NCBI GenBank assembly: GCA_051294905.1
Contig: CM119381.1
Span: 16,864,001-16,928,000 of the forward strand
Source of the DNA: Botryllus schlosseri
Lineage: Eukaryota
Length of the DNA stretch: 64,000 nucleotides
Direction: 5' to 3'
A program made the position numbers and the translations under genes. Positions 1 through 64,000 of this stretch are shown piece after piece; position 1 is the stretch's first letter, and the number at the start of each line of letters is the position of its first letter. Under the pieces are notes generated by a model. It did not search any database. It had not been told where the DNA came from and saw nothing but the letters and a program-made list of their open reading frames with translations.

Positions 1-443
1 TTCATGTAGCATAATAGTTAGCGATACAGTGATATCACTGCTATGAATTGCTTATATTTAGCTGACAGCAAAAGCTCGTATGCAGATGTTCATATCATAT
101 ATCGTATAGCTATATTATGCTATTATGTTTCTAAAGAAATTCCACAGAAAAATCATGACAACAACTTGTGTGTGCACAATGCCAAATATAACGAAGTTTA
201 TTTCTGTTAATATGTCGTGGATAAAATTCCTAAATCAATTTACAAAGACGCGTGGAGAATTGCAGAATGCTGTGCTGAATCATTAACGCAACTGCGTGCT
301 CAGCGAGTTTTCACGTTCCCATTGCGGCAAGTTCGATTTTATAGAAACTTTTGCCTTCGATGACAATCAAGAAACTATACGTGAAAGCAAGCTAGTCCTT
401 GCTCCCGTAAACCAATTATGTTCATAAATTGAATACACTCAAC

Positions 444-1126
444 TGTTTTTCGACCGTTGATATTGTGGAAGAAAATACTCCGCTTCCTATTCCATCGCTG
501 AAAAAGTACGCCATCGACAGAAGTGCTAAGGAGCATCTTGGTGATGCGAATCGTTGGAACATCGGCATCAATAATCTGAAATTTAAACTTGACAGGAATA
601 TTCTATTTTGTGACGAAGACCGACTACAGTACAATGCTGACTAATCTGTATAATTAGAGATGTCGAATATAGCTGATGATTTATATCGTATAGGCGATCA
701 GAATATATTGTTAATCTATAGCCTAGCTACATTGCGATTTTCTTCATGGACGAGTTTCAGCTACAAATCAACAGATGTTACCCTGTTATAGTATTATCCC
801 GTCACTGGCTTATAATAAAACAATATCGTTTTAAAAAAATTATACGCCGCATTTGTCAATGTGGATACTGTGAAGTTTGACTTTTGTTTACTTAGATGTA
901 AACGTAGCCTACCTAAGAATCTGAATAAAATTATACTTTAACCGTATTTCTTATCGCTTAAACTTGAGAAAGGAACATACCTGTCGTCACGAAAAGGTAT
1001 TTTTAACCCACAAGATGTATCCTCCTTAAAATCTGAGGTCACCATATTGTCGGACGGCAAGGGCATCTTCTCCGATTCTTCGGTCACGTCGATAACTCCA
1101 TGACCTTCCTCCACAATGACATCCAT
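444..1126 (-). CDS. SLCO: SLCO/OATP organic anion transporter paralog B, 5' part only (coding exons 981-1126 and 444-575); continues beyond the left window edge
   Basis: Exon 1 MDVIVEEGH...KIPFRDDR ends at donor GTATGT (980). Exon 2 (R)LLMPMFQRFASPRCSLALLSMAYFFSDGIGSGVFSSTISTVEKQ is OATP TM1. Exon lengths (146, 132 nt) and phases are identical to exons 1-2 of the complete paralog at 14323-15219. Confidence 0.85.
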
Positions 1127-1811
1127 GTCCGATGCGATCTCGATAAATTCGATAATCCCGAGTACAGCTTTCTGCGGCCAGCTGTGTGTATCTCATTAGC
1201 GGTTATCTTTGATATCGGCTCTGTAAATTTTAATCTTACTACTCGCTTCTTGATTTTCTCTCTAGTAAAATTGGATTTTTGTGTCACGGGACGCCGCACT
1301 TTTCAAAAAATGCGCAATTAAACTGCGATTCCCCCAACATTAATAGGCAGCCGGACATTTCATTTCCGCTGATCATTAGTCAACACCCCGTAATCCGGCT
1401 TCTCACAAGTGATCTCTCTCGCGAGGAGAAATCAGATTTCAGCCGATGCAGACACTTACAGTAGACGAGATGGATAATAGTGTCCAGTCCTATACGTCGA
1501 TGGCTAGTTTCCTACTCATCTGATTCGACACACGAGTGATCTCACACGGCCGTTACGGACTCGATCTCACTATATACAAATTACGTTCAAACCACGAAAG
1601 TCTCTAATATGAATGTCCTAATCCCCGTAGATGTATACAAATTATCTGTAAAACGAAGGAGACATTTTGCGCAGCATAGATTTCATCAAATCATTCTCCG
1701 CTTCTCGAAAACGCGCTCTTCATACTGGCGTACTAACTTCATAAAGCTAGCTTCACTTGATTAATAGTATCGTGTATGTATTTTTGGGAGTATTTGTACA
1801 CAATTAGTTTG

Positions 1812-1838
1812 TTCTCTCTTTCTCTCCTCTCCCTCTCT
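1812..1838. repeat. imperfect (CT)n microsatellite
   Basis: ttctctctttctctcctctccctctc read directly. Confidence 0.7.
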
Positions 1839-2959
1839 TATCAAGCATTGATGGCTCCGATTAAGTATTACAGTCCAATTGCGCTAAATGTTATACTCAT
1901 TAGTAGCCATTATAATTTTAGTTGCTAATTTATTTACAGGGTGAGTTTATTCGTTCCTGAAGTAGTAAGTAGCCACACTGCTAAATAGTCTATACTTCAG
2001 TTGAAATAGTTTGGGCTATTTGTTGCTTGAACATTGGTATTTTCATCATGTAAAACCAGGTGGTAGAAAGTAGTTCACAGCATCATCGCAAAAGATACCC
2101 CCAAAACGGGGATGGGGACGCATACTACAATTGCGCAGTTCTAATAGGGTATATAAGATACAAAGGCGACCAAAAACAGAACAGAAGAGTTGTAGGCTAT
2201 ACAATGCACAATTGCACATGCGGCAGGAGTCTACGAAACACTCGACAATCAATGCGACGATTAGAGACCTCGCAGCTGTATCACCTATAGCCGGTAGTTT
2301 CGTTCAACACTAAAAAGTCATGTTAACACTGGAGCAAATATACGATAAACATACCGTCGAAGAGCTAAGTAATAATATAACTCAATTCGAAAACTGGCTT
2401 CAGTATGAACAGCGGCGTTTCTTATAACGTTTCGGTAAATTATAGGCAGTATGAACAGCGTTAGTTACGGCGAATAATTTGAAATTGGATACTCCAATAT
2501 GAAGTGGGTCTGGACGCCAGAAGGCCTACAAGTTCTCCCCGGCTTAGCTTGGCAATCGTACACCATCAAACGCATCCATTAGCTACTAATTTGTTAAAAC
2601 TGAGTGCTATATCATTCCTCATGAACAATTTGGCCTCCAGGCCTTTGATTGCTCTCGCGAATAGCTGGTTCTATGATACCACTAACGGAAGTTTGTGCAA
2701 TCATAGAAACGCAATATCTACTTAATGAAGGGAGCACTTCCATGCGCATGACAGAATTGATTAACGTATACCGGTCGCCATATATTCGAGTGCAAACTAT
2801 AAAAACACTGTCACTATTATAGAGATTTCTTAATGGTAAAAGTGAAAATTCCGGAGGATTGTCCACATGAGATTTTCCAGAAATTGTTCGTAAACCCTAG
2901 ATAAGTTTGTTATAAATCAAGCATGTGTTTTATACAATAGCCTATAAACATGTTAATTT

Positions 2960-5900
2960 CTATGTTCCTCCTTTTGCCGTCGATATCTCGATATTTAGTT
3001 GTTCTTTAACTGTCGTGTGCTGATTCGATCTTCTTCGTTCCACGGTAACCGCGTACAACAGAACGGCTACGATACAAATCTGCGAATGATCACAATGGAT
3101 GCTGGCTACGGCCGAACGTAATTGCACTAGGGACAACCCACTTTTCCCGTCGTCATGAGTATCGTTAGGTTCCGGGTCACGAGTCCCGAATCGTATACCC
3201 GACAAGCGCCCACCGCACCGCACTCCGTGCTCCAAATCAAACACGACTTGTCAAACACTACGCCGAAAGTAAGCCGTCCGATGATTCTTCCAAACAGGAG
3301 TTGAACTACTCTCTGAAATAGGACCAGTACATTAGGGTTACCATATTTTTGTGAAGCAAATTCCGGACACTCTTTAGCGCCCACTAGCGGATTTTTAAAT
3401 GAGGTGTAACACATTGTCCGGCAATAGGACGCCACACTAGCAAAGCATTTCCCATCGACTGTATACACCAGCGGTGTCAAACTCAACTTGCGTCGCGGGC
3501 CGGACTGAAACAGTCAGAGCACCCGCGGGACGGACGAGTCAAATGGTTCCAAAATGTTACCTCAAAATCTATGCCCTTGTTTTTCACTTGAATACTCAAA
3601 TATCAAGCCTATGCACATGAAAATATATTACGGACCATATGGTTCTATTCTATCAACACCTTTATTAGCAAACAATGGAATTGGCAGAATTACGTTGAAT
3701 ATGTTTTATAAATTGCTAAATCAGCGGCGTTATACCGACGATGTATGTTGGCAAATTGCTATGATTTCTTTGATTTAGTCATAATCTGGCGGCATGATCC
3801 TGTATAGTAATTGTGAGGAATACAAGTGATTTAACCGTAAACGCAGACGTTGAAATTTTGTTCATTATTATTATATCGTGATTTGCGAAATCGCCATTTA
3901 TTAGAAATGTGCTGAAGATGTGCCATTTTCCAGAATCGCGTCGCGGGTTGGATGAAACCGTCTGACACCCCTGGTATACACTATACATGAATGGAGTGGA
4001 ACATAGGTCATGACTTGAGCCATCTGTAATGTGAGCTCTGGAGATTGCTACTTGCTAGGGTCTGCAATAGATTCCTCCACGGGTCGGATGAAATCGTCTG
4101 GCTGTCCGTGTCTGGCCTGTCAGGATTGTGTTAGTTACGTCGGTGCGGCTATCTGGCTACGTGTTTTAATCACGTCCGAAACAACATTTTTTCTGCCCCC
4201 TTCCGCTTAAAAAAGCACTGATCTTGGGCTCACCATAGGGTAGTCGATGTAACTTGTTGGGCACTGACTACATGCATTTGGCTGTTACATTTTCTGTATG
4301 AATTCCGTCAATACTATTGATTCTTTCATTTATTAGGCTATATTGTTTATGTTGATTTACAAAAAACTTATGAGCATGCTTCAAGCCTTCAAAATTCCGG
4401 ACATTTAGGCATATTTTAGAAATTCCTCCCGGACGCAGATTTTTAAGTGAAATTCCGGACATGTCCGGGAAATTCCGGACGTATGGCAACCCTACAGTAC
4501 ATGCATGGTGAATGGTATACAACTTTATATGACAGCCCGTCCAATAGGGGTGTATTTAAATTGATTAGTATTGATAGTGTGGTATTAATGTTATTGTTAC
4601 GGCCACCAACAGTCTGGTACTCAGTACGTTGAATGAACACTTGGTGGACACGTGACACAGCATGTCTCTCTGAAAACAGCTGTCGTATCTTCGATAAATC
4701 TACATTGTACGGTACATTCTACCTACAATATTAGGCCTTCCTCACTATGCGCCACAAATCAAGATTTATCAAGTGTAGTTTTATTCTTTTACATCTATCA
4801 AAATCCAAATAGGCCATTATTAACAGGGAGCATCAGTTTCCTCTGCGGTCGCATTTGAACTAAGGCTCAGATTGCAAGGACATGACTAGGCTATTTCACG
4901 CCGACTTACGAGCAATGGACAGATATTGAAGGTTATTTCGATCAACATACGGCATTCGATTTCCGCCAAGGTGTTCTGGTCGCCGACCATTTTGGCAGCA
5001 CACTTCGCAGAATGGCCGGCACCGAAATGTCGGAGCCAAATAATCATGTACCCACAAGCTGCACGTACACGTACTTCTTGAACCAAATCAGCCCAGGGGC
5101 CTTAAGCGATATTAGGAATACACAATTCTATCATAATTGCGAATGCAGCTGGAGTCTTCTGTAAATCATGCATATTGTTTGCCTAAGGGAGTATACACTA
5201 TACATATATCAAAATAAAGAAATTTGTCGAAAACAGATCGCGCCAAGCGCGAAGAAAAATTTCAAGTTGAATATATTTCTCTCAAAGCTTCTCTATACTG
5301 CATCATAAATTACAGAACAATTTTGGGCCCTCTTTGAACCCTCCTCAATTATGGGATTTGGGGTCTGGCTGTTACGGCCCTGATTATCACTGACGAGACG
5401 TAGACGTACGCCAGTACACCAGGGTGAACAGCTGAACATATGAAGAGAAGACACGCCATAATTATAGTCAATAAAATTGCAGCTTTCAACTGTTCATATT
5501 GGCTACACCCATGGCCTCATAATCCAACTCTCTCGTACATTGCGTTTCAAGAATCATATATCACCTGAACGCTGATTGCAGTCGTCCGTTCATCGAACGC
5601 TACCGAGCGCATAGCTGCTTGAGTGCTTGGCGTTACTAGGTGAAAGGCGCTAAGGAACGATAGAAACACGAGCGTGATGAGCAATGGGAATTCCGGACAG
5701 CTTTCGGTAATGCAATTCGTTGAGGAGACCGTGGTTGTAATGTTCTTTCCGATAAGACACTCGCAATCGGACGCGACCTGCGAAAGGTCATAACTGTTAT
5801 ACTGATTGTTACTGCAATGCACTCTGTTGTGGAACCTGAAATTACCAACTGTTCTTCCTTCTTCCTATAGAATAGATAACTAACCTAGGGATAGATGCGC

Positions 5901-8900
5901 AACACGTGCCTGTACAGTTGGGGAACCAGGTATAGGGCTAGCAAAGTCTCGTGGAATTGTAAACAAATATGGTAATCTTATAGCTTGCGGACCGACCGCA
6001 CACTGCAGTTTATCATATCACCAAATCTGTGGTAATAGCCTATGTTAGATGTGTAATTGGATGTGTGTTGTGATGGTAGATTTTAGTTTTTATGACTTTG
6101 CGTAAATTTTTAAGGCTCACAGGTTATCGTGTTTCTCCGTGTTCGTAAAGGTTAACAACCTCTAATTTCTAAATTCTGATGTCTTTGTTTTTAAAATGTT
6201 ACAATGATAAACTACGCCATTTGGGTCTTCCTGGGCGCCTGTCTAAAGTGTCTGAGACTAGCGTTCGGGTTTGATAACATGTTATCATATGACGTCATAG
6301 TTTTCGCGCGGGAGAATTATCACACGCGAACCGGACAACTGCTTGGAACCTCTGAGGTAGAATATCAGCTTCTTGAAAGAGATCGTGAGATAATGTGTTT
6401 TCACTAAGGCGTTTCCGTAAGTTATGAAAACACAATAACTTTACTGAAAATTCGTCTTGCGTTTGGCAGCCGGCGTGACACGGGGAGAAATATAATGAGC
6501 CGTCGTCGTCGCAAACAGGATTGTAATTTTCCGTCGTACAGTGACATTGAGCGTTGCAGGGTCCATCGATAGCAATGGTTCCGTTCTGGTTTATGATACC
6601 AAGCTCTGAAAAGAGCACAGTATACCTACCTTACCAGTGATGGTGAGTAACGAAGAATGTTTGCATTTTCAAAGTGCTCAAGTCGGTTTTACCAACATAC
6701 ACTAGTTACTCAAGTAGTTATGTTTGTAGACTACTTTTCCGCCTATACTGAACAGTTTATTTGGACAAAACTACGTCCTTTTGCACCAGTGGTTCTTAAC
6801 CTTGTCTCCAGCGCCCCCAGGGGGCGATTTGGATTTTGTAGGGGGCGGAAACACTCAGGGGACGAAATTGGGGAGAGCTGGGCTCAGGGGGCAATATGGG
6901 GGGCGTTCAAGAAAAATGGCATCACAGTAGATGGTGTTGTAAGGACATATGATTATATAGTAGAACAATAGTACGATATATCCCTGAATTCTCTTTTCAA
7001 ACTCACATTCGATAAACTCAAATCACGAAGTTTTTCGTTGCGCTCATCGCGAAATATCTACGATATTTCCATGAATGCAGTGGTTTATTTTAATTCATGT
7101 AAAATGAATTTGGCGTACTTTGGGATTGCCAATTCCCCATTAAAACACTCCCGTCAGCTACTCCAAGTCGTTTCGACACCTTTCTATCTTTTCATTGTAT
7201 TGCAGTTTTGTGGTGTTTTGAAATGATAAAAATAATAATAAACTGATTCTTATACTGATAGCGCGGATTATTTTCCACAAAATGTTTTCAACTAGGTATT
7301 GTATCCTGCAGCGCATGCACTGCGTGTCGAAAGCGAAAAGGCACTGTAGTGACTGTACTGTACAACTTTTGAGAGTGATGCCCTTTGTATATTAAAGATG
7401 TTTTGAAGCTTTTAGGCCACAGTGATTAACTAAATATACTTGTATTTGAGAGGTATTAAATGAAATCGTCAGAATCTTTTTTCATCGTATCATAGAGGAT
7501 GATACTGCTTAGTGTTGTTACCGACATTCATGTTAAAATTAAGAGATTGATGCAGTATTAAATTTAATGCAAATAAATCTCTACCACATTTTCAGTTGAT
7601 TCAAGTAGTCACACAAAGCGATACAGCAAAACCAAATACAATTAACTTTCCCGTATTGCCAATCGCAGAGAAGAGTTTGTGATGTGTACATCGGACTCGA
7701 ACCAAATGCTATGAACCAGTATAGGCCCTTCCTGATGGCTGTTATAACAGCCTGGATTTATTCCTGAAAATAGCACATACAATTACACCGTAAATTAGTC
7801 GAGGGGTCTAATAGTGAAGTACCAACCCGAAACCGGACTTCAACCGCTTACCAATTGTTTTTTACTACAGTACTGAACATAGGAGACGCCATACCCTAGC
7901 AATTTTTAAAAGACGACGCTGGAGAAAAGTGAAAAGTACCTTTGGGATAGGCTTGCATCATATTTAGCATCATTAGACATTTTGCGTTAGTCGCAAAGAT
8001 GCATCCTGCAATTTCACAGTGGCCACCACCGATTTACTGCCACATATATATGTAAGCTCCCAACCAAGTCTACTTTTGTAATAACTTAATTTAGTACTTT
8101 TCAGATCTTTCATTTTCTATTCCCACTCGAAGTAGCTATAGATAAGTCCTGTGTAATTGCTGTACTTCTACATGTAATTGAGTAGGAAACAATGGTATTC
8201 AGCGACGTAACAAACTAATAGAAACTCAAAAGTTTGCGAAAACGAGGAATGCTTTTTGCCATACTCTGGTAAAACCACGCACCGTATATAGCCCTACTAA
8301 TTTTGAGTAAAACTGCTTGAGAATACGCGCAAACGTTCCCAGCAACATCTTAAAACCACTTGGTATGGTATAACTCTCTATATATAATGGTGTATCTCTA
8401 CTTGCTTTTTTCTGGACAGCGGATTAGAAATCCGAATGAAAACGCGAAAGATAGCACGCTGCATGCTAGCATGAGCTGCAATATTCCTTTCAGAGTTAGT
8501 CTGAACTTTGATATCAACGCTCCGCCCGAAATATACCCCAACACCGCTGAGATAATGCATATCGATCCTGCGAAAGAATTGCACGCACGTAATAAGTTAG
8601 AAGAGCAGGCGTTAAAAGATATATTCTCTGCACATTGCTTACCTAGTCCCATGGAAGCTGTTGCTTCCGACATGCCATATAAATCAACTCCGATTTTGAC
8701 TGCATAAGTCATGAAGCCAAAGGTGATGCATGCGTAGATTGTATCTGCTAGAGTTATTGCAATGAATAACTTATTAAATGATAGAGATAGAAGCCTGCAA
8801 AACAATGGTTTCTTTATGGTCCAAATGTAGTTTTTGTTTCTCTACTGTTTCAAATGAGTGTTTTGATGCTTTCTTCAAAATTAACAACCACAAGCGTACT

Positions 8901-11900
8901 CATGATGAAAATTTGGAAAGGTTGCGAAATGACGTCACAGCGCATTACTTCGTTACAGCTCATTACGTCACTATATCCAAATAAAAAATTTGGCAGATGT
9001 AAAGAGGCCTCCCCCCCCCCCCCCCCGACTACGTCGGTGCTTACACTATCATTAACCTGCGTATTGTTTATTATTATTATTATTATTTATCATTCATATG
9101 CAATGCTTGAAGAAGACAGATTACAGAGTTGCGGTAAATGAAGAATTGGCGAGGGTTGCAGAGGTAGAGATGATTGAAATTAACAAATCGAAATTACAGA
9201 AATTATGCTGTGATTTTCGAATAATATTATTATTATTTTCTTAATTCACAATAAAACAGGTAATGCTCACATAATCTGGAAAGCAACCTGCCCCCAGAGG
9301 AAAATGGCAAGAGTGGAGTAATTTTTAAACAAATCAGTAATGCAGTCAAATTGTTATTCCTAAGCAATACTTGAAGAGGTCAGATTACAGAATTGTGGTA
9401 GATGAAGAATTGGCAAGAGTTGCAGAGCAGAGGTAGAGATGATTGAAAATGAAGAATCAAAATTACAGAAAGTATGCTTTTATTCACGCGCGCAAGTGTA
9501 ATTCTAGTCCAGTGGTGCATTCAAGGCCTTCCGATGCACAGTGACCAATAACGTAATCTATTGGATCATGTCGAATCGAACGTTGCCCGGAATCTGTTGG
9601 ATGTGTCTCATTACTTTCTTTGCTTACGACCTCTGTAGCGCCAATGACGATTATTATTATTATTATTAATAACCCTCACGTCTGGTGTCAAAGTCATTCG
9701 CGATAGCCGTTCCATTCCATGCAAAAAAACAGATGTCATTTGCTGGTTGTTACAATAGGCTATTTATTGCAGTTCGCCAGACATGGTATCGTTCTTGGAA
9801 ACGCAGCATAGTAAAACATACCTAGATACCACTCCCGATGAGGAGATGCGAGGATCTTTTCTCCTTATCTTGTGTTCCCTATTTCTCCTTGCGTTTCCAG
9901 GTCGCGATAAATTGCTTGGCAGTAGAATTACAGGGAACACAAGAAGCAGTATAGCGGCTGCTCCGCCTATGAAACAAATCCACCAAGCTCCTACCCATAG
10001 AGAGTTGCTATTTATGATCGGAACGCTGGGAAAGAACACAAAATCGGAATGAACGCGTCACTTACTGGATCCGACAGAATTATAACGGCGGTATTCGAGG
10101 CCGACCGATATCATAATTTGGAGCCGATACCGATATCGCTAATATGACATATCTTTGCTGATATCAAAACTAGACATAAGCCACTCGGCCTATTTCAACT
10201 AGGACTTCTAATTAATACATATAAGTAAAGTAGTGTCAACAGCCGTTTTAAGTTAGTCATGAAGAACTATACTTACTTGAGTACTGGTCAAACCTTTCAT
10301 TTTCCACTTCCACTTGAAGTAGTTTTGTCATGATTTGAAAATTGCTATTTCTACTCAATTTACGGGCTACTTCAACTTCTACTGTAGAGTATAGCAATGC
10401 TGACTACGTCAACCACCTCGATACATCCTACGCTTTATATTCATTTATTTACATTATGACTCCATATGAGTAAGAAACTATAGTTGACACTTCAGTATAT
10501 AAACGAATATCGTGCAGCAGGGAAAATAACTTTTCTGCTTTTTCACCCATGGGTGGTACCATACTATGGTATTCACAAATCAACCTCACAGTAATGATAA
10601 GCCTCTCAGATGGTAGAGTGATAACTAGGGCGATTTTTTTGACCTAAAAAACGGAAGATTTTGGCTTAAAAATCAAACTTTTTACATTTTTTGACCTTAA
10701 AAATCTTAATTTTAACCGAATTTTACCTAGCGTATGCAAATTAGGTGTTTTCCCACATAATGTTAGAATTGCACCACTTATCTTCATTTCTGGCTGGAAC
10801 TCTGTCCTTACGAAGTAGTTTGGCCTAAGAAAAATTTCAACGAATTCTGGCCCTATGAAGAATTCCATTAGTTACATTACGCATTATGGTAGAAATAATT
10901 TAAAAAAATTGTAGTACAACGAAAGATACTTTCCAACATTCTCGGGTAGAATGTGTCTGTCCTTACTAGGTAGCTTTTCAAGAATGGAGAAAGAACGTTC
11001 AACTGCAGCAGTTGTTGACTGACAACTCTGAAGTTGTGTGACTGTGCGTACACTTCTGGTGACAAACCGTGTTGCTTCATTCTGGCAATTGTGTCTACAT
11101 CGCAATCTTTCATCGTGCGCTTCTTGATATAAGAACTAGGGATGGTGTGAACGTAAGGTTCACGTTCGCGTTCTGTGAGTGACCCTCAGAAATTTAGAGG
11201 CTCACGTTCACAAACGAACCTTGGTAGGTTCTGCACTGTGAACCTTTTTTCATATATTAACCTTCTCATTTCAAATATATTTGGTTGAAATTTATTGTAT
11301 TTCAACTGCGGGTCACTATAAAAAAAATCAGCATTAAACAAACATGCACCTTGAAAATCTCAAAAGTTTGCTCGAATATTTAGTGACTCTCTGCTGTGAG
11401 CTTATGATCCGCAATGACATAACATCAAGAGCGAAATACACTATACATGTAGGTAGTCAGCGAATGATACTTATTGAACCAATCAATGAAGTTAATATCG
11501 TTGTCAAATGTAAAACAAATCTAGCAGGCGTGTGAGGTCAATCTTGATTTCATTTTAGTGTAGGCTTACCATACGTCCTCTTTTAAGAGGATTTGTCCTC
11601 TTTTTTGACTTTTATGAAAGTGTCCTCGGAAGACACCCTTTTGTCCTCTTTTTTGAGATTTTGTCCTCTTTTTTGAGAATTTAGGTCAATTTTATAGCAA
11701 ATTGCGAGTGATATGCCGCAAATTAGTACAGAAGTGAAGCTCCGGCGGGTATTTCGGAGTGAAAAATGGTGATTTTAGCTCTGAGCGAAAAGATGACCTT
11801 TTTTTTAGTCATCCACCTGGCAATGTGGAGAGAAAAACGGTATTTTGAGCTCTGAGCGGAAGAGACGACCTTTTTTTTTTTTAGTCAACCGATCACAAAG

Positions 11901-14900
11901 TGGGAAAAATTCACCGGTTTTTGAGAATTCTACTCCGGTTTTGCGAGTTGCAAATTTCTGAAAAAGTGTCCTCTTTTTAGATTTCCAAAATATGGTAAGC
12001 CTATTTTAGTGTATCATAAAAACCAAATCAGTGCGATTGGGGTGTTGGCTACAACTGTATAACTTGTCAATGGGGTGATCTCGGTAACAAGTATAGAAAC
12101 CCGTTTTACCACATACATACGTACCAACGTAGCAATACTCAGACGCCGAGTACATTATCCGGTTTGGCCTAGAGCGTTAAGGCAAAAGCTTATATTCCCT
12201 TGCAACTCCTCGTCGAAATTGTTGGTAAAGCGACGGAAGATATTGAATTTATGGGATTATTATATCATGTGATTGCCCCAGTTAACACATTTGGCGACGT
12301 TTAAACGTCAATATGTACTTCAGCATTGTGGCAGTATGTGGCCCGAGTCGTCGTTAGGTATCGTGTACATCACAGTGCTATCACTTCACTGAAATGTAAG
12401 GTTGGAATTAGCAATATGACGTCACGTGACGTCATGAGGTTCACGTTCGCGTTCACACAGAACCTTACAAAAAGGTTCGCGTTCACTCGAACCTGAGCCT
12501 TTCAGAGGTTTACACCATCCCCAAAGAACCATGCAATGTCCACGCAGTCTTGCTTCCGTTGAGATATTGCGGTACGTCGAGCAAAACACCATGTTAACCT
12601 ATTTGTTTCATTTCAATGTTAATGATTCACTATGAGCAGACAATAGGTCGTCTACAACGCTAGGCCTATAAAGTAGGCTACTCGCTGTAAAATGCCAAAT
12701 GATAAGCTTACCGACAGTGCAAAATCTACAATACAAACAAAATGCAGGTTGCAAAAAAGTTTTTACTTTGTAAAAAATTTTGACATTTTTTGACCTAGCG
12801 CTACAATTTTGACATAATTTTGACTTTTTTTGACTAGTCAAAAAAATAACCCTAGTGATAACGTAAGAGGACAAACCGATGCTGGCATTTCCACGGACAA
12901 ATATATTATCGGGCTCTGGTAATTGCAGCCAGCGCCCTGTCTCCAGCCAAATTCGAATACCACAGAAACGTTAACTGACAAATCTAACCTTTTTGTTGGA
13001 TTATTATACAGGTGAAGAGAGGTCCCGCCGAGCAAATAACCTGCTGCAAGACCGGTCGCACTGACTCCATTATAAATTCCTGCGGATTTTGATCTGATCA
13101 CTCTCATATAGACTCGCACACCTGGACGGTACAGCGTACAAACCATGATACAACGAAGAGTACGACTGCTTCACATTTTCGTCCAGATAGGACAGGGGTA
13201 TTGTTGTGACGTACTCCAGTCCAATACCGATGAAGAATGCACCCGACATGAAAACATACCTGTTACAATTTGCTACAGGGTTATTTCGCATTCTATTATC
13301 TTAGTTATCCGAACCTGTACCACCGTAGCGGAGAGATGTCACACGTCGGAAGGGTAACATTTCCGCAGTGGTTCAACTCTTCGTCGCTAAATTCATACTC
13401 GGGCGATGCGTATTGGGGTAATACGAATATCGCTGATCCAATTACTACGAAGGCCATTCCAGACCCAATCCACTTGGTCTTTATGATGTTCTCCCCAAAA
13501 TATATAGTGGCGAGGAGAGCAACACAAGACCCGATATCCACCGTTGCTGCTATTAATCCGGTTTCCGTGGAACGTAGTTGGAATCTGTTAAGATAATCTC
13601 ATGTACAATGTGCAACTTTACATCGTCTAACGCTGTAGGCACACATATGTTCCCAAAGTCAGCCATGCAATTCTGGTAGCATCACTGTGAGTAGGGTGGC
13701 ATTTAAAACAAAACTCAATTTAAAACAAACTTGTTTAAAACAACGCCCTTGTTTGAAACATGTTTTTTTATCAAGTTATGACGTCCCGAATAATCATTTG
13801 TGATGTCATAGTGGATTGACATTGACGATTGGAAATATAGGGTAAATATAGCTCCGTTGACGAAATATCTGTACTATTGCTTTGAACCGACAGCCTGTTT
13901 TGCCTATTTTGAGGGTTCCAACCATCCCATATTGATATACGTCGGCTATATCAGGCGGTAATTGTCCGTAGGCTCATAACACATGTTTTTTTCAAGTATT
14001 TACACATTTATGGCATAATTTTACAAGTAAAAAAAAAAACAATTTTGTCTTTTTTTAAAAAGGCCTTTGTTTTCAACACTGTTTGAAACATGTTTTAAAC
14101 AAAGTGTTTTAAAACACCGTTTGTCTCAAATGCAACCCTAGCTGTGAGTTATACAGTGCTATCACTGCTGTTGGAGCTCTCCCAATATTATTCATAAAAT
14201 TTAGTAGACAGTCGTGTCGCTGTTGGTACGCGTCGAAACAGTAGCACTTCTTGCTTAAACAAGGCATTATTTTCGCATGCTTATTTGCTCGCCTAATGTT
14301 CTCAAAAATTCAAACACTCAACTGCTTTTCGACTGTTGATATTGTGGAAGCAAGAACTCCACTTCCGATCCCGTCGCAGAAAAAGTACGCCATCGCCAGA
14401 AGTGCTAAAGAATATTTTGGTGATACTAGTGGTTGTAGCATCGGGAAGGTTAATCTGGAAGTTTAAATTACGGAGTGTGAAAATTGACTATAGAAACATG
14501 TGAGGCCTAAAACCCGTTTAAACTTGAGATTCCAATAGTACGCAAAGCAGATCACAGAGGTGGTAGGTAACAGTGTAGATGGTTATGTTCAGTTCAGAGG
14601 CTACTATTCTACTTCAACATTTTATGAAGTCGAACTATATATATGCTTAATTTTTACATTCTGGATTTTTTAAAGACCGAAGTAGATTTTAAATACATTT
14701 GTATCTCGTTTATGAGTGAAATTCTCACGACGGGTACGATATCATTGCGACTTTAGAAGGACGCATCGATTTGTGACTCTGTCCGTCACAGCTCTGCAAT
14801 ACTGATGCCGCAGGCTACTCCCTGCTTATTTTCCTTTCCAGTTTGCAATGTACTCGAAATCTTAGTTATTTTTTGTATTTTAGGCTACTTGTCTTTTATT

Positions 14901-15219
14901 GTAATTACTCATATTGAAAATGTGTGTGAAGTAAGCAATGTTTTCGAATTGTTCCAACGTCTATACAGTCTTACGCATGTATATATGTTGAAGTATTTTT
15001 GATTTGTTATCAACCTCATCGTATATCAATAAAATCTCATTTCTTATTACACAAGTCAGAGTAAGGAACATACCTGTTGTTACGAAACGGTATTTTTATA
15101 CTACATGATGTATCCAGGTTAGGATCTGATATCGACATATTATCTGACGATAAGGGCATCTTCTGCGATTCCTCAGTCACGACCAGACCTCCGTGACCTT
15201 CATCCGTAATGCCATCCAT
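2960..15219 (-). CDS. SLCO: SLCO/OATP family solute carrier organic anion transporter, paralog A, 12 coding exons, about 645 aa
   Basis: Exons 15074-15219, 14323-14454, 13315-13584, 13144-13259, 12989-13079, 9822-10025, 8643-8794, 8406-8567, 6445-6605, 5565-5777, 3142-3312 and 2960-3079 join in phase (1938 nt). Hallmarks: STVEKQFQL..TETGLIAA, PLSYLDENV, OATP signature LWVGAWW, Kazal-like loop PCNAQCHC..YNPVC..YFSPCHAGC, VFDKSCLIW..CG..GACRVYD. One intron (6606-8405) needs a GC donor. Confidence 0.93.
3469..3973. mobile_element. hAT-type MITE, 505 bp, in SLCO-A intron 10
   Basis: TIRs CAGCGGTGTCAA / TCTGACACCCCTG; exact 8-bp TSD GTATACAC at 3461-3468 and 3974-3981. Confidence 0.9.
4240..4494. 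mobile_element. partial hAT-type MITE (TAGGGTTGCCATAC terminus with TCCGGA subterminal repeats)
   Basis: Right end GTATGGCAACCCTA at about 4481-4494 with repeated TTCCGGAC motifs. The left end is degenerate and no TSD was found. Confidence 0.5.
6787..7600. mobile_element. MITE end (CAGTGGTTCTTAAC) followed by a dispersed repeat shared with 16790-17200
   Basis: hAT-like terminus at 6787. Segment about 7080-7600 aligns by eye with about 16790-17200 (e.g. GCAGCGCA..GTCGAAA.CGAAAAGGCACTGT, GCCCTTT.TA.ATTAAAGATG). Boundaries are approximate. Confidence 0.55.
9011..9026. repeat. poly-C homopolymer (16 nt), followed by (TAT)n at about 9066-9090
   Basis: Read directly. Confidence 0.8.
9099..9480 (+). 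repeat. imperfect direct repeat of about 115 bp (9099-9210 and 9364-9480)
   Basis: GCAATGCTTGAAGAAGACAGATTACAGAG..GAAGAATTGGC..GTTGCAGAGGTAGAGATGATTGAAA recurs 265 nt downstream. Confidence 0.8.
11137..12523. mobile_element. hAT-type non-autonomous element, middle layer of the nested stack
   Basis: TIRs TAGGGATGGTGTGAAC / GTTTACACCATCCCCA with GTTCACGTTCGCG subterminal repeats at both ends. AAGAAC flanks both sides (partial TSD). Confidence 0.8.
11561..12003. mobile_element. hAT-type MITE, 443 bp, innermost layer of the nested stack
   Basis: Perfect TIR TAGGCTTACCATA / TATGGTAAGCCTA; exact TSD TTTTAGTG (11553-11560, 12004-12011); GTCCTCTTTT subterminal repeats. Confidence 0.92.
13692..14140. 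mobile_element. hAT-type MITE (TAGGGTTGCATTT family) in SLCO-A intron 2
   Basis: TIRs TAGGGTGGCATTT / AAATGCAACCCTA; TSD ACTGTGAG / GCTGTGAG (7 of 8); AAAACA subterminal repeats. Related copies lie at about 20277-20425 and 28787-30148. Confidence 0.85.
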
Positions 15220-15570
15220 GACCGATACGATCTCAATAAATTAGATAATCCGAAGCAAAGCTTTCTGTGTCCAGCCGTGCATATCTCATTAGCGGTTATT
15301 TTCAATATCTGTTCCGTAGATTTGAATGTTACAACTCGCGTATAGATTTTCCCTTCGGTAATATTGGAGTTTTATGTCAATGGACGCCACACTTTGTACA
15401 GATCTAAGCAATTAGCTAGCAGTTCTTTCTTATCAATTGGCGGCCAGAAATTGTCATCAGAGAATCCAACGCTCATGAGTCGGAAGCTAGTGACACGGCA
15501 TGCGCGGCAAATCAGATTCACAGCGGAACGAGCGTGAACTATGAACACTTCGTCACACGTGTGTTTAAAA

Positions 15571-16500
15571 CAGGGGTCACCAACACGCGGCCCGCGCCAT
15601 GATTTGAGATTTCGGAAGAACGCTAAGAAAACCATTTTGAAATGCTGAAATTTACTACAGATTCAACGTATTGTTGTTGTTTCAAAATAAGCTATTCTCC
15701 TGTGTCCAACATCACTATTTGTCACTAGTTAAAACGGCTGTGGCGATGGCTACAGCATTCCATCGAGGGAGAATCAGATAATATGAATTGGCATATTGCC
15801 TTGACGTGCAATGGCCCAAACACTGCCATGACCGAGACTCTTGAAAAACGGCTTAGGGCTGTGGTTCTCAAACGGGAGGGCACGACCCCTTGTGGGGACG
15901 TGAAAGCATCTGAAGGGGCGCGGAGTTGCGCTCAACTGAACAATTTTTCGCGCGATTTACCTCAAATTCATAGTTATTGCTCAGTGTATAGTCCGGAATT
16001 CATATAGTATAGAATTCTCTCATCAACAGTCATAACCTCCCATGCCATCAAACTATCCGTTGGGATTGCAAGCATTCTGGTTGCATTTTATGATATAGCG
16101 ATAAGGGGGCGCGACATTTTTGAGTATCATAAAGGGGGGCGTGTCTAAAATAGTTTGAGAACCACTGGCTTAAGCCAGTAACGTATCTCGCTAGCCACCA
16201 TATCGATGAAAGCGAAAGCGTTTCCAGGTTTCGGGCACAGCTCATATAGTTCAAAATAAAATGAAATTGACGATAATGATTTCTTGTTGTATTTGTATTC
16301 CTTTAATAAAATATTACTTTTTCGTCGTCACTATGCCCATCGACTATGTTAGGTAGCACAGCGTCGTAGTGACGTAGAGTTTTAGAACGTGGTTGCCTTT
16401 ATTATATCGACATCGAATGCATGCGGCCGCTACGAAATTTGAAAAGTGGCCCGCGACCCGTTTTGTATACCAGTGGGTTTTAACCGGGGCCCCACAGCCC
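15571..16500. mobile_element. degenerate hAT MITE end (CAGGGGTCACCAAC) with a nested CTGTGGTTCTCAAAC MITE at 15859-16167
   Basis: The left terminus at 15571 carries GCGGCCCGCG. The inner element has TIRs CTGTGGTTCTCAAAC / GTTTGAGAACCACTG and TSD GCTTAGGG / GCTTAAGC (6 of 8). The outer right boundary is uncertain. Confidence 0.55.
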
Positions 16501-17304
16501 CCCCTCATGAGGCGATTTGAATGTTGAAGGGCCGGAAACGCTCAGGAGTCGATGTGGGGTGCTGAAGACAAATATCGTCGCAGTAGAGGGTGTTTAGTGA
16601 ATAATGATTATATAGTATAACAATAATAATCCTATATAGGCAAAACTCTGAGCTGTCGTTGCAAATTAACAGTCGACAAAATCTGTCAAATCCCGAAATA
16701 TTTCGTCGCACTCCGCGCGAATATATAACGGCGATGTTTGCAACGTGTTTCCATGATTGTAGTGGTAGACTATATTATAATGCATTTAAAATGAATTGCG
16801 CGTACTTTTAAATCGGCAATGACCCGTTGGAACACTCTTGTCACTTTAGCTCGGGATCTATTCCACAAAATGTGTCGAACTGTAGGTATTGTATTCAGCA
16901 GCGCACATCGAGTCGAAATCGAAAAGGCACTGTGGTACTTTTGAGTGTGAGAGCCCTTTCTACATTAAAGATGGTCGGCAAAATGAACAACTAAATAAAA
17001 TGTATTTGAGAGCTTCGAATTTAAATCGTCAGAATATTTCTTCGTGATATCATAAAGCATGATACTCTATAGTGTTGTGATCCACAACCTCACATGAACG
17101 TTATATAACGTGGGTAGCTTTGTTAGGAATACATTCATGTTAAATTTAATAATTGGGTGCCGTACTAAATTCGATGCGAACAAGCAAAGATATCTACCAC
17201 GTTTGGTGGTCGTTTATCAATTCGTACTATAGCGCCATCGTCGGTACGCGAAGTCGATAGCCTCAGTCTCACTCCGGTGGGATGTCGGATTGGCACTGTA
17301 CGTA

Positions 17305-18420
17305 GCAAGAGCGACTATAGATTACTAACCAAGGGATAGATACGCAAGTCCCATCGTTACGCTCCGGTAAGCAGTGACACTTATTGCTGAGCAATCTAAA
17401 ATCAGCATAATTGGTGGTGTTATAACTTGCGACCCGAGGGGTGAAATTTAATGAAACTGGTCTTGATCGAGAGCTACTGTCGCACTGATTCTGAGAATAC
17501 AAATTAAAATGTCAGGGAAATGGAACCACGTCAAAACATCCCTCAAGTCTACAAATCGGCATTGTTCTGAACAATCGATTGACGAAATCGGCCATTGTTA
17601 TGTTCATCGTGTTGCGGTGGTGCCATTGTGGGAACAATGCCGATTTTCAGATTTTGAGAGCTGTTTTGAGGTGGTTCCATCAGGGTTGTAATGACTCGAG
17701 TCATGACTCGACTCGAGTCATTTTCTCAAAATACGGAAATGACTCGACTCGACTCGAGTCAATCTGTGTATTGACTCGACTTGGACTCGAGTCATTGCGC
17801 ATGACTCGAAGCAAGTCATTGACTCGAGATTCAGATGGCCAAGACCGATATTTTATTGTAATTTCGAAGCCAACACACTATTGGGATTTCGTTTGTTGGT
17901 ACTGGTGCTTGAAAATGCGACCAGAAACTGCTAAATGCGAACCATTCAATATCACCAAACAGAGTTAAAAAAGTGGGTTTAGGAAGGATTTAACTGGAAA
18001 CTGAGCAGTCAACACAATGACTTGGACTCGGACTCGAGAGTCATAATACCATGACTCGGACTGGATCCCATGTTCGCTGACTTGGACTCGGACTTGACTC
18101 GGTGGGAATTGAAAATGACTCGACTTGACTCGAGTCAAAAATATAAAAGTGAGATTGACTTGTGACTCGGAGCCTTGTGACTTGGTTACAACCCTGGGTT
18201 CCATATCCCCGAAAAGATTTTAATTTGTATTTTCGGAATCAGTTCGGCCGTAGCTCTCGATTAAGACCATAGTTTCATTACATTTCAGCCCTCGGGTCGC
18301 AAGCTCCATCAATTATGCTGCTTTTAGATTGCTCAGCGCAACAAGTGTAACTGCTTGCCGGAGCGTAACGACGGCTTGCGTATCTATCCGTAGGTTAGTA
18401 ATCTATAGAGCGAGTTGCAC
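17305..18420. repeat. foldback (long palindromic) element, arms about 260 bp, interrupted by a MITE
   Basis: The reverse complement of about 17305-17570 aligns with 17633-17680 plus 18205-18420 at roughly 80 percent identity by eye. The loop is about 17572-17632. Confidence 0.8.
17681..18196. mobile_element. hAT-type MITE, 516 bp, GACTCGAGTC-repeat family
   Basis: Perfect TIR CAGGGTTGTAA / TTACAACCCTG; exact TSD GGTTCCAT (17673-17680, 18197-18204). Related partial copies lie at about 45945-46337, 53080-53150, 53480-53550, 54574-54750 and 57380-57870. Confidence 0.92.
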
Positions 18421-19384
18421 ACTCCCTGGTGATTTGGGGGGTGTCCCGGAGACCTGACGTTATCGAACGTTGTATTGTCGAAATAAGCCCGACAATGGCA
18501 GTCGATTTAATATATGAATCCGCGATCGTGTCGATATCTTGAGGTACGGGTGAACTCGTCTCTGCCTCACCTCCCGTTCCGCATAATTAAGGAACAGTTA
18601 CTACGCAATTTTTCTTTGCCTTCCTCGACAGATGTCGAAACGCTACATAGCGTACATACTAAAACAGGTCACGCACAGCTCGATCATCTAGCAACTGACA
18701 TCCGTTCCCCGCAAAGGCGACTTGAATCGTGCACATCAACTTCCGCACCGGCTCAGCTTCATTCGGGATCCACACACTATCAACCTCGTCAATCACCTAC
18801 TAATCTTTGAAATGGATACCTCGGAATATATAACATACCTGCCACGACAGTACACGAGCGTGTACATACCCAAGGAAGTATACATGCATACGCATTCATA
18901 AAAACGCAACAATGATTTAATGAAAGACGCACTTCCGCCCGCGCGACAAAAGAACTCAGCGATAGCGGCAAGATAAAACAAGAATAAAAAATGAGGATCT
19001 CCCGGAGTTGAATCGACGCGAAAGGGCTACAAAATATAAGGCGAGAGCGAAACAGCAAACTTTTTGACGCACACCCGTCGACGGAACAGAGACCATCACC
19101 CAACACCCCACCCTTGTAACAAATGAATCCAACAGACTCGTGACGTAACGGACGTAAGTTTTAACCCTGTGTGCAAGAAAAGCAAAACTGAAACAGCAGC
19201 CCGCGCGCGGTCGCGGTATTGCGACAATTCCCGCGTAAAGTTGCAAACAGGCTTACTTGCGATAGGAAATTTTCACACCATACCTCCAGTGTGTACAGAG
19301 ATGAACAAACAAAAGAACGCGAAAAACACAGGCCCAGTTCGATATCTGAAGAACAACCCACCTATCAGAAGCACAATTACGGGC

Positions 19385-22300
19385 CTACACCAGCGTCAAC
19401 GATTGCAACCGTTTTCCCGCCGTATCCGTCCCCGTTTTCGTCACATCCGACCCAGTGTCCGCATCAGAACCGGCGGAAGCCAACCCGAACCGGTACGGCT
19501 GATACAAATAACTCCTGTCCGGCAGCTCGACCATGGACGGGGTGCCGCGGGCCGGCCCAGCGCTCTGGCAGCGCGCGGGCTGCGCGTACTTGACGCAGTC
19601 CGGAAGAGGCGGGAATTTCACGTCCTCGTTGCTGGCGTCTCCCGCGAGCTCGTTTCGAACCGAGCCGAATTCGTTTCGGTTCGACAAATCGGCACACCGC
19701 AACAGGGAGGCCGTCGAGTCATCCCGGCTCAAGTAAGACTTTCCGTTAGCGGGAGGATCTCTGAGGGTAAACCGACACGGGCTGGCTACACTGGAGTTCG
19801 TTTGAAACGGATTCGGCCGGGTCTGGTCGTAAGAAATTTCGCGCTGCTCGGGCTGCGCTTTAATCCCGAGATGGCCGGCCTTGAAGTCTTCGCTGTACGC
19901 TCTCGTTAACTTGGTTTCCTGCTGCAAACGACGCGCGGAATTCATAATGGTGTAGTAGTTGCGAGGCGTGCCGTTTTGAGCGATGTGCGGCGCAAAGGTG
20001 CTGAGCTGGGGTTGAGCGTGGGCGGCGTTCAGGCTGTTCGAGGTCGCTTCGGCGTAGGCGATCATCGAAGAGTCGGACGGGCAGCTTTCCTGGGACGGGT
20101 CGTCGCGTGTTCTCGCTTTGTTGACGTGAGCGGGTGAATTTTGACGGAACCCGCCGCTGAAACGGTTAAAATGTGGGATGTTGTTTGTGGCATTCGTGGC
20201 ATTCGTAGACTACAATGGCGATTTATACCAAGCCGACATTCTTCATTGTGATTCCGTTGCTTTCGACTTGTAGCTTGGGGTTGCATTTAAAACAAACGGT
20301 GGTTTGAAACACTTTGTTTGAAACATGTTTTAAACAGTGTTTTAAACAAAAACAGTGTTTTAAACAAATTCCTTTTTTTTCAATGTATTTTTTCAAGTAG
20401 TAAAATTATGCCATAATTGTGTAAATGGCGGGAAGATTGGCGTTGTGCCTACTGCCAAGACGCATCGTTACAATTATAACAATTGAAATTTATATCTAGC
20501 ACTCACGCACACTACATACAGTTGTGTCATTATATCGGTCGGTCGCTAAAGGTATCTTTATGCGCGTATCGTTCGCGCATATGTATTCCATGCTATATGT
20601 CACCAGCACTCCACAAATATTCAATATTTCAGGCATTAGGCAGGAATACTCATCGAGGATGTGTCATAGCAGACATCTATATCACGATATAACGGGGATC
20701 AGCAGGTCAGAACACCAGACTAGCAATAAAAAGCTATCAATACGCTAAGGAGTGCTGCTTCAAAGGCGTCACAAAACGCAAGCGTCATTGCAATTGTACG
20801 ATTTTGATAGCGCATACCTCGTGCAAACGGCGGACAGCGGCGGACGCCGATAACAACGGCAGATTGAAAACCGTCACCCGCTGTACCCGCAATCACCAGG
20901 GTCAACTCAAAACCCAGAGATAAGCCGCGTCGCTTCAGGAAACTCATTCGCCGAAATCGACTGCAATCAGCCTCGGTAATCATCTCGACTTACTCGCCGC
21001 TCCCTTTACGCCGGAACGAATTTCCCGCGCCGTTACCCTCGCCGCTGTCAAAAACGTTGCGCGGCTCGTCCAGACTGCTCGCGGAACCGTTGGTGCTTCG
21101 CGACAGATTCATCGGTTTCATGCCGGCCGTAAATGAAGAAGGGAGGCTGAAAAAAAACAGTCGGATGGCTGCGCAAAATCGGATATTCGACAGTCGCACG
21201 TTGTAACGTCACAAGAGTGTGGATGACGTGACAAGTTCAAACAGTTTGAGGCCGTGACCACAAAGAAAATACCAGCTCTACACCACGAAGATGATCACCC
21301 CAGTTGATATACAAAATTCCTTTCAATTCTCTACTACTATATAGTTGCTGGCGAATCACGATTACCTCGACGAGTGTCGGCCGAACGAATTCGGGTATAT
21401 TTTAATATGAATGTATTATTCAATTGTATATCGAAGTATCTCCGAGAGCCATTTCAAAGATAAGTAGCTGTTTTTTTCTCTACCGCAACTACTCCATTGC
21501 GCTTTGCAACAATGCTGCGGGTTGACCGCGAATTAATAGAAATAACCATTTTCGCAAACGCACGTAGTTTTGGATCGCATGTTTCGGGTGCTGTGATACG
21601 ACCGGTCGAGGTTTTAATGATCCCGCGGTAGAAAAAAAATCTATCGAAACTACAATTTTCGTTGATAGATATTTGAGTCGTGATGGAAAGGGGCGTGTAA
21701 TTCTGGTGATCGAAAACATCTTCTTTCTCGCTTCTCGAATTATTGTTCACAGTTCTATCCGCGACAGGTCATAAACATTAATATCCGGCTGTGCTCGCAA
21801 AAGTGCGCGTTATGTCCGCGCTGGATATTTACCCGTTTCTTTGAGCCTTGGTCCCGGGCGGTTTCTTTCGTGAATCGCGCCGCTTCAGGACGCAGAGCGC
21901 CGCGACGATCAAAGCCACCAGAAAGAGCGCCGCGATGACCACCGCGAATTCGCCAACGGACAACGACCCGATTTGCGCTGTCGAATAGACGAAGTTAGAC
22001 GACCGCCCACCGTATATTCAAGGTTTGGCGGGCTCAATTCGGTTCGAATGAGCCCTCGACTTGGAATCAACGATATATGTCGGATTGGGACCAATGCACA
22101 GTTGTACACGGCCCGGCTCCGGCAAGTTATAGCCACGGCTATGGCAAAGCACAAAAATCCTTGCAGGCTAAAGCAAAGTAAGAAATTACGAGATTACAGT
22201 CAAGACTAATGCGAAGCACACAAATCCAACGAGGTTCTATTCAATGCTAAAGCAAAGCACATAAATGGCAACGGACTCCAACCTCAGTTGTACCACCAGA

Positions 22301-25300
22301 CGACCAGTAATGCGCGCGTATGGTATAGCGACAATGCTGCGCAAACACACTAACCTAACCGCAGTTTTCTCGTTATCACTGAACGGGAGTATACGTAAAA
22401 CCGAATGATTGCATCGGTATCAACGTAGCAACATATTCAAATCAGCAATTCCATTGATAAGCAAATGTCACAAACATGAGTAAACAGCAGAGGCGGTCAG
22501 TAACGAAGTACTTCTATTATTCCGAGTACTCAAGTGGGCAAATTGCACTATACTTGCCCAGTGCGCACTTTGAGACTACGTTCGCTTCTATTTGAATGAA
22601 CAGTTTGAATGAACAGGCAAAGGTGCTTTTCAAAATTTGACGAGTGAAATTGGCCGTAAGAAAAACCTACATCACGGTAACTGTATTTATTTCAGACAAT
22701 CATATTAGTAGTGTTATTACAGTCAGCTGGCCACCTCTCGATCAAACCTGCTTTTTGAATTTTCTCGAACACTTTTCAGAACTCTCCACTTGATATAGTT
22801 TTGGCGCGTCTTGGCAACTGCTTGCAATTGGGTAGAATTCGGTAACTGAATATATTTTCGAATAATTGCACCACGTTCCATTTTCAACTTTTACCAGTAG
22901 TACTTGTAATCGAGTAAAAAATCATGAATTAATCTACTTCTACTATTGATTGAGACTATAGTTTGACTTCACCTGGTAAACAAACCTAAACACCCACCAG
23001 ATTCCGGCGCCAGCAGAACGTAAGTCGCATTGACTTCGCCCAGCGCGTTCCGAGAAACGCAAACGTACGACGCGGGCCGCGATTCCACCAAAGACCCGAC
23101 GCGCAGGACAGACGTATTTCCGGACGTTCTGCTTCCTGCAAGAACGTAACAACAGGCGTCGCAACAAAAATCCCTACACCAGACACATCGCGCGAAGGAA
23201 CGCAGCTCACCGTTCGGGAAAATCCAAGCGTAGAGCGGCGCTGGAAAACCCGATCCTTCCGCCGAGCATTCCAGCGTGTCGCGTGATCTCGCGACTGTGG
23301 CAGGACCGGGAGGGTAGTGAACAGTGACGTTGGCTTCGGCCGTAACGCTGCCGGGGACGTAATTGAACGCCACGCATTTGTAAGACCCAGCTTGGTACCG
23401 CGAAACGTTTCTGAGCGTAAGCACCGGTCCCGGCGTCAATTCGCGACCTACAATAATACATATTTTTTTATGCAAGCTTGCAAACAACATCAACTCGTCC
23501 AGTTCAGTTCACAAATAATTTCATCATTTCAGAACACCACAGTAGCGCGACACAATGAAAAGGAGTCGAAACGAATTGGAGTTGTCTTTCAATCAAAGAC
23601 CTACCTCGGCCTAGCCCTAAAAAGAGTAAATTACAGGCATGTATACTGTGCGTGTATGTATATTGTACACTGAACGTTGTACAGACACAGAGATTTGAAA
23701 CTAACAGGAGACAGCAAAAAGGATAATCGATAACACGAGGACAAGCATACGTCTTCTCGCTGTATTAACAAACTCAGATCGCGCTCGGTCTGAGACTTAA
23801 ACGCGTCTAATCTAAATTGCCAGGTGCGCCAAACCGCATCGATAGAGCTGTTATTCGAGCCTCGGGCACGCGACATCCCGCGGGTCGTGCGGCGTGCATC
23901 AAACGCGCGGGGTTCATGCCAAATACCACAATTTTTAGCAAAACAAGTCGAGGTTTCAACGACAATCGGGAGGGGAACAGCGTATAATTTGTCAGCATAT
24001 ATAGCATAGCGGTCACGAGGAAGATAAAGTTTAATGACATCACCGAACCAGACAATATTGTAATTACCGTTATTCGCTGACGCCGGTTCAAAGGAGGGCA
24101 TCACGTGCCAAATTTCAAATCCTCGAAATTAAAAAAATGAAATCGAAAAAATCTGTAGTACGCGCGATCAACTGAACGCTTCACATTAAGTTCGCTGTCG
24201 ATGATAATGATTCGCGAGAGTTTATTTCAATATTCCTAATACAGAAAATTCTACTACGTGTAAATTTTCAAAGCCAAATTGTTTCGTCGACTCCATGCGA
24301 TATTGCGCTCGTCTTCGTGTGTTGCAGTGATCGCTGATAGGCGAATACGTATCGGGGTCGTTTGAGGTTTACGGTTGCTACCCGACGATCTCTTTCATAT
24401 CCGCCATATATTGCCCGGCAAGGAGCGCAAATACAATTTTGTTCATTATCGCGACATAAGCTCAATTCCTGCTCGCGGAGAAGGGACACAGCGACGCCTC
24501 GGCGGAAATACATCCTCGCAATCGCGGGACACGTAATAACACTGTAGAGGCGCTACACACACGGTCTGTGAATGCATATACGCACAATACATACAGGTAT
24601 TCCGCAACGACCATGAAAAGCAGGACATTCAATCGCTGAAAAATTATTTCCGATGCGAGCCCGAAGTAAGACATCAGTACATCAGTATCCGGTTGAACTC
24701 CGGTTCACTTGATAAGGATAATTTTACCTTCGAAAAACCACCTGTAGGAACTCGCCGGTGCAGCAACCGCGTTACATTTCAACGTGACGTCACGCCGCTC
24801 CCGGACAGCCGGAAACGGATGCACGGATATGCTGACCGAACCCGGAACTGGAGGATCTACGATTGAAATGACATAATAGAGATAAAACAAGATCAACCGG
24901 CTGACAAATAGATCTCACAATGCACGACGACGCGTATCGTTCTTTCCACGGACCGGACATACCCGGATATCGGATTCAACAAGTCCAAACGGCACGCAAA
25001 AATACTTCCGTCGATCGACCTTGTCACCTCCGATACGCGTAGCGTCGACTTGACTGCCATCTTTTCGTCGGACACCCGAGTCGTGACGGAGAAAGCTGAA
25101 ACACGGTTCAGATTGAATGAAAAACGCTCTCATCCGCAGCGAGCAGAGGTGGTTAATGTAATCGGCGCGGTGTATCTTAAAGCGCCGTAGTAATCAGGTC
25201 ATTGCGTTATCATTGCTTCCAATTTAATAGTTTCATTTTAAAGCAACTGTTAATGACCAAGTTCTTATATTGCCATTCATAATGCATGCTGGCTGCTCAA

Positions 25301-28300
25301 ACTAACGGATTGCAGAGCCTATGTAACAACAGTCTCGAGTGCATTGCATTGCATTGCATTGCACATAATGTCCGGTCAATACCGAGAAAATCATTACCGA
25401 GAAAATTATTACCGAGAATGCATGGTATATGAAATGCAGGCATGTTATGCATATGTATACAGGTTGCGTGTGTGCGCATCACGGCTTTGCCACATTCGGA
25501 TCGATTCTCAGATATAAATTTCTCGACAACGCCGCCCCAGTAAGTTAGATTCTTTGCGTTGGCCATTCTCGGTAAAGGTTTTCTCGGTATTGGTATAGAA
25601 CCATTTCAGACGATTGTTACGTTTTCATACGTAAAAGCGACGAGAACTCATCTCTGAACTACTTTCTACTAAAAAGGGGTTTTGCCTAAAAACTGTTTAA
25701 GTAGAAGTAGAAGTGGTCGTAGTCGAACAGCACAGCCACTCTTGTACTGTACGTATAGTGCGATCAAGCAAACCTATTTGAGTATAACAAAATGTAGATG
25801 TACTTCGCTGGTCGCCATCTATGGCCGCGAGCAAATCACACTTACTTTTGAATCGAGCCGAGTCGGGGCGTATCCGGACGCCGTCTCGCGTCCATTCGAA
25901 CGTCGCTTTGGCGCGGTTTTTCAATTTGGCGGCTTCCAACTCCGCCGCGCAGTCCATGTCGTAATCGGTCACGCCGAGCGGAATAGCCGTGTCGTACCGC
26001 AAGCCGGTGGAGAGTATGGTGGCTGAAAAAGACAAGCATCTCGCTATAGTCCGTGGTTCTCAACCGGGGGTCCGCGACGCATTTTCGGGGGTCCCCGAAA
26101 CCTCGCAACTTCCCAAATAGTTTTTTTTTTATAATTCGGGAAATCACGAGACCGTTTCTCTTCATAAATGCTAAAACGTCAGGACTCGCATCAACAGTAC
26201 AGCCCCCTGAAATCAAATATCCTATTCAAGAGTGGAAATTCATAAAGCAGTGGCTCCCAAACTTTTTGGATGTCTGAGCCGCATTTCAAACTTCAGATTA
26301 CGTATGGAGCCGCATGATTACGCTACTCATAACTCTCGATTACTCGATTAGGCTACCTATAACAAAAATTCAACGGCAGCTACGCCCACCTCTGGATCTC
26401 ACCATCCAGCTATATAATTCAAAAGCATGCGCATTGACTTCTATAGATTCTACATCGGTTATTATAGCATTGATAGACGCAGATTGGCGAGTGCTATCCA
26501 TTAAATAAACTGAAAATGCATATCATTACTACTACAACATACTATTATGTCGTTATGTCATAGCTCTTCAGTCTTCATACATTCCAGCACTTGATGGCCA
26601 AGTTTGCGTGGGATTATACGCGAGTAACATTAGACTTCTTGCAATTTATACTTGAGTATGAGCCCTTAGAGGATATTTAATGTTAGTGAAATCGTGCCGA
26701 AATTTATTCTTCGCAGAGACGATATATGAAGGTCTATGATCAACTGAACTCAAGATATGACGTTTGCGGTATGCGTTCAACGCTAGTTTGTGGGAATTCT
26801 CTTTCCCGGTTTTCAGAAGCGGCCTTGGACCGCTTCAGACATGACTCATATCCCTCATCTTGGCATTCATCAACAGAAATTGTTTAGAACTATTCATAGA
26901 AACAACCGACCAACAAATGTCGTCTATTAAATTTCTGTGGCATAGTTAAAGGTCAATCAAAGCCGCAAGAAGGCTACGTTGGAGAAACGTATTGCTGTTG
27001 AGAGATGTTTTGTTAGGGTTTCTGGAAAAAATTAAAAATTGGGGTAGCAAGGTCAATCAGGGCGACTTCGAAATGTTTGCAAAAAATTGATTCTCTCCCG
27101 TGATATTCACTATTCCAGAAGAACTTCAAAATGAGCCGCTAGATAGAAATAACTAGGCTGGACGTTATATGTTGATTGAAAAATTTGTTTCTCAAAAGCT
27201 GTCGTCGGAAGCGTGACGCGTTATTATTACGTTCGAAAGCACCTATCTTCTCGGTAACAACATTCGTTCAAGTCAAAACGAAGGCGCGGATTTTCAAGAC
27301 ACGACAACGTGTTTCAAGAAATGCAGCTGCAGAGTTCGCTTTGAATAATAAAAGTCCGCCCAATTTCTACATAAATAGTGTTATTTTCAAAAAGTTATTT
27401 GTTGCTGTTCTTCACCCGCTTACAGTTAAATTATTTGCAAAAGACCAAGGACGGTAGCACGATAATTGAGCTAGATTTGAACTAAAACTGGGAGGGTCCG
27501 CGGGGGGTCTTTGCCGGTTCGAAAGGGGTCCGTGAAGACAAAAAGATTGAGAACCACCGCTCTAGTCCTCGCAGAATGATGGCACAGTGTTTTTATCGCA
27601 ATGTGCATATACAATGACACCGCCGGCAAAGAAAAACCGCCCGATATTGGCGTGAAGGTATTCGAAGACGGCGGCATCGCATTATGCATATCGCTTCATC
27701 GATCAATCGCAAATCGTTTTGGGAATTCTTTCGACACCCACGTAGCACCGCGTCGTTAACGAAGCGTATTTGAAATCTGAGGTTTCGTATCAAACAGCCA
27801 TTCCCAGAGGTGGTGTCGGTAACGAAGTACTTTTACTTTTGAGTAGCTTTCACGTATACTTGCACTCGGGTGGTTGATGTTTTAGATTTCATACACTTCA
27901 GCAAAACTTCTTACTTTTTACGTTTTGGGTTGTGTAAAGTAGAAAGTTTCGCGATAAGTTGGCATCGCTTTTACCAGCGAAATTGTCACGAAAACAGCGC
28001 GAAATAGCCCCCGTGTCACGATAACTCAATATATTTTCGAATATTACATCTATTTGTAGCGCAATGTTGCATCAGCGGCAGTACCCATTTTCTACTTCAT
28101 TCTCGAAAGCCTAAATATGGCTCAGGAATTCTTTTACTTGTAATTGGGCAATAATTTACAGCGTTATACTAATACACGAGTAGCAACGGTAATTACATTT
28201 GATTCTGCGTCCATTCTCTGATATAATATTGCGCGATTAACGTCTGTCTCAATATTGAGATCCCCAATAATCGAATAATCCATAAACCGGCTATCGTATG

Positions 28301-31300
28301 ACAACGGTGCCATTGTGCAACAAGGCAAATCAGCGTGGATCATAATCCATAATCAGTAATCACACAGCACGACCGCGCCTAATCGTAAGCTACTCACGTA
28401 GTGATTTCGATCGTTTGATGTCGACGACCGCGGTCGCGCCCGGCCCGATGTCGTTCTCCGCCCGGCACACGTATCTTCCGCTGGATTCGGTCGGAGCGGA
28501 CTGGTCCACGTAGATGTGCTTCGCGCCGACTTCGACGCTACCGTTGGGTCTCTTCCACGAGATTACGGGCGCCGGGTTTCCGACTGCATTGCAAGTGAGT
28601 CGGTTGCCGTTTACCACGATTTCCACGCGAGGCGAGCCTGTCGAAGGATATACAATAAGCTTGATTTCGTCGGAAATACCTATAGGCGCAGAAATATCCA
28701 CATAAGTACCAGGACTGGCAATGCATTCGCGGCGCGCACAGACAGCATATGGCGGCATTTGAATCGTTTCTGCAGATAGCATATTTTCAACGCATTTATA
28801 TCATAAACAGATTCAAAACAAACACGTTTAAAACATGGCTTTTGTTTACAACATGTTTTTTTTAGCCAGTGCGTCATGAATCTTGGACTTGTGACGTCAC
28901 ATCGGATTGACATCGACAATCACAATACAAAATATAGGATAAATATCTCACTATATTTTTGACGAAAATAGCTTCCGACCCCCATCTTAAACATACCAAA
29001 AACTCATTTTCGACCAGGACACATCAGTATGCAACATCAGATCACCCATTCCGTATAGTCATCATCATCAGATCACCCACGTGCTATAGCTGATGAACCG
29101 ACGACGATTTCAAGGGTTCTGACCATTCTATATCGTATATATTGACTACCGTAATTTTCCGAATATAGTGCGCCCCCATGTATAATACGCACCCTTAAAA
29201 TGACGTGTATATTCTGGGAAAAGGCCTGTACCCATGTATAGTACGCACCCTGCATTCGCAGTGCATGAATAGCTGTGTTTTAGTACGCGATGTTGTTCTG
29301 TTTTGCGATGTCACTGTCGAACAATCATGACATAATGATCGCTAATCATAATACAATTAACGGCATTGTCTCTAAACGAGAGTAGATAGTAGCCAAAGCC
29401 TGTGAGGTCGGCGACGCGATAGTTCAGGCTAGTGACACACGACATCTTGCGCACGAGGCCTATTACAATTACAGATGCGATTGCTCAGGCCAACGGTTAT
29501 GTCGGGCGCGCCAGTCCTGTTGGAGACCCGACTGATTACGCAAGCGATTATATCTTGCGCACATGGCCTCTTGTGTATGCGATTGTCAAGGCCTGTCGGT
29601 AACGCGATGAATCGAAAAGGATTGCCGCGCACGCTTGTAGCAATCAGCGACCTGATTTCGCTCGCGTACAAACTGCAAACCAACTCAGCAAGATATCGCG
29701 TGCTTTGCAGACGACTCTCGTTAATTAGAAACACGCTTTTCGTTAATTGGCTACATGTTTCTCTATTTGGCGCCGCGTTACAGTCTATAATACGAATTAC
29801 GGGGCCCAATGGCTAGAGCTGATGCGAGATTTAAACAAACATGAAGAAAGGTGTGATTTCAAGTTTAAGATCGAGGGATTTTTTTTCAAAGCTTGCTGTA
29901 CCCATGTATAATACGCACCCCCCTATTTTAGGGCAAAAAATTGGTAAAATTTTGCGCATTATACATGGAAAATTACGGTATATCCGGTGAAAATCGACTG
30001 AAGGCTATACCACAGGTTATTTTTGGAAATATTTACACAATTATGGCATAGTTATACAAATTTGAAAGAGAAATAAAATCAAACGGCACTTTGAAACATG
30101 TTTTGAATAATGTGTTTCAAAACACCATTAGTTTTATATGCAACACTAGTCACTACCATATTTCCGTTACATGTATAAGGCGAGTCGTCTCCGAGCTAAT
30201 TACATTGCCGGCGTGGTCCGCATTCCCGCATGTATAAATACGATAACAAATACAAATACACTGGTGAAATCGATTTGATTAGCCAGATTTGAATTCGGTG
30301 GATTTACGGTAGAATTCTCGGTCGCGGGCGTTAAGTAGAAAACGTGAGGTCTGCAGAAGTAACTCCGGACAATAGCTAATCGCCTGTGACAGATGCAAAA
30401 CCGTCAAGATTTGCGACTGACGCAAAAGACTATTGGGCGCTACGATTGCGATGCAATGAAAAGATGCTTAGCTCGGGGAACATAATTATACGGGTGTTAT
30501 ATCGACCTCGCTCGTTAAATTATTGCAAGCGACTGTCCGTGCTCCAGTTGCTAAATCTAAAATATAAAGAGTTCTAAAGCTGTTGAAGAACACGTGGGAG
30601 CAGTAGTACCCGAATACTCCTAACAGATGAATTTCATCACTTTATTCATCACAGAACCTCCCGTCTCTAACGGAGTCGAGACATGCTTTTCTTCCATTCG
30701 CATATTCATTCGAACCATTCTTGATTTTGATTAGATTTTGAAAGCCGTCGAAGTTTTGTGAAAATGAACAATATTTTTCGGAGACCTCGCTATGCAAAAG
30801 GCACGCAAAGCAATGACCTTGCAGTAAAGTGTAGCCAGCCACTATAGCTTTTAACCTACTGTAAGCGTTGTGGTGACGCGATGCTTCAGTCGGGAGCAAT
30901 AAGCTACGAACGAATCCCTACAGATTTTTTGTCAGATGAATGTAAAGATTTTATGCCGGCACCGTATATAGTGACAATCTCACGACATCTCGAAACATTG
31001 ACACACTTACACAGTCGATCAACATCGACTCTTCCTTTCCATTGCCCGTGCGGAAATCCTTTATGCGCGACAATACACGTGTAACCGGCAGTTAGGTCTC
31101 GCTGCAGAAGAGGCTCGGTAGAATTTTCGTACCTTCCCGTAACGCCGGGTCGCAACTTGAGCGAGGACGTCACGTCGTACGTACCGTCGTCTAAAACCAC
31201 CTCCACGTTGTCGGATATTTGAGTTTCCTGTATTTGAGCGGTGAACAAACGATGCGTCAATATAGATTAAGGTCGTAGTCGCATTGTGCGTACTTCTGTC

Positions 31301-34300
31301 ATCGCGTTAATCCATCGAACGGCAGGCAGCGGTTTTCCGCCGTTTGCTCGGCACACGGCCGCTTTATATAACCCGGAGCTTTGGTTGACTGTCGGACTCG
31401 CGATCGGTTGTACCGACGAATCGGGAACGGCTGAAACGTGGAACAGTGTGGGTGATCAGCATCGATATACGAGAACAAATGCGAGTTCTATCTAGGCAGC
31501 ACGCAAGTTGGAATCATCAGTGCAACGGTCCCGCATTATATAGTGTATGTGTATGCCGTCTTGAGGAAATAATATTAGCTGATTGAATCCAGCTCCAGCT
31601 GACATACAAAATGCAAACACGTATCACGGTTTCAAGTGCGATTTACCTTTCGACCAGTTTTAATGAAGTCTTCAAAGGCGTTGATTGACTACCATTAGTC
31701 ATTACGTAGGTCACTAAACTTCTACCACGATTCAAGGCACCGCACCCTCGCGAAGCCATTGATAATTCGACTCCAGTTACACAGGATAACCCCGTTACCG
31801 ACTGCCCTACAGCGATTACGACCGATAAAGTAAACATTACGCAATCAATTATCATTAGGCACCATTCCGCAGCGAGGATAATCCGCGAAACATACGCCAC
31901 GCGTTGGTAGCCGTATCGTCCCACAAGGATCACATATATTCTTCAAGGATTTCGAATGTTCGCAACGAGTCGTTTCATAACCTTACATTCTGTAATCGAC
32001 AGATTATACGCAACGAATTATGCCGAATGTTTTACGCGTGAAGGTCCCCATGTCCAATGCGCAACAATCCGATTACATCGCATTCATTGTTCAATTCCAT
32101 TTATGATTATTGTAATTATTAGAGCTAGTCTTGTTATAACCAGGGATCGGCGCTCATGTGTTTACAAATTGGGGCATTTGTACCGTTCATTTCACACGGA
32201 CATATAGAAAATGTAAGCGCAACTTCATAATGCAACTAAAGCCAGAACTTGTATGTCATCATACGTTACTGCACTAACAAAGCCAGATTATTGGCGTTGT
32301 CCTCTTAACACATTACGTGCAGTAGCCTACGCTTGCATATTATCTGAACGAGCCGGCTATAGGTTGGATTCACGTTTGACCAATAATATAGTGCGCTGAA
32401 AGTTGGCGTTTTAAGGCGTCTGTCATTTCTAAAATCTGATTTGCCGGGTCGAGTCTCATGCAGCGCCCCGGATCTGTTGCAAATCCGATAGGCATCGATT
32501 CGTAAACGAACGGCGCGTTACAACGTATTGATTTCCGCGGAAAATGCGTAATCATTGAAACGGAATCATGCAATAACCCGTCGAATCAAAGCGGGAACAT
32601 TTGTAACAAATTCAATGACAGCCCATAGATCGGCACGACGTGTAACAAGTTCTCCCACGAGACCGAAGCACCGAACGTTATCGAATTACAAATCGTTAAA
32701 AAATGCCAGAATCCGGCTACCGGTGTCATCAGATAGATTTTGATCTTTGGAATCAGAAATCTTAGTATAGGCAAATGACAATTATTTATTTCGATATTTC
32801 AATTTCCAAAAGCTCTATCGCTTGAAAATGCATCTTCAAAGGGGTTCGATAAGGAAACTACACTTGCAGGTCGACATCAGATACAAGGAAGCAAGTACAC
32901 GCACCATACACTTCTACGTCCACGTGATTGGTTTTTGATTTGCCCAGCAAAACTTCACAAGTGTATCGACCGGAGTCTTGCAAGGTCAAATTCCAAATAT
33001 GCAGCACTGGCGGCTCAAAGCTTACTCTTCCCGCCAGCGGTTCATACTCCAGCCTGCAAGAAATATGTAGGTTTAGGTTGCAGGGTTGCCAGATAGCACC
33101 GAGACTTCACGGTCAGACAATCGTTTACAGCGACGCCATCAAGGGAATCGTGATTTAGCATTGGTAATGCTTGTTCAACGCCTTTAACCACAAGATTTTC
33201 CTGAAATACTAGTAGCATCACGACATACTAAATGAGCATAGTACACAATGCACAATTCGACATACATTACCATTAGTCGCAACCGCGTTCGATGGGTACA
33301 AACTTATTAGGTGGCGTTAGCCGTTAGGCGCATAATCTGTCAAGTATAGTGCCAGACCAGCCAGATGATTTGGATGTCAAGCCTACTCATTTTCACGGTC
33401 CACTTCTTCTTCAACTATGACAACGAAAATTTGTTTTCAGCTCATCAAGATCAGTGACAAGTGTTGTTTTGTGTTGTTTACTCACGCACCTAGGGAAGTA
33501 TTTGAGATTGGTTAGAAGAAAGTTACAGTTGACATATTGGTTTCGTCCTATGAATCGTTATCTTGTTTCCATAGAATATTGGGTCTGGGTTACTTTATTG
33601 GCTGCCCACTGCAAAAGCCGGTTTGTAATGCCTAACACTAACCCTACGATTCACCATTTAGGTTACTACCTTGGATTCATGAGCCCGGGTCGAGTTTAGA
33701 TCGTTTAGGCACTGTTGGAATTCGCGATGCCACTGCGCTAGCCGATTCATTCGAAAATTTGCCTGGTTCGTCTTTGCGTCACTTTAGTTGGGATGTAGGG
33801 TCGTTAAATTCTACAAATGTAACTCGACGAGCGTACGCAGAGATGAATTCCATATTTTCAGCTTAATTCAAGCCTAATCAGACTATTGAAACTGATTTAT
33901 CTTAATATATAACGACATTTGAAATGAAGAAAATAATTTGGCTCCATTTCAGTCAGTTTGACACCATCATACGAAAAAATCGGCACCCAGAGCTGTCCCG
34001 CAGTTGGCAACCCTGGTGGAAGACATAATCTAACAACCAGGCAACGGGAAAACTAAAAAGGCTGCTAGAATACTAGCAACTATCAGAGAGTAGGGTATCC
34101 GCTGTTTAATCTGCGAGATTCGCAGGTGTCGGCACACATAAGGTTATTTCATCGAGTCGGCAGCTTCAAAGACACTTCATCCGTATTCATCATCCGCAGT
34201 TTTATATAGTGGATACCTGGTAGCTCTATTAGACAAACTCATTGCCTTTCTTCGTCACATACTATTATCGCGAACCCGCGGCTCCTAATGCTATTATAGA

Positions 34301-35918
34301 GGTAACAGGTGAACTGCCCAGTTATTATTAACGCACTTTGTAAAAGCCTTAACATATTTACGTAATAGCCGTTTCCCTACACCACAAGTTCTATGTGACA
34401 ATCTGCGAGCAAACGCGATATAGCTACACAGTTATAGACCACCAATCTACCATATTGCATTCATGGCGGGTCAAGATCACCACCTGAAAACTACGGGGTT
34501 GACTGTCTGATAGCGGAATTTCATATCCCAACAACACCCATGTCGAATTTCATCGTTAATTCCATATCTTGAGATAGGCGTCTCACCTACTCGAGCCAGC
34601 TGAGTAAAGAAACCGTACTGATCCTAGTCGGCGCTATATCAACGCCGACTTTTCAACTATACAACTTCGTACCGATGACAGCTCGGCGCTCAGGCATAAG
34701 CAATAATGTAACCGTGGATATCGCAAGGACATTGGAGACTTATTGTCTCGCGCGGGGTCGACGTAGGCAAAACTAGAATAAGTTCCCTGGATAAAATCTT
34801 CCATCGTGATTTCCTGGTTACTGCGATTGTGAAATTCGGACCGGGCGAGCCAGAATCCAGTCGGTCAGGCCGCTTCTTGCTGCAAAACCTAGATAATCGC
34901 CATTTGATTGTCTGAACCAGTGATTTTCAACCGCCGGTACGCGGACCGGGACCGGTCCGTGGCGACTTTTCTACCGGTTCGCCAGACGGATTAGAATTTT
35001 ATGCTTTATTTCTAAAATGCAAGATGTCGAAGGCCAGTTCGCCAGTTCCATAATTTACAGCGTTGTGAGGTAACATTAGGTCTGGTAACATGTTCGATTT
35101 GACTTGAAGTTTAAGCCGTCTCCGGTAAGGATATGCGAACAAGTACGAGCTGACTCGCCAAACCGCGCAGTTCGCACGATCATTCGTTTTCGATTAGTTC
35201 ATTTTGTGGATGACCAGGCGCAAAGTTTTGCTGTTCGCATGTGTCTGTCCGCAGCGCATTGCATCGTAGTACGCCCGGTTGTAGTAATGGGTAAGGTAGC
35301 AATGGGTAAGGTAGCACGACAGTGTGCTTAGTACGGCTACGAAACGCTTCTCTGGATATTGTCCAAGAGAATAATATTATTTGAGTTGGCGTGGTTGGTT
35401 GGTTAATCCAATGCTTTTGGCGCAAAAGACTGTAATCAACTCTCGGCGGTAGCAGTAACTGGGCAAGGCAATTTACCTCTACTTTTTACTCTATTTTATG
35501 ATCAAACCCTCAAAATGTCACTCTCTAGCACCATTCTTGCAAAAAACGGTTGGATACTTTACATTTTGGGTAGATTTCATTTTTTAAAGATCCACCGGTC
35601 CGCCAAATATTTTTTGAAATTTTAGGCGGAAAAGGTTGAGAACCACTGGTCTGAACCTCAGCATTTACTAGTAGAACAGTATCGCGATACTCACTGTCCA
35701 GTCTTTCCATTAACGTAATTGAAGATATTCACAAAGCTGCCCGAATCGGGATCCCTTCTCCTCAACATGTATACAAAATCCTCGACGTTAGCTTCTTTGA
35801 TATCGCATCGGAACGTGGTTTCGCCTCCGACCGGATACTCCACAGATGCCACGAAAGTCATGGCTGAAAGGAGCACGGCTATAGAGAAAACCGGCCTGCA
35901 CCGCGAGCACATATCCAT
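19385..35918 (-). CDS. Ig-superfamily type I membrane adhesion/receptor protein (nectin/Kirre-like): signal peptide, 6 Ig domains, TM, long tail with a C-terminal PDZ-binding motif; about 964 aa
   Basis: 13 in-phase exons: 35695-35918, 32905-33053, 31294-31430, 31011-31227, 28398-28637, 25846-26022, 24919-25095, 24728-24856, 23211-23447, 22998-23135, 21833-21977, 20994-21146, 19385-20156 (2895 nt). Signal MDMCSRCRPVFSIAVLLSAMTFVAS; V domain FRC..LQDSGRYTC; nectin-like D2 AVCRANGGKPLPAVRW..GYTC; I-set domains LTCNAVGNPAPVISW..GRYVC, LKCNAVAAPASSYRW..GSYKC, LECSAEGSGFPAPLYAW..YVC; TM FAVVIAALFLVALIVAALCVL followed by KRR; ends QSLTLV*. Confidence 0.88.
22486..22975. mobile_element. MITE of the CAGAGGTGG / AGTAGAAGT-rich family (representative copy)
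   Basis: The terminus CAGAGG(C/T)GGTCAGTAACGAAGTACTTCTA recurs at about 27807, 46528 and 47430, and inverted at about 47071, 48114 and 54002. Fragments lie at about 8040-8330, 10260-10400, 44880-45100, 48390-48560 and 58030-58150. Confidence 0.65.
25377..25592. mobile_element. small MITE with ATTACCGAGAA subterminal repeats, preceded by (GCATT)n at about 25338-25366
   Basis: CAATACCGAGAA at the left end and TTCTCGGTATTG at the right end, with internal direct copies of ACCGAGAA. No TSD was identified. Confidence 0.6.
26051..27559. mobile_element. hAT-type non-autonomous element, about 1.5 kb, in an Ig-gene intron
   Basis: Termini CCGTGGTTCTCAA / TTGAGAACCACC with GGGGTCCG subterminal motifs at both ends; near-TSD GCTATAGT / GCTCTAGT. 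Confidence 0.65.
28787..30148. mobile_element. TAGGGTTGCATTT-family hAT MITE split by a nested Tc1/pogo-type MITE
   Basis: 28790-28960 and 29981-30148 align with the left and right halves of 13692-14140. The right terminus is TATGCAACACTA and the left terminus is degraded. Confidence 0.7.
29149..29978. mobile_element. Tc1/mariner (pogo-like) MITE, 830 bp
   Basis: Perfect TIR CCGTAATTTTCC / GGAAAATTACGG flanked by TA on both sides; CCCATGTATAATACGCACCC subterminal repeats. Confidence 0.85.
33081..34015. mobile_element. possible hAT-type element with CAGGGTTGCCA termini
   Basis: 11-bp inverted termini CAGGGTTGCCA / TGGCAACCCTG; no matching TSD. Confidence 0.45.
34918..35648. mobile_element. 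hAT-type MITE, 731 bp, in Ig-gene intron 1
   Basis: TIRs CAGTGATTTTCAACC / GGTTGAGAACCACTG; exact TSD GTCTGAAC (34910-34917, 35649-35656). Confidence 0.9.
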
Positions 35919-38900
35919 CCACGCACGATATGCAATGTCTTTTCAAATATATAGATGGACAATCGTATAGCGATTCAAATCGTCGATGGACTTGATTTCA
36001 TGTCCGCACACTCGAAGACGATTAATTACTTGATCTAATATATTGTATATGCGCAGAGAACAACGTATCGGTTATCGCTAGTCACATGTATGTATATTGT
36101 ATAGTCGATAGTCGTAAACTACGCCTCGAAATTTAACATAGCACCTAAAGCGAAGACCGGCTTGACCTACCAACGACTGGAGATGTTACACAATCAGACA
36201 ACTAATGGAAGGATATCCAACAAAACAGCTTTAAATCGATATAGTGATTATTACCAATAATTACTAACACGTTAACGGTATATCCCATGCAGCACAGTGA
36301 CTAAAATGAAAGAAAGAGCCTGAGAATCTATACGTTTCTTGAGATCAATTCGAACCACCAAAGGGCATTCCTATATTTACAGCGTAAGAATCGTGATAAG
36401 ATGGCATTGTGGTCGAAAATGTATACACACTTTACAAGTTACAACTACGCGCAGCCATTTGACAATATCTTGCCGGCGCGATTTCCCAAGGGAATGGGTT
36501 GGATAGAATTGTACGCACTCAATGTGTTAGAGTTGGCCCAAGTTCAAAGACGTAGTCACGGGTCAAGTTTTCGAGAACAAATATATTAGTCTAATAATAG
36601 TAGCCTTGTTACCGCCATTAGCAGCTGACTGGTTGTGGTACTGGCTGATCACCAGCTAATCCGCTTATTACGCATTCAAAAAAAAAAATTACGCATTGAA
36701 ATCGGAACCACACAGTAATAAATACCGAAACAACACAAACTTGAATTCCTATGCCCCTCGCTGATATTTGAATGCTTTCTGGCATACTCGCGATTAACGG
36801 AATAGTTTACGACCCAGACATGCATTTCGTAACATCCGTTATAAAGCGATTTCGATTTGATGATAAAAGCTCTCCTTGCCTCCTTCATGAAACGCAGTCG
36901 TTATCATTCACAATATCTATTAGGAATCACTCTCATACTAGAGGGAATCTGGAGACTAACTGATACCTATCGCGAACTATAGTGAGCCAGCGCAAAATGC
37001 AAAGTCATTCGTAAATATATATCCAAACGTAGCCAAGCCAGCCACTAGTCATTGTGACAAAACACTGCGATCTGCACACTTCTATTGAACGAGGTGAAGT
37101 TCTGCAGTCTCGTAAATAACTATATAATGACATATCTCGTAACAAGCAATTCTTGGGACATCGAGGAGAAATAGCTTCTGTCCACACTAGGAATGGAACC
37201 GTGTCAAATTGACAAAGCGCGGAACGGAAAATTTGAGCTTGATCCCGATCGTTGAAATCTCATCTCGATTTTGCTCTCCATAATCTATATATGTTGGCCC
37301 TTTCGTATATGAGATTGACACTTATTTGTATTTGGTATGTATAGGACGACGAATTGAATCAATGCAACAATTTTAGGACGTTGGGCTGGTTCGGGCCCCG
37401 AAATGATTCCTACTTTCTCCCCGATACGGCATATGTGACTGAATATGAATATAACTATTCTATGTCTACAAATTTTTAGAAGTTGATTGAATTTCCGAAA
37501 TAGCTCAAGGATCATATTGAAGACGTTGAAAATGTAGCGCAGTTTGATGAACAATATTGTGATACTTACTCAAAAGAAGACGACACCACATAACCAAGCG
37601 CTGCGACATCTTTCAAATTCTCTATGATATAGAATTTACAAACTGTGTTAAATAACTTGTTTAATATTCAATTGTTCATAGTATCGCAACCTCAGATGAA
37701 CTAATCGCTCTGATGTCTGCGGACTGCGGTACATGCACTCTTCAGAAATATTGTTCTTCGCGCCTGACTGTTATTCCGGTTTATTGATGGTTCATATTCA
37801 GCGACTATCGCCGATTTAATTCATAATGTCCAGTAAGTGCAGCATACGCAAATTCGTGACATCGTATGCACGAAACGAATAGTGGTAATCGCCTCTATTA
37901 GATGACAGAAAGATTGCAGCGTGTCGGTTCCACATTTGTCATTTCTAAGTTGACATCACTACACCATTTGTACTCTTCTCTATAGTAAGACTCAACTGAA
38001 CTAGGCGCTATTTCGAAAAGTTTCAATTTTGGATTCAGATCAGTAGGGCGGCACCAATATATCGTATGGTTAGTGGTTACCTATCCTGTCTATTCTATCG
38101 TATTGCTACTGTTCGCTCCGAGATGTGCGCTGGGCGAAACACAGATAATCCCTTTCAGTGAGCGAGTATTCGAAAGAGGTGTTTCATTATCTTCATATCT
38201 CCAACTCTGACTATATTCTAACCCTAGTCTGCCTGTATGAATTCATCACCTCTATCGTTCATTGTCTTGAAGTGCTTGACAATTTACTTTGATATCAACA
38301 AAAGCACCTGATCACATAATGTAGGCTACATACAGAACCAAGCTCTAACACAGACCTTGTTAACGCCGTCTACACGCCATCCCACAGCTTACATTAGTTC
38401 GATAATACAGGCCAAGTCATTCGAAAAATACTTGATAATAGGCGTACAAATGAAGGTAGTACCTTGTTCGGGACGTAGACGAGAAGACACAAATATGTCG
38501 GGTACCCTAGACAAAAACAACGAAATGAAAATAGCGTCTATAATTTGCCGTATGATTTGTAATGAGTCATAAAATTATTAGATACCCGACAATCTCACCA
38601 TAATAGCTTACGAGACTCGGCTGCATCTAAAGAGATATACAGATGTTGTTGGGGCCCTTAAGTAATCTCACCGTAATGAATCATCATTGTTGGAACTAAA
38701 TCCATTTGCTACACACGCCGCGGGTATGTCTGCTGATTACATACATCCTGAAATTGGAGCGACTATCTTACTGTGACATCATAATATTGCTTTTGGGCGG
38801 TTATGAATAGATGCAGTCATCATAACATATGATACCAGAAACCTAAATACCATGGTTAGACTCGATAATTCTAATCGCGTTCCACACTCTCCCCACTTCT

Positions 38901-40662
38901 TGAACCTGTTCTCTACTTGGAATCAATGAAAATGTAACAACGCGAACGAATGACTATTTGACTAATTACAATGGCTATAATCCTTTTTATATCGCTCTGT
39001 GCGATATCAGTTATGAACATTGAACACGAGATAAACTGTACTGTTGTTCTAACTTCAAACTCCTGTAATTTATTATTGGTTCTCCTTGAATCTTGACAAA
39101 GTTGTTACTATTGTAATTGTGCTATTTTGGTATATTCGAGTCGTATAAAGGAATGAAAATATTTCCATGTTATTATCATTATATTACATCAAACTTGTAA
39201 AACTTGTACATACCGATAACTTTTGATAACTTAGCTTTCCTTTGCAAAGCACTATGATATACCTTGTATTGTTCACGATTTCACGTTTGCAACAAATATG
39301 AAATGTCGAATGCACGTATTGCTGGTTTGATTTTGTTATGTCCCCCGTACATAGGCCTATAACGCGAACTAATCTTTTAAAATGCTTACCGCGGAAATCA
39401 AGGGACAAAAACAGAATGCACTTGAATTATGCATAAGGAGCGACATGGAAGTTGTTCAAATGTTCATTCATTGGTAACGACCTTCATTTATTTCCATCTG
39501 TGTAATGGGATTTATTCGATAACGCCACAGCTCCATGCTTACAGGAATGCGATTGTGACTATATACACGCGCACGGTTCACTATACGGGACAAATGTAAT
39601 AAAGTAAAGTTGTAATCAACTAAATTCTGATTGCCTGATGTAAATTGCCGAAAAAAGACGAGTACTAAGTGTTTTGAAATCATAACAATGCATGAATAAC
39701 TATACAATTTGAGTTATAAAAGCCTTTTTTATTACAACTAATACTGCATCATTTTACTACTACTAATAAGGAGAAACAGAACAAGAACACTCCTGCATTG
39801 CACATAAGACTAGGCCACGGGTAGGCCGAAATCTCATTTATCTCACAAGGTCTGATTACGTTCTCATTATTTGGAGTTATCCATCATACACGATGCCGAT
39901 GAATAAATCATCACATATCAGCAGCGAGGACAGATTACAGAGTTTTTGGAGGCACGCACTCCGACTTTGAGGTGCAAAGTTCGAGATGAGATTTAGACAC
40001 CGATTATTCGATTTTATTTCAGAATGACTCGTGTCTTCTCGTGTATCTTCAATTAGGTTATCATGTGATCCAGCCAGGGATATGTGACTGGTTGAATACA
40101 ACAGCGCCACAATGAAAAATTGATGAGAGTGTTTACATATTCATAGCTTAAAAGCATGTTGATACATTGCCATCATTATTCTGATACTGAAACCAGTGAA
40201 ACATGCTTTCTTACGATTTGACTTGAAACGCACTATTCGGCGGGAGTTATTATTCGGTTATTTAAGCCCCAGCAGAACATTTATCACCCGGGACTGAGCA
40301 AACTGACACTACAGGGAGAAGTTTCCATCAAGCTACCCCTCCCGGTACATTTCAGTCATCCCGGCGCGGCGAATAATAATAAACCAACTCTGAATATTGC
40401 CCAAGGAAAAATACGAGATAAGTGAATACGGTATGAGACATGCAGCGAATATATGGGTGCCAAGCCTATAAGCCTGAGGTAGCCAATGATTTTCCCCCAC
40501 GGGCCAAATGAAAGCAGAAAATACGTCAACGGGCCAAGTCAAAAATTATTACTATATTCTGTGGCGTATTAATTGTATTTCTAAATTGAAATCAGGGAAT
40601 TACATTGTTGATGTATGCTGCTCAGACCTCATTGGATGTATATAGGTATTAGGTACGGTTAC

Positions 40663-40794
40663 CATATGTCCTCCTTCAGAAAATTTAAAAAGTCCTCCGA
40701 GGACGCCTAAATGCCCTCCTTTTGGCAATTCATCCTCCTGTACTGCTTTTCCAGCTACGCTAATGGACAGGATCAACAGAAAAACGGCAGACAT
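40663..40794 (-). other. candidate signal-peptide first exon of an unrecognised gene
   Basis: ATG-initiated MSAVFLLILSISVAGKAVQEDELPKGG.. ends at a GTAACC donor. No convincing downstream exon chain was built. Confidence 0.25.
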
Positions 40795-41959
40795 GACGCG
40801 AAATAGGTAATGCCGGCGCTCGAGCGGGTCATTCGGGAGTCAAATCAGAGTCATGACCGTTTTTTAGTCAACTTGCAGTCAAAAATTTAGTCGACCGATT
40901 GAATGAGATTTTTTTCTGGGAATTTGATTAATATTGTCGTGTTGATGTCAGAGATATCCCTGGTTCATCCATGGTGTTAGTTAACCTATGGTCATTGGTC
41001 ACTTTATACTAGCGTACGGTGTGTTATATCTAGGCCTACACCTGTTCCTATTACACAAAGTAGGTTTACTTCGCCCGAATACTTTCATTGAATCATTGGT
41101 CCCAACAGTATGGTATAAAATATTTGTAGCGACAATACTAACGAATTTAGCGCTCAATGTCAATCCGCTCGTAACGAAGTGCGTATATTGTGTTGATAGA
41201 TGAGAAAGCTTGCGGCAACATGAGAAATCAAGAGTCTTCAGGGGCACCACTGTTATTCCAGACCAGTCCACTCGCTGCATAAATTCCATCTCAAGAGTCT
41301 TGGGAGTGGGTATTCAGTCAGTAACGAATAAGACCTGCGTCAGCTTCCAGGAATCCCGTCTTAGGCTACTGCTGAGTGTGCTTAATACGGCAATCTATAT
41401 GATTCTGCAAAACCCAACCGCGATCGCATAATAGTACCATTACACTTCCAAAAATCATACGTAATATGTTTTTATAATAGTATATTAGTTTGCATCACAG
41501 ATCACAGGGGTTTTAATCTAGCAAGTAGCAAGTAGCAACACCTTAATTCGCGAACAATGGATTTGATAAAAAGACGATGATTGACGGAATGAATACAGTT
41601 GTGAACCACTAAAATAGTGGAGGTAAGGTATACGTCGGAATACTTCTTTGCTTCATTAGTATTAGTCGTAATATGGCGTTAGCACTGTGTATGCGTTATG
41701 AGAAGTACAAGAGACTCAACTGTAAACGCGTAGGTTAGAATTTGGTTCATTTATTCAATCACGATTCGTGTGTCGGATTCCTGGGACCTTTTGAGTCTGA
41801 AGCGACACAGCAGTGCAACCAGAGATACTTGAATTATATTTTGTCTCGAGTAACTACTTTTTGGACCATTTTCCCAAAAAACTGTGAACTCAATGTGCAC
41901 GTTTTAGTTCTCAAAATTTGGTGTGAATGTCTCCGACTCGTTCCTAGTGGTTACTAGAG

Positions 41960-42188
41960 TGAAACCACAACACCGCAGTCGGGAGATTATATTGTGGCCT
42001 ACGAAAATACTCGAGATTTGCTTTTTGAGAGATTATTTAATGGAAGTACTTCCTTCAAAACATCTCGACATTTTCATACAAATGTGCCGGATTGGACAAG
42101 CATTTTCCACTCAGAATTGCTTCGCGGGCCGAATGAAGTCGTCTGGCGGACCGGATGCGGCCCGCGGGCAGTATGTTTGACACCCCTG
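41960..42188. mobile_element. partial hAT MITE (right end TTTGACACCCCTG)
   Basis: GGATGCGGCCCGCGGGC..GTTTGACACCCCTG terminus; the left end was not found. Confidence 0.5.
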
Positions 42189-42416
42189 GATATTGCGTTT
42201 GGTGGGATGAGAGGTTGGCAACTAAATGAAAGTAGGCTGCTTAGTTTCCAACCAACGGTGCAACCAGACAGAGTGATATTGCAAGGCTTGTTCGGTTTTC
42301 GATTTATTTATTACAATTTTCAAGAGAAACCATCTACCTATCATTTTCTAAGATCGAATGCAGTTTTCCGACAATATTCGATTCGCGTTAGGAGTGGAAT
42401 TGTTGATTGCTGAGTG

Positions 42417-44032
42417 CAGGGCCGTAACAGCACTTCGTCAGGCCCCCCCCCAAAACTTTGGTCTTGGGCCCCCCATAGTGTTATGGACCGAACGTCTGGG
42501 GGGCTTCGCCCCCCAGACCCCCCTCCGGCGATACACTGGTTACCACTATTCATCATTTTCATTGGGAGTTTCTTTAGTAAATCAGCTTTAGTCGCCTAAG
42601 CGCGCGGAGCGCGCAAAATTTCTAGTATTCATGATTTCATCGGTCAGTATGATCGGGAATTGCATACATTGTTATCAATTTTTATCTTCTCTCTGCTCAC
42701 GTAATCAGATTTGCCGGTAGAGCTGAGTGAGGTGTGTTTGAAAAGGTAGGACCACTCAATAATAATTAAACATCTTCGGGCGTATACCCGTTGGCAGGAA
42801 CAAAACAGCACCTCGTCAGGCCCCCAAAAACGTGGGTCTTGGGCTCCCATAGGGTGATAAAGCGACCCCCCATCACGTTGTTCGCGTTTGTCACAAAATG
42901 ACCCATACTGTATTGAGGGCCAGCGCGAAGCGCGAAAATTTTCGATAATTTATGATAAAATCGGTCAATCAGATCGGCGACTGCATATATAATATGCTAT
43001 CAATATATTGTCCTCTCTACTCACGTAATCAGATTTGCCGGTAGAGCTGAGTGAGGTGTGTTTGAAATGGTTGGACCACTCAATAATAATTAAACATCTT
43101 CGGGCGTATACCCGTCGGCAGGAACGAAACAGCACCTCGTCAGGCCCCCAAGAACGTGGGTCTTGGGCTCCCATAGGGTGATAAAACGACCCCCCATCAC
43201 GTTGTTCACGTTTGTCACGAAATTACCCGTACTGTATTGAGAGCCAGCGCCAAGCGCGAAAATTTTCGATAATTTATGATAAAATCGGTAAATCAGATCG
43301 GTGACTGCATATATAATATGCTATCACTTTATTGTCCTCTCTACTCACGTAATTAAATTTACCGGTAGAGCTGAGTGAAGTGTCTTGAAAACGGGAGGGC
43401 CCGTAAATAATGATTAAACATCTTCGGGCGGGCGGAACCGTTTATATGACTTCGTTACATGATGTTATTTCGTGACTTCCAGTCTGCTATATCAAAAAAT
43501 ATAGAACCGCCCAAACGTAGGCTTCTAAACTAAGAGAAGCACACGATTTCAAATTGGTATTTCTTCACTGGCATAAAATTTTTCCCAGCGGGATGGTATT
43601 TGTCTTGTGAGGTTCAGATTGCAAAGACAGGAACATTCGGCGCCAGTCATTTAGGCGCCTATGGACAATTAAACCTATACGTATTTTGTATATATAGCGA
43701 AGTCTTTCGGTCAGCATAAGGGCATAGACCTTTTCGGTCAAGCTTTTCTCGCTGCCAATCGTTCTGGCACACTTCTTGGAGTCGCATGTTATATGGCCTA
43801 AAACTTGATTGTATGTCTTGGTGGGTCGCGGCGCGGTAATGGCCCAATACCCAATGAGAAAGATAAATGGCTACGTGAATTCGCGCGCAGCGCGAAAAAA
43901 TTTTGAAAAAATTGCATAAATTTTTAAAAAATACTCTATGATTTATGCTAATTCACGAAATAATTTGGGGCCCCCCATCGAGCTCGGGCCCCCCCCAATT
44001 GGGGGGTTTGGGGTGCGGCAGTTACGGTGCTG
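42417..44032. mobile_element. hAT-type non-autonomous element, 1616 bp, carrying an internal 324-bp tandem repeat
   Basis: Termini CAGGGCCGTAAC / GTTACGGTGCTG; exact TSD GCTGAGTG (42409-42416, 44033-44040). Confidence 0.88.
42590..43430. repeat. tandem repeat, 324-bp period, about 2.6 copies
   Basis: The marker (C/T)A(G/A)ATTT(G/A)CCGGTAGAGCTGAGTGA occurs at 42706, 43030 and 43354. Near-identical shadow ORFs end at 42850 and 43174. Confidence 0.9.
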
Positions 44033-44304
44033 GCTGAGTGACTACTCGGTACGAATGACGTGGAAAGTTTACATACGTATGAATAGTATGTCTTTTTCAT
44101 GCGACCGAAAAGAATATAATTCCAGTTCTTAATCTAATTTGGTATTTTTTCAACAATACCAAAATCACTTTACCAAACTTCGGGTTGATCACTTCATAGA
44201 GCTGTCATCTCCACTGAAACTTGCATAGCTTTGAACTACGTTTCGTATGCTGTAACACGACCAATCGAAGCTTACAGTCTCCATAGCTTAAATATACCCG
44301 AGAG

Positions 44305-44497
44305 CAATGTTCCCTCTTAGCTGCGCACGTGCGCAATTGCGCAGTGCTGACACGGTCTCTGCGCACAAAATATCTTAGCTGCGCACACAAAAGGCGAAGT
44401 GATGACCTTTTTTTAGTCGTTATGCAGTGTTGTCCAAGGGACAGCGCAGTGATTTGGCGAGTGCGCGCAGACTCGTGAAAAATTAGAGGGAACACTG
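44305..44497. mobile_element. hAT-type MITE, 193 bp, just downstream of the NUDT22 poly(A) signal
   Basis: TIRs CAATGTTCCCTCT / AGAGGGAACACTG; exact TSD CCCGAGAG (44297-44304, 44498-44505). Confidence 0.9.
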
Positions 44498-44546
44498 CCC
44501 GAGAGCATCGTAATTGCAACAAGAAAACAGTTACCATCAGTCATTT

Positions 44547-44552
44547 TTTATT
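44547..44552 (-). terminator. candidate polyadenylation signal AATAAA of the CARF-TASP1-NUDT22 transcript
   Basis: TTTATT on the + strand, 33 nt downstream of the stop codon at 44585-44587. Confidence 0.6.
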
Positions 44553-44584
44553 GAAAGAAGATGTAAATTTGAAATAACAGCTAT

Positions 44585-47500
44585 TCACTGATAACTCTTC
44601 AAAATTCCGTAAAGAGTACAAGCAGCCTTGCCGTTGGGACACATCTTACTCCATAAATCTGGATGCGTAGACTTCATATCCGTAACATCCTAAACAAAAA
44701 CGCATCACATAGAAATCCCCCAAAAGATTCAGCCACATTCGAATTGTATTGGCGAGCGCGATCATGGGCTGGAAAATGTCGCCTTGCAAAGGACACTACC
44801 AACTGGCAGAGGGGTCATGGTCAAAGTAGCCAGCGTTGCTACTCAGGTGGAAATCACGCCGTGAATTTATATCGAATTGCAAGTAGAAGTAGTGAATTAG
44901 AAGACATGTAAAAACTACTTCAAGCAAAAGCAGAAAATGAAGAACAGAAAAGTACTCAAAAAGTAGCTCTGCTCGATGGGTCGCTGATAAAAACGATACA
45001 AATCTTGCCCAAACCTACATTCTACTTAACAAAATCCAAAGTTTTAAAAGCAGCTATCCCCTAAAACACTGTTAAGTAGAAGTAGTCTAAAAACAGAATA
45101 GGAACAAAATAGGTGGCGAGATAGCGTCGTGGCATAATCCACAGCTGCAACACCAATGGGTTGCGGGTTCGAGCCCGATCGAGGTCGATTCCAGAATTCC
45201 TACCTAAGTGTTGAAGGTTTATCTAGGCTCCTCCTCGCCATCTCATCCGTGTGAGTGGTGTCTTATAAAAGCCTAGAAGTGGGCCGTGCTACAAATCTGC
45301 AGCTACGGCATAAAAATGAAGAGAATTGACCTGGTATAAATGACCATAGTAGTCGACAAGCCCCATGAATACCACAAACAGCAACAAAGGAACAAAATAG
45401 GACGTTATACATTTTTCCTCGATGTTTTCGCGGCACATATGACTCATGATATTCAATACACACGATCTGTGCATATGCATAGTGCGAATGCAGGATATGC
45501 ATCGCTGGACAAGAAGGTGCAGATATAGCCTCCCGGAAATGCCGAGTGCCAAACGGGGAAGCCACAGATACCAGTTTTACTGAGCAGGTCTTTGGTTTAA
45601 CCTAGTCGGGGGTTACGCCCACAACCTACAGATCAAGAAGCCGGACGCTCCACTATTACGCAATCGTGTCGGTGGATAACCAAAATCAAAATAACCACTT
45701 TGGTGAGTAGTAAAAGACCTGACTACCTCTGCCAACTGGAATGCTTTAGAGATACTCAAGATGACTATTACGGAGCGGAGCAACATACTTGTTCTGGAAT
45801 AAAATGAAGATTTGTCGATTCATCGGTTTCGGCGCCGCCTTTCCTATAAGATTGGAGGACCTCTGTACTTGTCAAATGGCACCTGTAGGCAAAAAAGACC
45901 GTGACATGGTTCTCGCAATTACGGCATATTGATGTTCACATAAAACTAGGGTTGTATTGACTCGACTCGAGTGGAGATTTTTTTGGTGAATCGACCCGAA
46001 TCATTTTCCTAAATACGAAAAAGAAGAAGAAGAAAAAGAATAGCAAACCTTCCCCATCATTGGTATTTCGCCTATCGATACTTGAAATAGGACGAGAAAC
46101 TACCAATAGTGAGCAAATTCAATATCATCCGAGAAGAGTTGTAAAAAAGTAGGTGGAACACGACTTAAGCTCAAAACTGAACTGTGAACACAACGAGTCT
46201 TGGTATTATGACTCGGACTCGACCCTCTGCACTGTGACTAGGATTTGACTCAATGGTGAATTGAAAATGACTCGACTCGCGTGAAAACTATACCAGTGAC
46301 TTGTATATGAGTACCTTACAACTTGGTTACAACCTGGCATAGAACTATATAGATTAGGTAACCGTCACAATGTGGTACTCACCTCATCAGAAAGTACGCC
46401 ACCGCTCTGCCGGCACTCAAATTATTTCTGACCAGTCCCATCAGCATCGGTTCGCCAATTTTTTCAATGGACACATTTACCTGAGTTAAGAAAATTCGGT
46501 CGGGCGCTTGAAACATTCGTTAATAGCAGAGGTGGTCAGCAACGAAGTACTTCTACTTTTTCGGAGTACTCAAGTAGGTTTTGTCGACTTACAATACTTA
46601 CTCACATGCTACTGTTTTTAGTCTACTTCCACTTAGACTTATCATTTTTTTACGCAAAACCACTTTATTTTTACTCTCTGCTTGCATCAATTTCACAAAC
46701 AAAATTGTAACAACTTGTCGAAACAGCGCCTGCATCACAGTAACTCAACATATTTTCTAAAATCGCGACTATTTCCAGTGTCGTTTTGCGTGCACCTTGT
46801 ATTGCATTTTCAAAGTAAGCCGCCTCCGATTAGCCGTTAAAAGTAAGTGACCCATCGACCAAATTTGTGTCTTGAAACTATTTGTACATTGAAGAAATAA
46901 ATTTTATACTGCCACTTGATAGTTTGACATGCCTTGGAAATTCTTCCTTCTGCTTTGAGATGTTTTGGAAATTTCTACTACTACTACTACAACTACTAAT
47001 TGAGTAGAAATCTACAGCGTTAGTTCTGCTTCTACTTGAGTATACCAACGTTGACTACTTTTCACCACGTCTGGTTAAAGGCCACAACCAACCTCATCAC
47101 GAATCTCCTTCACTTGCGAGTGGAAAATTTCGTGCAACGCGCCGTCACAGTCGAGTTCGTCAAAAGAAACGAAGTCGTGAATCTCCAATCCGGCCGCGGC
47201 CTGCGCAAGTTGCAAAAAAATATTCGCATATGCGTAGGAGTATTGCTACCTTAACCACTAACCGATGGTTCCGGGTGCCCGCCTGGAACGTCGAGCTGCC
47301 CGGCGCTTTCCGCAAGCCACGAATTTCTCCACTGGAAAATGGCTTTGCCGTCGTCTGTGATAACGATGCCGGCAACACCCAAAGGTTCGGCAAGGTACGC
47401 CTGCAAGTATGTGCAGTGTGCACATTGGTCAGAGGTGATCAGCAACGAATTAGTTCTACCTTTTCAGAGTACCCAAGTAAGGTTTGCCTAATTGCGCGAC

Positions 47501-48959
47501 TTACTCATACAGTCATGTTTTCACGCTATTTCTACTAGATGAGTTTTTATACTGCTCAACTTTTTACAATTTGAATTTCTAAGTGAAACTGTCACAAATG
47601 TTCACATTGGATAGGATTGTAGCGTTAGTATACCAAAGTCGCAGCCATATCATTGATGACTAAGTAAGCATGTGCCCCTACTAAAACTAAAAAATAGCCC
47701 TACTTAGAAACCCGTCGGCTGCTGCAACCATTGAACTTTGGTTAATATGCAGCGTAGGGTTCAACGATTCAATTGGAGCAGTATCATTATCAAGCTATTT
47801 TGCGAGTAGAATAGCTGCTGGCACACAAAACCACCTGCGTCTGATTATAATCCTTGGCTCCCTTGGCCATCAATTCCTCAACTTCGTCAGCCCAATTCGT
47901 CTCCATATAGTCCCTGTAAAACGTGTAAAAGTACCCTAAATCAGATTTCTACGATCAAATCGGATACGCTCGGTAATGTATAAATTCCAATATCCCGGAA
48001 AACTGTCAAGTAGAAGTAGTATAAACCATAAACGCTTGAGTAGTGCAAACAAGCAGGCAAAACCTACTCGATTATTCTGAAAATGTAGAAGTACTTCGTC
48101 ACTCACAACCTCTGCATACCTGTAACAGGTGAGTCCGACGTTGAACGTTAGCTGTGCATTACCATCGTCGGAAGTGTATCGAACCGAGTGGATACGGAAT
48201 TTCTGCGCGTTGAACAGACGCGAGTTCCGTTGTTTTCTTATTTCCCAACGCTCGGCTATGCATTTCTCAAATTCAGGATCCACCTGCCGTAAAATCGAGC
48301 GTCACAAGTCAGTTAATGTCTAGCCCGGCCTTGTAATTACTAATCCTATGCAAATAAAAGTCAAAGGATATCAACGTAAATGTACGAACATCACAGTAGT
48401 CAAAGTTGCCACTAAAGTAGAAGTAAAAGTTAACACCTTGCTTCTACTCAATTACAAGTAAAAGTAGCTTTTTCCAAGCCATGCAAGCTACTTGAAGTGA
48501 AAGTGGAAAATGAACATCTGAAAAGTAGATTTCGTCGAAAAGTCATACTTTTAGCGGGTGGTCCAGTCTGAAATTGCAGGGTGCATCCTTGCGACTAACA
48601 AATCAGCCACTTACCGTCATACAGTGGGTATTTCACTCAGTCGTTATGACAATTTCACGCATAATCGTGAGGGAAAAATATCGCATATTGCTTGCTTATC
48701 AAGTCGTAACATAGATGTGTAAGTAGCCAAAACACATAACCACTTGATGAAGAAGTGCATGTAGGCAAAACCTACTTTACCATTCCGAAAATGTATCCGC
48801 ACTTCCATACTGACTACCTCTTATATTCACATAGCAAACTGTTACCTTCCGATTAAATTCGTCGGACATGGCTACTTTGCACATTGAGAGCGGCAGACCT
48901 GACTTCAATGGAGACGCGAACATGATAGAAATCTCGGGATCAAGAGCGTTACCCTCTGA
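44585..48959 (-). CDS. NUDT22: NUDT22-like Nudix hydrolase module (8 exons)
   Basis: LDPEISIMF..GLP, RLFNAQKFRIHS, GLTCYRDYMETNW, AYLAEPLGVAGIVITDDG, GQLDVPGGHPEP, HEIFHSQVKEIRDEVN, AGRAVAYF, ETDESTNL, LWSKMCPNGKAACTLY. These collinear motifs match NUDT22 as I recall it. Confidence 0.92.
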
Positions 48960-51900
48960 CTGCAAACAAGACGAATCCGCGTCCACAAAAATAAATGATA
49001 TTTTATGGCCAGTAAGACGTACAGAACTGCCAGGATTATCAGAGCCATCAAGCATCGCTATTCCATTGATGCCGCTAACTTGTTCAGCAGGAGACAAGCT
49101 TGATAGAACCTCATCACTTTTGGCATCTTGGGATGGATGAACTGATGGTTCTTCCGAAGAAGAGACCTGGGTAAATAAGTAAAATGTCGATACAACGGAA
49201 TTGTACCAAAGCAAATCCCAATCACACCTTTGTCCAGGACCCGCCTACGGTCACCGATTTACCCGGGACTGCGTTACTGGGTAGTCGTGATAAAATGACC
49301 TGTAACAAGAAAAGTACGATATCGCGTCTGCTTCGCGGAAAATTTCTCCAGCGGATACGATTTTCACACATTATCATTTGATAGCAAGGTGCCATGCGAA
49401 CTGGCATCTCATGTTACAACAAAGACTGGGCAAAGAGACTCTTGGAGGTGCAGAGCTTCAATACACAATTGAATAACATATACATATTGAAACAAACCCG
49501 AATATTTTCGGCTGACGGTCATAAGGTATAATCGTCAATAACTAGTAGAGATTTCAAAGGAACTTAACAGTCGTATCACCAAATATGACGTCACAGGCAC
49601 TAAGTATTCAAATAATTGAGGCGAACAGATTGCTTAGGCTCAGTTTACTAAGACTACGAGCATTGATTGCAACTATTATTGTCAAATGAGGAGAGATGTT
49701 TCTTTGAGTGCTGAAATTATAGTTTCAATAATTTTTTCCAACCATGGAACCTTGCTAAGTTGTAACATAGCATCCAAAATATGTAGCACATAGCTACGCC
49801 TGTCTTTGGGTACGATGACCTCACAGCATTGTCTGAAAACTCTATGAAATTGGTATGGTCCAAAAAACACCAAATTACGTACACAGTCTAATACTCGATT
49901 CGGAATGGAATCACTCAAGAACACAATTGTAGCCAACCCCAGTTACAACGTACCAAACCAACGCAAGAATATATCATCACGCTTTGTTACCTGTGGGCTC
50001 TTGTCCGTTGTGGACATGTGACTGATGACCATGCTTGATGTAGTGTGGCCCCACACCACTTCGACTGGAAAATGAAAGAAAAAGGCTTCATCGCACAGCA
50101 GAGATTGAATTGAATGGCGGACGATTTGGAGGGGCTGTGGGCGAAAACATACAAAGAGGGCGATTTGGGAGGGTGTTGAAAAATTTATAATCAGTGGAAG
50201 TTGATAGTTGTCTCATATCTCAGCGATGCCTAATCATCGTTGAACAAGTTTGTTGCCTTCAAAAATATTTTGATAAGGGTGAGTGAGTCTGAGTGGAAAC
50301 TTGAGATTAAAACAGAGACCTGTCAGTGAACGATTTTCTGTGGTATGCAATCGGTCTGAGAAATCGAAATTAGGACCTTTGTCGTGGTTTTGGCAAAACT
50401 GACAAAGTATGAAAGTACGGTATGGAAAAAGATTGCCATACTATGTCATACTATGCTCTGGAACTTATAAGTAGAAACACCATTGGCACAGCCTGCATTC
50501 ATACTTGACACCATGTGATATTGGATGAATTACACATCTGAATTCACACCCTACTGACTCACCAACATTTCGAGGACCATCAACGCAGTGATGCAGACAC
50601 AACAGGCCGGCTTGTTTCTCACACTCTGCGTTCAACATCGGCGAGCCTAACATACAATGGAACTGACTTGTTGTTCACACTGAGCGTAGATTTTTGCAAT
50701 ATTACCGAGAAAATCTTTAACGAGAGCGTCTTGAAGAGCTTGATACGGCTGGTCGTGGTTACGAAGACGTTCCGCACAGTTTTTACTCAGCATCGTGCTT
50801 ACTAGTTGTTCCCCGCAACCTGGAATAGGACGTAAATTCGTTCATGTGTGGCAAATCGAAAACCCAAGTGCCACAGAAAAACAGCCATTCCGCCAATACT
50901 ACAAAAACTAACCTACACACTTGCAAGCTAGCGTAGGCCCGTTGATCACATTCTCATTCTGAAGATCACCAAGTTATCTCGGAAGAAACCAGGAGTAAGG
51001 TCTCCATTCGGTAAATGTTGGCACTGTTAAATCTAGTTGATGCTGCAGCAGTGTTTCCGAACCTTTTTAGCTTCGGAAACCGGTAAATATTAAAAACAAA
51101 TTTTGCGGGCCGGTGAACCTTCAAAAATCGAAATAATCCGCAATGTAAATACGACAAATACATGCAACACAAAAGATGACATTGGAAACTTCATTTTAAT
51201 GAAAATTCGCTGTTGCCTCTTTGACGCTATTGAAGTTTCTCCAAGGTCCTTTCAAAAACTTCATTTCGATTTTTCGTTTTTTTATTATAAATAACAATGA
51301 CTATTCTGCTTGGCAGATTCCATGATACCCCAAAATGTCGCTAAAATGTACTTTTAAAATAAAACGAATATTGTTTGAAACTCTTTTTAGGTTCCACAAA
51401 TAACTGGTCTTGAATGAGTTGCATGCTACTTTCGAACATCTTGGTGCAATACCTGCAGCATTGTGACGTCCGCCAAGTCCATAGTAGACCATGAATTCTG
51501 CATTACGATTTGCATGCAATTGATGCATAAAATTGTAATATATTCAGGCAGACCTGCAGGAAAGTTGACACGCTACACATACACTGCCCGTTGAGAACCT
51601 CGATCTACTGTATTGAGCTGATAAATATATCCTATTCGTTTGATTTACGGTGCGTGATATGTGAATATTTTATAATGACCGTATCACAGGGACAAGTCAT
51701 AAATAGCATTAAAACCCACCACTCGCAGTTACAGCTACTGAAGGAGAATCTCCTCTTCCCGGCTCGGCCCAACATCCACATCCATAAACAGCAGCCTGCG
51801 CATGTACAGTACATAGTTGCATCTATTGAATACGAGTAACCCGCAATTCACTTTAAAATCCTACCTGACCGACTCTACCAGGCATCTTCAAGACGATCCC

Positions 51901-54900
51901 TCCGCTCGAAACAGCAGAAGCGACGTTCCCGTTCAAATCCAACGCGACAGCGCCAACTGTGTCCAGTCTGATGATAACAACTTCGATTAAACGCGGATTC
52001 AAACAAGCCGAGTATCTCAACTACCTTTCGCGGTCCTGGCAAGCTTCCTGGTGTCGGCGATTACGCGCCAATTTCTCCAGCAGTCTCTGATGATATTTCT
52101 GCCACGACTTGAGAGCAGACTCTACACAAAATTAAATCCGAATTAGGGATTGCAACGAGTTATCTCGCAAACCAGTTCAGAACTTACCACTCACCAAATC
52201 GCCCGATTCGCACATTTTAACGCCGTGCGCTTTGGCCCAGTTTTCCGCCCCGGAGGATACCATGAAGCTGACGAATACTACAAAGTTTATCCACACGTTT
52301 CATCAGTACCAGCCATATTTAGTTTCTACCTTGGCGGAATACGTCCCAATTCTAGTCGACTTCTCCTTCTTTGTTCGGATAGAACTTTGTACGCGGCACG
52401 AACAGGATTTTTGACTTTGCTTACGCAAGCAACGGAACCGAAGTAGCTATCACATCGGTTTGCAGGATCTGAATTACAATCGGAGTAGACTGGTCGTCGA
52501 GTGGTAAAGCCAGTAAAGCTATATTTGATATGCACTACAATCTAGCGGAACTGAATTCAATAAACTCGGCCATAACCAACTGTAATACAAGTCAAAAGAA
52601 AATGACATCATGCTATCTGATTTTCAATGACCGATTGTATTCTGAATGAATTTTTCAATTCGTCAATTTCACAAACTTCCACCTTTATTACTGAGCTGCA
52701 TTCTCAATATTAAAAACGTAAGTCTTGCCGCAACAGCCCACCTTTTGATTAGCACTGAAGAGCAAGCTTAATATTTTCAACATTTATCATTAGTTAGATG
52801 ATAATAGTTAGATAGTTATGATAACCCGTAACACAATTTTAATTTAATCACCACAAAACCGTGACAATCCCAGACATACGTGTCCCGGTGTAGTCATTTC
52901 GCATACCTGAGGATGGCGAAGTATCCATCACACTTGCGTCGCATTCCACCTGACCCGACTCGGTGAGATTCGAACCGTACCCGGCATTTGTCAGTTCGCT
53001 ATCCTGCACAAGAACAATCACAATTTGCACAGGAACATATTCCAAAGTCAAATCATGTGTCAAGTAACGCAAATTTTTAAAGTGACTCGAGTCGAGTCAA
53101 GTTATCTCTAACTTTTTGATTTCGAGTCAACTCCAAGTTATCAAATCATTTTAGTTTGTTTTGTTTGGTTTCAATGTACGGATGGATACACATATTTGCA
53201 TATAGGCTATAGTCAAACTTGGTGCCACACCACTTTTAAAATTCAATTCTTACGAATGAATATATTCGCATGGTCGCAATGATATCATAATGCAGGCCTG
53301 GCAGTTAAATGCATGTCTGTTTTGTCTGCGATTTCGCTCCTGATTGAAGTAACGATATTAAAAACTTTAACGGAAATGGAATCCAGTAAAAGGGTTAGCA
53401 TTGATCATGCGGCTTTGCGAAGGAGAGTATTTGACGACTTGAAAATGGAGTCATAAATTATTACATATTTTCCATACGTCGAGTCCACGTCAAGTTAAGT
53501 CGTTTTAGTAAGTCAAATAATATCGAAAACGTGACTAGAGTCAACTTGAAATGGCAGCAATCATACTTCTAACATCTGTACAGCAAGAGCGGTCGCCTCC
53601 CCTGCCGAGACACCCTCCCTGATTTTGCGACTAACAGCAGTGCAGACCGTTTTACAAAGCTGGCTATAGCCCGGGTATCTTTCGTCAGAATGGTAGCCAG
53701 CGCCTGCAATGGTTTCAGTATAAAAATCTGCGCAAAGACGTTGAACCGAAAGGTACCTACCAACATGAATAGCTATGAATCCAACATCAATCTTTTGACA
53801 TCTTAACGCAAATAAGTATATTAACTTCACATCTGACTAATTAAAAGTAAGTATTCTAAGCCTTGTTATTGCCTTCAAAACTGAATACTGTCAAGTAGAA
53901 GTTGTAGTCTAAAATTAAAACCACTTGAGCGTACTGAGCAAGTAGCCAAAACCTGGTGCAGTATTCAAAAAGGTAGAAGTACTTGGTTACTGACCACCTC
54001 TGAAGCAGACATACCTTAGCGCGGCGAGATCGCAGTACGGTTGGGAGTTGACTTGTACGATATTCGTAACGCTAGGAGGAGACACATCTTTCACCGGCAC
54101 TTCTTCTGATGACGAAGGTTTAGGTAGGGCCGTCGCTTTACCAGAGGCGAGAAATATGTGGTTGTGAATAGTCTGGCAAATAAATTTCAAGTGTTGGACC
54201 GTTGACGAATGGGTCGTAACGATTCGTTCATTCGTTAGGGTTGGGTATAGCAATTCAAGTACTCGAATCTGCATAGAGTATTAATTTTGACGATTGGGGT
54301 ACCAAAAAATTATAGGTTCCTTATTATTTTATGAATGAAAATTGTCATTGCGATACTTTCTTGTGGCAGCGGCAGCCTTGAAACCACAATAAGAGGAAGT
54401 ATATCATTCAATGCATGCAGCAACAGGCTACAGCATTTCTGTATAGTAATGACAGACCTGTGGCGTTGTCTTATATATAGCAATGACACTGTCAGCAAAT
54501 TTGAAATGATTTACATAGAATGATTTACATAGATTATTTACTTTATTGTCGCATAAAAAAATGTATTTGGAGCAGGGTTGTAATGAGGCCCGATTTTTTG
54601 GTGACTCGAATTGACTCGAGTCATTTTTTCAAATCCCTAACATGACTCGACTCGAGTCAATTTGTGTATTGACTCGACTTGTACTCGGGTCATTGCGCAT
54701 GACTCGAACCAAGTCATTTCACTCGAGACATTTCATGGTAACTTCGAAGAACAGTAATTTAACGGTATATATTTTGGGTAATTATGAATAACACATTGAA
54801 AAAATCAGTATCGTAAGATCTACAGGATATGAAACATAGGTATTGGAAACGACGTTTGGGTCTTATATAGATTGAAGTCCATGCGGCATATCGAAGCGTT

Positions 54901-57900
54901 ACACAGGAAATGATAACCTGACAAAGCATGTAATATGTGTATGGTGTGAAATATCGAGAAGAATTGACATTCAATTCAGAATCGAATCAATCAGGTATTC
55001 GAAATTGCCCAATCCTAATTTCTACAAAATGTACCTTTGTGGTGGGAAAGAATCTCTTATTGTCGAGTTTTGGTTTTTCGTTGTCGTCCGCATGAGCGAA
55101 TAATGTATTCAAGACGTAATCGCTGATCATTGATTTCAAGCTTGGAATGTCGTATATTCCTTTGAAAAAACATCTCAATTGTCGGTCTGAAATCGGTGCT
55201 ATTTGCTGAAACGAGAAGACGTTACCGTTCCGGACGAGTTCTCGAACTTTGTTAATGACCCGTTTGTCGAGCTGCGTTGTGTTGGTCCGAGATACTATTT
55301 CGTGATTGGTATGAGAAGCAACAAGCGGAAATCGAAAATAGTGTACATCTGGAGAATAACAATGATGGATAAGCATTTAAGCAACCTAAACAAAGATGAA
55401 CTAAGTTATATTCAGCAATTTAGGAATAGTAGTGATTAGATCAGGGCTTCTTCAACTGGAGCCCATGGACTGAGTCCGCGGACTCTATGTAAAGGGTCCA
55501 TGAAGGGTCGATGTTGAAAATACAACTGCACACTATAAAATTACGTTATCCTAATTTATAAGATATGTCCCTATTTTTGACATGTCCACATAGGCGCTGA
55601 ACTCCGATTTTCCCTAGGTATGCGGTATCGATGACGTCACAAAGGGCTGACGTCATAGTGCGTCAGAATTGACAAATGAGCCGACTCGCAAGCGTTCAAT
55701 ATCACCTGTCACTTGTATATGGTGACAAAATTACGATAGTATTAAGCAGGCGCGCAGCCGGCCGGCCGCTTGCTGAATTGATTTCAAATTTACCAAGGTA
55801 GAATCAGTTTATTATGGTCAAGTGCATGCACCAATGATGATAATAGATCGATCGGATCAGCATCCTAGCGTAACGGCCTCACACGTAGCCTAATACTCGA
55901 CACTACTACGACACATCACGCTACGATAGGATTACTAGCGAACACTCCGACTACGCAGTCAATTAGCGAGCTCGCAATCTCCCGCAACATATTCGCCAAC
56001 ACGCGCGCCGACAATCAGGAAATTTCAATTACTCGGCTCGAGAACAAACGAATACGCATCTGTGGCGACGGCTAATAATCTAAAGTTACAAGAACTATTC
56101 TCACAAATGTGCGTGCTGGACTCTATATTCATTAGTCACTCTGATTGCAGGGGAGTCAGAAGTTTCGATATCAAGAGCCTGCAAGACAATTTTCTGATGT
56201 TCTGTTTTAGTATTAGCGTTAATCAAAATCAATTACGCCGCTGTCTGTTCACGATCAGTATGTATTTTAATCAATTCTGTCCATGTTCAATGTCTGAGCC
56301 AGTCCGACATCACAATCTCGGAAAACGCGGCAGTTCCGGCCGGTGCATCATATCATATTCCGACACAGCAAGTATTAGTGGAAATCAAGTACGCATGTAC
56401 GTGTACGGTGTACGCACGCGTCGCAAATGCTTGCGGACATTCGATGCCATTCAGTTTCGCGATGTCAATCTTTAATCACAATCGAGAGCCAAAGCATTCT
56501 AGGCACGAGACGCGATCGTTAGTCTAATGATGCTATATTTCGTAACAGGCCTATTGCACACACAATTGTGTAGGTAGACCAACGATGGTATCGTGTGCAG
56601 GCCAGCGATGGTATAGTGCGTACTGGGCCTATTCCCGATGCGATTCTTCAAGCCAGCGGAACGAGGCTTGATGGAGGCGCGATAAATCAGGCCAGCGACG
56701 ATCGCAGAGCGCGCGGCAATCAATGACTTCGGAATCATCTCAGCGCGAGATCGCGTTGCGTTACATCGTGCACAAACTATTCTCGCTAATTGGAAACACG
56801 CTTCTCGTTAATTGGCCGTGGCCGCGCACGACACTGATAAAATAAGACTTACGGAATTGCAACTGAATATTAACGTCAGAATGGTCATTTCAAAAGGACG
56901 GGGTTGTGCTACGCGCATGAATGTATTGCTTCTGATTTGATTAAGTGTTCAGCAGCAGTACGAAATACATTGCTTAATTCTAAATCGATCAATTCACCAG
57001 CCAGCCTAGCCGAATTCTGGGTATGCCGCATACCTAAAAAAATTCCTAGGTATGCGCGGCATACCTAGCATACCTGAGTTCAGCGCCTATGCATGTCCAT
57101 GTTATATTTTATTTACTGCGCTCACCACAGCTCAAATCGCCACTAGGACAACACGGTCACTAGTAATTTCACTGCGACTGATGAGACGGCTTGGCCGAAG
57201 TGATGACCTATTTTAATTATATATCCATCATGCAGTTGTTTAGTCATCAACTAGACCAGATGGTAATGAGCCCATGATCAGGAGTATTTGACTGTCCGCA
57301 ATATTGATCCCCGTCAACTACAGTCGTGGTTGTGCAATTCAAAAAAATTTCTCGGAATCTGATAAACTCATCGCCAGGCTTCAAGTGATTCGACTTGACT
57401 CGAGGCATTTTCTCCTAATACTGAAATGACTCGACTCGAGTCAATCTGTGTATTGCCTCGACTTGGACTCGAGTCGTTGCTCATGACTCGAACCAAGTCA
57501 TATGACATGAGACTCAGACGGTCAAGACCGACATTTCATTGTAATTTCGAAGAATAGTGAAGTAACCACACTGCTGGATTTTCCTCTATTGGTACTGGTA
57601 GGAAAATTAGCATATTGTAAATGCGAACCATTCAATATCACCAAATCGAGTTATAAAAAGTGGATTTAACAAGACTTCAACTGGAAACTGAGCAGTCAAC
57701 ACAATGACAGAACTCGGGTTATAATACCATGACTCGGACTCGATCCTCTGCTCGGCAACTTGGACTCGGACTTGAATCGGTGGTTCATTGAAAATGACTC
57801 GACTCGAGTCAAAACTTAAATAGTCAGATTGGCTTGTGACTCGGGGCCTGGAGACTTGGTTAAAACCCTTGTCATCGCATGCAACTCTAAACAAGATCAC

Positions 57901-59649
57901 ATTCACTTTGGTTTCACAAATTAGAATATTCATTCATTTAAACAAGTCTCCTTAGCTCTAGAAAGTTAGCAAATATATGGGGTCAAGGAATGCATAAAAC
58001 ACCTGACCCTGCACATCGAAGAATGCAGAAGAGAAGTCACTAAGCAGTTACCAATCACTGACAAAGTACTTTTACTTCTTTGGAGTATTCAAATGGGCTT
58101 AGGCCTACTTCCACTTCAATTGGACAGTTTTTAGCTGTTGATGCAAATACTAGGACTAGAATACATGCTTGCTATTTCTGGTTATCCTTATGTCAATGGT
58201 ACAGTAAATGGTCATCAAACTGTAAGTATCTACATTTTTAATAACTATAACTTGAAAGATCACAATGAAAGGAATAAACAGACACCTTCATATTTAACCG
58301 GTTTATCCGCATGCAGAGCTTCCAGAAGTCTATCCTTTGCATCATCCTTTGCTCCTTGTGTAACATCAGCAGGATCGACCATTGGCAAACCGAACTCGTT
58401 ATAAACTCTAGCCGTGCGAAACTGTAAATTACAAAACATAATACCGTATTCAAAATTTAGAAAGATACCGATTCTGATATATCATATCAACCTGTATGGA
58501 TGCATTGCAACTTGTTTGATTCAACTGTCTTTTCCTAGAATTCTGTGCATTGCAAGTTTGAATGAGTATTTCACAATGAGACAAGCGTACCTCAATGCAT
58601 GCAACATACTTTGTTAGCTGGTGAGGCCTCGTTACAGACCCACTTCTCTGACTTGATGACTTCGAAGGCGTGACCGAAGTATTGGATCGGGACATTTCCA
58701 TTCAGTTGCTGGAAGTAAATCGCTGTCAAAGAGACATATTTGAGTGCGAAACGGCATACAGTTTATCTGTACTGGTTGCAGTTTTTGAATGTGTGAGATG
58801 GAAACTATGAATCGATGACATGTTTTCAACTAACAGGGCATGTAAGAGGAAATTATAGGCACACGCAACTCGCACAGCCACAGGCATAGTACGAGCATGA
58901 AATATTAGAAAAAGTGGTAGAAAATTAACCGAAGGTAAAATTTTTGTAATAATGAAGAGGTGTCATGGACTTGTAAAGACGAAGTGAGTTCAGATGTCTT
59001 TACAATGAACAAGTCAAAAATTGGTGGCACTGCGTCGGGTTCACTGGTTGGACATAAGGAAAATTTGGTGTGCAGCGTTTTTTTCGGCAACCCAACAATT
59101 TGGTCAGTGAATCCCATGAATCCGGAAAAACAAGTTATTTTTGAACAACCCTACTGTGTACATCTACATGAGTACCAACCATGACCCCTGTATATTGAAG
59201 GGCTTACATCGTAGCCCTAGGCTACTGGAATCGCGGTACGTTTTGCCTGATATATCAGGTGAGCAGCGACGATTTTCCAAGTTGAAGTAATTTAATAAAA
59301 AATAATAAAAAACTAAAACATAGCGTGAGCACAGGACACCGATTCCATACAGGCATTGTAGTAATGCCCAAGTTCATTAATGATAGTCTAACAATGTTTA
59401 CAAAACAATGAAAGGCAAGCTCCAGTCACAAAATGTCGTACTTGATCTAGAGGAGCCATCCCGCTTGAAACGTTTCGATTGGCCTTTGGCATGTGACGCC
59501 GCGCAGAAAAAACTGCCACCGGTGACAGCGAGGAAGCCTTCGATCAATGTTTTTGTGCATCCGGAGAACTTTCCATAGCCGTAGCATTCGTTGGCGTCTT
59601 TATCGAAATCGATCAAATTTTTCTTCAGAAATCTTTCTGCATCATCCAT
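44585..59649 (-). CDS. predicted CaRF-like / Taspase-1 / NUDT22 triple-fusion protein, 28 exons, 1023 aa
   Basis: Exons 59442-59649, 58610-58722, 58492-58542, 58286-58421, 55226-55348, 55035-55159, 54015-54172, 53761-53801, 53567-53703, 52907-53003, 52330-52468, 52188-52267, 52025-52121, 51865-51967, 51720-51795, 50706-50819, 50563-50646, 49991-50064, 49228-49299, 49023-49166, 48846-48959, 48120-48283, 47835-47913, 47263-47400, 47093-47200, 46383-46480, 45789-45882 and 44585-44689 all join through GT-AG introns in matching phase, giving 3072 nt with no internal stop. The true N-terminus may lie further upstream. Confidence 0.72.
45113..45400 (+). mobile_element. candidate tRNA-derived SINE in the last NUDT22 intron
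   Basis: Pol III A-box-like TAGCGTCGTGG (45122-45132) and B-box GGTTCGAGCCC (45166-45176) at tRNA-like spacing, but no full cloverleaf. The 3' boundary is uncertain. Confidence 0.45.
46528..47071. mobile_element. CAGAGGTGG-family MITE, near full length
   Basis: Termini CAGAGGTGGTCAG / TTCACCACGTCTG; near-TSD GTTAATAG / GTTAAAGG. Confidence 0.6.
49222..53801 (-). CDS. TASP1: Taspase-1 (threonine aspartase 1, Ntn-hydrolase) module (12 exons)
   Basis: GFIAIHVGAGYHS, DSELTNAGYGSNLTESGQVECDASVMD, FGSVACVSKVKNPV, GRIPPSFMVSSGAENWA, autocleavage site RLD/[42 protein letters not shown] (catalytic Thr codon 51958-51960), SGCGEQLV, VVWGHTTSSM, ILSRLP..PGKSVTVGG. The unspliced frame stops at 49222-49224. 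Confidence 0.95.
54015..59649 (-). CDS. CARF: CaRF-like (calcium-responsive transcription factor) DNA-binding domain module (7 exons)
   Basis: YFGHAFEVIKSEKWVC, LNQTSCNASIQFRTARVYNEF, YFRFPLVASHTNH, LDKRVINKVRELVRNG, RFFPTTKTIHNHI are collinear with CaRF motifs recalled from memory (KATCPARIYIK, YVQLPTQQAHQYH, LHPQVAHKIQELVSQG, FFPTVNDIKNHI). This needs confirmation by profile search. Confidence 0.75.
55589..57091. mobile_element. hAT-type non-autonomous element, 1503 bp, in CARF-module intron 4
   Basis: Perfect 16-bp TIR CATAGGCGCTGAACTC / GAGTTCAGCGCCTATG; exact TSD CATGTCCA (55581-55588, 57092-57099); CCTAGGTATGC subterminal repeats. Confidence 0.92.
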
Positions 59650-59673
59650 TGCAGTTAAATATTTACGCTACAG

Positions 59674-60858
59674 CAGGGGTCGCCAACTCAAAATGGGTCG
59701 CGGGCCACTTTTCCGAATGCCGAGATGCCGCGGGCCGCAGGACATCAATATCGATATAAAAGTAGGCAAAGCAGTTCAGCAACCACATCTGATAACTCTT
59801 CGTTATTACAATGCTGTGCTCTCTAACATGGGCGACGGTTATAGTCACCACAAAAGAAATAATATTTTATTGAACAAACACAAATACAACAAAAGTATCA
59901 TGATCATCAATTTCCAATTTCGTTATATTTTGAACTATGAGCTGTACACGATACCTGATACTCTGTAGCCGCTAAAACAGGGGTGGCCCACATTTTTGCT
60001 CTTCATGGCCGCTTTTCGATTACTCATGTAGCCTGCGGCCGCATACCGGTTGTTATAGTCGTGATAAACTAGCTGGGGCCAAATGCCCACGTTAAACTGT
60101 CCATGTCCATTGCCGGTACACTCCGAACTAATCAATTTATGCACATCGGCTTACTATGCGGACCGAAATTGTTATTAGTTATGTTGTAATAGCCACAGGA
60201 CACCCCGGTCTGTAGTCGCGCCAAGCGCGAAAAATTTTTCATGTTTATTAGTGAATTTCGTCAATATTCGTATGGTTTCACATATTACTATAAAATATTT
60301 ATCCTTTCTCGGCCAATGTGATCAGATTCACCGATAGAGCTGATGCAGGGGGTATCTTAGAAAACGTAGGGTTGTTATCAAAAGTGTCGACAGCCGCATA
60401 ATTTCCCTTCTACTACCGCAGATTGGCCACCCCTGGATTAAAGAATCAATATTTGGATTAGCTAGACACGGTAGGCCTACTTGCTAAACAACTATCTCCT
60501 CGTAAAGCATGGTCTTTTGGAGAGCCCGAAGTCGTTTTTCACGCGTCTCGGTCTTGGCAGTGGTGGGCCATTGCACGTCAAGGCGATATTATGGCCATTC
60601 GTACCAGCAAATTCTTCATCCATGGAATGATATTACCATGTCGAAGCCGTATCAACTAGTAAGGAATAGTGATATTGGGCACAGTGTAATGGCTTACTTC
60701 GAACAACAACAACATTATGTTTCAATTGAAATAATTTTCAGCGTTTAAAAATGATTTACTAAGCGTTTTTCTGAAATTTGTTCAAATCAGGTCGCGGGCC
60801 GCAAAATAGGACCTCGCGGGCCGCATGCGGCCCGCGGGCCGCGTGTTGGAGACCCCTG
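59674..60858. mobile_element. hAT (Charlie/Buster-like) non-autonomous element, 1185 bp, inserted 16 nt upstream of the CARF-module ATG
   Basis: TIRs CAGGGGTCGCCAAC / GTTGGAGACCCCTG; exact TSD CGCTACAG (59666-59673, 60859-60866); GCGGGCCGC subterminal repeats. Confidence 0.92.
59978..60435. mobile_element. nested MITE with CAGGGGTGGCC termini
   Basis: CAGGGGTGGCC / GGCCACCCCTG inverted termini, no intact TSD. The internal part resembles the 324-bp repeat unit at 42590-43430. Confidence 0.6.
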
Positions 60859-62430
60859 CGCTACAGGATGCTAGAAGAAGCAGAGTAAATTCGACTATGC
60901 TTTAATTTTGATGTATAGTGCAGATACTACACTAATTACGATAACTTACTGCTTCAACAAACTTGATCATATATGATTTGGATAGCAATGTTTTTCGACA
61001 ATTTTTTTCACAACAGGTATCATCTATGTTAGAAAATTCGAGTCCTCTTTTGCAGTACTTATTGCATTGTGTTCATATTGACTATTCACAGTTATCATGT
61101 TCAATGTACAGCAGCTTTATCTCACGATTACTGTAACTGTCTATTATGCTTTTCCCCTCATTACTAATACTTGATATGGCAATTCTTTCATGAACTGCAT
61201 TTCGCATACTGGATCCAATCTATCTTTCGTGATTTGTAAAATTTTATTTTTGCATTATTTGCAATAAATCAATTCTCTTGACATGGTTCATTCCATCGCT
61301 AACGATATCGCAGACAGCTATAGGAGATGCCTTTCACTGCCGTCTACCGTTCATAATGGCCTTGACTGGCATTATAATACCACTACAGCTCGGCATTTAG
61401 TAGTATTGCTTTAGTAGTAACTAGTAAGGCTTCGTATACAGTTGAATATATGCGAATGAATTATGAATATGTGATCCCATGGTTGCCGGAGAACCCGACT
61501 TGGCCTATAATACGTGACATTGCAATTGCCGAAGTCCTATGTTATGTTTATGATTGATTGACTTTTTCAAGTCGTTTCGACTCCTTTCTATCCTTACATT
61601 GTACCAGGATCTTACGTCGGTAAGCATTAGCACGCAAAGTATTGCAGGCAGACAAGCTCATCACAATCGACCAACGCTGCCGAAATAATGTAAACACAAA
61701 ACCGGTTTTCAGAAGAAAACAAAGGTGCGAGCGCCATCTGTTAGATCACTGTGATTCGCCTGTTTGTCGCATCATAGTGTCCTATATGGTGTCGACACAA
61801 GCAAATCGCACGGTTCAATGAAATTGTATCACGTCACAGTTTCCATTTGCCTACAGGCAATTTGACGGTGATTTTTGACCGGCTTGCCGAGCATTAAATT
61901 TGATGAATCGGGTATCAATCGAAAGCGGACTCTGCACTGATTACGAAAATATAAATTTTATTCCGCTCGCGGCCCTGGAACCCCCACAATCAGCCCCCAA
62001 TTATTGATTGTCGAGTAGATTGGCAGTGTGACGCAACAATGCTGTCTGGCGAAACGAGAGACTAGCTCAAGAGCAAGGATGCGGCCGAGCGGCGAGAGTG
62101 GGATCAGCTGACGTCGCGGCAATAGTGATGTGCAAACGCGCCACAGAGAAACGCTGCGCTGTTGATACTTTTTCTATGCGTTTCGGTACAAGCGAGCACA
62201 CACCAGCCTTTCCTTGACTTGTAAGGGTAGAACTGGGTCCACGGAATGTATTAGGGCCCTACCAATTTTCGCGCAATATCCTTCAGCTGATAAAGATATG
62301 TAGGCTACATCTAAGTAGTCTGCCTTGGATATGTCAGATTATTATGATATCGATTGCCTTAGCCCGCTTGTTGCGTAGGGCTCCAGAGACACGTCGCGCT
62401 GTTGATGGTGGGTGTCGATACTTTCTATAG

Positions 62431-63644
62431 CAGAGGTCTCAAACTCAAATGTGCTCGCGGGTCAGTTTTCCCGTTTTGACGACGCCACGGGCCGCTGCAC
62501 TTATAGGGGTATTCTATATCTTTCCAAGTTGGCCTTATTTGGCGGGAATGAATTGTCCTATTGGAAGTGAGCCGATCCAGCAGACTGACAGTAAACACAC
62601 ATCGTCAAAATGGGATTTACCCTTGTATCAAATTAGGCCTGGCACGAAAAGAGTCGTCACATTTATACCTATTTGATTAGAATTGTTGTTGTACTTGATA
62701 TATATTAATTATAAGATATATACACCATATGGGCGGAGAAATGTATGATGCCATCATAAAAGCTATCGGGTTATAATTTTGCAGCTACAATGAATATTTT
62801 AATTTAGCAGAGTGACAGGCTAATTGAGACTGATCTGATATCAAAACATTTTTAGGCTGAGCATTGTAATTCCAATCCAGGATTCGTGTATACTTCTGAT
62901 AGGTAGGCTATAATCACATGGCCAAATATCTTCCAATATAGAAGCAGTAAAAAATATAAATATAATATAAATATATTGATGAATGTGTCCTAGTGATTGA
63001 AATGTCGGAACGCCCAACAGCCCATTGTTGTTACATCGTTGGAGCGTACCACTACGGTACTCGGTACCTTTAAGTGGCCTTAATAACATGGTTTAGCGAC
63101 CAAAGATGTAACTAACAGATTGCCAATGGTTGCCATAACTACTTGCTTAGTTAGCGAAATACCAAGCTGCGACCATTCGATCTATTACTATTACCCTGAT
63201 ACGCGATTAGTTTGTTGCGTCCATGGTTCTAACAAATTCACGGCATTCCGAGTCACTCCGAGTCCACCCGATTCATTTTCATTTTGCCATCGAGTTAGCC
63301 CGAGTCTGAGTAATTTTAAGAAAGGTCGCGTCCAACTCACACATTTCAGTCACGAATCGTCTAAGGGTCAGGTTCTGTCGTCATGAATTGGAAATGTGGC
63401 GAAATAGTGAATCTTCCCCTGCATCCCATGTAGCGATTGCAATAGATGTGATAGTGAAGTTTGATGAATAGTTTCAGGTTTTCGGAGCAATTTAAGAGGG
63501 AATTTGGACTTTGTAACCTGAAAAGATATATATGTGACACTTATATATTGTCAAATTATTAAAAATCTAAAATGTCGTCGCGGGCAGCACAAAATGTTCT
63601 GGCGGGCCGCATGCGGCCCGCGGGCCGCGTGTTTGAGACCTCTG
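62431..63644. mobile_element. hAT (Charlie/Buster-like) non-autonomous element, 1214 bp
   Basis: Perfect TIR CAGAGGTCTCAAAC / GTTTGAGACCTCTG; exact TSD TTCTATAG (62423-62430, 63645-63652). Confidence 0.92.
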
Positions 63645-63788
63645 TTCTATAGTCACTTTTATGGTTAAGTGTGAGCAAGGAGCATTGAGCATGAGCATAC
63701 ATTACAAGCTTTTATTTGATCCGTATGGATAGGACTTGGTCCGCGAATGCAGCAGGTAAAATGTTGATTGTTGAATAAAGTTTAACAG

Positions 63789-64000
63789 CAGGAGTGTCGA
63801 ATTAAACTGGTATCGCTGTCCGGATTCAATCCGTTACTAGAAAGCTTGCGGGCCATACCTGCCAAATGATTCCAAAATGTTACCACCAAATTCATACCTT
63901 TGTTTTTCACTGGAATATATCTGATATCACTATAAACGTTGACGTTGGAATTTGGTTTAGCATTTTTCAATCACCAAATAGTTTTTTTGAATGCCGGGGA
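63789..64000. mobile_element. left part of a MITE related to 3469-3973, truncated by the window edge
   Basis: CAGGAGTGTCGAA terminus; TTCCAAAATGTTAC..CCTTTGTTTTTCACT matches 3547-3590. Confidence 0.55.

What the first reader, a model, noticed from the sequence alone, without database searches (positions are those of the whole stretch)
44585..59649. CaRF-like / Taspase-1 / NUDT22 triple fusion: a candidate self-processing polyprotein
Seen: 28 exons join through GT-AG introns in matching phase into one 1023-aa frame: CaRF-like domain (about aa 1-265), linker, Taspase-1 (about 309-676), linker, NUDT22 (about 727-1023). The only stop sits in a removable intron, and an AATAAA follows the last exon. 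Established: in vertebrates CARF, TASP1 and NUDT22 are separate genes. Taspase-1 self-cleaves at D/T into alpha and beta subunits and cleaves MLL and TFIIA. Inference: autocleavage at D504/T505 would give an alpha subunit carrying a DNA-binding domain and a beta subunit carrying a Nudix hydrolase (NUDT22 is a UDP-sugar diphosphatase in human). I know of no description of this architecture, but could not search for one.
Basis: partly seen in the sequence, partly recalled or inferred. Interest (0 to 1): 0.95.

Follow-up and report, generated by a model that had tools for sequence, protein, structure and literature searches.

The report
Tunicate CARF–Taspase–NUDT22 fusion gene
One expressed tunicate gene joins a transcription-factor DNA-binding domain, the protease Taspase-1 and the sugar-nucleotide hydrolase NUDT22 into a single 1023-residue protein. 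The fusion is shared by at least five ascidians, is apparently undescribed, and may cut itself into working parts.

Summary
On the minus strand, 28 exons (59649 to 44585) join through 27 GT-AG introns into one 3072-nt frame of 1023 aa. D504/T505 lies in the Taspase motif LDTVGAV, the stop is TGA at 44587-44585, and AATAAA follows 33 nt later.

RNA contigs from public runs of the same organism show 20 of the 27 introns as spliced joints and a 21st by a matching loose end. Both module junctions are among them (54015|53801 and 49228|49166). One 2345-nt contig runs from the CARF part through all of Taspase into NUDT22.

The Taspase part has no start codon of its own: there is no in-frame Met between residues 221 and 362. 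The same three-part protein is in RefSeq as "uncharacterized protein" for Styela clava, Ciona intestinalis and Clavelina lepadiformis. A Phallusia record and plankton metatranscriptome contigs carry Taspase+NUDT22.

No paper in the library describes the architecture. Self-processing is not shown. It is supported by intact catalytic motifs and by a [Q/M/P][L/M/V]D|G motif kept in the otherwise unalignable linker before NUDT22 in all five ascidians.

Verdict: a real, conserved gene fusion and a new variant of known enzymes. The polyprotein reading is plausible and testable.

The parts
44585..59649 (-). Whole coding region: 28 exons, 1023 codons plus stop
   Evidence: Model rebuilt. Introns come from RNA joints and from orthologue colinearity.
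54056..59637 (-). CARF/ALS2CR8-like DNA-binding module, aa 5-291 (exons 1-7: 59649-59442, 58722-58610, 58542-58492, 58421-58286, 55348-55226, 55159-55035, 54172-54015)
   Evidence: Pfam PF15299 on the window ORF 54990-55376 gives E 1e-5. The module is 49% identical over 298 aa to the Styela orthologue, whose PF15299 hit is 67-70 bits. All six introns are seen as RNA joints.
53802..54014 (-). Intron 7 (213 nt), the CARF-linker to Taspase junction 54015|53801
   Evidence: Spliced joint in contigs of X1 and X2. It is GT..AG, and the frame continues across it.
49234..53794 (-). Taspase-1 module, aa 308-674 (exons 8-19)
   Evidence: Pfam PF01112 on single exons gives E 3e-11 and 2e-6. The module is 66% identical to Styela. 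The Styela orthologue matches human Taspase1 2a8i at E 1.8e-89 over chain residues 38-413 of 420.
51958..51963 (-). Codons D504-T505, the predicted autoproteolysis site in LDTVGAV
   Evidence: The site is invariant in all aligned tunicate proteins.
49167..49227 (-). Intron 19 (61 nt), the Taspase to NUDT22-linker junction. It starts GTGTGA, so retention would end the protein at ...WTKV
   Evidence: Spliced joint in X1 and X2 contigs. Sequence; the ORF piece ends WTKV-stop.
49044..49055 (-). Codons M714-L715-D716-G717, the Taspase-site-like motif in linker 2 (putative cut D716|G717)
   Evidence: A [QMP][LMV]DG motif sits at the same place in five ascidians. The equivalent linker is disordered in the AF2 model.
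44600..48944 (-). NUDT22 module, aa 730-1019 (exons 21-28: 48959-48846, 48283-48120, 47913-47835, 47400-47263, 47200-47093, 46480-46383, 45882-45789, 44689-44585)
   Evidence: Exon 24 matches human NUDT22 5lf9 residues 116-160 at E 6.5e-9. The module is 63% identical to Styela. Styela matches 5lf9 at E 4e-60 over residues 2-286 of 304.
44585..44587 (-). Stop codon TGA
44547..44552 (-). AATAAA poly(A) signal, 33 nt after the stop

Best explanation
This is one gene and one mRNA that encode a 1023-aa proprotein. Its three parts are an N-terminal CARF/ALS2CR8-type DNA-binding domain, a complete Taspase-1 (type-2 asparaginase, N-terminal-nucleophile hydrolase) and a complete NUDT22 Nudix hydrolase.

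Shown here:
- The spliced in-frame transcript.
- The absence of a start codon for Taspase.
- Conservation of the fusion across ascidian orders.

Inferred from established Taspase biochemistry: the proprotein cuts itself between D504 and T505. This would give an alpha chain that carries the DNA-binding domain and a beta chain that carries NUDT22. The two chains would stay together as the active protease, so protease and hydrolase would be delivered together, probably to chromatin or the nucleus.

A second cut at L715-D716|G717 in the disordered linker would free a 307-aa NUDT22. I rate that cut at about 40% (see rivals).
For: - RNA: both module junctions are spliced in contigs of two samples. 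One 2345-nt contig runs from exon 4 to exon 25.
- Frame: there are no stops across 28 exons and all introns are GT-AG.
- Start codons: in-frame Met occurs only at residues 1, 138, 221 and 362 upstream of and within the early Taspase part, so Taspase alone cannot be started.
- Orthologues: colinear three-module proteins are Styela 1059 aa, Ciona 1002-1005 aa and Clavelina 1011-1040 aa. Phallusia (769 aa) carries Taspase+NUDT22.
- Catalytic motifs: LDTVGAV, GAGYHS, NAGxGSNL, GRVGQAA, GGHPEP and EIRDEV are all kept.
- Selection: differences between the RNA contigs and the window are 22 synonymous to 12 non-synonymous.
- Structure: the AF2 model of the orthologue shows folded Taspase and NUDT22 parts and a partly modelled CARF part, with both linkers below pLDDT 50.
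Against: - No single long read shows the whole mRNA. Contigs are k-mer assemblies, and the tool itself warns that a contig across genes is not proof of one transcript.
- The raw-read runs gave almost no coverage.
- Exons 26-28 rest on homology only.
- No protein-level data exist for either cleavage or either activity.
- RefSeq predicts N-truncated isoforms in Ciona and Clavelina that lack most of the CARF domain, so the full three-part form may not be the only or main product.
Confidence: 0.8

Rival explanations
1. Full polyprotein reading, an extension of the best explanation rather than a contradiction of it. After D504|T505 activation, the Taspase cuts its own linker at L715-D716|G717 and releases a free 307-aa NUDT22, about the size of the 303-aa human enzyme. 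The DNA-binding domain stays on the protease.
For: - A [Q/M/P][L/M/V]-D-G-[S/N/A] motif lies 34-44 residues before the FNRK anchor in all five ascidians, inside a linker that otherwise cannot be aligned. It is the only or nearly the only [FILVM]DG in each roughly 1000-aa protein. Shuffled linkers carry it 2-12% of the time each.
- Ciona QMD|G, Phallusia QLD|G and Clavelina QVD|GANDD fit the published Q-x-D|G and Q[ILV]D|GxDD Taspase1 sites (PMC3102056).
- The motif lies in a stretch with pLDDT below 50, directly before the folded NUDT22 domain.
- Acidic residues follow at P3'-P5'.
Against: - In human Taspase1 the P3 Gln is essential (PMC3102056). The window has Met and Styela has Pro there.
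- The plankton Taspase-NUDT22 relative has no such motif.
- The five sequences are related by descent, so the shuffle figures are not independent.
- No proteomic evidence exists.
Confidence: 0.4
2. The main product lacks the DNA-binding domain. An internal promoter or alternative first exon gives a Taspase-NUDT22 protein, starting near M221 in the window, and the CARF-bearing form is a minor isoform.
For: RefSeq isoforms X3 of Ciona (791 aa) and Clavelina (839 aa) start inside the CARF domain, and the Ciona start aligns with window M221. The Phallusia record starts in linker 1. The plankton relatives start exactly at the Taspase domain with an upstream in-frame stop.
Against: In the window's organism, contigs join exons 1-6 to exon 7 and onward at similar depth: X10 45 vs 18, X2 6 vs 19.5. 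No contig beginning inside the CARF part was listed. The CARF part is conserved at 37-49% identity over about 270-300 aa among ascidians.
Confidence: 0.2
3. Three neighbouring genes, either an operon resolved by spliced-leader trans-splicing or ordinary neighbours. The fused RNA would be rare read-through and the working proteins would be made separately.
For: Tunicates have operons and spliced-leader trans-splicing, and other first-reader notes suspect operons in this genome (untested). Intron 19 hides a stop that would end a CARF-Taspase protein. M714 could in principle start NUDT22.
Against: - Taspase has no usable start codon.
- Both junctions are ordinary cis-spliced GT-AG introns in phase.
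- No loose ends were listed at 53801 or 49166, although 17 loose ends were not shown.
- The open fused frame is kept in five ascidian species of three orders.
- M714 is not conserved.
Confidence: 0.04
4. Assembly or annotation artefact: a mis-join of unrelated loci.
For: None found.
Against: Independent RNA contigs from several samples and studies follow the same exon chain. Four other species' genomes or transcriptomes give the same order. There are no N runs in the window.
Confidence: 0.01

Closest known systems
Human Taspase1 (TASP1, threonine aspartase 1; PDB 2a8i)
   Same: Asparaginase_2 fold. The proenzyme has a D|T autoprocessing site in LDTVGAV. Homology covers human residues 38-413 of 420 (orthologue E 1.8e-89).
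   Different: The human enzyme is a stand-alone 420-aa protein. Here it has no start codon of its own, carries about 300 aa of CARF-type DNA-binding domain on the alpha side and about 350 aa (linker + NUDT22) on the beta side, and lacks its own stop.
Human NUDT22 (UDP-glucose/galactose pyrophosphatase; PDB 5lf9)
   Same: Full-length homology from residue 2 to 286 of 304 (orthologue E 4e-60). GGHPEP and the acidic EI-x-DEV stretch are kept.
   Different: Human NUDT22 is a separate 303-aa protein. Here it is the C-terminal module behind a 50-90-aa disordered linker that carries a Taspase-site-like motif.
Vertebrate CARF / ALS2CR8 (calcium-response factor), Pfam PF15299
   Same: The N-terminal module matches almost the whole PF15299 profile (5-229 of 235 in Styela). 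Atlas look-alikes are 'calcium-responsive transcription factor-like' clusters.
   Different: Only the DNA-binding-type domain is present. By my recollection of the roughly 725-aa vertebrate protein, its C-terminal part has no counterpart here, and Taspase takes that position. DNA binding is untested.
Taspase1 substrates MLL1/KMT2A and TFIIA (cleavage site Q[ILV]D|GxDD, PMC3102056)
   Same: The linker motif shares P2 hydrophobic, P1 Asp, P1' Gly and downstream acidic residues. Three of five ascidians also have P3 Gln.
   Different: The candidate substrate is the enzyme's own polypeptide. The window and Styela lack the P3 Gln that is essential for the human enzyme.
Self-cleaving cellular precursors such as Nup98-Nup96 (from general knowledge)
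   Same: One translation product is split by a built-in proteolytic activity into separately functioning proteins.
   Different: Different fold and chemistry. Here the cleavage is only inferred.

Membership tests
Taspase-1 (threonine aspartase, type-2 asparaginase family) | Asparaginase_2 domain (PF01112) | tested here: met
   Window exons score 43.4 and 27.4 bits against a cutoff of 27. Orthologues give E 1e-50 to 1e-53.
Taspase-1 (threonine aspartase, type-2 asparaginase family) | Closer to Taspase1 than to asparaginase or glycosylasparaginase | tested here: met
   Tested through the Styela orthologue, which is 66% identical to the window. Human Taspase1 scores E 1.8e-89 against a best asparaginase of 8e-24.
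Taspase-1 (threonine aspartase, type-2 asparaginase family) | Autoprocessing site Asp|Thr with the Thr nucleophile in LDTVGAV | tested here: met
   D504/T505 is present and invariant in the tunicate alignment.
Taspase-1 (threonine aspartase, type-2 asparaginase family) | Endopeptidase activity after Asp in Q-x-D|G substrates | not testable with these tools
   Needs an enzyme assay.
NUDT22 | Full-length similarity to NUDT22, covering both its N-terminal domain and its Nudix-like domain | tested here: met
   The orthologue matches 5lf9 residues 2-286 of 304 at E 4e-60. Window exon 24 matches 5lf9 116-160 at E 6.5e-9. The window is 63% identical to the orthologue over 291 aa.
NUDT22 | Metal-binding acidic residues of the Nudix-like helix | tested here: inconclusive
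   EIRDEV (aa 921-926) is conserved among tunicates. The single-exon search against PDB gave no alignment, so equivalence to the human residues rests on my memory of the human sequence.
NUDT22 | UDP-sugar hydrolase activity | not testable with these tools
   Needs an enzyme assay.
CARF / ALS2CR8 (PF15299) | PF15299 domain above the gathering score | tested here: inconclusive
   The window's unspliced ORF scores 26 bits against a cutoff of 28.9. The spliced protein could not be handed to the tool. Orthologues score 40.6-81.6 bits, and the window is 49% identical to Styela over 298 aa.
CARF / ALS2CR8 (PF15299) | Sequence-specific DNA binding and transcription activation | not testable with these tools
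   The only lead is feature-level likeness to MULE/FAR1/ZSWIM3_N-type DNA-binding domains.
Tunicate operon (polycistron resolved by SL trans-splicing) | Downstream cistrons have their own start codon at or after a trans-splice acceptor, and the upstream cistron has its own stop and poly(A) site | tested here: not met
   There is no Met for Taspase. Both junctions are cis-spliced in frame. No stop remains in the spliced RNA.

The most novel reading that the evidence does not exclude
Taspase works here as a polyprotein protease. After self-activation it cuts a conserved Q/M-L/M/V-D|G site in its own linker to release NUDT22, while a transposase-type DNA-binding domain holds the protease on chromatin. 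As a 'Rosetta stone' fusion kept since the common ancestor of the three ascidian orders sampled, it would point to an unrecognised functional link between Taspase1, CARF and NUDT22. That link may also exist in vertebrates, where the three genes are separate.
Probability: 0.35. Interest if true: 0.8.

Novelty: new variant of a known kind. Interest (0 to 1): 0.66.

Why it matters
Taspase1 is an unusual protease with very few accepted substrates, which include MLL and TFIIA. NUDT22 and CARF are both poorly understood.

A fusion of all three, conserved across the three ascidian orders sampled, is a strong natural hint that they act together or in sequence. A Taspase-type site in the linker offers a ready-made, genetically tractable substrate in Ciona or Styela embryos.

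The case also shows how gene fusion can arise: the Taspase stop codon lies inside a 61-nt intron. Finally, it flags database entries now labelled 'uncharacterized' that could be named.

Tried and rejected
- **Ab initio exon chaining.** My own dynamic-programming chaining produced spurious micro-exons and missed real ones. I dropped it in favour of RNA joints and orthologue tblastn.
- **Raw-read runs.** X13 and X17 laid only 20 and 5 reads, mostly on repeats. They say nothing about transcript ends.
- **tRNA and Rfam scans.** Scans of 43000-61000 found nothing, so the very deep short RNA pieces in introns are dispersed repeats, not known RNA genes.
- **Single-exon PDB search.** The search with exon 25 gave no hit.
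- **Spliced protein as query.** The spliced 1023-aa protein has no reference, so it could not be handed to Pfam, PDB, structure or database tools. The Styela orthologue (P0001) was used as a proxy, and the window protein was compared only inside scripts.
- **Literature searches.** Searches for taspase+NUDT22, taspase+gene fusion+Ciona, taspase+tunicate, taspase+ascidian, LOC100178578 and NUDT22+Ciona returned nothing relevant.
- **Taspase site in linker 1.** I looked for a Taspase-type site between CARF and Taspase. None is present in any species.
Full report
**What is in the sequence.** The region is eukaryotic, about 41% G+C, with many introns of 57-70 nt. Stop-to-stop pieces on the minus strand already show three kinds of protein fragment:
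- Taspase (NAGYGSNL, ECDASVMD, LDTVGAV).
- NUDT22 (PLGVAG...DVPGGHPEP).
- A CARF-like protein.

Pfam on single ORF pieces gives PF15299 ALS2CR8 (E 1e-5), PF01112 Asparaginase_2 (E 3e-11 and 2e-6) and a weak NUDIX hit.

**Transcript evidence.** Public runs of the same organism were found and laid on 48500-54499 and 54000-59999.
- Assembled RNA contigs show 20 spliced joints, all CT..AC on the plus strand, which is GT..AG on the minus strand.
The joint 53801|54015 appears in X1 and X2, and so does 49164-6|49226-8.
- One X2 contig of 2345 nt (depth 19.5) runs from exon 4 (58382) through exons 5-7, all twelve Taspase exons and the NUDT22 linker, then 468 nt beyond 48844.
- A second X2 contig and an X10 contig of 758 nt cover exons 1-6.
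- A loose end at 48844 matches 48281 onward, which gives intron 21.
- The raw-read runs had too little coverage to say anything about transcript ends.
- These are k-mer contigs, so they prove each junction but not one full-length molecule.

**Gene model.** I combined these joints with tblastn of orthologues and direct reading of the 3' part. The result is 28 exons, 27 GT-AG introns, 3072 nt and 1023 aa, with these features:
- D504/T505.
- Stop at 44587-44585.
- AATAAA at 44552-44547.

Two details are worth recording:
- The large CARF ORF at 55376-54990 is split by a 66-nt intron (55160-55225).
- A 51-nt exon 3 (58542-58492) encodes a basic patch, NSRKRQ.

In-frame Met residues lie at 1, 138, 221, 362 and beyond. 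The Taspase domain begins at about residue 308, so it cannot be translated on its own. Intron 19 begins GTGTGA, so only its removal keeps the frame open.

Differences between the RNA contigs and the window are 22 synonymous to 12 non-synonymous. They are almost all synonymous within the Taspase core, as expected for a frame under selection.

**Relatives.** A full HMMER scan with one CARF exon found a 1059-aa protein. It is Styela clava XP_039248440.2, 'uncharacterized protein LOC120326249', carrying PF15299 and PF01112. It is colinear with every window exon, including all NUDT22 exons. Further searches added the rest:

| Source | Protein | Length | Modules |
|---|---|---|---|
| Styela clava | LOC120326249 | 1059 aa | CARF + Taspase + NUDT22 |
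| Ciona intestinalis | LOC100178578 | 1002-1005 aa | CARF + Taspase + NUDT22 |
| Clavelina lepadiformis | LOC143447380 | 1011-1040 aa | CARF + Taspase + NUDT22 |
| Phallusia mammillata | A0A6F9DHK7 | 769 aa | Taspase + NUDT22, starting in linker 1 |
| Marine metatranscriptome | P0015, P0055 | 701 and 697 aa | Taspase + NUDT22 |

- In the metatranscriptome contigs the Taspase domain follows the first Met directly, and P0015 has an in-frame stop 6 nt upstream.
- In trees of both the Taspase and the NUDT22 parts, these plankton sequences fall inside a well-supported clade with the ascidian fusions (98/100 and 100/100). The window pairs with Styela.
- The window therefore comes from another ascidian, probably a stolidobranch.
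- The Taspase-NUDT22 join is shared by all tunicates sampled. The CARF domain is present in all three ascidian orders.
- Among 30 long Taspase-bearing proteins from other organisms, none has an ALS2CR8 or NUDT22 part.
- Fish NUDT22 and human Taspase1 and NUDT22 are stand-alone proteins.
- RefSeq also predicts N-truncated isoforms in Ciona (791 aa) and Clavelina (839 aa). They start inside the CARF domain but keep Taspase+NUDT22. No predicted isoform separates Taspase from NUDT22.

**Identity of the modules.** The Styela orthologue matches human Taspase1 (2a8i) at E 1.8e-89 over residues 38-413 of 420. It matches human NUDT22 (5lf9) at E 4e-60 over residues 2-286 of 304. Both enzymes are therefore complete. 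The window is 66%, 63% and 49% identical to Styela in the Taspase, NUDT22 and CARF parts. The catalytic or structural motifs of both enzymes are invariant among the tunicates. Atlas look-alikes of the N-terminal part are CARF-like clusters. At lower scores they include MULE/FAR1/ZSWIM3_N DNA-binding domains (a lead only).

**How it probably works.**
- Shown: one spliced frame, conserved.
- Inferred from Taspase biochemistry: the proprotein cuts itself at D504|T505. The alpha chain (1-504) then carries the DNA-binding domain and the beta chain (505-1023) carries NUDT22.
- A further step is suggested by the linker before NUDT22, which differs in length (about 30-60 aa) and cannot be aligned between species. 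Every ascidian nevertheless has one hydrophobic-Asp-Gly motif 34-44 residues before the FNRK anchor:

| Species | Motif |
|---|---|
| Window | MLD\|GSDN |
| Styela | PLD\|GNMDD |
| Ciona | QMD\|GNSD |
| Phallusia | QLD\|GNYE |
| Clavelina | QVD\|GANDD |

- The published Taspase1 site is Q-x-D|G, refined to Q[ILV]D|GxDD (PMC3102056).
- In the AF2 model of the Styela protein, both linkers (277-317 and 698-749) have pLDDT below 50. The motif sits at the end of the second linker, just before the folded NUDT22 domain.
- Cutting there would free a 307-aa NUDT22, close to the human size.
- Against this step: human Taspase1 needs Gln at P3, which the window and Styela lack, and the plankton relative has no such motif. 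I put this step at about 40%.
- No Taspase-type site lies between the CARF part and Taspase, so the DNA-binding domain should stay on the protease.

**Rivals.** An operon or read-through origin is unlikely for four reasons:
- Taspase has no start codon.
- The junctions are cis-spliced in phase.
- The fused frame is kept in five species.
- No predicted isoform splits the modules.

A more serious qualification is that forms lacking the CARF domain may be common, given the RefSeq isoforms, the Phallusia record and the plankton relatives. An assembly artefact is excluded by independent RNA and by the four other species.

**Novelty.** The proteins are in public databases but unnamed. The paper library holds no text that combines Taspase with NUDT22, ascidians, or Ciona plus gene fusion, and none that combines NUDT22 with Ciona. 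The one paper holding both 'taspase' and 'tunicate' is an unrelated review, and neither locus name appears anywhere. This is a new domain architecture for three known families, not a new kind of system. Its value lies in the functional link it implies and in the testable self-substrate.

Noticed in passing
window 54601-54729 and 57385-57513; 57400-57800; 46231-46289 and 57758-57816; also about 49484-49516, 53978-54002, 59200-59400, 59668-59713: Dispersed repeats sit inside introns and just upstream of the gene. Copies are 81-84% alike. Their summed RNA-contig depth runs to thousands, far above the gene's 4-45. There is no tRNA or Rfam match. They are probably an abundant MITE/SINE-like family present in many transcripts.
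   Followed up: partly
window 48050-48113, 48758-48821 (direct) and 46526-46590 (inverted): A 64-nt repeat lies within 7-46 nt of exon ends, just downstream of exons 22 and 21 and just upstream of exon 26 of the NUDT22 part. Its meaning is unknown.
   Followed up: no
window 55160-55225: Intron 5 is 66 nt, stop-free and in frame, so retention would insert 22 aa into the CARF domain. One X1 contig (55131-55262, depth 4.6) crosses it unspliced. This is either a retained-intron form or pre-mRNA/DNA in that library.
   Followed up: partly
window 56438-56972 (inside the 2937-nt intron 4): An X10 contig of 489 nt at depth 89.5 lies here with a non-canonical 42-nt skip (56709>56752) and a 4-nt deletion. 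A 102-codon open piece lies at 56807-56502 on the minus strand. It may be a transposon copy or a separate transcript.
   Followed up: no
window 42647-43320: ORF pieces about 325 nt apart repeat nearly the same peptide (...REQRDGGS.YHPMGAQDPR.WGPDEVLF...), which looks like a tandem or segmentally repeated element downstream of the gene.
   Followed up: no
window about 54080-54056 (aa 284-291, PPSVTNIV) in linker 1: A short P-[SV]-V-x-x-[IV] motif is kept in the otherwise variable CARF-Taspase linker of all five ascidians. It may be a docking motif.
   Followed up: no
P0013 (Plakobranchus ocellatus GFO11974.1, 616 aa): A mollusc Taspase gene model carries an N-terminal ZSWIM3_N/FAR1-type DNA-binding domain (36 bits, cutoff 27.8) ahead of the Asparaginase_2 domain. 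This is either a second, independent fusion of a transposase-type DNA-binding domain to Taspase or a merged gene model.
   Followed up: partly
P0050 (Ciona X3, 791 aa), P0046 (Clavelina X3, 839 aa); window M221 at about 55130: RefSeq predicts isoforms that start inside the CARF domain. The Ciona start aligns with window M221 (MISDYVLNTLF), which hints at an internal promoter.
   Followed up: partly

What the first reader, a model, noticed from the sequence alone, without database searches (positions are those of the whole stretch)
49166..49228. Stop codon hidden in a 61-nt intron: a splice switch between Taspase alone and Taspase-NUDT22
Seen: ...TGG ACA AAG|GTG TGA...TTTTACTTATTTACCCAG|GTC TCT. 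Unspliced, the frame ends TKV* (677 aa). Spliced (49167-49227), it continues in frame for 347 more codons. The donor GTGTGA is weak, but similar donors are needed elsewhere here (GTGTCT 58285, GTTGAT 58491, GTTCGG 13314). There is no AATAAA after the TGA. NUDT22 has LDPE where orthologs start MDPE. Three out-of-frame ATGs precede the first in-frame Met (49055), which argues against a separate NUDT22 mRNA starting at 49166. The upstream donor at 49990 is also phase 0 and could reach 49166 directly. Alternative: a tunicate-style operon resolved by SL trans-splicing at this acceptor. The locus may record an operon-to-fusion transition.
Basis: partly seen in the sequence, partly recalled or inferred. 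Interest (0 to 1): 0.85.

Follow-up and report, generated by a model that had tools for sequence, protein, structure and literature searches.

The report
Constitutive intron joining Taspase to NUDT22
The 61-base stretch is a real short intron that RNA contigs show spliced out, joining Taspase in frame to NUDT22 in a fusion gene shared by at least five sea squirts; there is no sign that it works as a splice switch.

Summary
On the minus strand the Taspase tail exon (49299-49228) ends AAG|GTGTGA, and 61 nt later a pyrimidine-rich CAG acceptor opens an in-frame exon at 49166.

RNA-derived contigs from two studies carry the cis junction 49228|49166. One 797-nt contig links three Taspase exons to five linker/NUDT22 exons. 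Depth arithmetic shows that no contig covers the intron.

The fused ORF (CaRF-like + Taspase + NUDT22) is already annotated, as an "uncharacterized protein", in Styela, Ciona and Clavelina, and is deposited for Phallusia. In the three species with genomic loci, a phase-0 intron lies at exactly this place, 362-1301 nt long. This genome has no stand-alone Taspase or NUDT22 gene. The ancestral NUDT22 start Met is not kept at the aligned place in the five ascidians.

So this is an ordinary, apparently constitutive intron of an old ascidian fusion gene. It is not a demonstrated switch and not a recent operon-to-fusion transition. The "hidden stop" is generic: two of 13 introns in this gene stop after one codon.

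A minor Taspase-only form, or a spliced-leader NUDT22 form, is not excluded. The raw-read runs gave no depth here.

In passing: the linker holds a Taspase-type site (xLD|G), conserved in five ascidians, which suggests a self-processing polyprotein.

The parts
49991..50064 (-). Taspase exon (...EVVWGHTTSSMVISHMSTTDKSPQ), spliced to the 72-nt exon
   Evidence: Joint 49299|49991 and joint 50064|50563 in X1 and X2 contigs; 67% identical to Styela P0001 residues 642-671
49228..49299 (-). Last Taspase-homologous exon, 72 nt, phase 0-0 (VILSRLPSNAVPGKSVTVGGSWTK); contains no ATG
   Evidence: the same tail is present in Styela, Ciona, Phallusia and Clavelina
49167..49227 (-). The 61-nt GT..AG intron (donor GTGTGA, acceptor ...ttatttacccag), removed in RNA contigs of two studies
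   Evidence: Joint 'skips 61' in X1 (depth 15.5, side 72) and X2 (depth 28.6, side 78); splice ends confirmed; no contig depth inside it (arithmetic)
49222..49224 (-). In-frame TGA, read only if the intron is retained (product would end ...SWTKV). It lies at the end of the part aligned among the ascidian Taspases, close to where human Taspase1 ends (own recollection)
   Evidence: Styela has the same arrangement, AAG|GTATGA
49023..49166 (-). Linker exon 1 (48 codons, VSSSEEPS...NPGSS); holds a 22-codon out-of-frame uORF and the first in-frame ATG at 49055
49044..49055 (-). M-L-D-G: candidate Taspase-type cleavage site (D|G), conserved in the linkers of five ascidians
   Evidence: Alignment and motif positions; consensus Q[I,L,V]D|GxDD from PMC3102056. 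Cleavage itself is inferred, not shown
48960..49022 (-). Second short intron, 63 nt, in frame and without a stop, spliced in both runs
   Evidence: Joint 'skips 63' CT..AC
48846..48959 (-). Exon where NUDT22 homology begins (A-LDPEISIMF...; Leu at about 48944-48942 where stand-alone NUDT22 has its start Met)
48120..48283 (-). NUDT22 exon (matches human NUDT22 residues 39-88)
47835..47913 (-). NUDT22 exon
47263..47400 (-). NUDT22 exon with ...DVPGGHPEP (matches human NUDT22 residues 116-160, E = 6.5e-9)
47093..47200 (-). NUDT22 exon (...EIFHSQVKEIRDE)
46383..46480 (-). NUDT22 exon (placed by homology and GT-AG ends; outside the stretch on which reads were laid)
45789..45882 (-). NUDT22 exon (placed by homology and GT-AG ends)
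44585..44689 (-). Last exon, with stop TGA at 44587-44585; AATAAA follows at 44552-44547
   Evidence: the length of X2 contig 7 (1170 nt) fits an end shortly after this signal (inference)

Best explanation
The 61-nt stretch is an ordinary short phase-0 intron. On the present evidence it is constitutively removed. It sits at the seam of an old ascidian fusion gene whose single ORF encodes a CaRF-like (ALS2CR8) domain, a Taspase1-type threonine aspartase and NUDT22.

**Shown.**
- Splicing joins ...GGSWTK to VSSSEE..., and the frame runs on for 347 codons to the stop at 44585.
- RNA contigs carry this junction.
- The same fused ORF, with an intron at the same codon boundary, exists in Styela, Ciona and Clavelina.
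- This genome has no other Taspase or NUDT22 copy.

**Inferred.**
- NUDT22 is made only as part of this fusion, because its ancestral start codon is gone.
- The TGA right after the donor is either a relic of the former Taspase stop or a chance by-product of a GTRTGA donor. It is read only in rare unspliced molecules, which nonsense-mediated decay would be expected to remove.
- After translation, the Taspase domain probably cuts the conserved xLD|G site in the linker and releases NUDT22.
For: 1. **The cis junction is present in RNA.**
   - The cis junction 49228|49166 is present in contigs of two independent studies. Spliced, mostly GT..AG joints recur along the gene, which shows these contigs are cDNA-derived.
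   - X1 contig 2 (797 nt) runs uninterrupted through eight exons, from 47336-47399 up to 50563-50647. It therefore links Taspase exons to NUDT22 exons.
2. **No retention is seen.**
   - Bin 49067-49263 has depth 10.7 in X1 and 19.7 in X2.
   - These equal 15.5 x 136/197 and 28.6 x 136/197, which is the spliced contig alone over the 136 exonic bases of the bin.
3. **The fused ORF exists in other ascidians.**
   - Styela XP_039248440 is 1059 aa, with ALS2CR8 (2.8e-18) and Asparaginase_2 (1.5e-53) plus a NUDT22 part.
   - Ciona LOC100178578, Clavelina LOC143447380 and a Phallusia database entry have the same architecture.
   - An intronless 2217-nt metatranscriptome contig encodes a 701-aa Taspase-NUDT22 ORF.
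4. **The intron position is conserved.** It lies after ...W(I/T)K in phase 0 in Styela (491 nt), Ciona (362 nt) and Clavelina (1301 nt).
5. **The gene is single-copy.** All NUDT22 hits and all close Taspase hits in the 495.5-Mb genome fall in this locus.
6. **The intron is typical for the gene.** Other introns are 57, 59, 62, 63 and 69 nt, and the donors are varied.
7. **No start is conserved.** No Met is conserved at the ancestral NUDT22 start, and no in-frame Met is conserved in the linker.
Against: - The RNA evidence is from assembled contigs, which drop rare variants and clip short tips. A minority of retained-intron molecules, or of 16-nt spliced-leader forms, would not show.
- The two raw-read runs gave zero depth on these exons, so no ratios could be measured.
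- In X2 the NUDT22-side contig is deeper (28.6) than the 49299|49991 junction contig (13.9) and the Taspase contig (9.24). In X1 the figures are 15.5 against 10.6 and 9.0. This may be 3' bias, but it could also reflect extra NUDT22-only transcripts.
- The boundary (stop, 55 nt, pyrimidine tract and AG, no AATAAA) looks like a Ciona-type operon boundary (PMC1488885). In Ciona, acceptors paired with weak donors can be used both in cis and in trans (PMC11155486).
Confidence: 0.8

Rival explanations
1. Regulated splice switch. The weak donor lets the cell choose between intron retention, which gives CaRF-Taspase alone ending ...TKV at the TGA, and splicing, which gives Taspase-NUDT22.
For: - The TGA lies one codon after the donor, at the end of the Taspase-homologous part.
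- Styela has the same AAG|GTATGA arrangement.
- The intron length is not a multiple of three.
Against: - No contig depth lies inside the intron in two RNA data sets.
- No Taspase-only isoform appears among the RefSeq isoforms or clusters of three ascidians.
- The immediate stop is absent in Ciona (+28 codons) and Clavelina (+13).
- Stops just after donors occur at other introns of this gene.
- There is no poly(A) signal downstream, so the retained form would carry nine downstream junctions and should be degraded by nonsense-mediated decay (inference).
Confidence: 0.08
2. Ciona-type operon used alongside the fusion. A share of pre-mRNAs is resolved at the 49167 AG, with poly(A) added to a Taspase mRNA and a spliced leader added at 49166. 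This would give a separate NUDT22 mRNA translated from ATG 49055 or a later Met.
For: - The organism is an ascidian.
- Ciona operons have no intercistronic DNA and mostly no AATAAA (PMC1488885).
- Trans-splicing can use an acceptor that has a weak paired donor (PMC11155486).
- The NUDT22 side is 1.5-3 times deeper than the Taspase side.
- Other first-stage notes propose many operons in this genome (these are untested).
Against: - In both runs the contig runs straight through 49166 into the Taspase tail exon, so the cis form is the main path in the assembly graph.
- The ORF is continuous across the seam in five ascidians and one metatranscriptome mRNA.
- The ancestral NUDT22 Met is lost.
- The first in-frame ATG follows a three-ATG uORF and is not conserved.
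- In the other ascidians the seam intron is 362-1301 nt, unlike operon boundaries.
Confidence: 0.12
3. The fused contigs are assembly chimeras or rare read-through products of two independent neighbouring genes.
For: The tool itself warns that a contig across two genes does not prove a single transcript.
Against: - The junction k-mers 49228|49166 can only come from spliced molecules.
- The junction was found in two studies, at the same depth as the flanking exons.
- Orthologous fused ORFs exist in four other ascidians, among them a Phallusia database entry, and as an intronless metatranscriptome contig.
- There is no stand-alone copy in the genome.
Confidence: 0.02

Closest known systems
RefSeq/UniProt 'uncharacterized protein' LOC100178578 (Ciona intestinalis), LOC120326249 (Styela clava), LOC143447380 (Clavelina lepadiformis) and CAB3262196 (Phallusia mammillata)
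   Same: - Same order of domains: ALS2CR8/CaRF-like, then Asparaginase_2/Taspase, then NUDT22.
- Same seam, ...G(T/S)W(I/T)K|V..., with a phase-0 intron there.
- 49-58% identity to the window's product over the C-terminal 366-392 aligned residues.
   Different: - The seam intron is 61 nt here, against 362-1301 nt in the others.
- The linker sequence is poorly conserved apart from the xLD|G motif.
- Styela carries a second tandem linker+NUDT22 cassette.
- No paper in the searchable library mentions Taspase together with NUDT22, or either one together with Ciona or ascidians.
Human Taspase1 (TASP1, threonine aspartase 1)
   Same: - Asparaginase_2 fold (PF01112).
- The autoproteolysis and nucleophile motif LD|TVGAV is present.
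- The homologous C-terminal tail ends within a few residues of the seam (own recollection of the human sequence, not tool-checked).
   Different: - The human protein is stand-alone, about 420 aa, with its own stop.
- Here the protein is extended at the N-terminus by a CaRF-like domain and at the C-terminus by NUDT22.
Human NUDT22 (UDP-glucose/galactose pyrophosphatase; PDB 5LF9)
   Same: Exon-level matches to human residues 39-88 and 116-160, including DVPGGHPEP. Vertebrate NUDT22 proteins are about 34-43% identical to the Styela NUDT22 part.
   Different: - Vertebrate NUDT22 is a stand-alone protein of about 290-340 aa that starts at MDPE.
- Here there is Leu at that place, no promoter or start of its own was found, and translation runs in from the Taspase ORF.
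Ciona-type SL-resolved operons without intercistronic DNA (Satou et al. 2006, PMC1488885)
   Same: - Two formerly separate genes lie head to tail.
- There are 55 nt between the upstream stop and a strong acceptor.
- There is no AATAAA.
- The lineage does SL trans-splicing.
   Different: - A cis donor sits 3 nt before the stop.
- The cis junction is what the RNA contigs show.
- The ORF is continuous, and the downstream part has lost its start codon.
Conjoined / read-through fusion transcripts of neighbouring genes in vertebrates
   Same: A splice from near the end of the upstream gene into the downstream gene skips the stop and the 3' end (own knowledge of the phenomenon).
   Different: - Those are usually minor by-products of two genes that also work separately.
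- Here the fusion is the only copy, the main form seen, and conserved across ascidian orders.

Membership tests
Ascidian CaRF-Taspase-NUDT22 fusion gene (orthologues of Ciona LOC100178578) | One collinear ORF with ALS2CR8, Asparaginase_2 and NUDT22 parts | tested here: met
   The window is collinear with Styela P0001 from 59637 to 44600. Exon-level Pfam and PDB hits support each part. The orthologues' domains were confirmed.
Ascidian CaRF-Taspase-NUDT22 fusion gene (orthologues of Ciona LOC100178578) | Phase-0 intron at the seam after ...W(I/T)K | tested here: met
   Window intron 49227-49167. Styela L001:14093-14583, Ciona L002:11224-11585 and Clavelina L003:9373-10673.
Ascidian CaRF-Taspase-NUDT22 fusion gene (orthologues of Ciona LOC100178578) | mRNA that crosses the seam in frame | tested here: met
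   Contigs of X1 and X2. The spliced translation is open to the stop at 44585.
Taspase1 / Asparaginase_2 (PF01112) | Family profile match, and the D|T autoproteolysis site with its Thr nucleophile | tested here: met
   The exon 51966-51865 hits PF01112 at 3.8e-11. RLD-TVGAVALD is present. Enzyme activity is not testable here.
NUDT22 | Sequence match to solved human NUDT22, including the GGHPEP segment | tested here: met
   E = 6.5e-9 to 5LF9 residues 116-160, and a weak match to residues 39-88.
NUDT22 | Own initiator Met at the conserved N-terminus (MDPE / MDQLDED) | tested here: not met
   Leu in the window. In the alignment none of the five ascidians keeps a Met at that place (Ile in Styela, Leu in Ciona and Clavelina, by eye).
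SL-resolved operon (Ciona type) | Same-strand genes with under 100 nt between the upstream stop and the downstream acceptor, and no AATAAA | tested here: met
   TGA at 49224-49222, acceptor AG at 49168-49167, and no AATAAA or ATTAAA. Criteria are from PMC1488885 and PMC11155486.
SL-resolved operon (Ciona type) | Downstream cistron carries the spliced leader at that acceptor; upstream mRNA is polyadenylated there | tested here: inconclusive
   Contigs run through the site in cis.
SL-resolved operon (Ciona type) | Downstream cistron has its own usable start codon | tested here: not met
   The ancestral Met is lost. The first in-frame ATG (49055) lies behind a three-ATG uORF and is not conserved.
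Regulated intron retention (splice switch) | Both spliced and retained forms are detectable | tested here: not met
   There is zero contig depth inside the intron in X1 and X2 (arithmetic). Sensitivity is limited to what the contigs keep.
Regulated intron retention (splice switch) | The truncating stop at the donor is conserved among orthologues | tested here: not met
   It is shared with Styela only. Ciona reads on for 28 codons and Clavelina for 13.

The most novel reading that the evidence does not exclude
In ascidians NUDT22 is made only as the tail of a cellular self-processing polyprotein. Splicing of the seam intron is obligatory. The Taspase domain of the same protein then cuts the conserved [Q/M/P][L/M/V]D|G site, which lies 7-13 residues before the ancestral NUDT22 N-terminus, and releases free NUDT22. 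The operon-like seam (weak donor, no poly(A) signal) may additionally allow minor Taspase-only or SL-NUDT22 outputs, as a relic of an ancestral operon.
Probability: 0.3. Interest if true: 0.8.

Novelty: new member of a known kind. Interest (0 to 1): 0.42.

Why it matters
For the finding as posed, the result is mostly a clarification. The "stop hidden in an intron" is what any unspliced intron gives, and the RNA evidence says this intron is simply removed.

What remains of interest is the gene it belongs to.
- An animal lineage has welded a site-specific protease (Taspase) to a nucleotide-sugar hydrolase (NUDT22).
- It has kept that arrangement across ascidian orders and has lost the separate genes.
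- The linker retains a Taspase-type cleavage motif.
- The fusion is annotated only as "uncharacterized", and I found no paper on it.

If the polyprotein idea holds, it would be a rare cellular example of the strategy viruses use. It would also give a natural in-cis substrate for studying Taspase.

The seam also looks like a fossil operon boundary. That makes the locus a useful test case for how operons in trans-splicing chordates can become fusion genes.

Tried and rejected
- **Raw-read runs.** X16 and X20 were laid on 46900-52800 and gave no depth on the exons; only an intronic repeat was covered.
- **Search for transcript-derived protein fragments across the seam.** The query P0001:640-900 found nothing.
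- **PDB and Pfam searches with short exons.** The 24-aa tail exon, the 48-aa linker exon and the 38-aa exon gave no hits, because they are too short or not conserved.
- **Complex prediction.** I ran the Clavelina Taspase alpha and beta parts with a 40-residue linker peptide. The verdict was 'no answer' (score 0.00, partner pLDDT under 30). This is no evidence either way.
- **Spurious hits.** P0003, P0004, P0005 and P0007 from the exon search are unrelated repeat proteins (P0003 and P0004 confirmed by Pfam: subtilase/cadherin and WD40) and were dropped.
- **Exon skipping.** I considered a splice from donor 49990 directly to 49166. It is not among the listed joints, though five joints were not shown.
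- **A second NUDT22 copy downstream, as in Styela.** None was found in the window or elsewhere in the genome.
- **Spliced protein as a query.** Orthologue ids were used instead.
Full report
**1. What is in the sequence**

The gene lies on the minus strand. The exon 49299-49228 is 72 nt and begins and ends in phase 0. It reads VILSRLPSNAVPGKSVTVGGSWTK.

It is followed by GTG TGA, with the donor GT at 49227-49226 and the stop at 49224-49222. Sixty-one bases after the exon end, the tract ttttacttatttacccag closes at 49167. The next exon opens at 49166 with GTC TCT (V S S S E E ...).

- There is no AATAAA or ATTAAA from 49221 down to 46669.
- The three ATGs at 49126, 49114 and 49066 share one out-of-frame uORF that ends just before the first in-frame ATG at 49055.
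- The 72-nt exon holds no ATG.

The frame after the junction runs for 347 codons to TGA at 44587-44585, and AATAAA follows at 44552.

**2. RNA evidence**

I had one call to lay reads.

The two raw-read RNA runs (X16, X20; 6% and 13% sampled) gave no depth on these exons, so no read counts exist.

The two contig sets (X1 from a 2015 study, X2 from a 2021 study) are labelled 'RNA?'. They carry 14 or more joints, twelve of which I confirmed to have exact CT..AC ends on the plus strand, which is GT..AG on the minus strand. They are therefore cDNA-derived.

Both sets contain the joint 49228|49166 ('skips 61'):
- In X1 it lies in a 797-nt contig of depth 15.5. By its piece coordinates and joint list, this contig runs 47336-47399 | 47835-47913 | 48120-48283 | 48846-48959 | 49023-49166 | 49228-49299 | 49991-50064 | 50563-50647. 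That is five linker/NUDT22 exons joined to three Taspase exons.
- In X2 the joint lies in an 1170-nt contig of depth 28.6. This contig starts just above the 72-nt exon. By its length, it runs to about the poly(A) signal of NUDT22.

It is 63 nt, in frame and without a stop, and it is also spliced in both runs.

Retention can be bounded from the depth table. The bin 49067-49263 holds 136 exonic and 61 intronic bases. The observed mean depths are 10.7 (X1) and 19.7 (X2). These equal 15.5 x 136/197 and 28.6 x 136/197. Nothing but the spliced contig lies there. The same holds for the 63-nt intron in the neighbouring bin.

Contigs drop rare variants and short tips. This therefore excludes a major retained form, but not a minor one, and not a 16-nt spliced leader.

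**3. What the gene is**

Identity of the parts:
- Exons match Asparaginase_2 (PF01112, 3.8e-11) and ALS2CR8/CaRF.
- Exons also match human NUDT22 (5LF9) at residues 116-160 (6.5e-9) and 39-88.

Orthologues:
- A search of 1.84 billion representatives with the 54-aa NUDT22 exon found a 1059-aa protein that matches at residues 789-842. This is Styela clava LOC120326249, with ALS2CR8 + Asparaginase_2 followed by NUDT22.
- The same fused protein is annotated in Ciona intestinalis (LOC100178578; three isoforms of 1005, 1001 and 791 aa) and in Clavelina lepadiformis (LOC143447380; 1040, 1011 and 839 aa).
- It is also deposited for Phallusia mammillata (CAB3262196, 769 aa).
- A 2217-nt intronless contig of a JGI metatranscriptome encodes a 701-aa Taspase-NUDT22 ORF at 38% identity.

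The window is collinear with the Styela protein from 59637 to 44600. Its C-terminal 392 aligned residues are 58% identical to Styela, 53% to Ciona and Phallusia, and 49% to Clavelina. The window therefore comes from an ascidian, nearest to Styela among those compared.

In its 495.5-Mb genome, all NUDT22 hits and all close Taspase hits fall in this one locus. All vertebrate NUDT22 hits are stand-alone proteins of about 290-410 aa.

**4. The seam compared across species**

All five ascidian proteins read ...GKSV(T/S)V(G/S)G(S/T)W(T/I)K|V....

In the three genomic loci I could fetch, a phase-0 intron sits at exactly that K|V boundary:

| Species | Donor | Intron length | Read-through |
|---|---|---|---|
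| Window | AAG\|GTGTGA | 61 nt | V, then stop |
| Styela | AAG\|GTATGA | 491 nt | V, then stop |
| Ciona | AAG\|GTTTAC | 362 nt | 28 codons, then stop |
| Clavelina | AAA\|GTAAGT | 1301 nt | 13 codons, then stop |

The intron position is old. Its small size here is a feature of this species, and the immediate TGA is shared only with Styela.

As an internal control, I read through all 13 introns of the 3' half of this gene. Twelve of them meet an in-frame stop within the intron, after 1 to 61 codons; the in-frame 63-nt intron holds none. Two stop after a single codon and four within three codons. A 'hidden stop' is thus what introns normally contain.

What is particular about this one is only its place. 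It lies right where the part aligned among the ascidian Taspases stops, close to where I recall the human protein ending.

The donor GTGTGA is not unusually weak for this gene, whose RNA-confirmed donors include GTGGTT, GTTAGT, GTAACA and GTACGT. The intron's length is in the gene's short class of 57-69 nt.

**5. Reading**

The simplest account is a constitutive intron of a conserved fusion gene (confidence about 0.8).

*The proposed switch lacks support.*
- No retained form is seen.
- No Taspase-only isoform appears among the annotated isoforms of three species.
- The stop is not conserved beyond Styela.
- A retained form would carry a premature stop upstream of nine junctions with no poly(A) signal near it, so nonsense-mediated decay is expected (inference).

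*The operon alternative deserved attention.*
- Ascidians trans-splice.
- Ciona operons have directly abutting cistrons and usually no AATAAA (PMC1488885).
- Acceptors with weak paired donors can be spliced in cis and in trans (PMC11155486).
- The NUDT22 side is 1.5-3 times deeper than the Taspase side.

*Against the operon as the main mode.*
- The contigs pass through 49166 in cis in both studies.
- The ORF is continuous in every species.
- The ancestral NUDT22 Met is replaced: Leu in the window, and no Met at the aligned place in the other ascidians.
- The first in-frame ATG is neither conserved nor well placed.

I keep a minor SL-NUDT22 output at about 0.12.

An origin of the fusion from an operon is plausible but untested. 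In any case it happened before these ascidian lineages split, so the locus is not a transition caught in the act.

**6. How the fused product may work (inferred)**

The linker is poorly conserved, except for a short motif lying 7-13 residues before the ancestral NUDT22 N-terminus:

| Species | Linker motif |
|---|---|
| Window | AMLD\|GSDN |
| Styela | IPLD\|GNMDD |
| Ciona | MQMD\|GNYD |
| Phallusia | GQLD\|GNYE |
| Clavelina | SQVD\|GANDD |

This resembles the Taspase1 site Q[I,L,V]D|GxDD (PMC3102056). The Taspase nucleophile motif LD|TVGAV is intact. The fusion could therefore be a self-processing polyprotein that releases NUDT22.

Cautions:
- The divergent metatranscriptome fusion lacks the motif.
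- P3 is not Q in the window or in Styela.
- A structure-based test gave no answer.

I put this reading at about 0.3. Earlier first-stage notes on this window raised the same idea. The conservation across four other species is what I add.

**7. Novelty and score**

- The fused ORF is already in RefSeq for related species as 'uncharacterized protein'.
- I found no paper that mentions Taspase with NUDT22, or either with Ciona or ascidians.
- The window's gene is a new member of that annotated but undescribed family.
- The specific claim of a splice switch is not borne out.
- Interest for this finding is moderate. The gene itself deserves the bench tests listed under next steps.

Noticed in passing
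window 49044-49055 (-); orthologues P0001 ~742-748, P0017 ~701-707, P0013 ~463-469, P0024 ~731-737: A Taspase-type cleavage motif (xLD|G followed by acidic or polar residues) is the only conserved element of the linker in five ascidians. It lies 7-13 residues before the ancestral NUDT22 N-terminus. This suggests a self-processing polyprotein. The motif is absent from the divergent metatranscriptome fusion P0026.
   Followed up: partly
window 48960-49022 (-): A 63-nt intron that is in frame and free of stops. It is spliced in both RNA contig sets. Retaining it would add 21 residues to the linker without breaking the frame.
   Followed up: partly
window 49450-49600 and 49844-49877: A very high-copy repeat lies inside the 691-nt intron. 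Contig depth there is about 10,000 in X1 and 4,000 in X2, with many loose ends. It is the only part of the stretch covered by the raw RNA reads.
   Followed up: no
window 46527-46633, 47430-47536, 48050-48113, 48758-48821 (also 54601-54729/57385-57513 and 46231-46289/57758-57816): Copies of short interspersed elements, in both orientations, sit in many introns of this gene. The depth of about 1950 in the bin 48082-48278 in X1 probably comes from the copy at 48050-48113.
   Followed up: partly
window 49299 region; X2 contigs: In X2 the contig depth steps from 28.6 (NUDT22 side, through the 72-nt exon) to 13.9 (junction 49299|49991) and 9.24 (Taspase exons), and the contig breaks 6 nt above 49299. 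The cause could be 3' bias, an extra transcript start, or a spliced-leader site at the 49299 acceptor. It is unresolved.
   Followed up: no
L001 (Styela clava) 24210-29241: Styela has a second tandem cassette of linker exon plus NUDT22 exons, 58-89% identical to the first, downstream within the same gene range. Isoform X2 ends in sequence closer to that cassette.
   Followed up: partly
P0006 (618 aa, source not looked up): A protein made of two NUDT22 units in tandem. It is a different kind of NUDT22 fusion, in an unidentified organism.
   Followed up: no
window 54990-55376 and 59431-59649 (-): The N-terminal exons of the same ORF match ALS2CR8/CaRF. Shorter isoforms in Ciona, Clavelina and Phallusia start inside or after this domain, which points to internal starts or internal trans-splice sites in the gene.
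   Followed up: partly

What the first reader, a model, noticed from the sequence alone, without database searches (positions are those of the whole stretch)
49035..49055. Taspase-like cleavage site (MLD/GSDN) in the linker just before NUDT22
Seen: ATG CTT GAT GGC TCT GAT AAT encodes M-L-D-G-S-D-N at aa 714-720, in an S/E-rich linker. Established: the Taspase-1 consensus is Q-[FILV]-D/G-x-D-D (MLL QVD/GADD and QLD/GVDD). This site matches P2, P1, P1' and P3' and differs at P3 (M for Q) and P4' (N for D). Cleavage after D716 would release a 307-aa product, about the size of stand-alone NUDT22 (about 300 aa). Inference: the protease may release its own fusion partner, a viral-style polyprotein strategy in a cellular gene. 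P3 Gln matters for the human enzyme, so chance similarity is possible.
Basis: inference. Interest (0 to 1): 0.82.

Follow-up and report, generated by a model that had tools for sequence, protein, structure and literature searches.

The report
Conserved Taspase cut site before NUDT22
In a sea-squirt gene that fuses the protease Taspase-1 to the enzyme NUDT22, the short motif flagged here is the only part of the linker kept in five sea-squirt species, and it looks like Taspase's own cutting site, so the protease probably cuts its partner free, though this is untested.

Summary
ATG CTT GAT GGC TCT GAT AAT lies on the minus strand at 49055-49035 and encodes M-L-D-G-S-D-N, near the 3' end of a 144-nt linker exon.

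Transcript contigs from two studies splice the last Taspase exon to this exon and this exon to NUDT22 exon 1. The result is one open frame, so the fusion is real.

- Fusion orthologs exist in Styela, Ciona, Phallusia and Clavelina.
- Their linkers are about 24% identical to this one, against 50-72% for the domains.
- All keep [LVM]-D-G-[small] 8-15 residues before NUDT22: PLDGNMDD, QMDGNSD, QLDGNYE, QVDGANDD.
- Three have the canonical Gln at P3.
- The chance of this in all four other linkers is about 6e-6; an unbiased motif search gives p of about 0.02.

The species' own TFIIA keeps QVDGKGD.

Against:
- Met at P3 here (Pro in Styela) fails the strict consensus. Q3A and Q3N block the human enzyme.
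- One distant fused transcript lacks the motif.
- Cleavage itself is untested.

No paper mentions the fusion. The scan noted this only on this same stretch.

The parts
49035..49055 (-). Motif M-L-D/G-S-D-N. P3 Met, P2 Leu, P1 Asp (49049-49047), P1' Gly (49046-49044), P2' Ser, P3' Asp, P4' Asn.
   Evidence: Sequence read. The motif is conserved in orthologs.
49023..49166 (-). Linker exon of 48 codons, from VSSSEEPS to DNPGSS. The motif lies 7 codons before its donor site.
   Evidence: AG/GT borders. Joints 49164|49226 and 48959|49023 appear in transcript contigs of runs X1 and X2.
49167..49227 (-). 61-nt intron. If retained it reads GTG TGA, giving Val then a stop straight after the Taspase domain.
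   Evidence: It is spliced out in both transcript contigs.
49228..49299 (-). Last Taspase exon (VILSRLPSNAVPGKSVTVGGSWTK).
   Evidence: The joint 49297|49989 links it to the preceding Taspase exon in X1. It aligns to the C-terminus of stand-alone Taspases.
48960..49022 (-). 63-nt intron, in frame and free of stops. Retention would insert 21 residues 8 residues after the scissile bond.
   Evidence: a 155-aa open frame runs through it. It is spliced out in X1 and X2.
48846..48959 (-). First NUDT22 exon (SEGNALDPEISIMF...FNRK).
51865..51967 (-). Taspase exon with the autoprocessing site and nucleophile, LD/TVGAVALD.
   Evidence: Pfam PF01112 match, E 3.8e-11. Alignment with orthologs.
44585..48283 (-). 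Remaining NUDT22 exons: 48120-48283, 47835-47913, 47263-47400, 47093-47200, 46383-46480, 45789-45882, and 44585-44689 including the stop.
44585..59649 (-). The whole CaRF-like / Taspase-1 / NUDT22 fusion gene.
   Evidence: tblastn of the Styela ortholog P0001 covers its residues 4-1046 across this span. Orthologs carry PF15299 and PF01112.

Best explanation
The motif is this species' version of a conserved Taspase-type processing site. It sits in the disordered linker of a tunicate-specific fusion protein: CaRF-like domain, then Taspase-1, then linker, then NUDT22.

Proposed mechanism:
- The Taspase domain first matures by its usual autoproteolysis at LD/T.
- Its N-terminal Thr then attacks the linker after Asp716.
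- The linker can reach the active site on the same chain, because about 40 disordered residues separate the end of the Taspase fold from P1. It could also reach the partner chain of a dimer.
- The cut separates CaRF-Taspase from a 307-residue NUDT22 that starts with Gly-Ser-Asp-Asn.

Shown here: the fused mRNA, the single open frame, intact catalytic motifs, conservation of the motif, and its position just before the natural NUDT22 start. Inferred: that cleavage happens, that Taspase is the enzyme, and that Met at P3 is tolerated because the substrate is tethered to the enzyme.
For: 1. The fusion is real. Transcript contigs of 797 nt (X1) and 1170 nt (X2) come from two studies. They carry the joints 49297|49989, 49164|49226, 48959|49023, 48281|48844 and onwards. 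The spliced exons give one uninterrupted frame.

2. Fusion orthologs exist in Styela clava, Ciona intestinalis, Phallusia mammillata and Clavelina lepadiformis. Stand-alone Taspases of other animals end where the linker begins.

3. Compared with this linker, the ortholog linkers are about 24% identical, against 59-72% for Taspase beta and 50-62% for NUDT22. Yet each holds one h-D-G-small motif 8-15 residues before NUDT22: AMLDGSDN, IPLDGNMDD, MQMDGNSD, GQLDGNYE, SQVDGANDD. [LIVMF]DG occurs only 1-2 times in each protein of about 1000 residues.

4. Shuffle tests. The chance that all four non-window linkers hold hDG is about 6e-6. An unbiased search for the best shared 5-mer or 6-mer picks LDGSD(N), with p about 0.02.

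5. Three orthologs match the published Q-[ILV(M)]-D/G core. P2' is flexible and one Asp at P3' or P4' suffices (PMC3102056). REV3L QLDGTAD and TFIIA QVDGTGD are validated sites of this shape (PMC13408197, PMC5668323).

6. Selection acts on the protein. Styela uses TTG GAT GGG where the window has CTT GAT GGC.

7. The species still has a canonical trans substrate: its TFIIA-L holds QVDGKGD.

8. Human NUDT22 Met1/Asp2 aligns 10-11 residues after the predicted new N-terminus of the Styela ortholog.

9. The fusion gene is the only detectable copy of either the Taspase or the NUDT22 exon in the 495.5-Mb genome.
Against: - P3 is Met here and Pro in Styela. For human Taspase1 in a trans biosensor, Q3A and Q3N abolish cleavage (PMC3102056, Table 1).
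- All validated substrates I could check have Gln at P3.
- P4' Asn has not been tested in the literature I read.
- A distant fused transcript (P0017, marine metatranscriptome, 38% identity) has a short Lys-rich linker with no h-D-G.
- Only five species could be compared.
- No experiment or proteomic evidence of the cut exists.
- The structure-based docking job gave no verdict.
- The unbiased motif test is only modestly significant (p about 0.02).
Confidence: 0.55

Rival explanations
1. Relic site. The ancestral ascidian fusion was cut by Taspase at Q-h-D/G. In the lineage of this species and Styela the P3 Gln was lost (Met, Pro), and the site is now cut poorly or not at all. The protein then works as an uncleaved fusion. 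A Taspase-only form could come instead from retention of the 61-nt intron that holds a stop.
For: Q3A and Q3N abolish cleavage by the human enzyme (PMC3102056). The two closest relatives, window and Styela, both lack Gln at P3. The species' own TFIIA keeps Gln, so the enzyme's preference has probably not shifted. A stop follows the Taspase exon directly if the intron is retained.
Against: If the site were dead it should have decayed like the rest of the linker. Window and Styela share about a quarter of aligned linker residues, yet both keep L-D-G, a small P2' residue and Asp at P3' or P4'. They do so with different codons. Intron retention was not seen in either transcript contig.
Confidence: 0.2
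2. The motif is conserved for a reason other than Taspase cleavage. Examples are a site for another Asp-specific protease, a docking or turn element needed by NUDT22, or an Asp-Gly isomerisation hot spot.
For: Only h-D-G and a small residue are shared by all five species. Gln at P3 and the acidic P3'/P4' residues vary. P0017 does without the motif.
Against: The motif lies outside the NUDT22 fold as defined by the human structure. Stand-alone NUDT22 proteins P0007 and P0008 have no such leader. P4 to P2 (AML, IPL, MQM, GQL, SQV) do not fit caspase-type D/E-x-x-D sites, judged from my own knowledge. Three species match the Taspase core exactly, and the motif sits on the same chain as a Taspase.
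Confidence: 0.12
3. Chance resemblance in an acidic, Gly- and Ser-rich linker.
For: In the window alone hDG arises in 7% of shuffles.
Against: The same core appears at the same place in four further species. The joint chance is about 6e-6, and the unbiased search gives p about 0.02.
Confidence: 0.05
4. No fusion protein at this point. The ATG of M-L-D would be the start codon of a separate NUDT22 mRNA, and Taspase and NUDT22 would be neighbouring genes.
For: An ATG stands at P3, and the product would have the size of a stand-alone NUDT22. Contigs cannot rule out an extra internal transcription start.
Against: The last Taspase exon is spliced to the linker exon and that exon to NUDT22 in contigs from two studies, all in one frame. 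Annotated orthologs are single proteins of 1000-1059 residues. Met at this position is not conserved; it is Pro, Gln, Gln and Gln in the others.
Confidence: 0.03

Closest known systems
Taspase1 substrate sites in MLL1 (CS2 QLD/GVDD), TFIIA (QVD/GTGD) and REV3L (QLD/GTAD)
   Same: Asp at P1, Gly at P1', Leu at P2, and an Asp within P3'-P4'. The site lies in a disordered stretch between two folded parts. Three ascidian orthologs also have Gln at P3 (PMC3102056, PMC5668323, PMC13408197).
   Different: All known substrates are separate proteins cut in trans, and their two halves usually stay together. Here the site is on the protease's own polypeptide, and the part released is an unrelated enzyme. 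P3 is Met in this species.
Taspase1 / type-2 asparaginase autoprocessing (human D233/T234)
   Same: Same catalytic Thr and the same L-D at P2-P1. The window reads RLD/TVGAV.
   Different: Autoprocessing creates the nucleophile itself (D/T bond, intramolecular N-O shift). The linker site is a D/G bond that needs the already mature enzyme.
Viral and retroelement polyproteins whose embedded protease releases its neighbours
   Same: Protease and cleavage site share one chain. Cleavage would yield separate functional proteins.
   Different: This is a single-copy cellular gene conserved in ascidians. It has a single predicted site. No h-D-G lies between the CaRF-like and Taspase parts.
Cellular fusion precursors such as ubiquitin-ribosomal protein fusions and Nup98-Nup96
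   Same: Two unrelated mature proteins are made from one open reading frame and separated after translation. This comparison rests on my own knowledge and was not tested here.
   Different: Those are cut by separate deubiquitinases or by an autoproteolytic fold. They are not cut by a sequence-specific endopeptidase domain that recognises a linker motif.

Membership tests
Taspase1 cleavage site (consensus Q-[FILV]-D/G-x-D-D; PMC3102056, PMC9121324) | Asp at P1 and Gly at P1' | tested here: met
   GAT GGC at 49049-49044 on the minus strand. D-G is kept in all five ascidian linkers.
Taspase1 cleavage site (consensus Q-[FILV]-D/G-x-D-D; PMC3102056, PMC9121324) | Hydrophobic Leu, Ile, Val (or Phe) at P2 | tested here: met
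   Leu in the window, Styela and Phallusia; Val in Clavelina; Met in Ciona.
Taspase1 cleavage site (consensus Q-[FILV]-D/G-x-D-D; PMC3102056, PMC9121324) | Gln at P3 (Q3A and Q3N abolish cleavage by the human enzyme) | tested here: not met
   Met in the window and Pro in Styela. Gln in Ciona, Phallusia and Clavelina. The window's site is therefore not a strict consensus member, although its orthologs are.
Taspase1 cleavage site (consensus Q-[FILV]-D/G-x-D-D; PMC3102056, PMC9121324) | At least one Asp at P3' or P4', with a small residue tolerated at the other | tested here: inconclusive
   P3' is Asp, which is met. P4' is Asn, a residue not covered by the published scan. Styela, Ciona and Clavelina have Asp at P4'. 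Phallusia has Tyr-Glu.
Taspase1 cleavage site (consensus Q-[FILV]-D/G-x-D-D; PMC3102056, PMC9121324) | Actual cleavage that depends on the Taspase nucleophile | not testable with these tools
   This needs expression or proteomics. The docking job gave no verdict.
Active Taspase-1 (Pfam PF01112, Ntn hydrolase) | Autoprocessing site with nucleophile Thr, plus the conserved GRVGQ and GCGE blocks | tested here: met
   LD/TVGAVALD, PGRVGQAA and SGCGEQL are present in the spliced frame. The invariant columns of 26 Taspases are kept in the Styela ortholog.
NUDT22 | Full-length homology to the solved human NUDT22 | tested here: met
   Styela ortholog residues 745-1059 match PDB 5LF9/5LOR with E about 3e-61 over chain residues 2-286. 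The window's NUDT22 part is 62% identical to Styela's.
Single fused gene (not two neighbouring genes) | Spliced mRNA joining both parts in one frame, conserved in relatives | tested here: met
   Joints in contigs of two studies. No stop in the spliced frame. Four annotated ortholog fusions. Styela has the same exon layout.

The most novel reading that the evidence does not exclude
A cellular protease carries its own substrate. In ascidians the only Taspase gene and the only NUDT22 gene are one polyprotein, and Taspase releases NUDT22 by cutting a built-in site. Where the site is tethered to the enzyme, the otherwise essential P3 Gln has been free to drift (Met, Pro). That would make this a natural experiment on how cis presentation relaxes Taspase specificity. 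The uncleaved form could hold a UDP-sugar hydrolase on a DNA-binding CaRF-like module until Taspase becomes active.
Probability: 0.3. Interest if true: 0.85.

Novelty: new variant of a known kind. Interest (0 to 1): 0.72.

Why it matters
In the papers read here, every Taspase1 substrate named is a separate protein: nuclear regulators such as MLL, TFIIA and REV3L, plus Myo1f. No case is described of the enzyme being fused to something it cuts. No paper in the searched library mentions Taspase together with NUDT22 or with Ciona.

If the site is used, three things follow:
- It gives a simple self-contained assay for Taspase activity and specificity. One construct would serve, with a band shift as read-out.
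- It is a natural series of P3 variants (Gln, Met, Pro) for asking what tethering does to substrate recognition.
- It is a rare example of a cellular gene fusion that is undone after translation.

It also links Taspase to NUDT22, a UDP-glucose/galactose hydrolase, in a Rosetta-stone sense that could be tested in other animals.

Tried and rejected
1. Docking of the Styela linker (residues 712-760) onto the Styela Taspase alpha and beta chains gave no verdict. The score was 0.00 and the partner was disordered (pLDDT 31). This counts neither for nor against.

2. A search for shorter protein fragments spanning the junction in other tunicates (P0001:640-860) found nothing. The comparison therefore rests on five species plus P0017.

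3. I looked for a second canonical substrate, the MLL/Trithorax site, in the own genome. FYRN and FYRC hits were located. I scanned 40 kb upstream of the lone FYRC exon on C11. No Q-h-D-G was found. The only hit was an unverified 56-codon open frame reading PLVDGDDR. This was not pursued, because I could not show it is an exon.

4. I considered two separate genes with the ATG as the NUDT22 start. This was rejected on the splice chain and on the non-conserved Met.

5. I considered the motif as an exonic splicing signal. This is unlikely because the Leu and Gly codons differ between the window and Styela.

6. I considered post-cleavage N-myristoylation of the new Gly. The residues after Gly do not fit the usual rule as I know it, and this was not tested.

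7. Rfam on the intron with a strong read pile-up (49300-49990) gave no match.

8. Within-species variants in the two transcript contigs give 2 non-synonymous and 4 synonymous changes in the linker exon, none in the motif. That is too few to weigh.

9. The raw-read RNA runs X11 and X15 gave almost no reads on the gene. Junction counts and isoform ratios could therefore not be measured.

Full report
**What is at the coordinates.** The 21 bases are real but lie on the minus strand. Positions 49055 to 49035 read ATG CTT GAT GGC TCT GAT AAT, which encodes M-L-D-G-S-D-N. The window is eukaryotic DNA with short GT-AG introns, and the gene runs on the minus strand from about 59649 to 44585. The motif sits in a 144-nt exon (49023-49166) that encodes a Ser/Glu-rich stretch. 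Upstream lies the last Taspase exon (49228-49299), separated by a 61-nt intron. Downstream lies the first NUDT22 exon (48846-48959), separated by a 63-nt intron. Pfam confirms Asparaginase_2 (PF01112) on the exon holding LD/TVGAV, with E 3.8e-11, and gives a weak NUDIX signal on a NUDT22 exon.

**Is the fusion real?** One call of read laying on 47001-53000 showed transcript contigs from two studies: X1, 797 nt, 2015, and X2, 1170 nt, 2021. They carry the joints 49297|49989, 49164|49226, 48959|49023, 48281|48844, 47912|48119, 47399|47834 and 47199|47262. All of them fit GT-AG borders. Joining these exons gives one frame without a stop, running from the Taspase alpha subunit through the linker to the end of NUDT22. 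The distance from the nucleophile Thr to the Asp of the motif is 211 residues, and 307 residues follow the Asp. Contigs cannot rule out additional transcripts, and the two raw-read runs gave too few reads to count isoforms.

**Relatives.** A search of the representative protein library with one NUDT22 exon found a 1059-residue protein (P0001) with the match at residues 789-843. A follow-up search named it and found more:
- Styela clava, P0001
- Ciona intestinalis, P0014, 1002 aa
- Phallusia mammillata, P0015, 769 aa
- Clavelina lepadiformis, P0016, 1011 aa
- an unnamed 701-aa product of a JGI metatranscriptome contig, P0017

The full-length ones carry PF15299 (CaRF/ALS2CR8) and PF01112. The window therefore comes from an ascidian; Styela is the closest ortholog compared, 72% identical in Taspase beta and 62% in NUDT22. 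Taspases of vertebrates, a brachiopod, a hemichordate, cnidarians and arthropods are stand-alone proteins of 370-440 residues. They end within a few residues of the point where the ascidian linker begins. In the window's own 495.5-Mb genome, the NUDT22 exon and the Taspase nucleophile exon each occur once.

**The decisive comparison.** Compared with this linker, the ortholog linkers are about 24% identical over the residues that can be aligned at all. The flanking domains are 50-72% identical. Each of the five ascidian linkers nevertheless holds one motif of the same shape, 8-15 residues before the conserved start of NUDT22:

| Species | Motif |
|---|---|
| Window | A-M-L-D-G-S-D-N |
| Styela | I-P-L-D-G-N-M-D-D |
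| Ciona | M-Q-M-D-G-N-S-D |
| Phallusia | G-Q-L-D-G-N-Y-E |
| Clavelina | S-Q-V-D-G-A-N-D-D |

- [LIVMF]-D-G occurs only once or twice in each whole protein, and one occurrence is always this one.
- In composition-preserving shuffles, each linker holds the pattern by chance in 2.5-15% of trials. The joint chance for the four species that were not used to propose the motif is about 6e-6.
- A search that does not know the pattern takes the best shared k-mer by BLOSUM62, seeded from the window. It returns LDGSD and LDGSDN as the top 5-mer and 6-mer, with 124 and 101 of 5000 shuffles doing as well.
- In Phallusia that search chose a second D-G (EDGSD) instead of QLDG, so the alignment there is ambiguous.
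- Selection acts on the protein, not the DNA. Styela encodes L-D-G as TTG GAT GGG and the window as CTT GAT GGC.
- The exon layout is the same in Styela, with the motif 8 codons before the linker exon's donor site.

**Comparison with what is known about Taspase.**
- The published scan of MLL CS2 found that Q3A, Q3N, L2A, D1A and G1'A abolish cleavage and that L2I is tolerated.
- P2' is free. At least one of P3' and P4' must be Asp, with a small residue allowed at the other (PMC3102056).
- The refined consensus is Q-[FILV]-D/G-x-D-D (PMC9121324).
- Validated sites include TFIIA QVDGTGD (PMC5668323) and REV3L QLDGTAD (PMC13408197).
- Clavelina (QVDGAND), Ciona (QMDGNSD) and Phallusia (QLDG...) therefore fit the core. 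The window and Styela fit at P2, P1, P1' and the acidic P3'/P4' but not at P3.
- The window species still has a canonical substrate. An apparently intronless TFIIA-L gene elsewhere in its genome encodes QVDGKGD just before the acidic tract. Its Taspase has therefore probably kept the usual preference.

**Where the cut would fall.** The Styela segment that would be released (residues 745-1059) aligns with solved human NUDT22 over chain residues 2-286, with E about 3e-61. Human Met1/Asp2 falls 10-11 residues after the new N-terminus. Stand-alone NUDT22 proteins found start at the same point. The motif thus lies outside the NUDT22 fold and directly in front of it. Between 24 residues (Ciona) and 55 residues (Clavelina) separate the end of the Taspase fold from P1; the window has 40. 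In my estimate that is long enough for a disordered chain to reach the active site of its own or a partner subunit. No h-D-G lies between the CaRF-like part and Taspase, so only one cut is predicted.

**Weighing.** The best reading is that the ancestral ascidian fusion acquired or kept a Taspase site in the linker and that the site is still under selection. Three things stay uncertain:
- Whether this species' Met-P3 version is cut efficiently.
- Why P0017, at 38% identity and with a short Lys-rich linker, lacks the motif.
- Whether cleavage occurs at all.

I put 0.55 on active self-processing in this species, 0.2 on a decayed relic, 0.12 on another function, 0.05 on chance and 0.03 on a separate NUDT22 start. 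The docking job gave no verdict and is not counted.

**Novelty.** No paper in the searched library mentions Taspase with NUDT22 or with Ciona. Public records call the proteins uncharacterised. The protease, the site type and the idea of a self-processing polyprotein are all known. What is new is the combination: a Taspase with a built-in, conserved site that would free an unrelated enzyme.

Noticed in passing
window 49167-49227 (minus strand): The 61-nt intron after the last Taspase exon begins GTG TGA. Retention would therefore end the protein one residue after the Taspase domain. Both transcript contigs have it spliced out. Ciona savignyi database models end by reading into the equivalent intron.
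   Followed up: partly
window 48960-49022 (minus strand): The 63-nt intron between the linker exon and NUDT22 exon 1 is in frame and has no stop. Retention would insert 21 residues 8 residues after the putative scissile bond without breaking the frame. It is spliced out in both contigs.
   Followed up: partly
window 49484-49564, inside the 49300-49990 intron: There is a very high contig depth (about 800 in X1 and 300 in X2, against 5-30 on the exons). Loose ends flank it on both sides, and raw reads match only partly. A short segment here is shared with abundant or repeated transcripts. Rfam has no match.
   Followed up: partly
L002 21097-23078 (Styela clava locus): A second, broken copy of the last Taspase exon, the linker exon and NUDT22 exon 1 lies about 10 kb downstream within the annotated gene span. 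It has in-frame stops and reads ...LVSVDGNTNDD... at the motif.
   Followed up: no
L006 1456-2442 (G000:C14, about 11440955-11441893): TFIIA large subunit appears as a single 328-codon open frame without introns. It has a canonical Taspase site QVDGKGD in front of a long Asp run.
   Followed up: partly
G000:C11:11097429 (minus strand), in L007: A 56-codon open frame reads ...VIEPLVDGDDREKH..., about 7.4 kb upstream of a lone FYRC exon (C11:11089844-11090026). If that gene is the Trithorax/MLL ortholog, this could be a Taspase-like site with Leu at P3. I could not show that it is an exon.
   Followed up: partly
P0006 (618 aa): A protein from another organism holds two NUDT22 units in tandem and no Taspase part.
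   Followed up: no
window 47001-53000: The transcript contigs differ from the window at about 1-5% of exon positions, mostly at synonymous sites. The RNA therefore comes from a different, fairly divergent individual or population under the same species label.
   Followed up: partly

What the first reader, a model, noticed from the sequence alone, without database searches (positions are those of the whole stretch)
53761..54172. Taspase-1 has no start of its own and is spliced to a transcription-factor DNA-binding domain
Seen: the last CARF-module exon (54015-54172) has no stop and ends at a strong phase-2 donor (AG|GTATGT). The first Taspase exon starts at TTAAG|A TGT CAA AAG ATT GAT GTT GGA TTC in the same phase. 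Its only ATG is out of frame (ATG TCA AAA GAT TGA), and the first in-frame Met lies after the conserved HxGAG motif. An AAG acceptor is also used at 55160. Established: Taspase substrates (MLL/trithorax, TFIIA) act on chromatin. Inference: a sequence-specific, DNA-tethered protease that could process these factors at chosen promoters.
Basis: partly seen in the sequence, partly recalled or inferred. Interest (0 to 1): 0.82.

Follow-up and report, generated by a model that had tools for sequence, protein, structure and literature searches.

The report
Ascidian Taspase fused to CaRF module
In this sea-squirt genome the only gene for the chromatin-factor protease Taspase-1 has no start codon of its own and is spliced in frame behind a module related to the DNA-binding core of the transcription factor CaRF, and four other sea squirts show the same join, which suggests, but does not show, a protease aimed at DNA or chromatin.

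Summary

- **Splice.** On the minus strand, exon 54172-54015 has no stop and a phase-2 donor. It joins through a 213-nt GT..AG intron to the 41-nt first Taspase exon 53801-53761. Spliced contigs from two studies show this joint.
- **Reading frame.** The frame is open from ATG 59649, through seven CaRF-like exons, into Taspase-1 and on into a NUDT22-like domain.
- **No own start.** The first Taspase exon has three ATGs, all out of frame.
- **Conservation.** Styela, Ciona and Clavelina have the same ALS2CR8 + Taspase + NUDT22 proteins. In Styela the junction exon is also 41 nt, in the same phase and without an ATG.
- **Copy number.** This is the only Taspase locus and the only CaRF-like locus found in the 495-Mb genome.
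[quoted passage not shown] It lacks CaRF's N-terminus and activation domain.

DNA binding and promoter-targeted cleavage remain untested inference. The exon 3 to exon 4 joint was not printed. Literature searches found no description of this fusion, although automatic annotation lists the orthologues as "uncharacterized".

The parts
59442..59649 (-). Exon 1: ATG at 59649, start of the CaRF-like module (MDDAERFLKK...SSRS), ends in phase 1.
   Evidence: ORF and splice sites. Aligns from Met1 with Styela, Ciona and Clavelina. X1 contig 59337-59595 with 0 mismatches.
58610..58722 (-). Exon 2 of the CaRF-like module (IYFQQLNGNVPIQYFGHAFEVIKSEKWVCNEASPANK).
   Evidence: X1 contig 58610-58738 with 0 mismatches.
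58492..58542 (-). 51-nt micro-exon (NSRKRQLNQTSCNASIQ): a basic, NLS-like stretch plus a conserved Cys.
   Evidence: tblastn against Styela residues 109-135. Splice sites cacag|AATTCT...ATACAG|gttgat, phase 0/0. The low X1 depth in this bin fits exon-only cover.
58286..58421 (-). Exon 3 of the CaRF-like module (FRTARVYNEF...KPVKYE), ends in phase 1.
   Evidence: X1 depth 3.85 in the bin. The joint to exon 4 was not printed.
55226..55348 (-). Exon 4 (DVHYFRFPLVASHTNHEIV...VRELVRNG).
   Evidence: X2 record 10 covers 55350-55225 and is spliced at this acceptor. Pfam ALS2CR8 E 1.1e-5 on the ORF that spans exons 4 and 5.
55160..55225 (-). 66-nt intron with an AAG acceptor. It is in frame and has no stop, so retention would add 22 residues.
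   Evidence: Joint 55158>55225 in X1 and X2; the retained form is seen in X1 record 5, 55131-55262. Styela has an intron at the same position.
55035..55159 (-). Exon 5 (IYDIPSLKSMISDYVLNTLFAHADDNEKPKLDNKRFFPTTK).
   Evidence: Pfam ALS2CR8 profile positions 184-222. Joints on both sides.
54015..54172 (-). Exon 6, the last CaRF-like and linker exon: no stop, phase-2 donor AG|GTATGT. It holds the conserved PPSVT.. motif.
   Evidence: Joints 54172>55035 (X1, X2 and 2 raw reads of X23) and 53801>54015 (X1, X2). Aligns to Styela residues 261-315.
53802..54014 (-). The 213-nt junction intron (GT..AG, acceptor TTAAG). It holds no usable start exon.
   Evidence: Skipped in one contig each of X1 (side 49) and X2 (side 42). 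ATG scan.
53761..53801 (-). First Taspase exon, 41 nt ((R)CQKIDVGFIAIHVG). It has three ATGs, none in frame.
   Evidence: Styela's equivalent exon is also 41 nt, in the same phases and without an in-frame ATG.
53567..53703 (-). Second Taspase exon (AGYHSDERYPGY...AVQMLE), behind a 57-nt in-frame intron.
   Evidence: Joint 53702>53760 in X1 and X2. Matches human Taspase-1 residues 47-93.
52907..53003 (-). Third Taspase exon (DSELTNAGYGSNLTESGQVECDASVMDTSPSS).
51856..51966 (-). Taspase exon with the autoprocessing site LD|TVGAV. The Thr nucleophile codon is at 51960-51958.
   Evidence: Matches human Taspase-1 residues 232-266, E 8e-10. tblastn against Styela.
44600..51800 (-). The rest of the same gene: Taspase beta-subunit exons and the NUDT22-like exons, colinear with Styela residues 554-1046.
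   Evidence: tblastn. The Styela C-terminus matches human NUDT22 at E 3e-61. Exon borders here were not refined.

Best explanation
This is a true, old gene fusion, not a read-through transcript.

**Shown.** The window holds the ascidian orthologue of a single gene, ATG 59649 to about 44600 on the minus strand. It encodes, in one reading frame:
- a CaRF-like module of about 290 residues, with the DNA-binding/NLS-homologous part and the second conserved CaRF domain;
- a predicted disordered linker of about 45 residues;
- a complete Taspase-1;
- a NUDT22-like Nudix domain.

The CaRF-to-Taspase join is an ordinary cis-splice, donor 54015 to acceptor 53801. It enters Taspase where the match to human Taspase-1 begins (human residue 42), so the module and linker replace the roughly 40-residue N-terminal tail of the human enzyme.

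**Inferred from what is established for Taspase-1 (autoproteolysis at D233|T234).** The proenzyme cuts itself at LD|TVGAV. The alpha chain then carries the CaRF-like module at its N-terminus. No Q-[ILV]-D|G site lies between the module and Taspase, so the module stays attached.

**Inferred function.** The module supplies nuclear import through its basic SRKRQ/KKRK stretch, and it targets the only Taspase of these animals to DNA or chromatin, so that cleavage of nuclear substrates is concentrated at particular sites.
For: **Splice**
- GT..AG joints 55158>55225, 54172>55035, 53801>54015 and 53702>53760 appear in contigs of X1 and X2, from two studies.
- X2 record 10 (481 nt) runs exon 4, exon 5, exon 6 and then 62 nt more. 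That length fits Taspase exon 1 plus about 21 nt of Taspase exon 2.
- The genome has no second copy that could be a processed pseudogene, so these contigs must come from RNA.

**Frame**
- The ORF is unbroken from Met1 into Taspase.

**Conservation**
- Styela XP_039248440 has PF15299 (E 2.8e-18) plus PF01112 (E 1.5e-53).
- Ciona and Clavelina have the same architecture. The Phallusia cDNA-derived protein begins in the linker and runs into Taspase.
- Styela shares the intron positions, and its junction exon is also 41 nt, phase 2.

**Single copy**
- This is the only Taspase locus. The other Asparaginase_2 locus is aspartylglucosaminidase.
- No second locus resembling the Styela module was found.

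**Module identity**
- The middle part matches human Taspase-1 at E 5e-90, starting at human residue 42.
- The window's own exons match human residues 47-93 and 232-266, including D|T.
- The model of the N-module matches CaRF of four mammals, E 5e-14 to 2e-13, mouse residues 182-520.
- The CaRF DNA-binding/NLS domain lies just before residue 292, and CaRF binds DNA directly (PMC2877716).

**Linker**
- pLDDT is about 30 over Styela residues 275-320.
- No Taspase cleavage motif occurs before residue 700 in any orthologue.
Against: - The exon 3 to exon 4 joint across the 2.9-kb intron was not among the printed joints.
- X2 shows no cover on exons 1-3, although it has 12.5x downstream. A 5'-shorter isoform without the DNA-binding half is therefore possible.
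- X1 and X2 are only guessed to be RNA runs.
- The raw reads (X23, 6% sampled) gave only 2 junction reads, neither on the key joint.
- DNA binding by the ascidian module is untested.
- The module lacks CaRF's N-terminal region and activation domain.
- Pfam on the window's own exons stays just under the cut-off (26.0 against 28.9 bits).
- The structure model is of modest confidence (pLDDT 60.6) and has no significant match among solved structures.
Confidence: 0.72

Rival explanations
1. The fusion is real, but the CaRF-like module no longer acts as a sequence-specific DNA binder. It would serve instead as a nuclear-import, regulatory or protein-docking extension of the Taspase alpha subunit, so Taspase acts in solution as in other animals.
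For: - The module keeps only the part that aligns with mouse CaRF 182-520 and has lost the activation domain and N-terminus.
- Two residues invariant in the other three ascidians differ in the window: C23>G and R48>C.
- There is no significant match to any solved DNA-binding fold.
- Human Taspase-1 needs no DNA-binding domain to cleave its known nuclear substrates MLL and TFIIA (abstracts of PMC4220155 and PMC4905357, listed).
Against: - The half homologous to the DNA-binding/NLS region is conserved among four ascidian species, with about 30 invariant positions in the first 140 residues. Most of these are kept in the window.
- It is the only CaRF-like sequence found in the genome. If CaRF's DNA-binding role survives in ascidians, it is carried here.
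Confidence: 0.2
2. The joined transcripts are a minor conjoined or read-through form. The main products would be separate, made from an alternative first exon, spliced-leader trans-splicing or internal initiation for Taspase, and from intron retention or early polyadenylation for a CaRF-only protein.
For: - Tunicates use operons and trans-splicing (my own knowledge).
- X2 lacks exons 1-3.
- Retention of the junction intron would end a CaRF-only protein after 11 codons (ALRYVCFRGGQ*) in the window, and at once in Styela.
- Ciona has an in-frame Met in VGMIAIHLG.
Against: - Neither the window's nor Styela's first Taspase exon has an in-frame ATG.
- The CaRF-like part has no stop of its own.
- The only joint printed at acceptor 53801 comes from 54015.
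- Colinear single ORFs are conserved in four species, including the linker.
- A spliced leader added at 53801 would put an out-of-frame 4-codon ORF first.
Confidence: 0.06
3. The CaRF-like exons are a decaying transposon or pseudogene remnant in the 5' region of the Taspase gene, exonised by accident in this species.
For: ALS2CR8-like sequences are multi-copy in some invertebrates (my own recollection, not tested). Dispersed repeats lie in the neighbouring introns.
Against: - The sequence is single-copy here.
- The frame is open over seven exons.
- It is orthologous and colinear in four other ascidians, with shared intron positions in Styela.
Confidence: 0.02

Closest known systems
Human and vertebrate Taspase-1 (TASP1, threonine aspartase; PDB 2A8I/2A8J)
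   Same: - Same Asparaginase_2 fold family.
- E 5e-90 from the Styela orthologue to the human enzyme over human residues 42-412.
- The window keeps HVGAGYHS and the LD|TVGAV autoprocessing site with the nucleophile.
   Different: - The human enzyme is a free-standing 420-residue protein with its own start and a short N-terminal tail.
- Here that tail is replaced by a CaRF-like module of about 290 residues plus linker.
- The C-terminus runs on into NUDT22.
- There is no separate start codon.
CaRF / CARF (ALS2CR8; calcium-response factor, Pfam PF15299)
   Same: - Pfam PF15299 hits the Styela orthologue at 67 bits.
- The structure model matches CaRF of cow, rat, human and mouse at E about 1e-13, over mouse residues 182-520. 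That range spans the DNA-binding/NLS region and the second conserved domain (PMC2877716).
- It is single-copy per genome, as reported for CaRF.
   Different: - It lacks CaRF's N-terminal region (human coding exons 1-5) and the C-terminal activation domain.
- Taspase follows in place of the activation domain.
- DNA binding is not shown for the ascidian module.
- PMC2877716 lists CaRF orthologues in vertebrates, amphioxus and Nematostella, and its text does not mention Ciona.
Proteases that bind DNA (SPRTN/Wss1, Lon; from my own knowledge)
   Same: A protease joined in one polypeptide to a DNA-contacting part, so that proteolysis is localised on chromatin.
   Different: Those proteases bind DNA without sequence specificity and degrade DNA-protein crosslinks or bulk substrates. 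Here a site-specific processing protease would be joined to a domain homologous to a sequence-specific binder. They share no homology.
Tunicate operons and conjoined genes
   Same: Neighbouring coding units end up on one primary transcript.
   Different: Here the units share one reading frame, with no internal stop or start, and cis-spliced junction introns that are conserved in Styela.

Membership tests
Taspase-1 (threonine aspartase, Ntn hydrolase, PF01112) | Asparaginase_2 domain that is closest to Taspase-1 rather than to asparaginase or aspartylglucosaminidase | tested here: met
   The Styela orthologue has PF01112 at E 1.5e-53. It matches human Taspase-1 at E 5e-90, against 9e-25 for the best asparaginase. 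The window's exons are colinear with it at 44-77% identity, and they hit only Taspase-1 chains for the N-terminal exon.
Taspase-1 (threonine aspartase, Ntn hydrolase, PF01112) | Autoprocessing site Asp|Thr with the Thr nucleophile (human D233|T234) | tested here: met
   The window's LDTVGAVALDLNGNVASAVSSGG aligns with human residues 232-266.
Taspase-1 (threonine aspartase, Ntn hydrolase, PF01112) | N-terminal strand and the HxGAGxHS loop | tested here: met
   VGFIAIHVG|AGYHS spans the 57-nt intron.
Taspase-1 (threonine aspartase, Ntn hydrolase, PF01112) | Free-standing gene with its own start codon | tested here: not met
   There is no in-frame ATG in the first Taspase exon or in the junction intron. 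The exon is spliced to exon 6. The same holds in Styela.
Taspase-1 (threonine aspartase, Ntn hydrolase, PF01112) | Cleavage of Q-[ILV]-D|G-x-D-D substrates | not testable with these tools
   This needs an enzyme assay. The consensus is taken from PMC3102056.
CaRF / ALS2CR8 (PF15299) | Pfam PF15299 match above the gathering score | tested here: inconclusive
   The window's exon 4-5 ORF scores 26.0 bits against a cut-off of 28.9. The exons could only be scanned singly. The Styela orthologue scores 67.1 bits, and the window aligns colinearly with it.
CaRF / ALS2CR8 (PF15299) | Homology covers the region of CaRF needed for DNA binding (DBD/NLS, just before mouse residue 292) | tested here: met
   Foldseek aligns Styela module residues 9-320 with mouse CaRF 182-520, E 1.6e-13, probability 1.00. 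Domain order is from PMC2877716. This was tested on the orthologue's model (pLDDT 60.6), not on the window's own protein.
CaRF / ALS2CR8 (PF15299) | Full CaRF architecture (N-terminal region, DBD/NLS, intermediate domain, activation domain) | tested here: not met
   Only the middle two parts are present. Met1 aligns near mouse residue 182, and Taspase follows where the activation domain would be.
CaRF / ALS2CR8 (PF15299) | Direct sequence-specific DNA binding | not testable with these tools
   This needs EMSA, SELEX or ChIP.
Read-through / operon pair of separate genes | Each unit has its own stop and start codon | tested here: not met
   Exon 6 has no stop, and Taspase exon 1 has no in-frame start.

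The most novel reading that the evidence does not exclude
In ascidians the sole Taspase would be one arm of a self-processing three-part protein.
- A CaRF-type DNA-binding module would tether the protease to specific genomic sites.
- There it would cleave chromatin and basal-transcription factors locally.
- A conserved (Q/x)-[LMV]-D|G site would let it release the NUDT22 Nudix hydrolase.

Read as a Rosetta-stone fusion, this predicts a so far unknown functional link between CaRF, Taspase-1 and NUDT22 in other animals, including vertebrates.
Probability: 0.2. Interest if true: 0.8.

Novelty: new variant of a known kind. Interest (0 to 1): 0.62.

Why it matters
Taspase-1 is the only known protease of its type. 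It processes MLL-family methyltransferases and TFIIA, and how it finds its substrates in the nucleus is poorly understood.

Here is a whole animal clade in which the only Taspase is covalently joined to the only CaRF-type DNA-binding module, and to NUDT22. This is a natural experiment:
- It gives a directly testable model of site-directed proteolysis on chromatin.
- Ciona, a tractable system, carries the same fused gene and could be used to test it.
- It offers a Rosetta-stone hint that CaRF, Taspase-1 and NUDT22 act in one pathway elsewhere.
- It suggests why PMC2877716 lists no tunicate CaRF orthologue: the ascidian CaRF sits inside proteins annotated as "uncharacterized".

Tried and rejected
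- **Pfam on single exons.** Only exon 5 (E 0.018) and the exon 4-5 ORF (E 1.1e-5) hit ALS2CR8. Exons 1-3 and 6 gave nothing.
- **Representative search with the 79-residue junction ORF.** It returned only 9 hits, but one of them was the key Styela protein.
- **Protein search with Styela residues 1-300.** It found only the query itself, so no CaRF sequences could be fetched for a direct alignment.
- **Profile of the three fused proteins.** It found no further fused proteins. Spread beyond ascidians is therefore unknown, because of the word and length filters.
- **PF15299 search of the window's own genome.** It found nothing, not even this locus, so that negative result is worthless. The single-copy claim rests on the protein search.
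- **WRKY/GCM1/FAR1-like zinc-finger idea for the N-half.** I rejected this for lack of evidence.
  - VIA-align against solved chains gave Z of 5.6 or less.
  - Residues 1-195 matched only the class-II tRNA-synthetase sheet.
  - Residues 197-279 matched helix-turn-helix folds (Tc3, Mu and TnsB transposases, Myb, homeodomain), all below the tool's noise level.
  - Foldseek against the PDB gave nothing.
- **Run X20 (organism B RNA).** It laid 0 reads, so it was no test.
- **Run X23 raw reads.** They were too sparse.
- **Taspase cleavage motif in the CaRF-Taspase linker.** None is present in any species.
- **Second Asparaginase_2 locus on C14 as a possible stand-alone Taspase.** It is aspartylglucosaminidase.
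- **Literature.** Searches for taspase with ascidian, Ciona, ALS2CR8 or NUDT22 gave 0 papers each.
Full report
**What is in the sequence.** The gene lies on the minus strand. The exon at 54172-54015 reads TIHNHIFLASGK...PPSVTNIVQVNSQPYCDLAAL without a stop. It ends GCGCTAAG|GTATGT, with two bases left over. The next exon begins GCGTTAAG|A TGT CAA AAG ATT GAT GTT GGA TTC at 53801 and ends CATGTTG|GTAGGT at 53761, so it is 41 nt long. AG+A makes Arg, and the frame continues through a 57-nt intron into AGYHSDERYPGY.... The 213-nt intron between the two exons holds only two ATGs, each followed by an early stop. The next in-frame Met lies in QMLE, behind HVGAGYHS.

**RNA evidence.** Contigs of two runs from different studies (X1, X2) and raw reads of one RNA-seq run (X23) were laid on 53600-59599. 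GT..AG skips were found at:
- 55158>55225 (66 nt);
- 54172>55035 (862 nt; also 2 raw reads of X23);
- 53801>54015 (213 nt; one contig in each of X1 and X2, with 49 and 42 letters on the shorter side);
- 53702>53760 (57 nt).

One X2 contig of 481 nt, at depth 12.5, covers exon 4, exon 5, exon 6 and 62 further letters. That length fits the 41-nt Taspase exon plus about 21 nt of the next exon. X1 and X2 are only guessed to be RNA runs. However, the genome holds no second copy of either part, so the spliced forms cannot be DNA of a processed pseudogene. Exons 1-3 are covered in X1 at a depth like that of the downstream exons, with zero depth in the repeat-free intron bins. Their words are held by RNA-like runs of five studies.

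**Gene model.**
- ATG 59649.
- CaRF-like exons: 59649-59442, 58722-58610, a 51-nt micro-exon 58542-58492 (NSRKRQLNQTSCNASIQ), 58421-58286, 55348-55226, 55159-55035 and 54172-54015.
- Taspase exons: 53801-53761, 53703-53567, 53003-52907 and onward.
- The frame is open throughout.
- tblastn with the Styela protein shows colinear matches from 59637 down to 44600, covering Taspase and a NUDT22-like part.

**Relatives.** A search with the junction ORF found a 1059-residue Styela clava protein (XP_039248440, "uncharacterized") in which the Taspase match begins at residue 326. Pfam finds ALS2CR8 at residues 65-268 and Asparaginase_2 from residue 324. Ciona intestinalis (1002 aa) and Clavelina lepadiformis (1011 aa) have the same two Pfam families. 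A Phallusia cDNA-derived protein (769 aa) begins in the linker and runs into Taspase. The window's model aligns with them from Met1 through the linker into Taspase. In the Styela locus the exon borders fall at the same protein positions. The junction there is GA|GTGAGT ... tttcag|A AAT CAA AAG, the exon is again 41 nt, and it again has no in-frame ATG. The window therefore comes from an ascidian, and the fusion predates the split of these ascidian lineages.

**Copy number.** In the 495.5-Mb genome the Taspase part matches only this locus. One other locus, at 26% identity on contig 14, is aspartylglucosaminidase. The N-module matches only this locus. A Pfam-profile search of the genome missed even this locus, so it is uninformative.

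**Identity of the parts.**
- *Taspase.* The Styela middle part matches human Taspase-1 at E 5e-90, starting at human residue 42. The window's own exons match human residues 47-93 and 232-266, including D233|T234.
- *C-terminus.* The Styela C-terminus matches human NUDT22 at E 3e-61.
- *N-module.* An AlphaFold model of the Styela module has mean pLDDT 60.6, an ordered core at 75-89, and residues 275-320 near 30, which suggests a flexible linker. It matches the AlphaFold models of CaRF from cow, rat, human and mouse at E 5e-14 to 2e-13, with Styela residues 9-320 on mouse 182-520.
- *CaRF domains.* According to PMC2877716, CaRF consists of an N-terminal region, a DNA-binding/NLS domain, an intermediate conserved domain (mouse residues 292-472) and an activation domain, and it binds DNA directly and specifically. 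The ascidian module thus corresponds to the DNA-binding/NLS part plus the intermediate domain. It lacks the N-terminus and the activation domain.
- *Solved structures.* None matches the module significantly.

**How it most likely works.**
- *Shown:* one mRNA and one open frame.
- *Inferred from established Taspase biology (autoproteolysis at D|T; abstract of PMC3343046, listed):* the proenzyme cuts itself, and the alpha chain then carries the CaRF-like module on a flexible linker. No Q-[ILV]-D|G site (consensus from PMC3102056) lies between the module and Taspase in any species, so the module is not released.
- *Inferred function:* the module brings nuclear import and DNA or chromatin targeting to the only Taspase of these animals.

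**Open points.**
- The exon 3 to exon 4 joint was not among the printed joints.
- X2 has no cover on exons 1-3. Its long contig is spliced at the exon 4 acceptor to 11 unread letters. This may be a fall-off of cover towards the 5' end, or a shorter isoform without the DNA-binding half.
- DNA binding is untested.

**Novelty.** Full-text searches for taspase together with ascidian, Ciona, ALS2CR8 or NUDT22 found no paper. The orthologues exist only as automatically predicted "uncharacterized" proteins. I rate this a new variant of a known kind: known domains in an undescribed, conserved arrangement.

Noticed in passing
window 49035-49055 (MLD|GSDN), and orthologues P0010 residue 701, P0011 residue 731, P0012 residue 463, P0002 residue 743: A Taspase-type cleavage motif sits in the linker between Taspase and NUDT22 in all five species: QMDG, QVDG, QLDG, LDGNMD, and MLDG in the window. 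This fits self-release of the Nudix domain and is the subject of another first-reader note.
   Followed up: partly
window 58492-58542 (-): A 51-nt micro-exon encodes a basic stretch (SRKRQ here; KKRK, RKRK and KRK in the orthologues) just before a conserved Cys-x-A-x-I motif. It is a likely nuclear localisation signal of the CaRF-like module.
   Followed up: partly
window 55160-55225 (-): This 66-nt intron is in frame and free of stops. X1 holds both the spliced form and a retained form (contig 55131-55262). Retention would insert 22 residues into the module.
   Followed up: partly
window 54601-54729 and 57385-57513: Two copies (84% alike) of a dispersed repeat rich in GACTCGAGTC palindromes lie in introns. 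Depths of 10^4 in the RNA-like runs, and many false 'joints' between the two copies, show a highly abundant repeat family.
   Followed up: partly
window 55632-55655 (-), within the CpG-rich stretch of about 55600-56800 in the 2.9-kb intron 3: Two TGACGTCA (CRE-like) palindromes lie 16 bases apart. Contigs at about 92% identity cover the area, so it may be a repeat family or an internal promoter. An in-frame ATG at 55376 lies just upstream of the exon 4 acceptor.
   Followed up: no
window 54056-54079 (-), in exon 6: The otherwise variable linker carries a small conserved motif: PPSVTNIV here, PPSVTKVM in Styela, and P-V-V-x-(D/E)-I in Ciona, Clavelina and Phallusia. Its function is unknown.
   Followed up: no
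L007 (G000:C14:6985540-6989151), ORF 1219-2286 (-): A single-exon 356-codon ORF is the aspartylglucosaminidase orthologue (PDB 1apy, E 3e-64).
   Followed up: yes
L013 1038-2255 (Styela locus): In Styela a histone H2A gene lies about 750 bp upstream of the fused gene's start, on the other strand. The window's upstream region was not compared.
   Followed up: no
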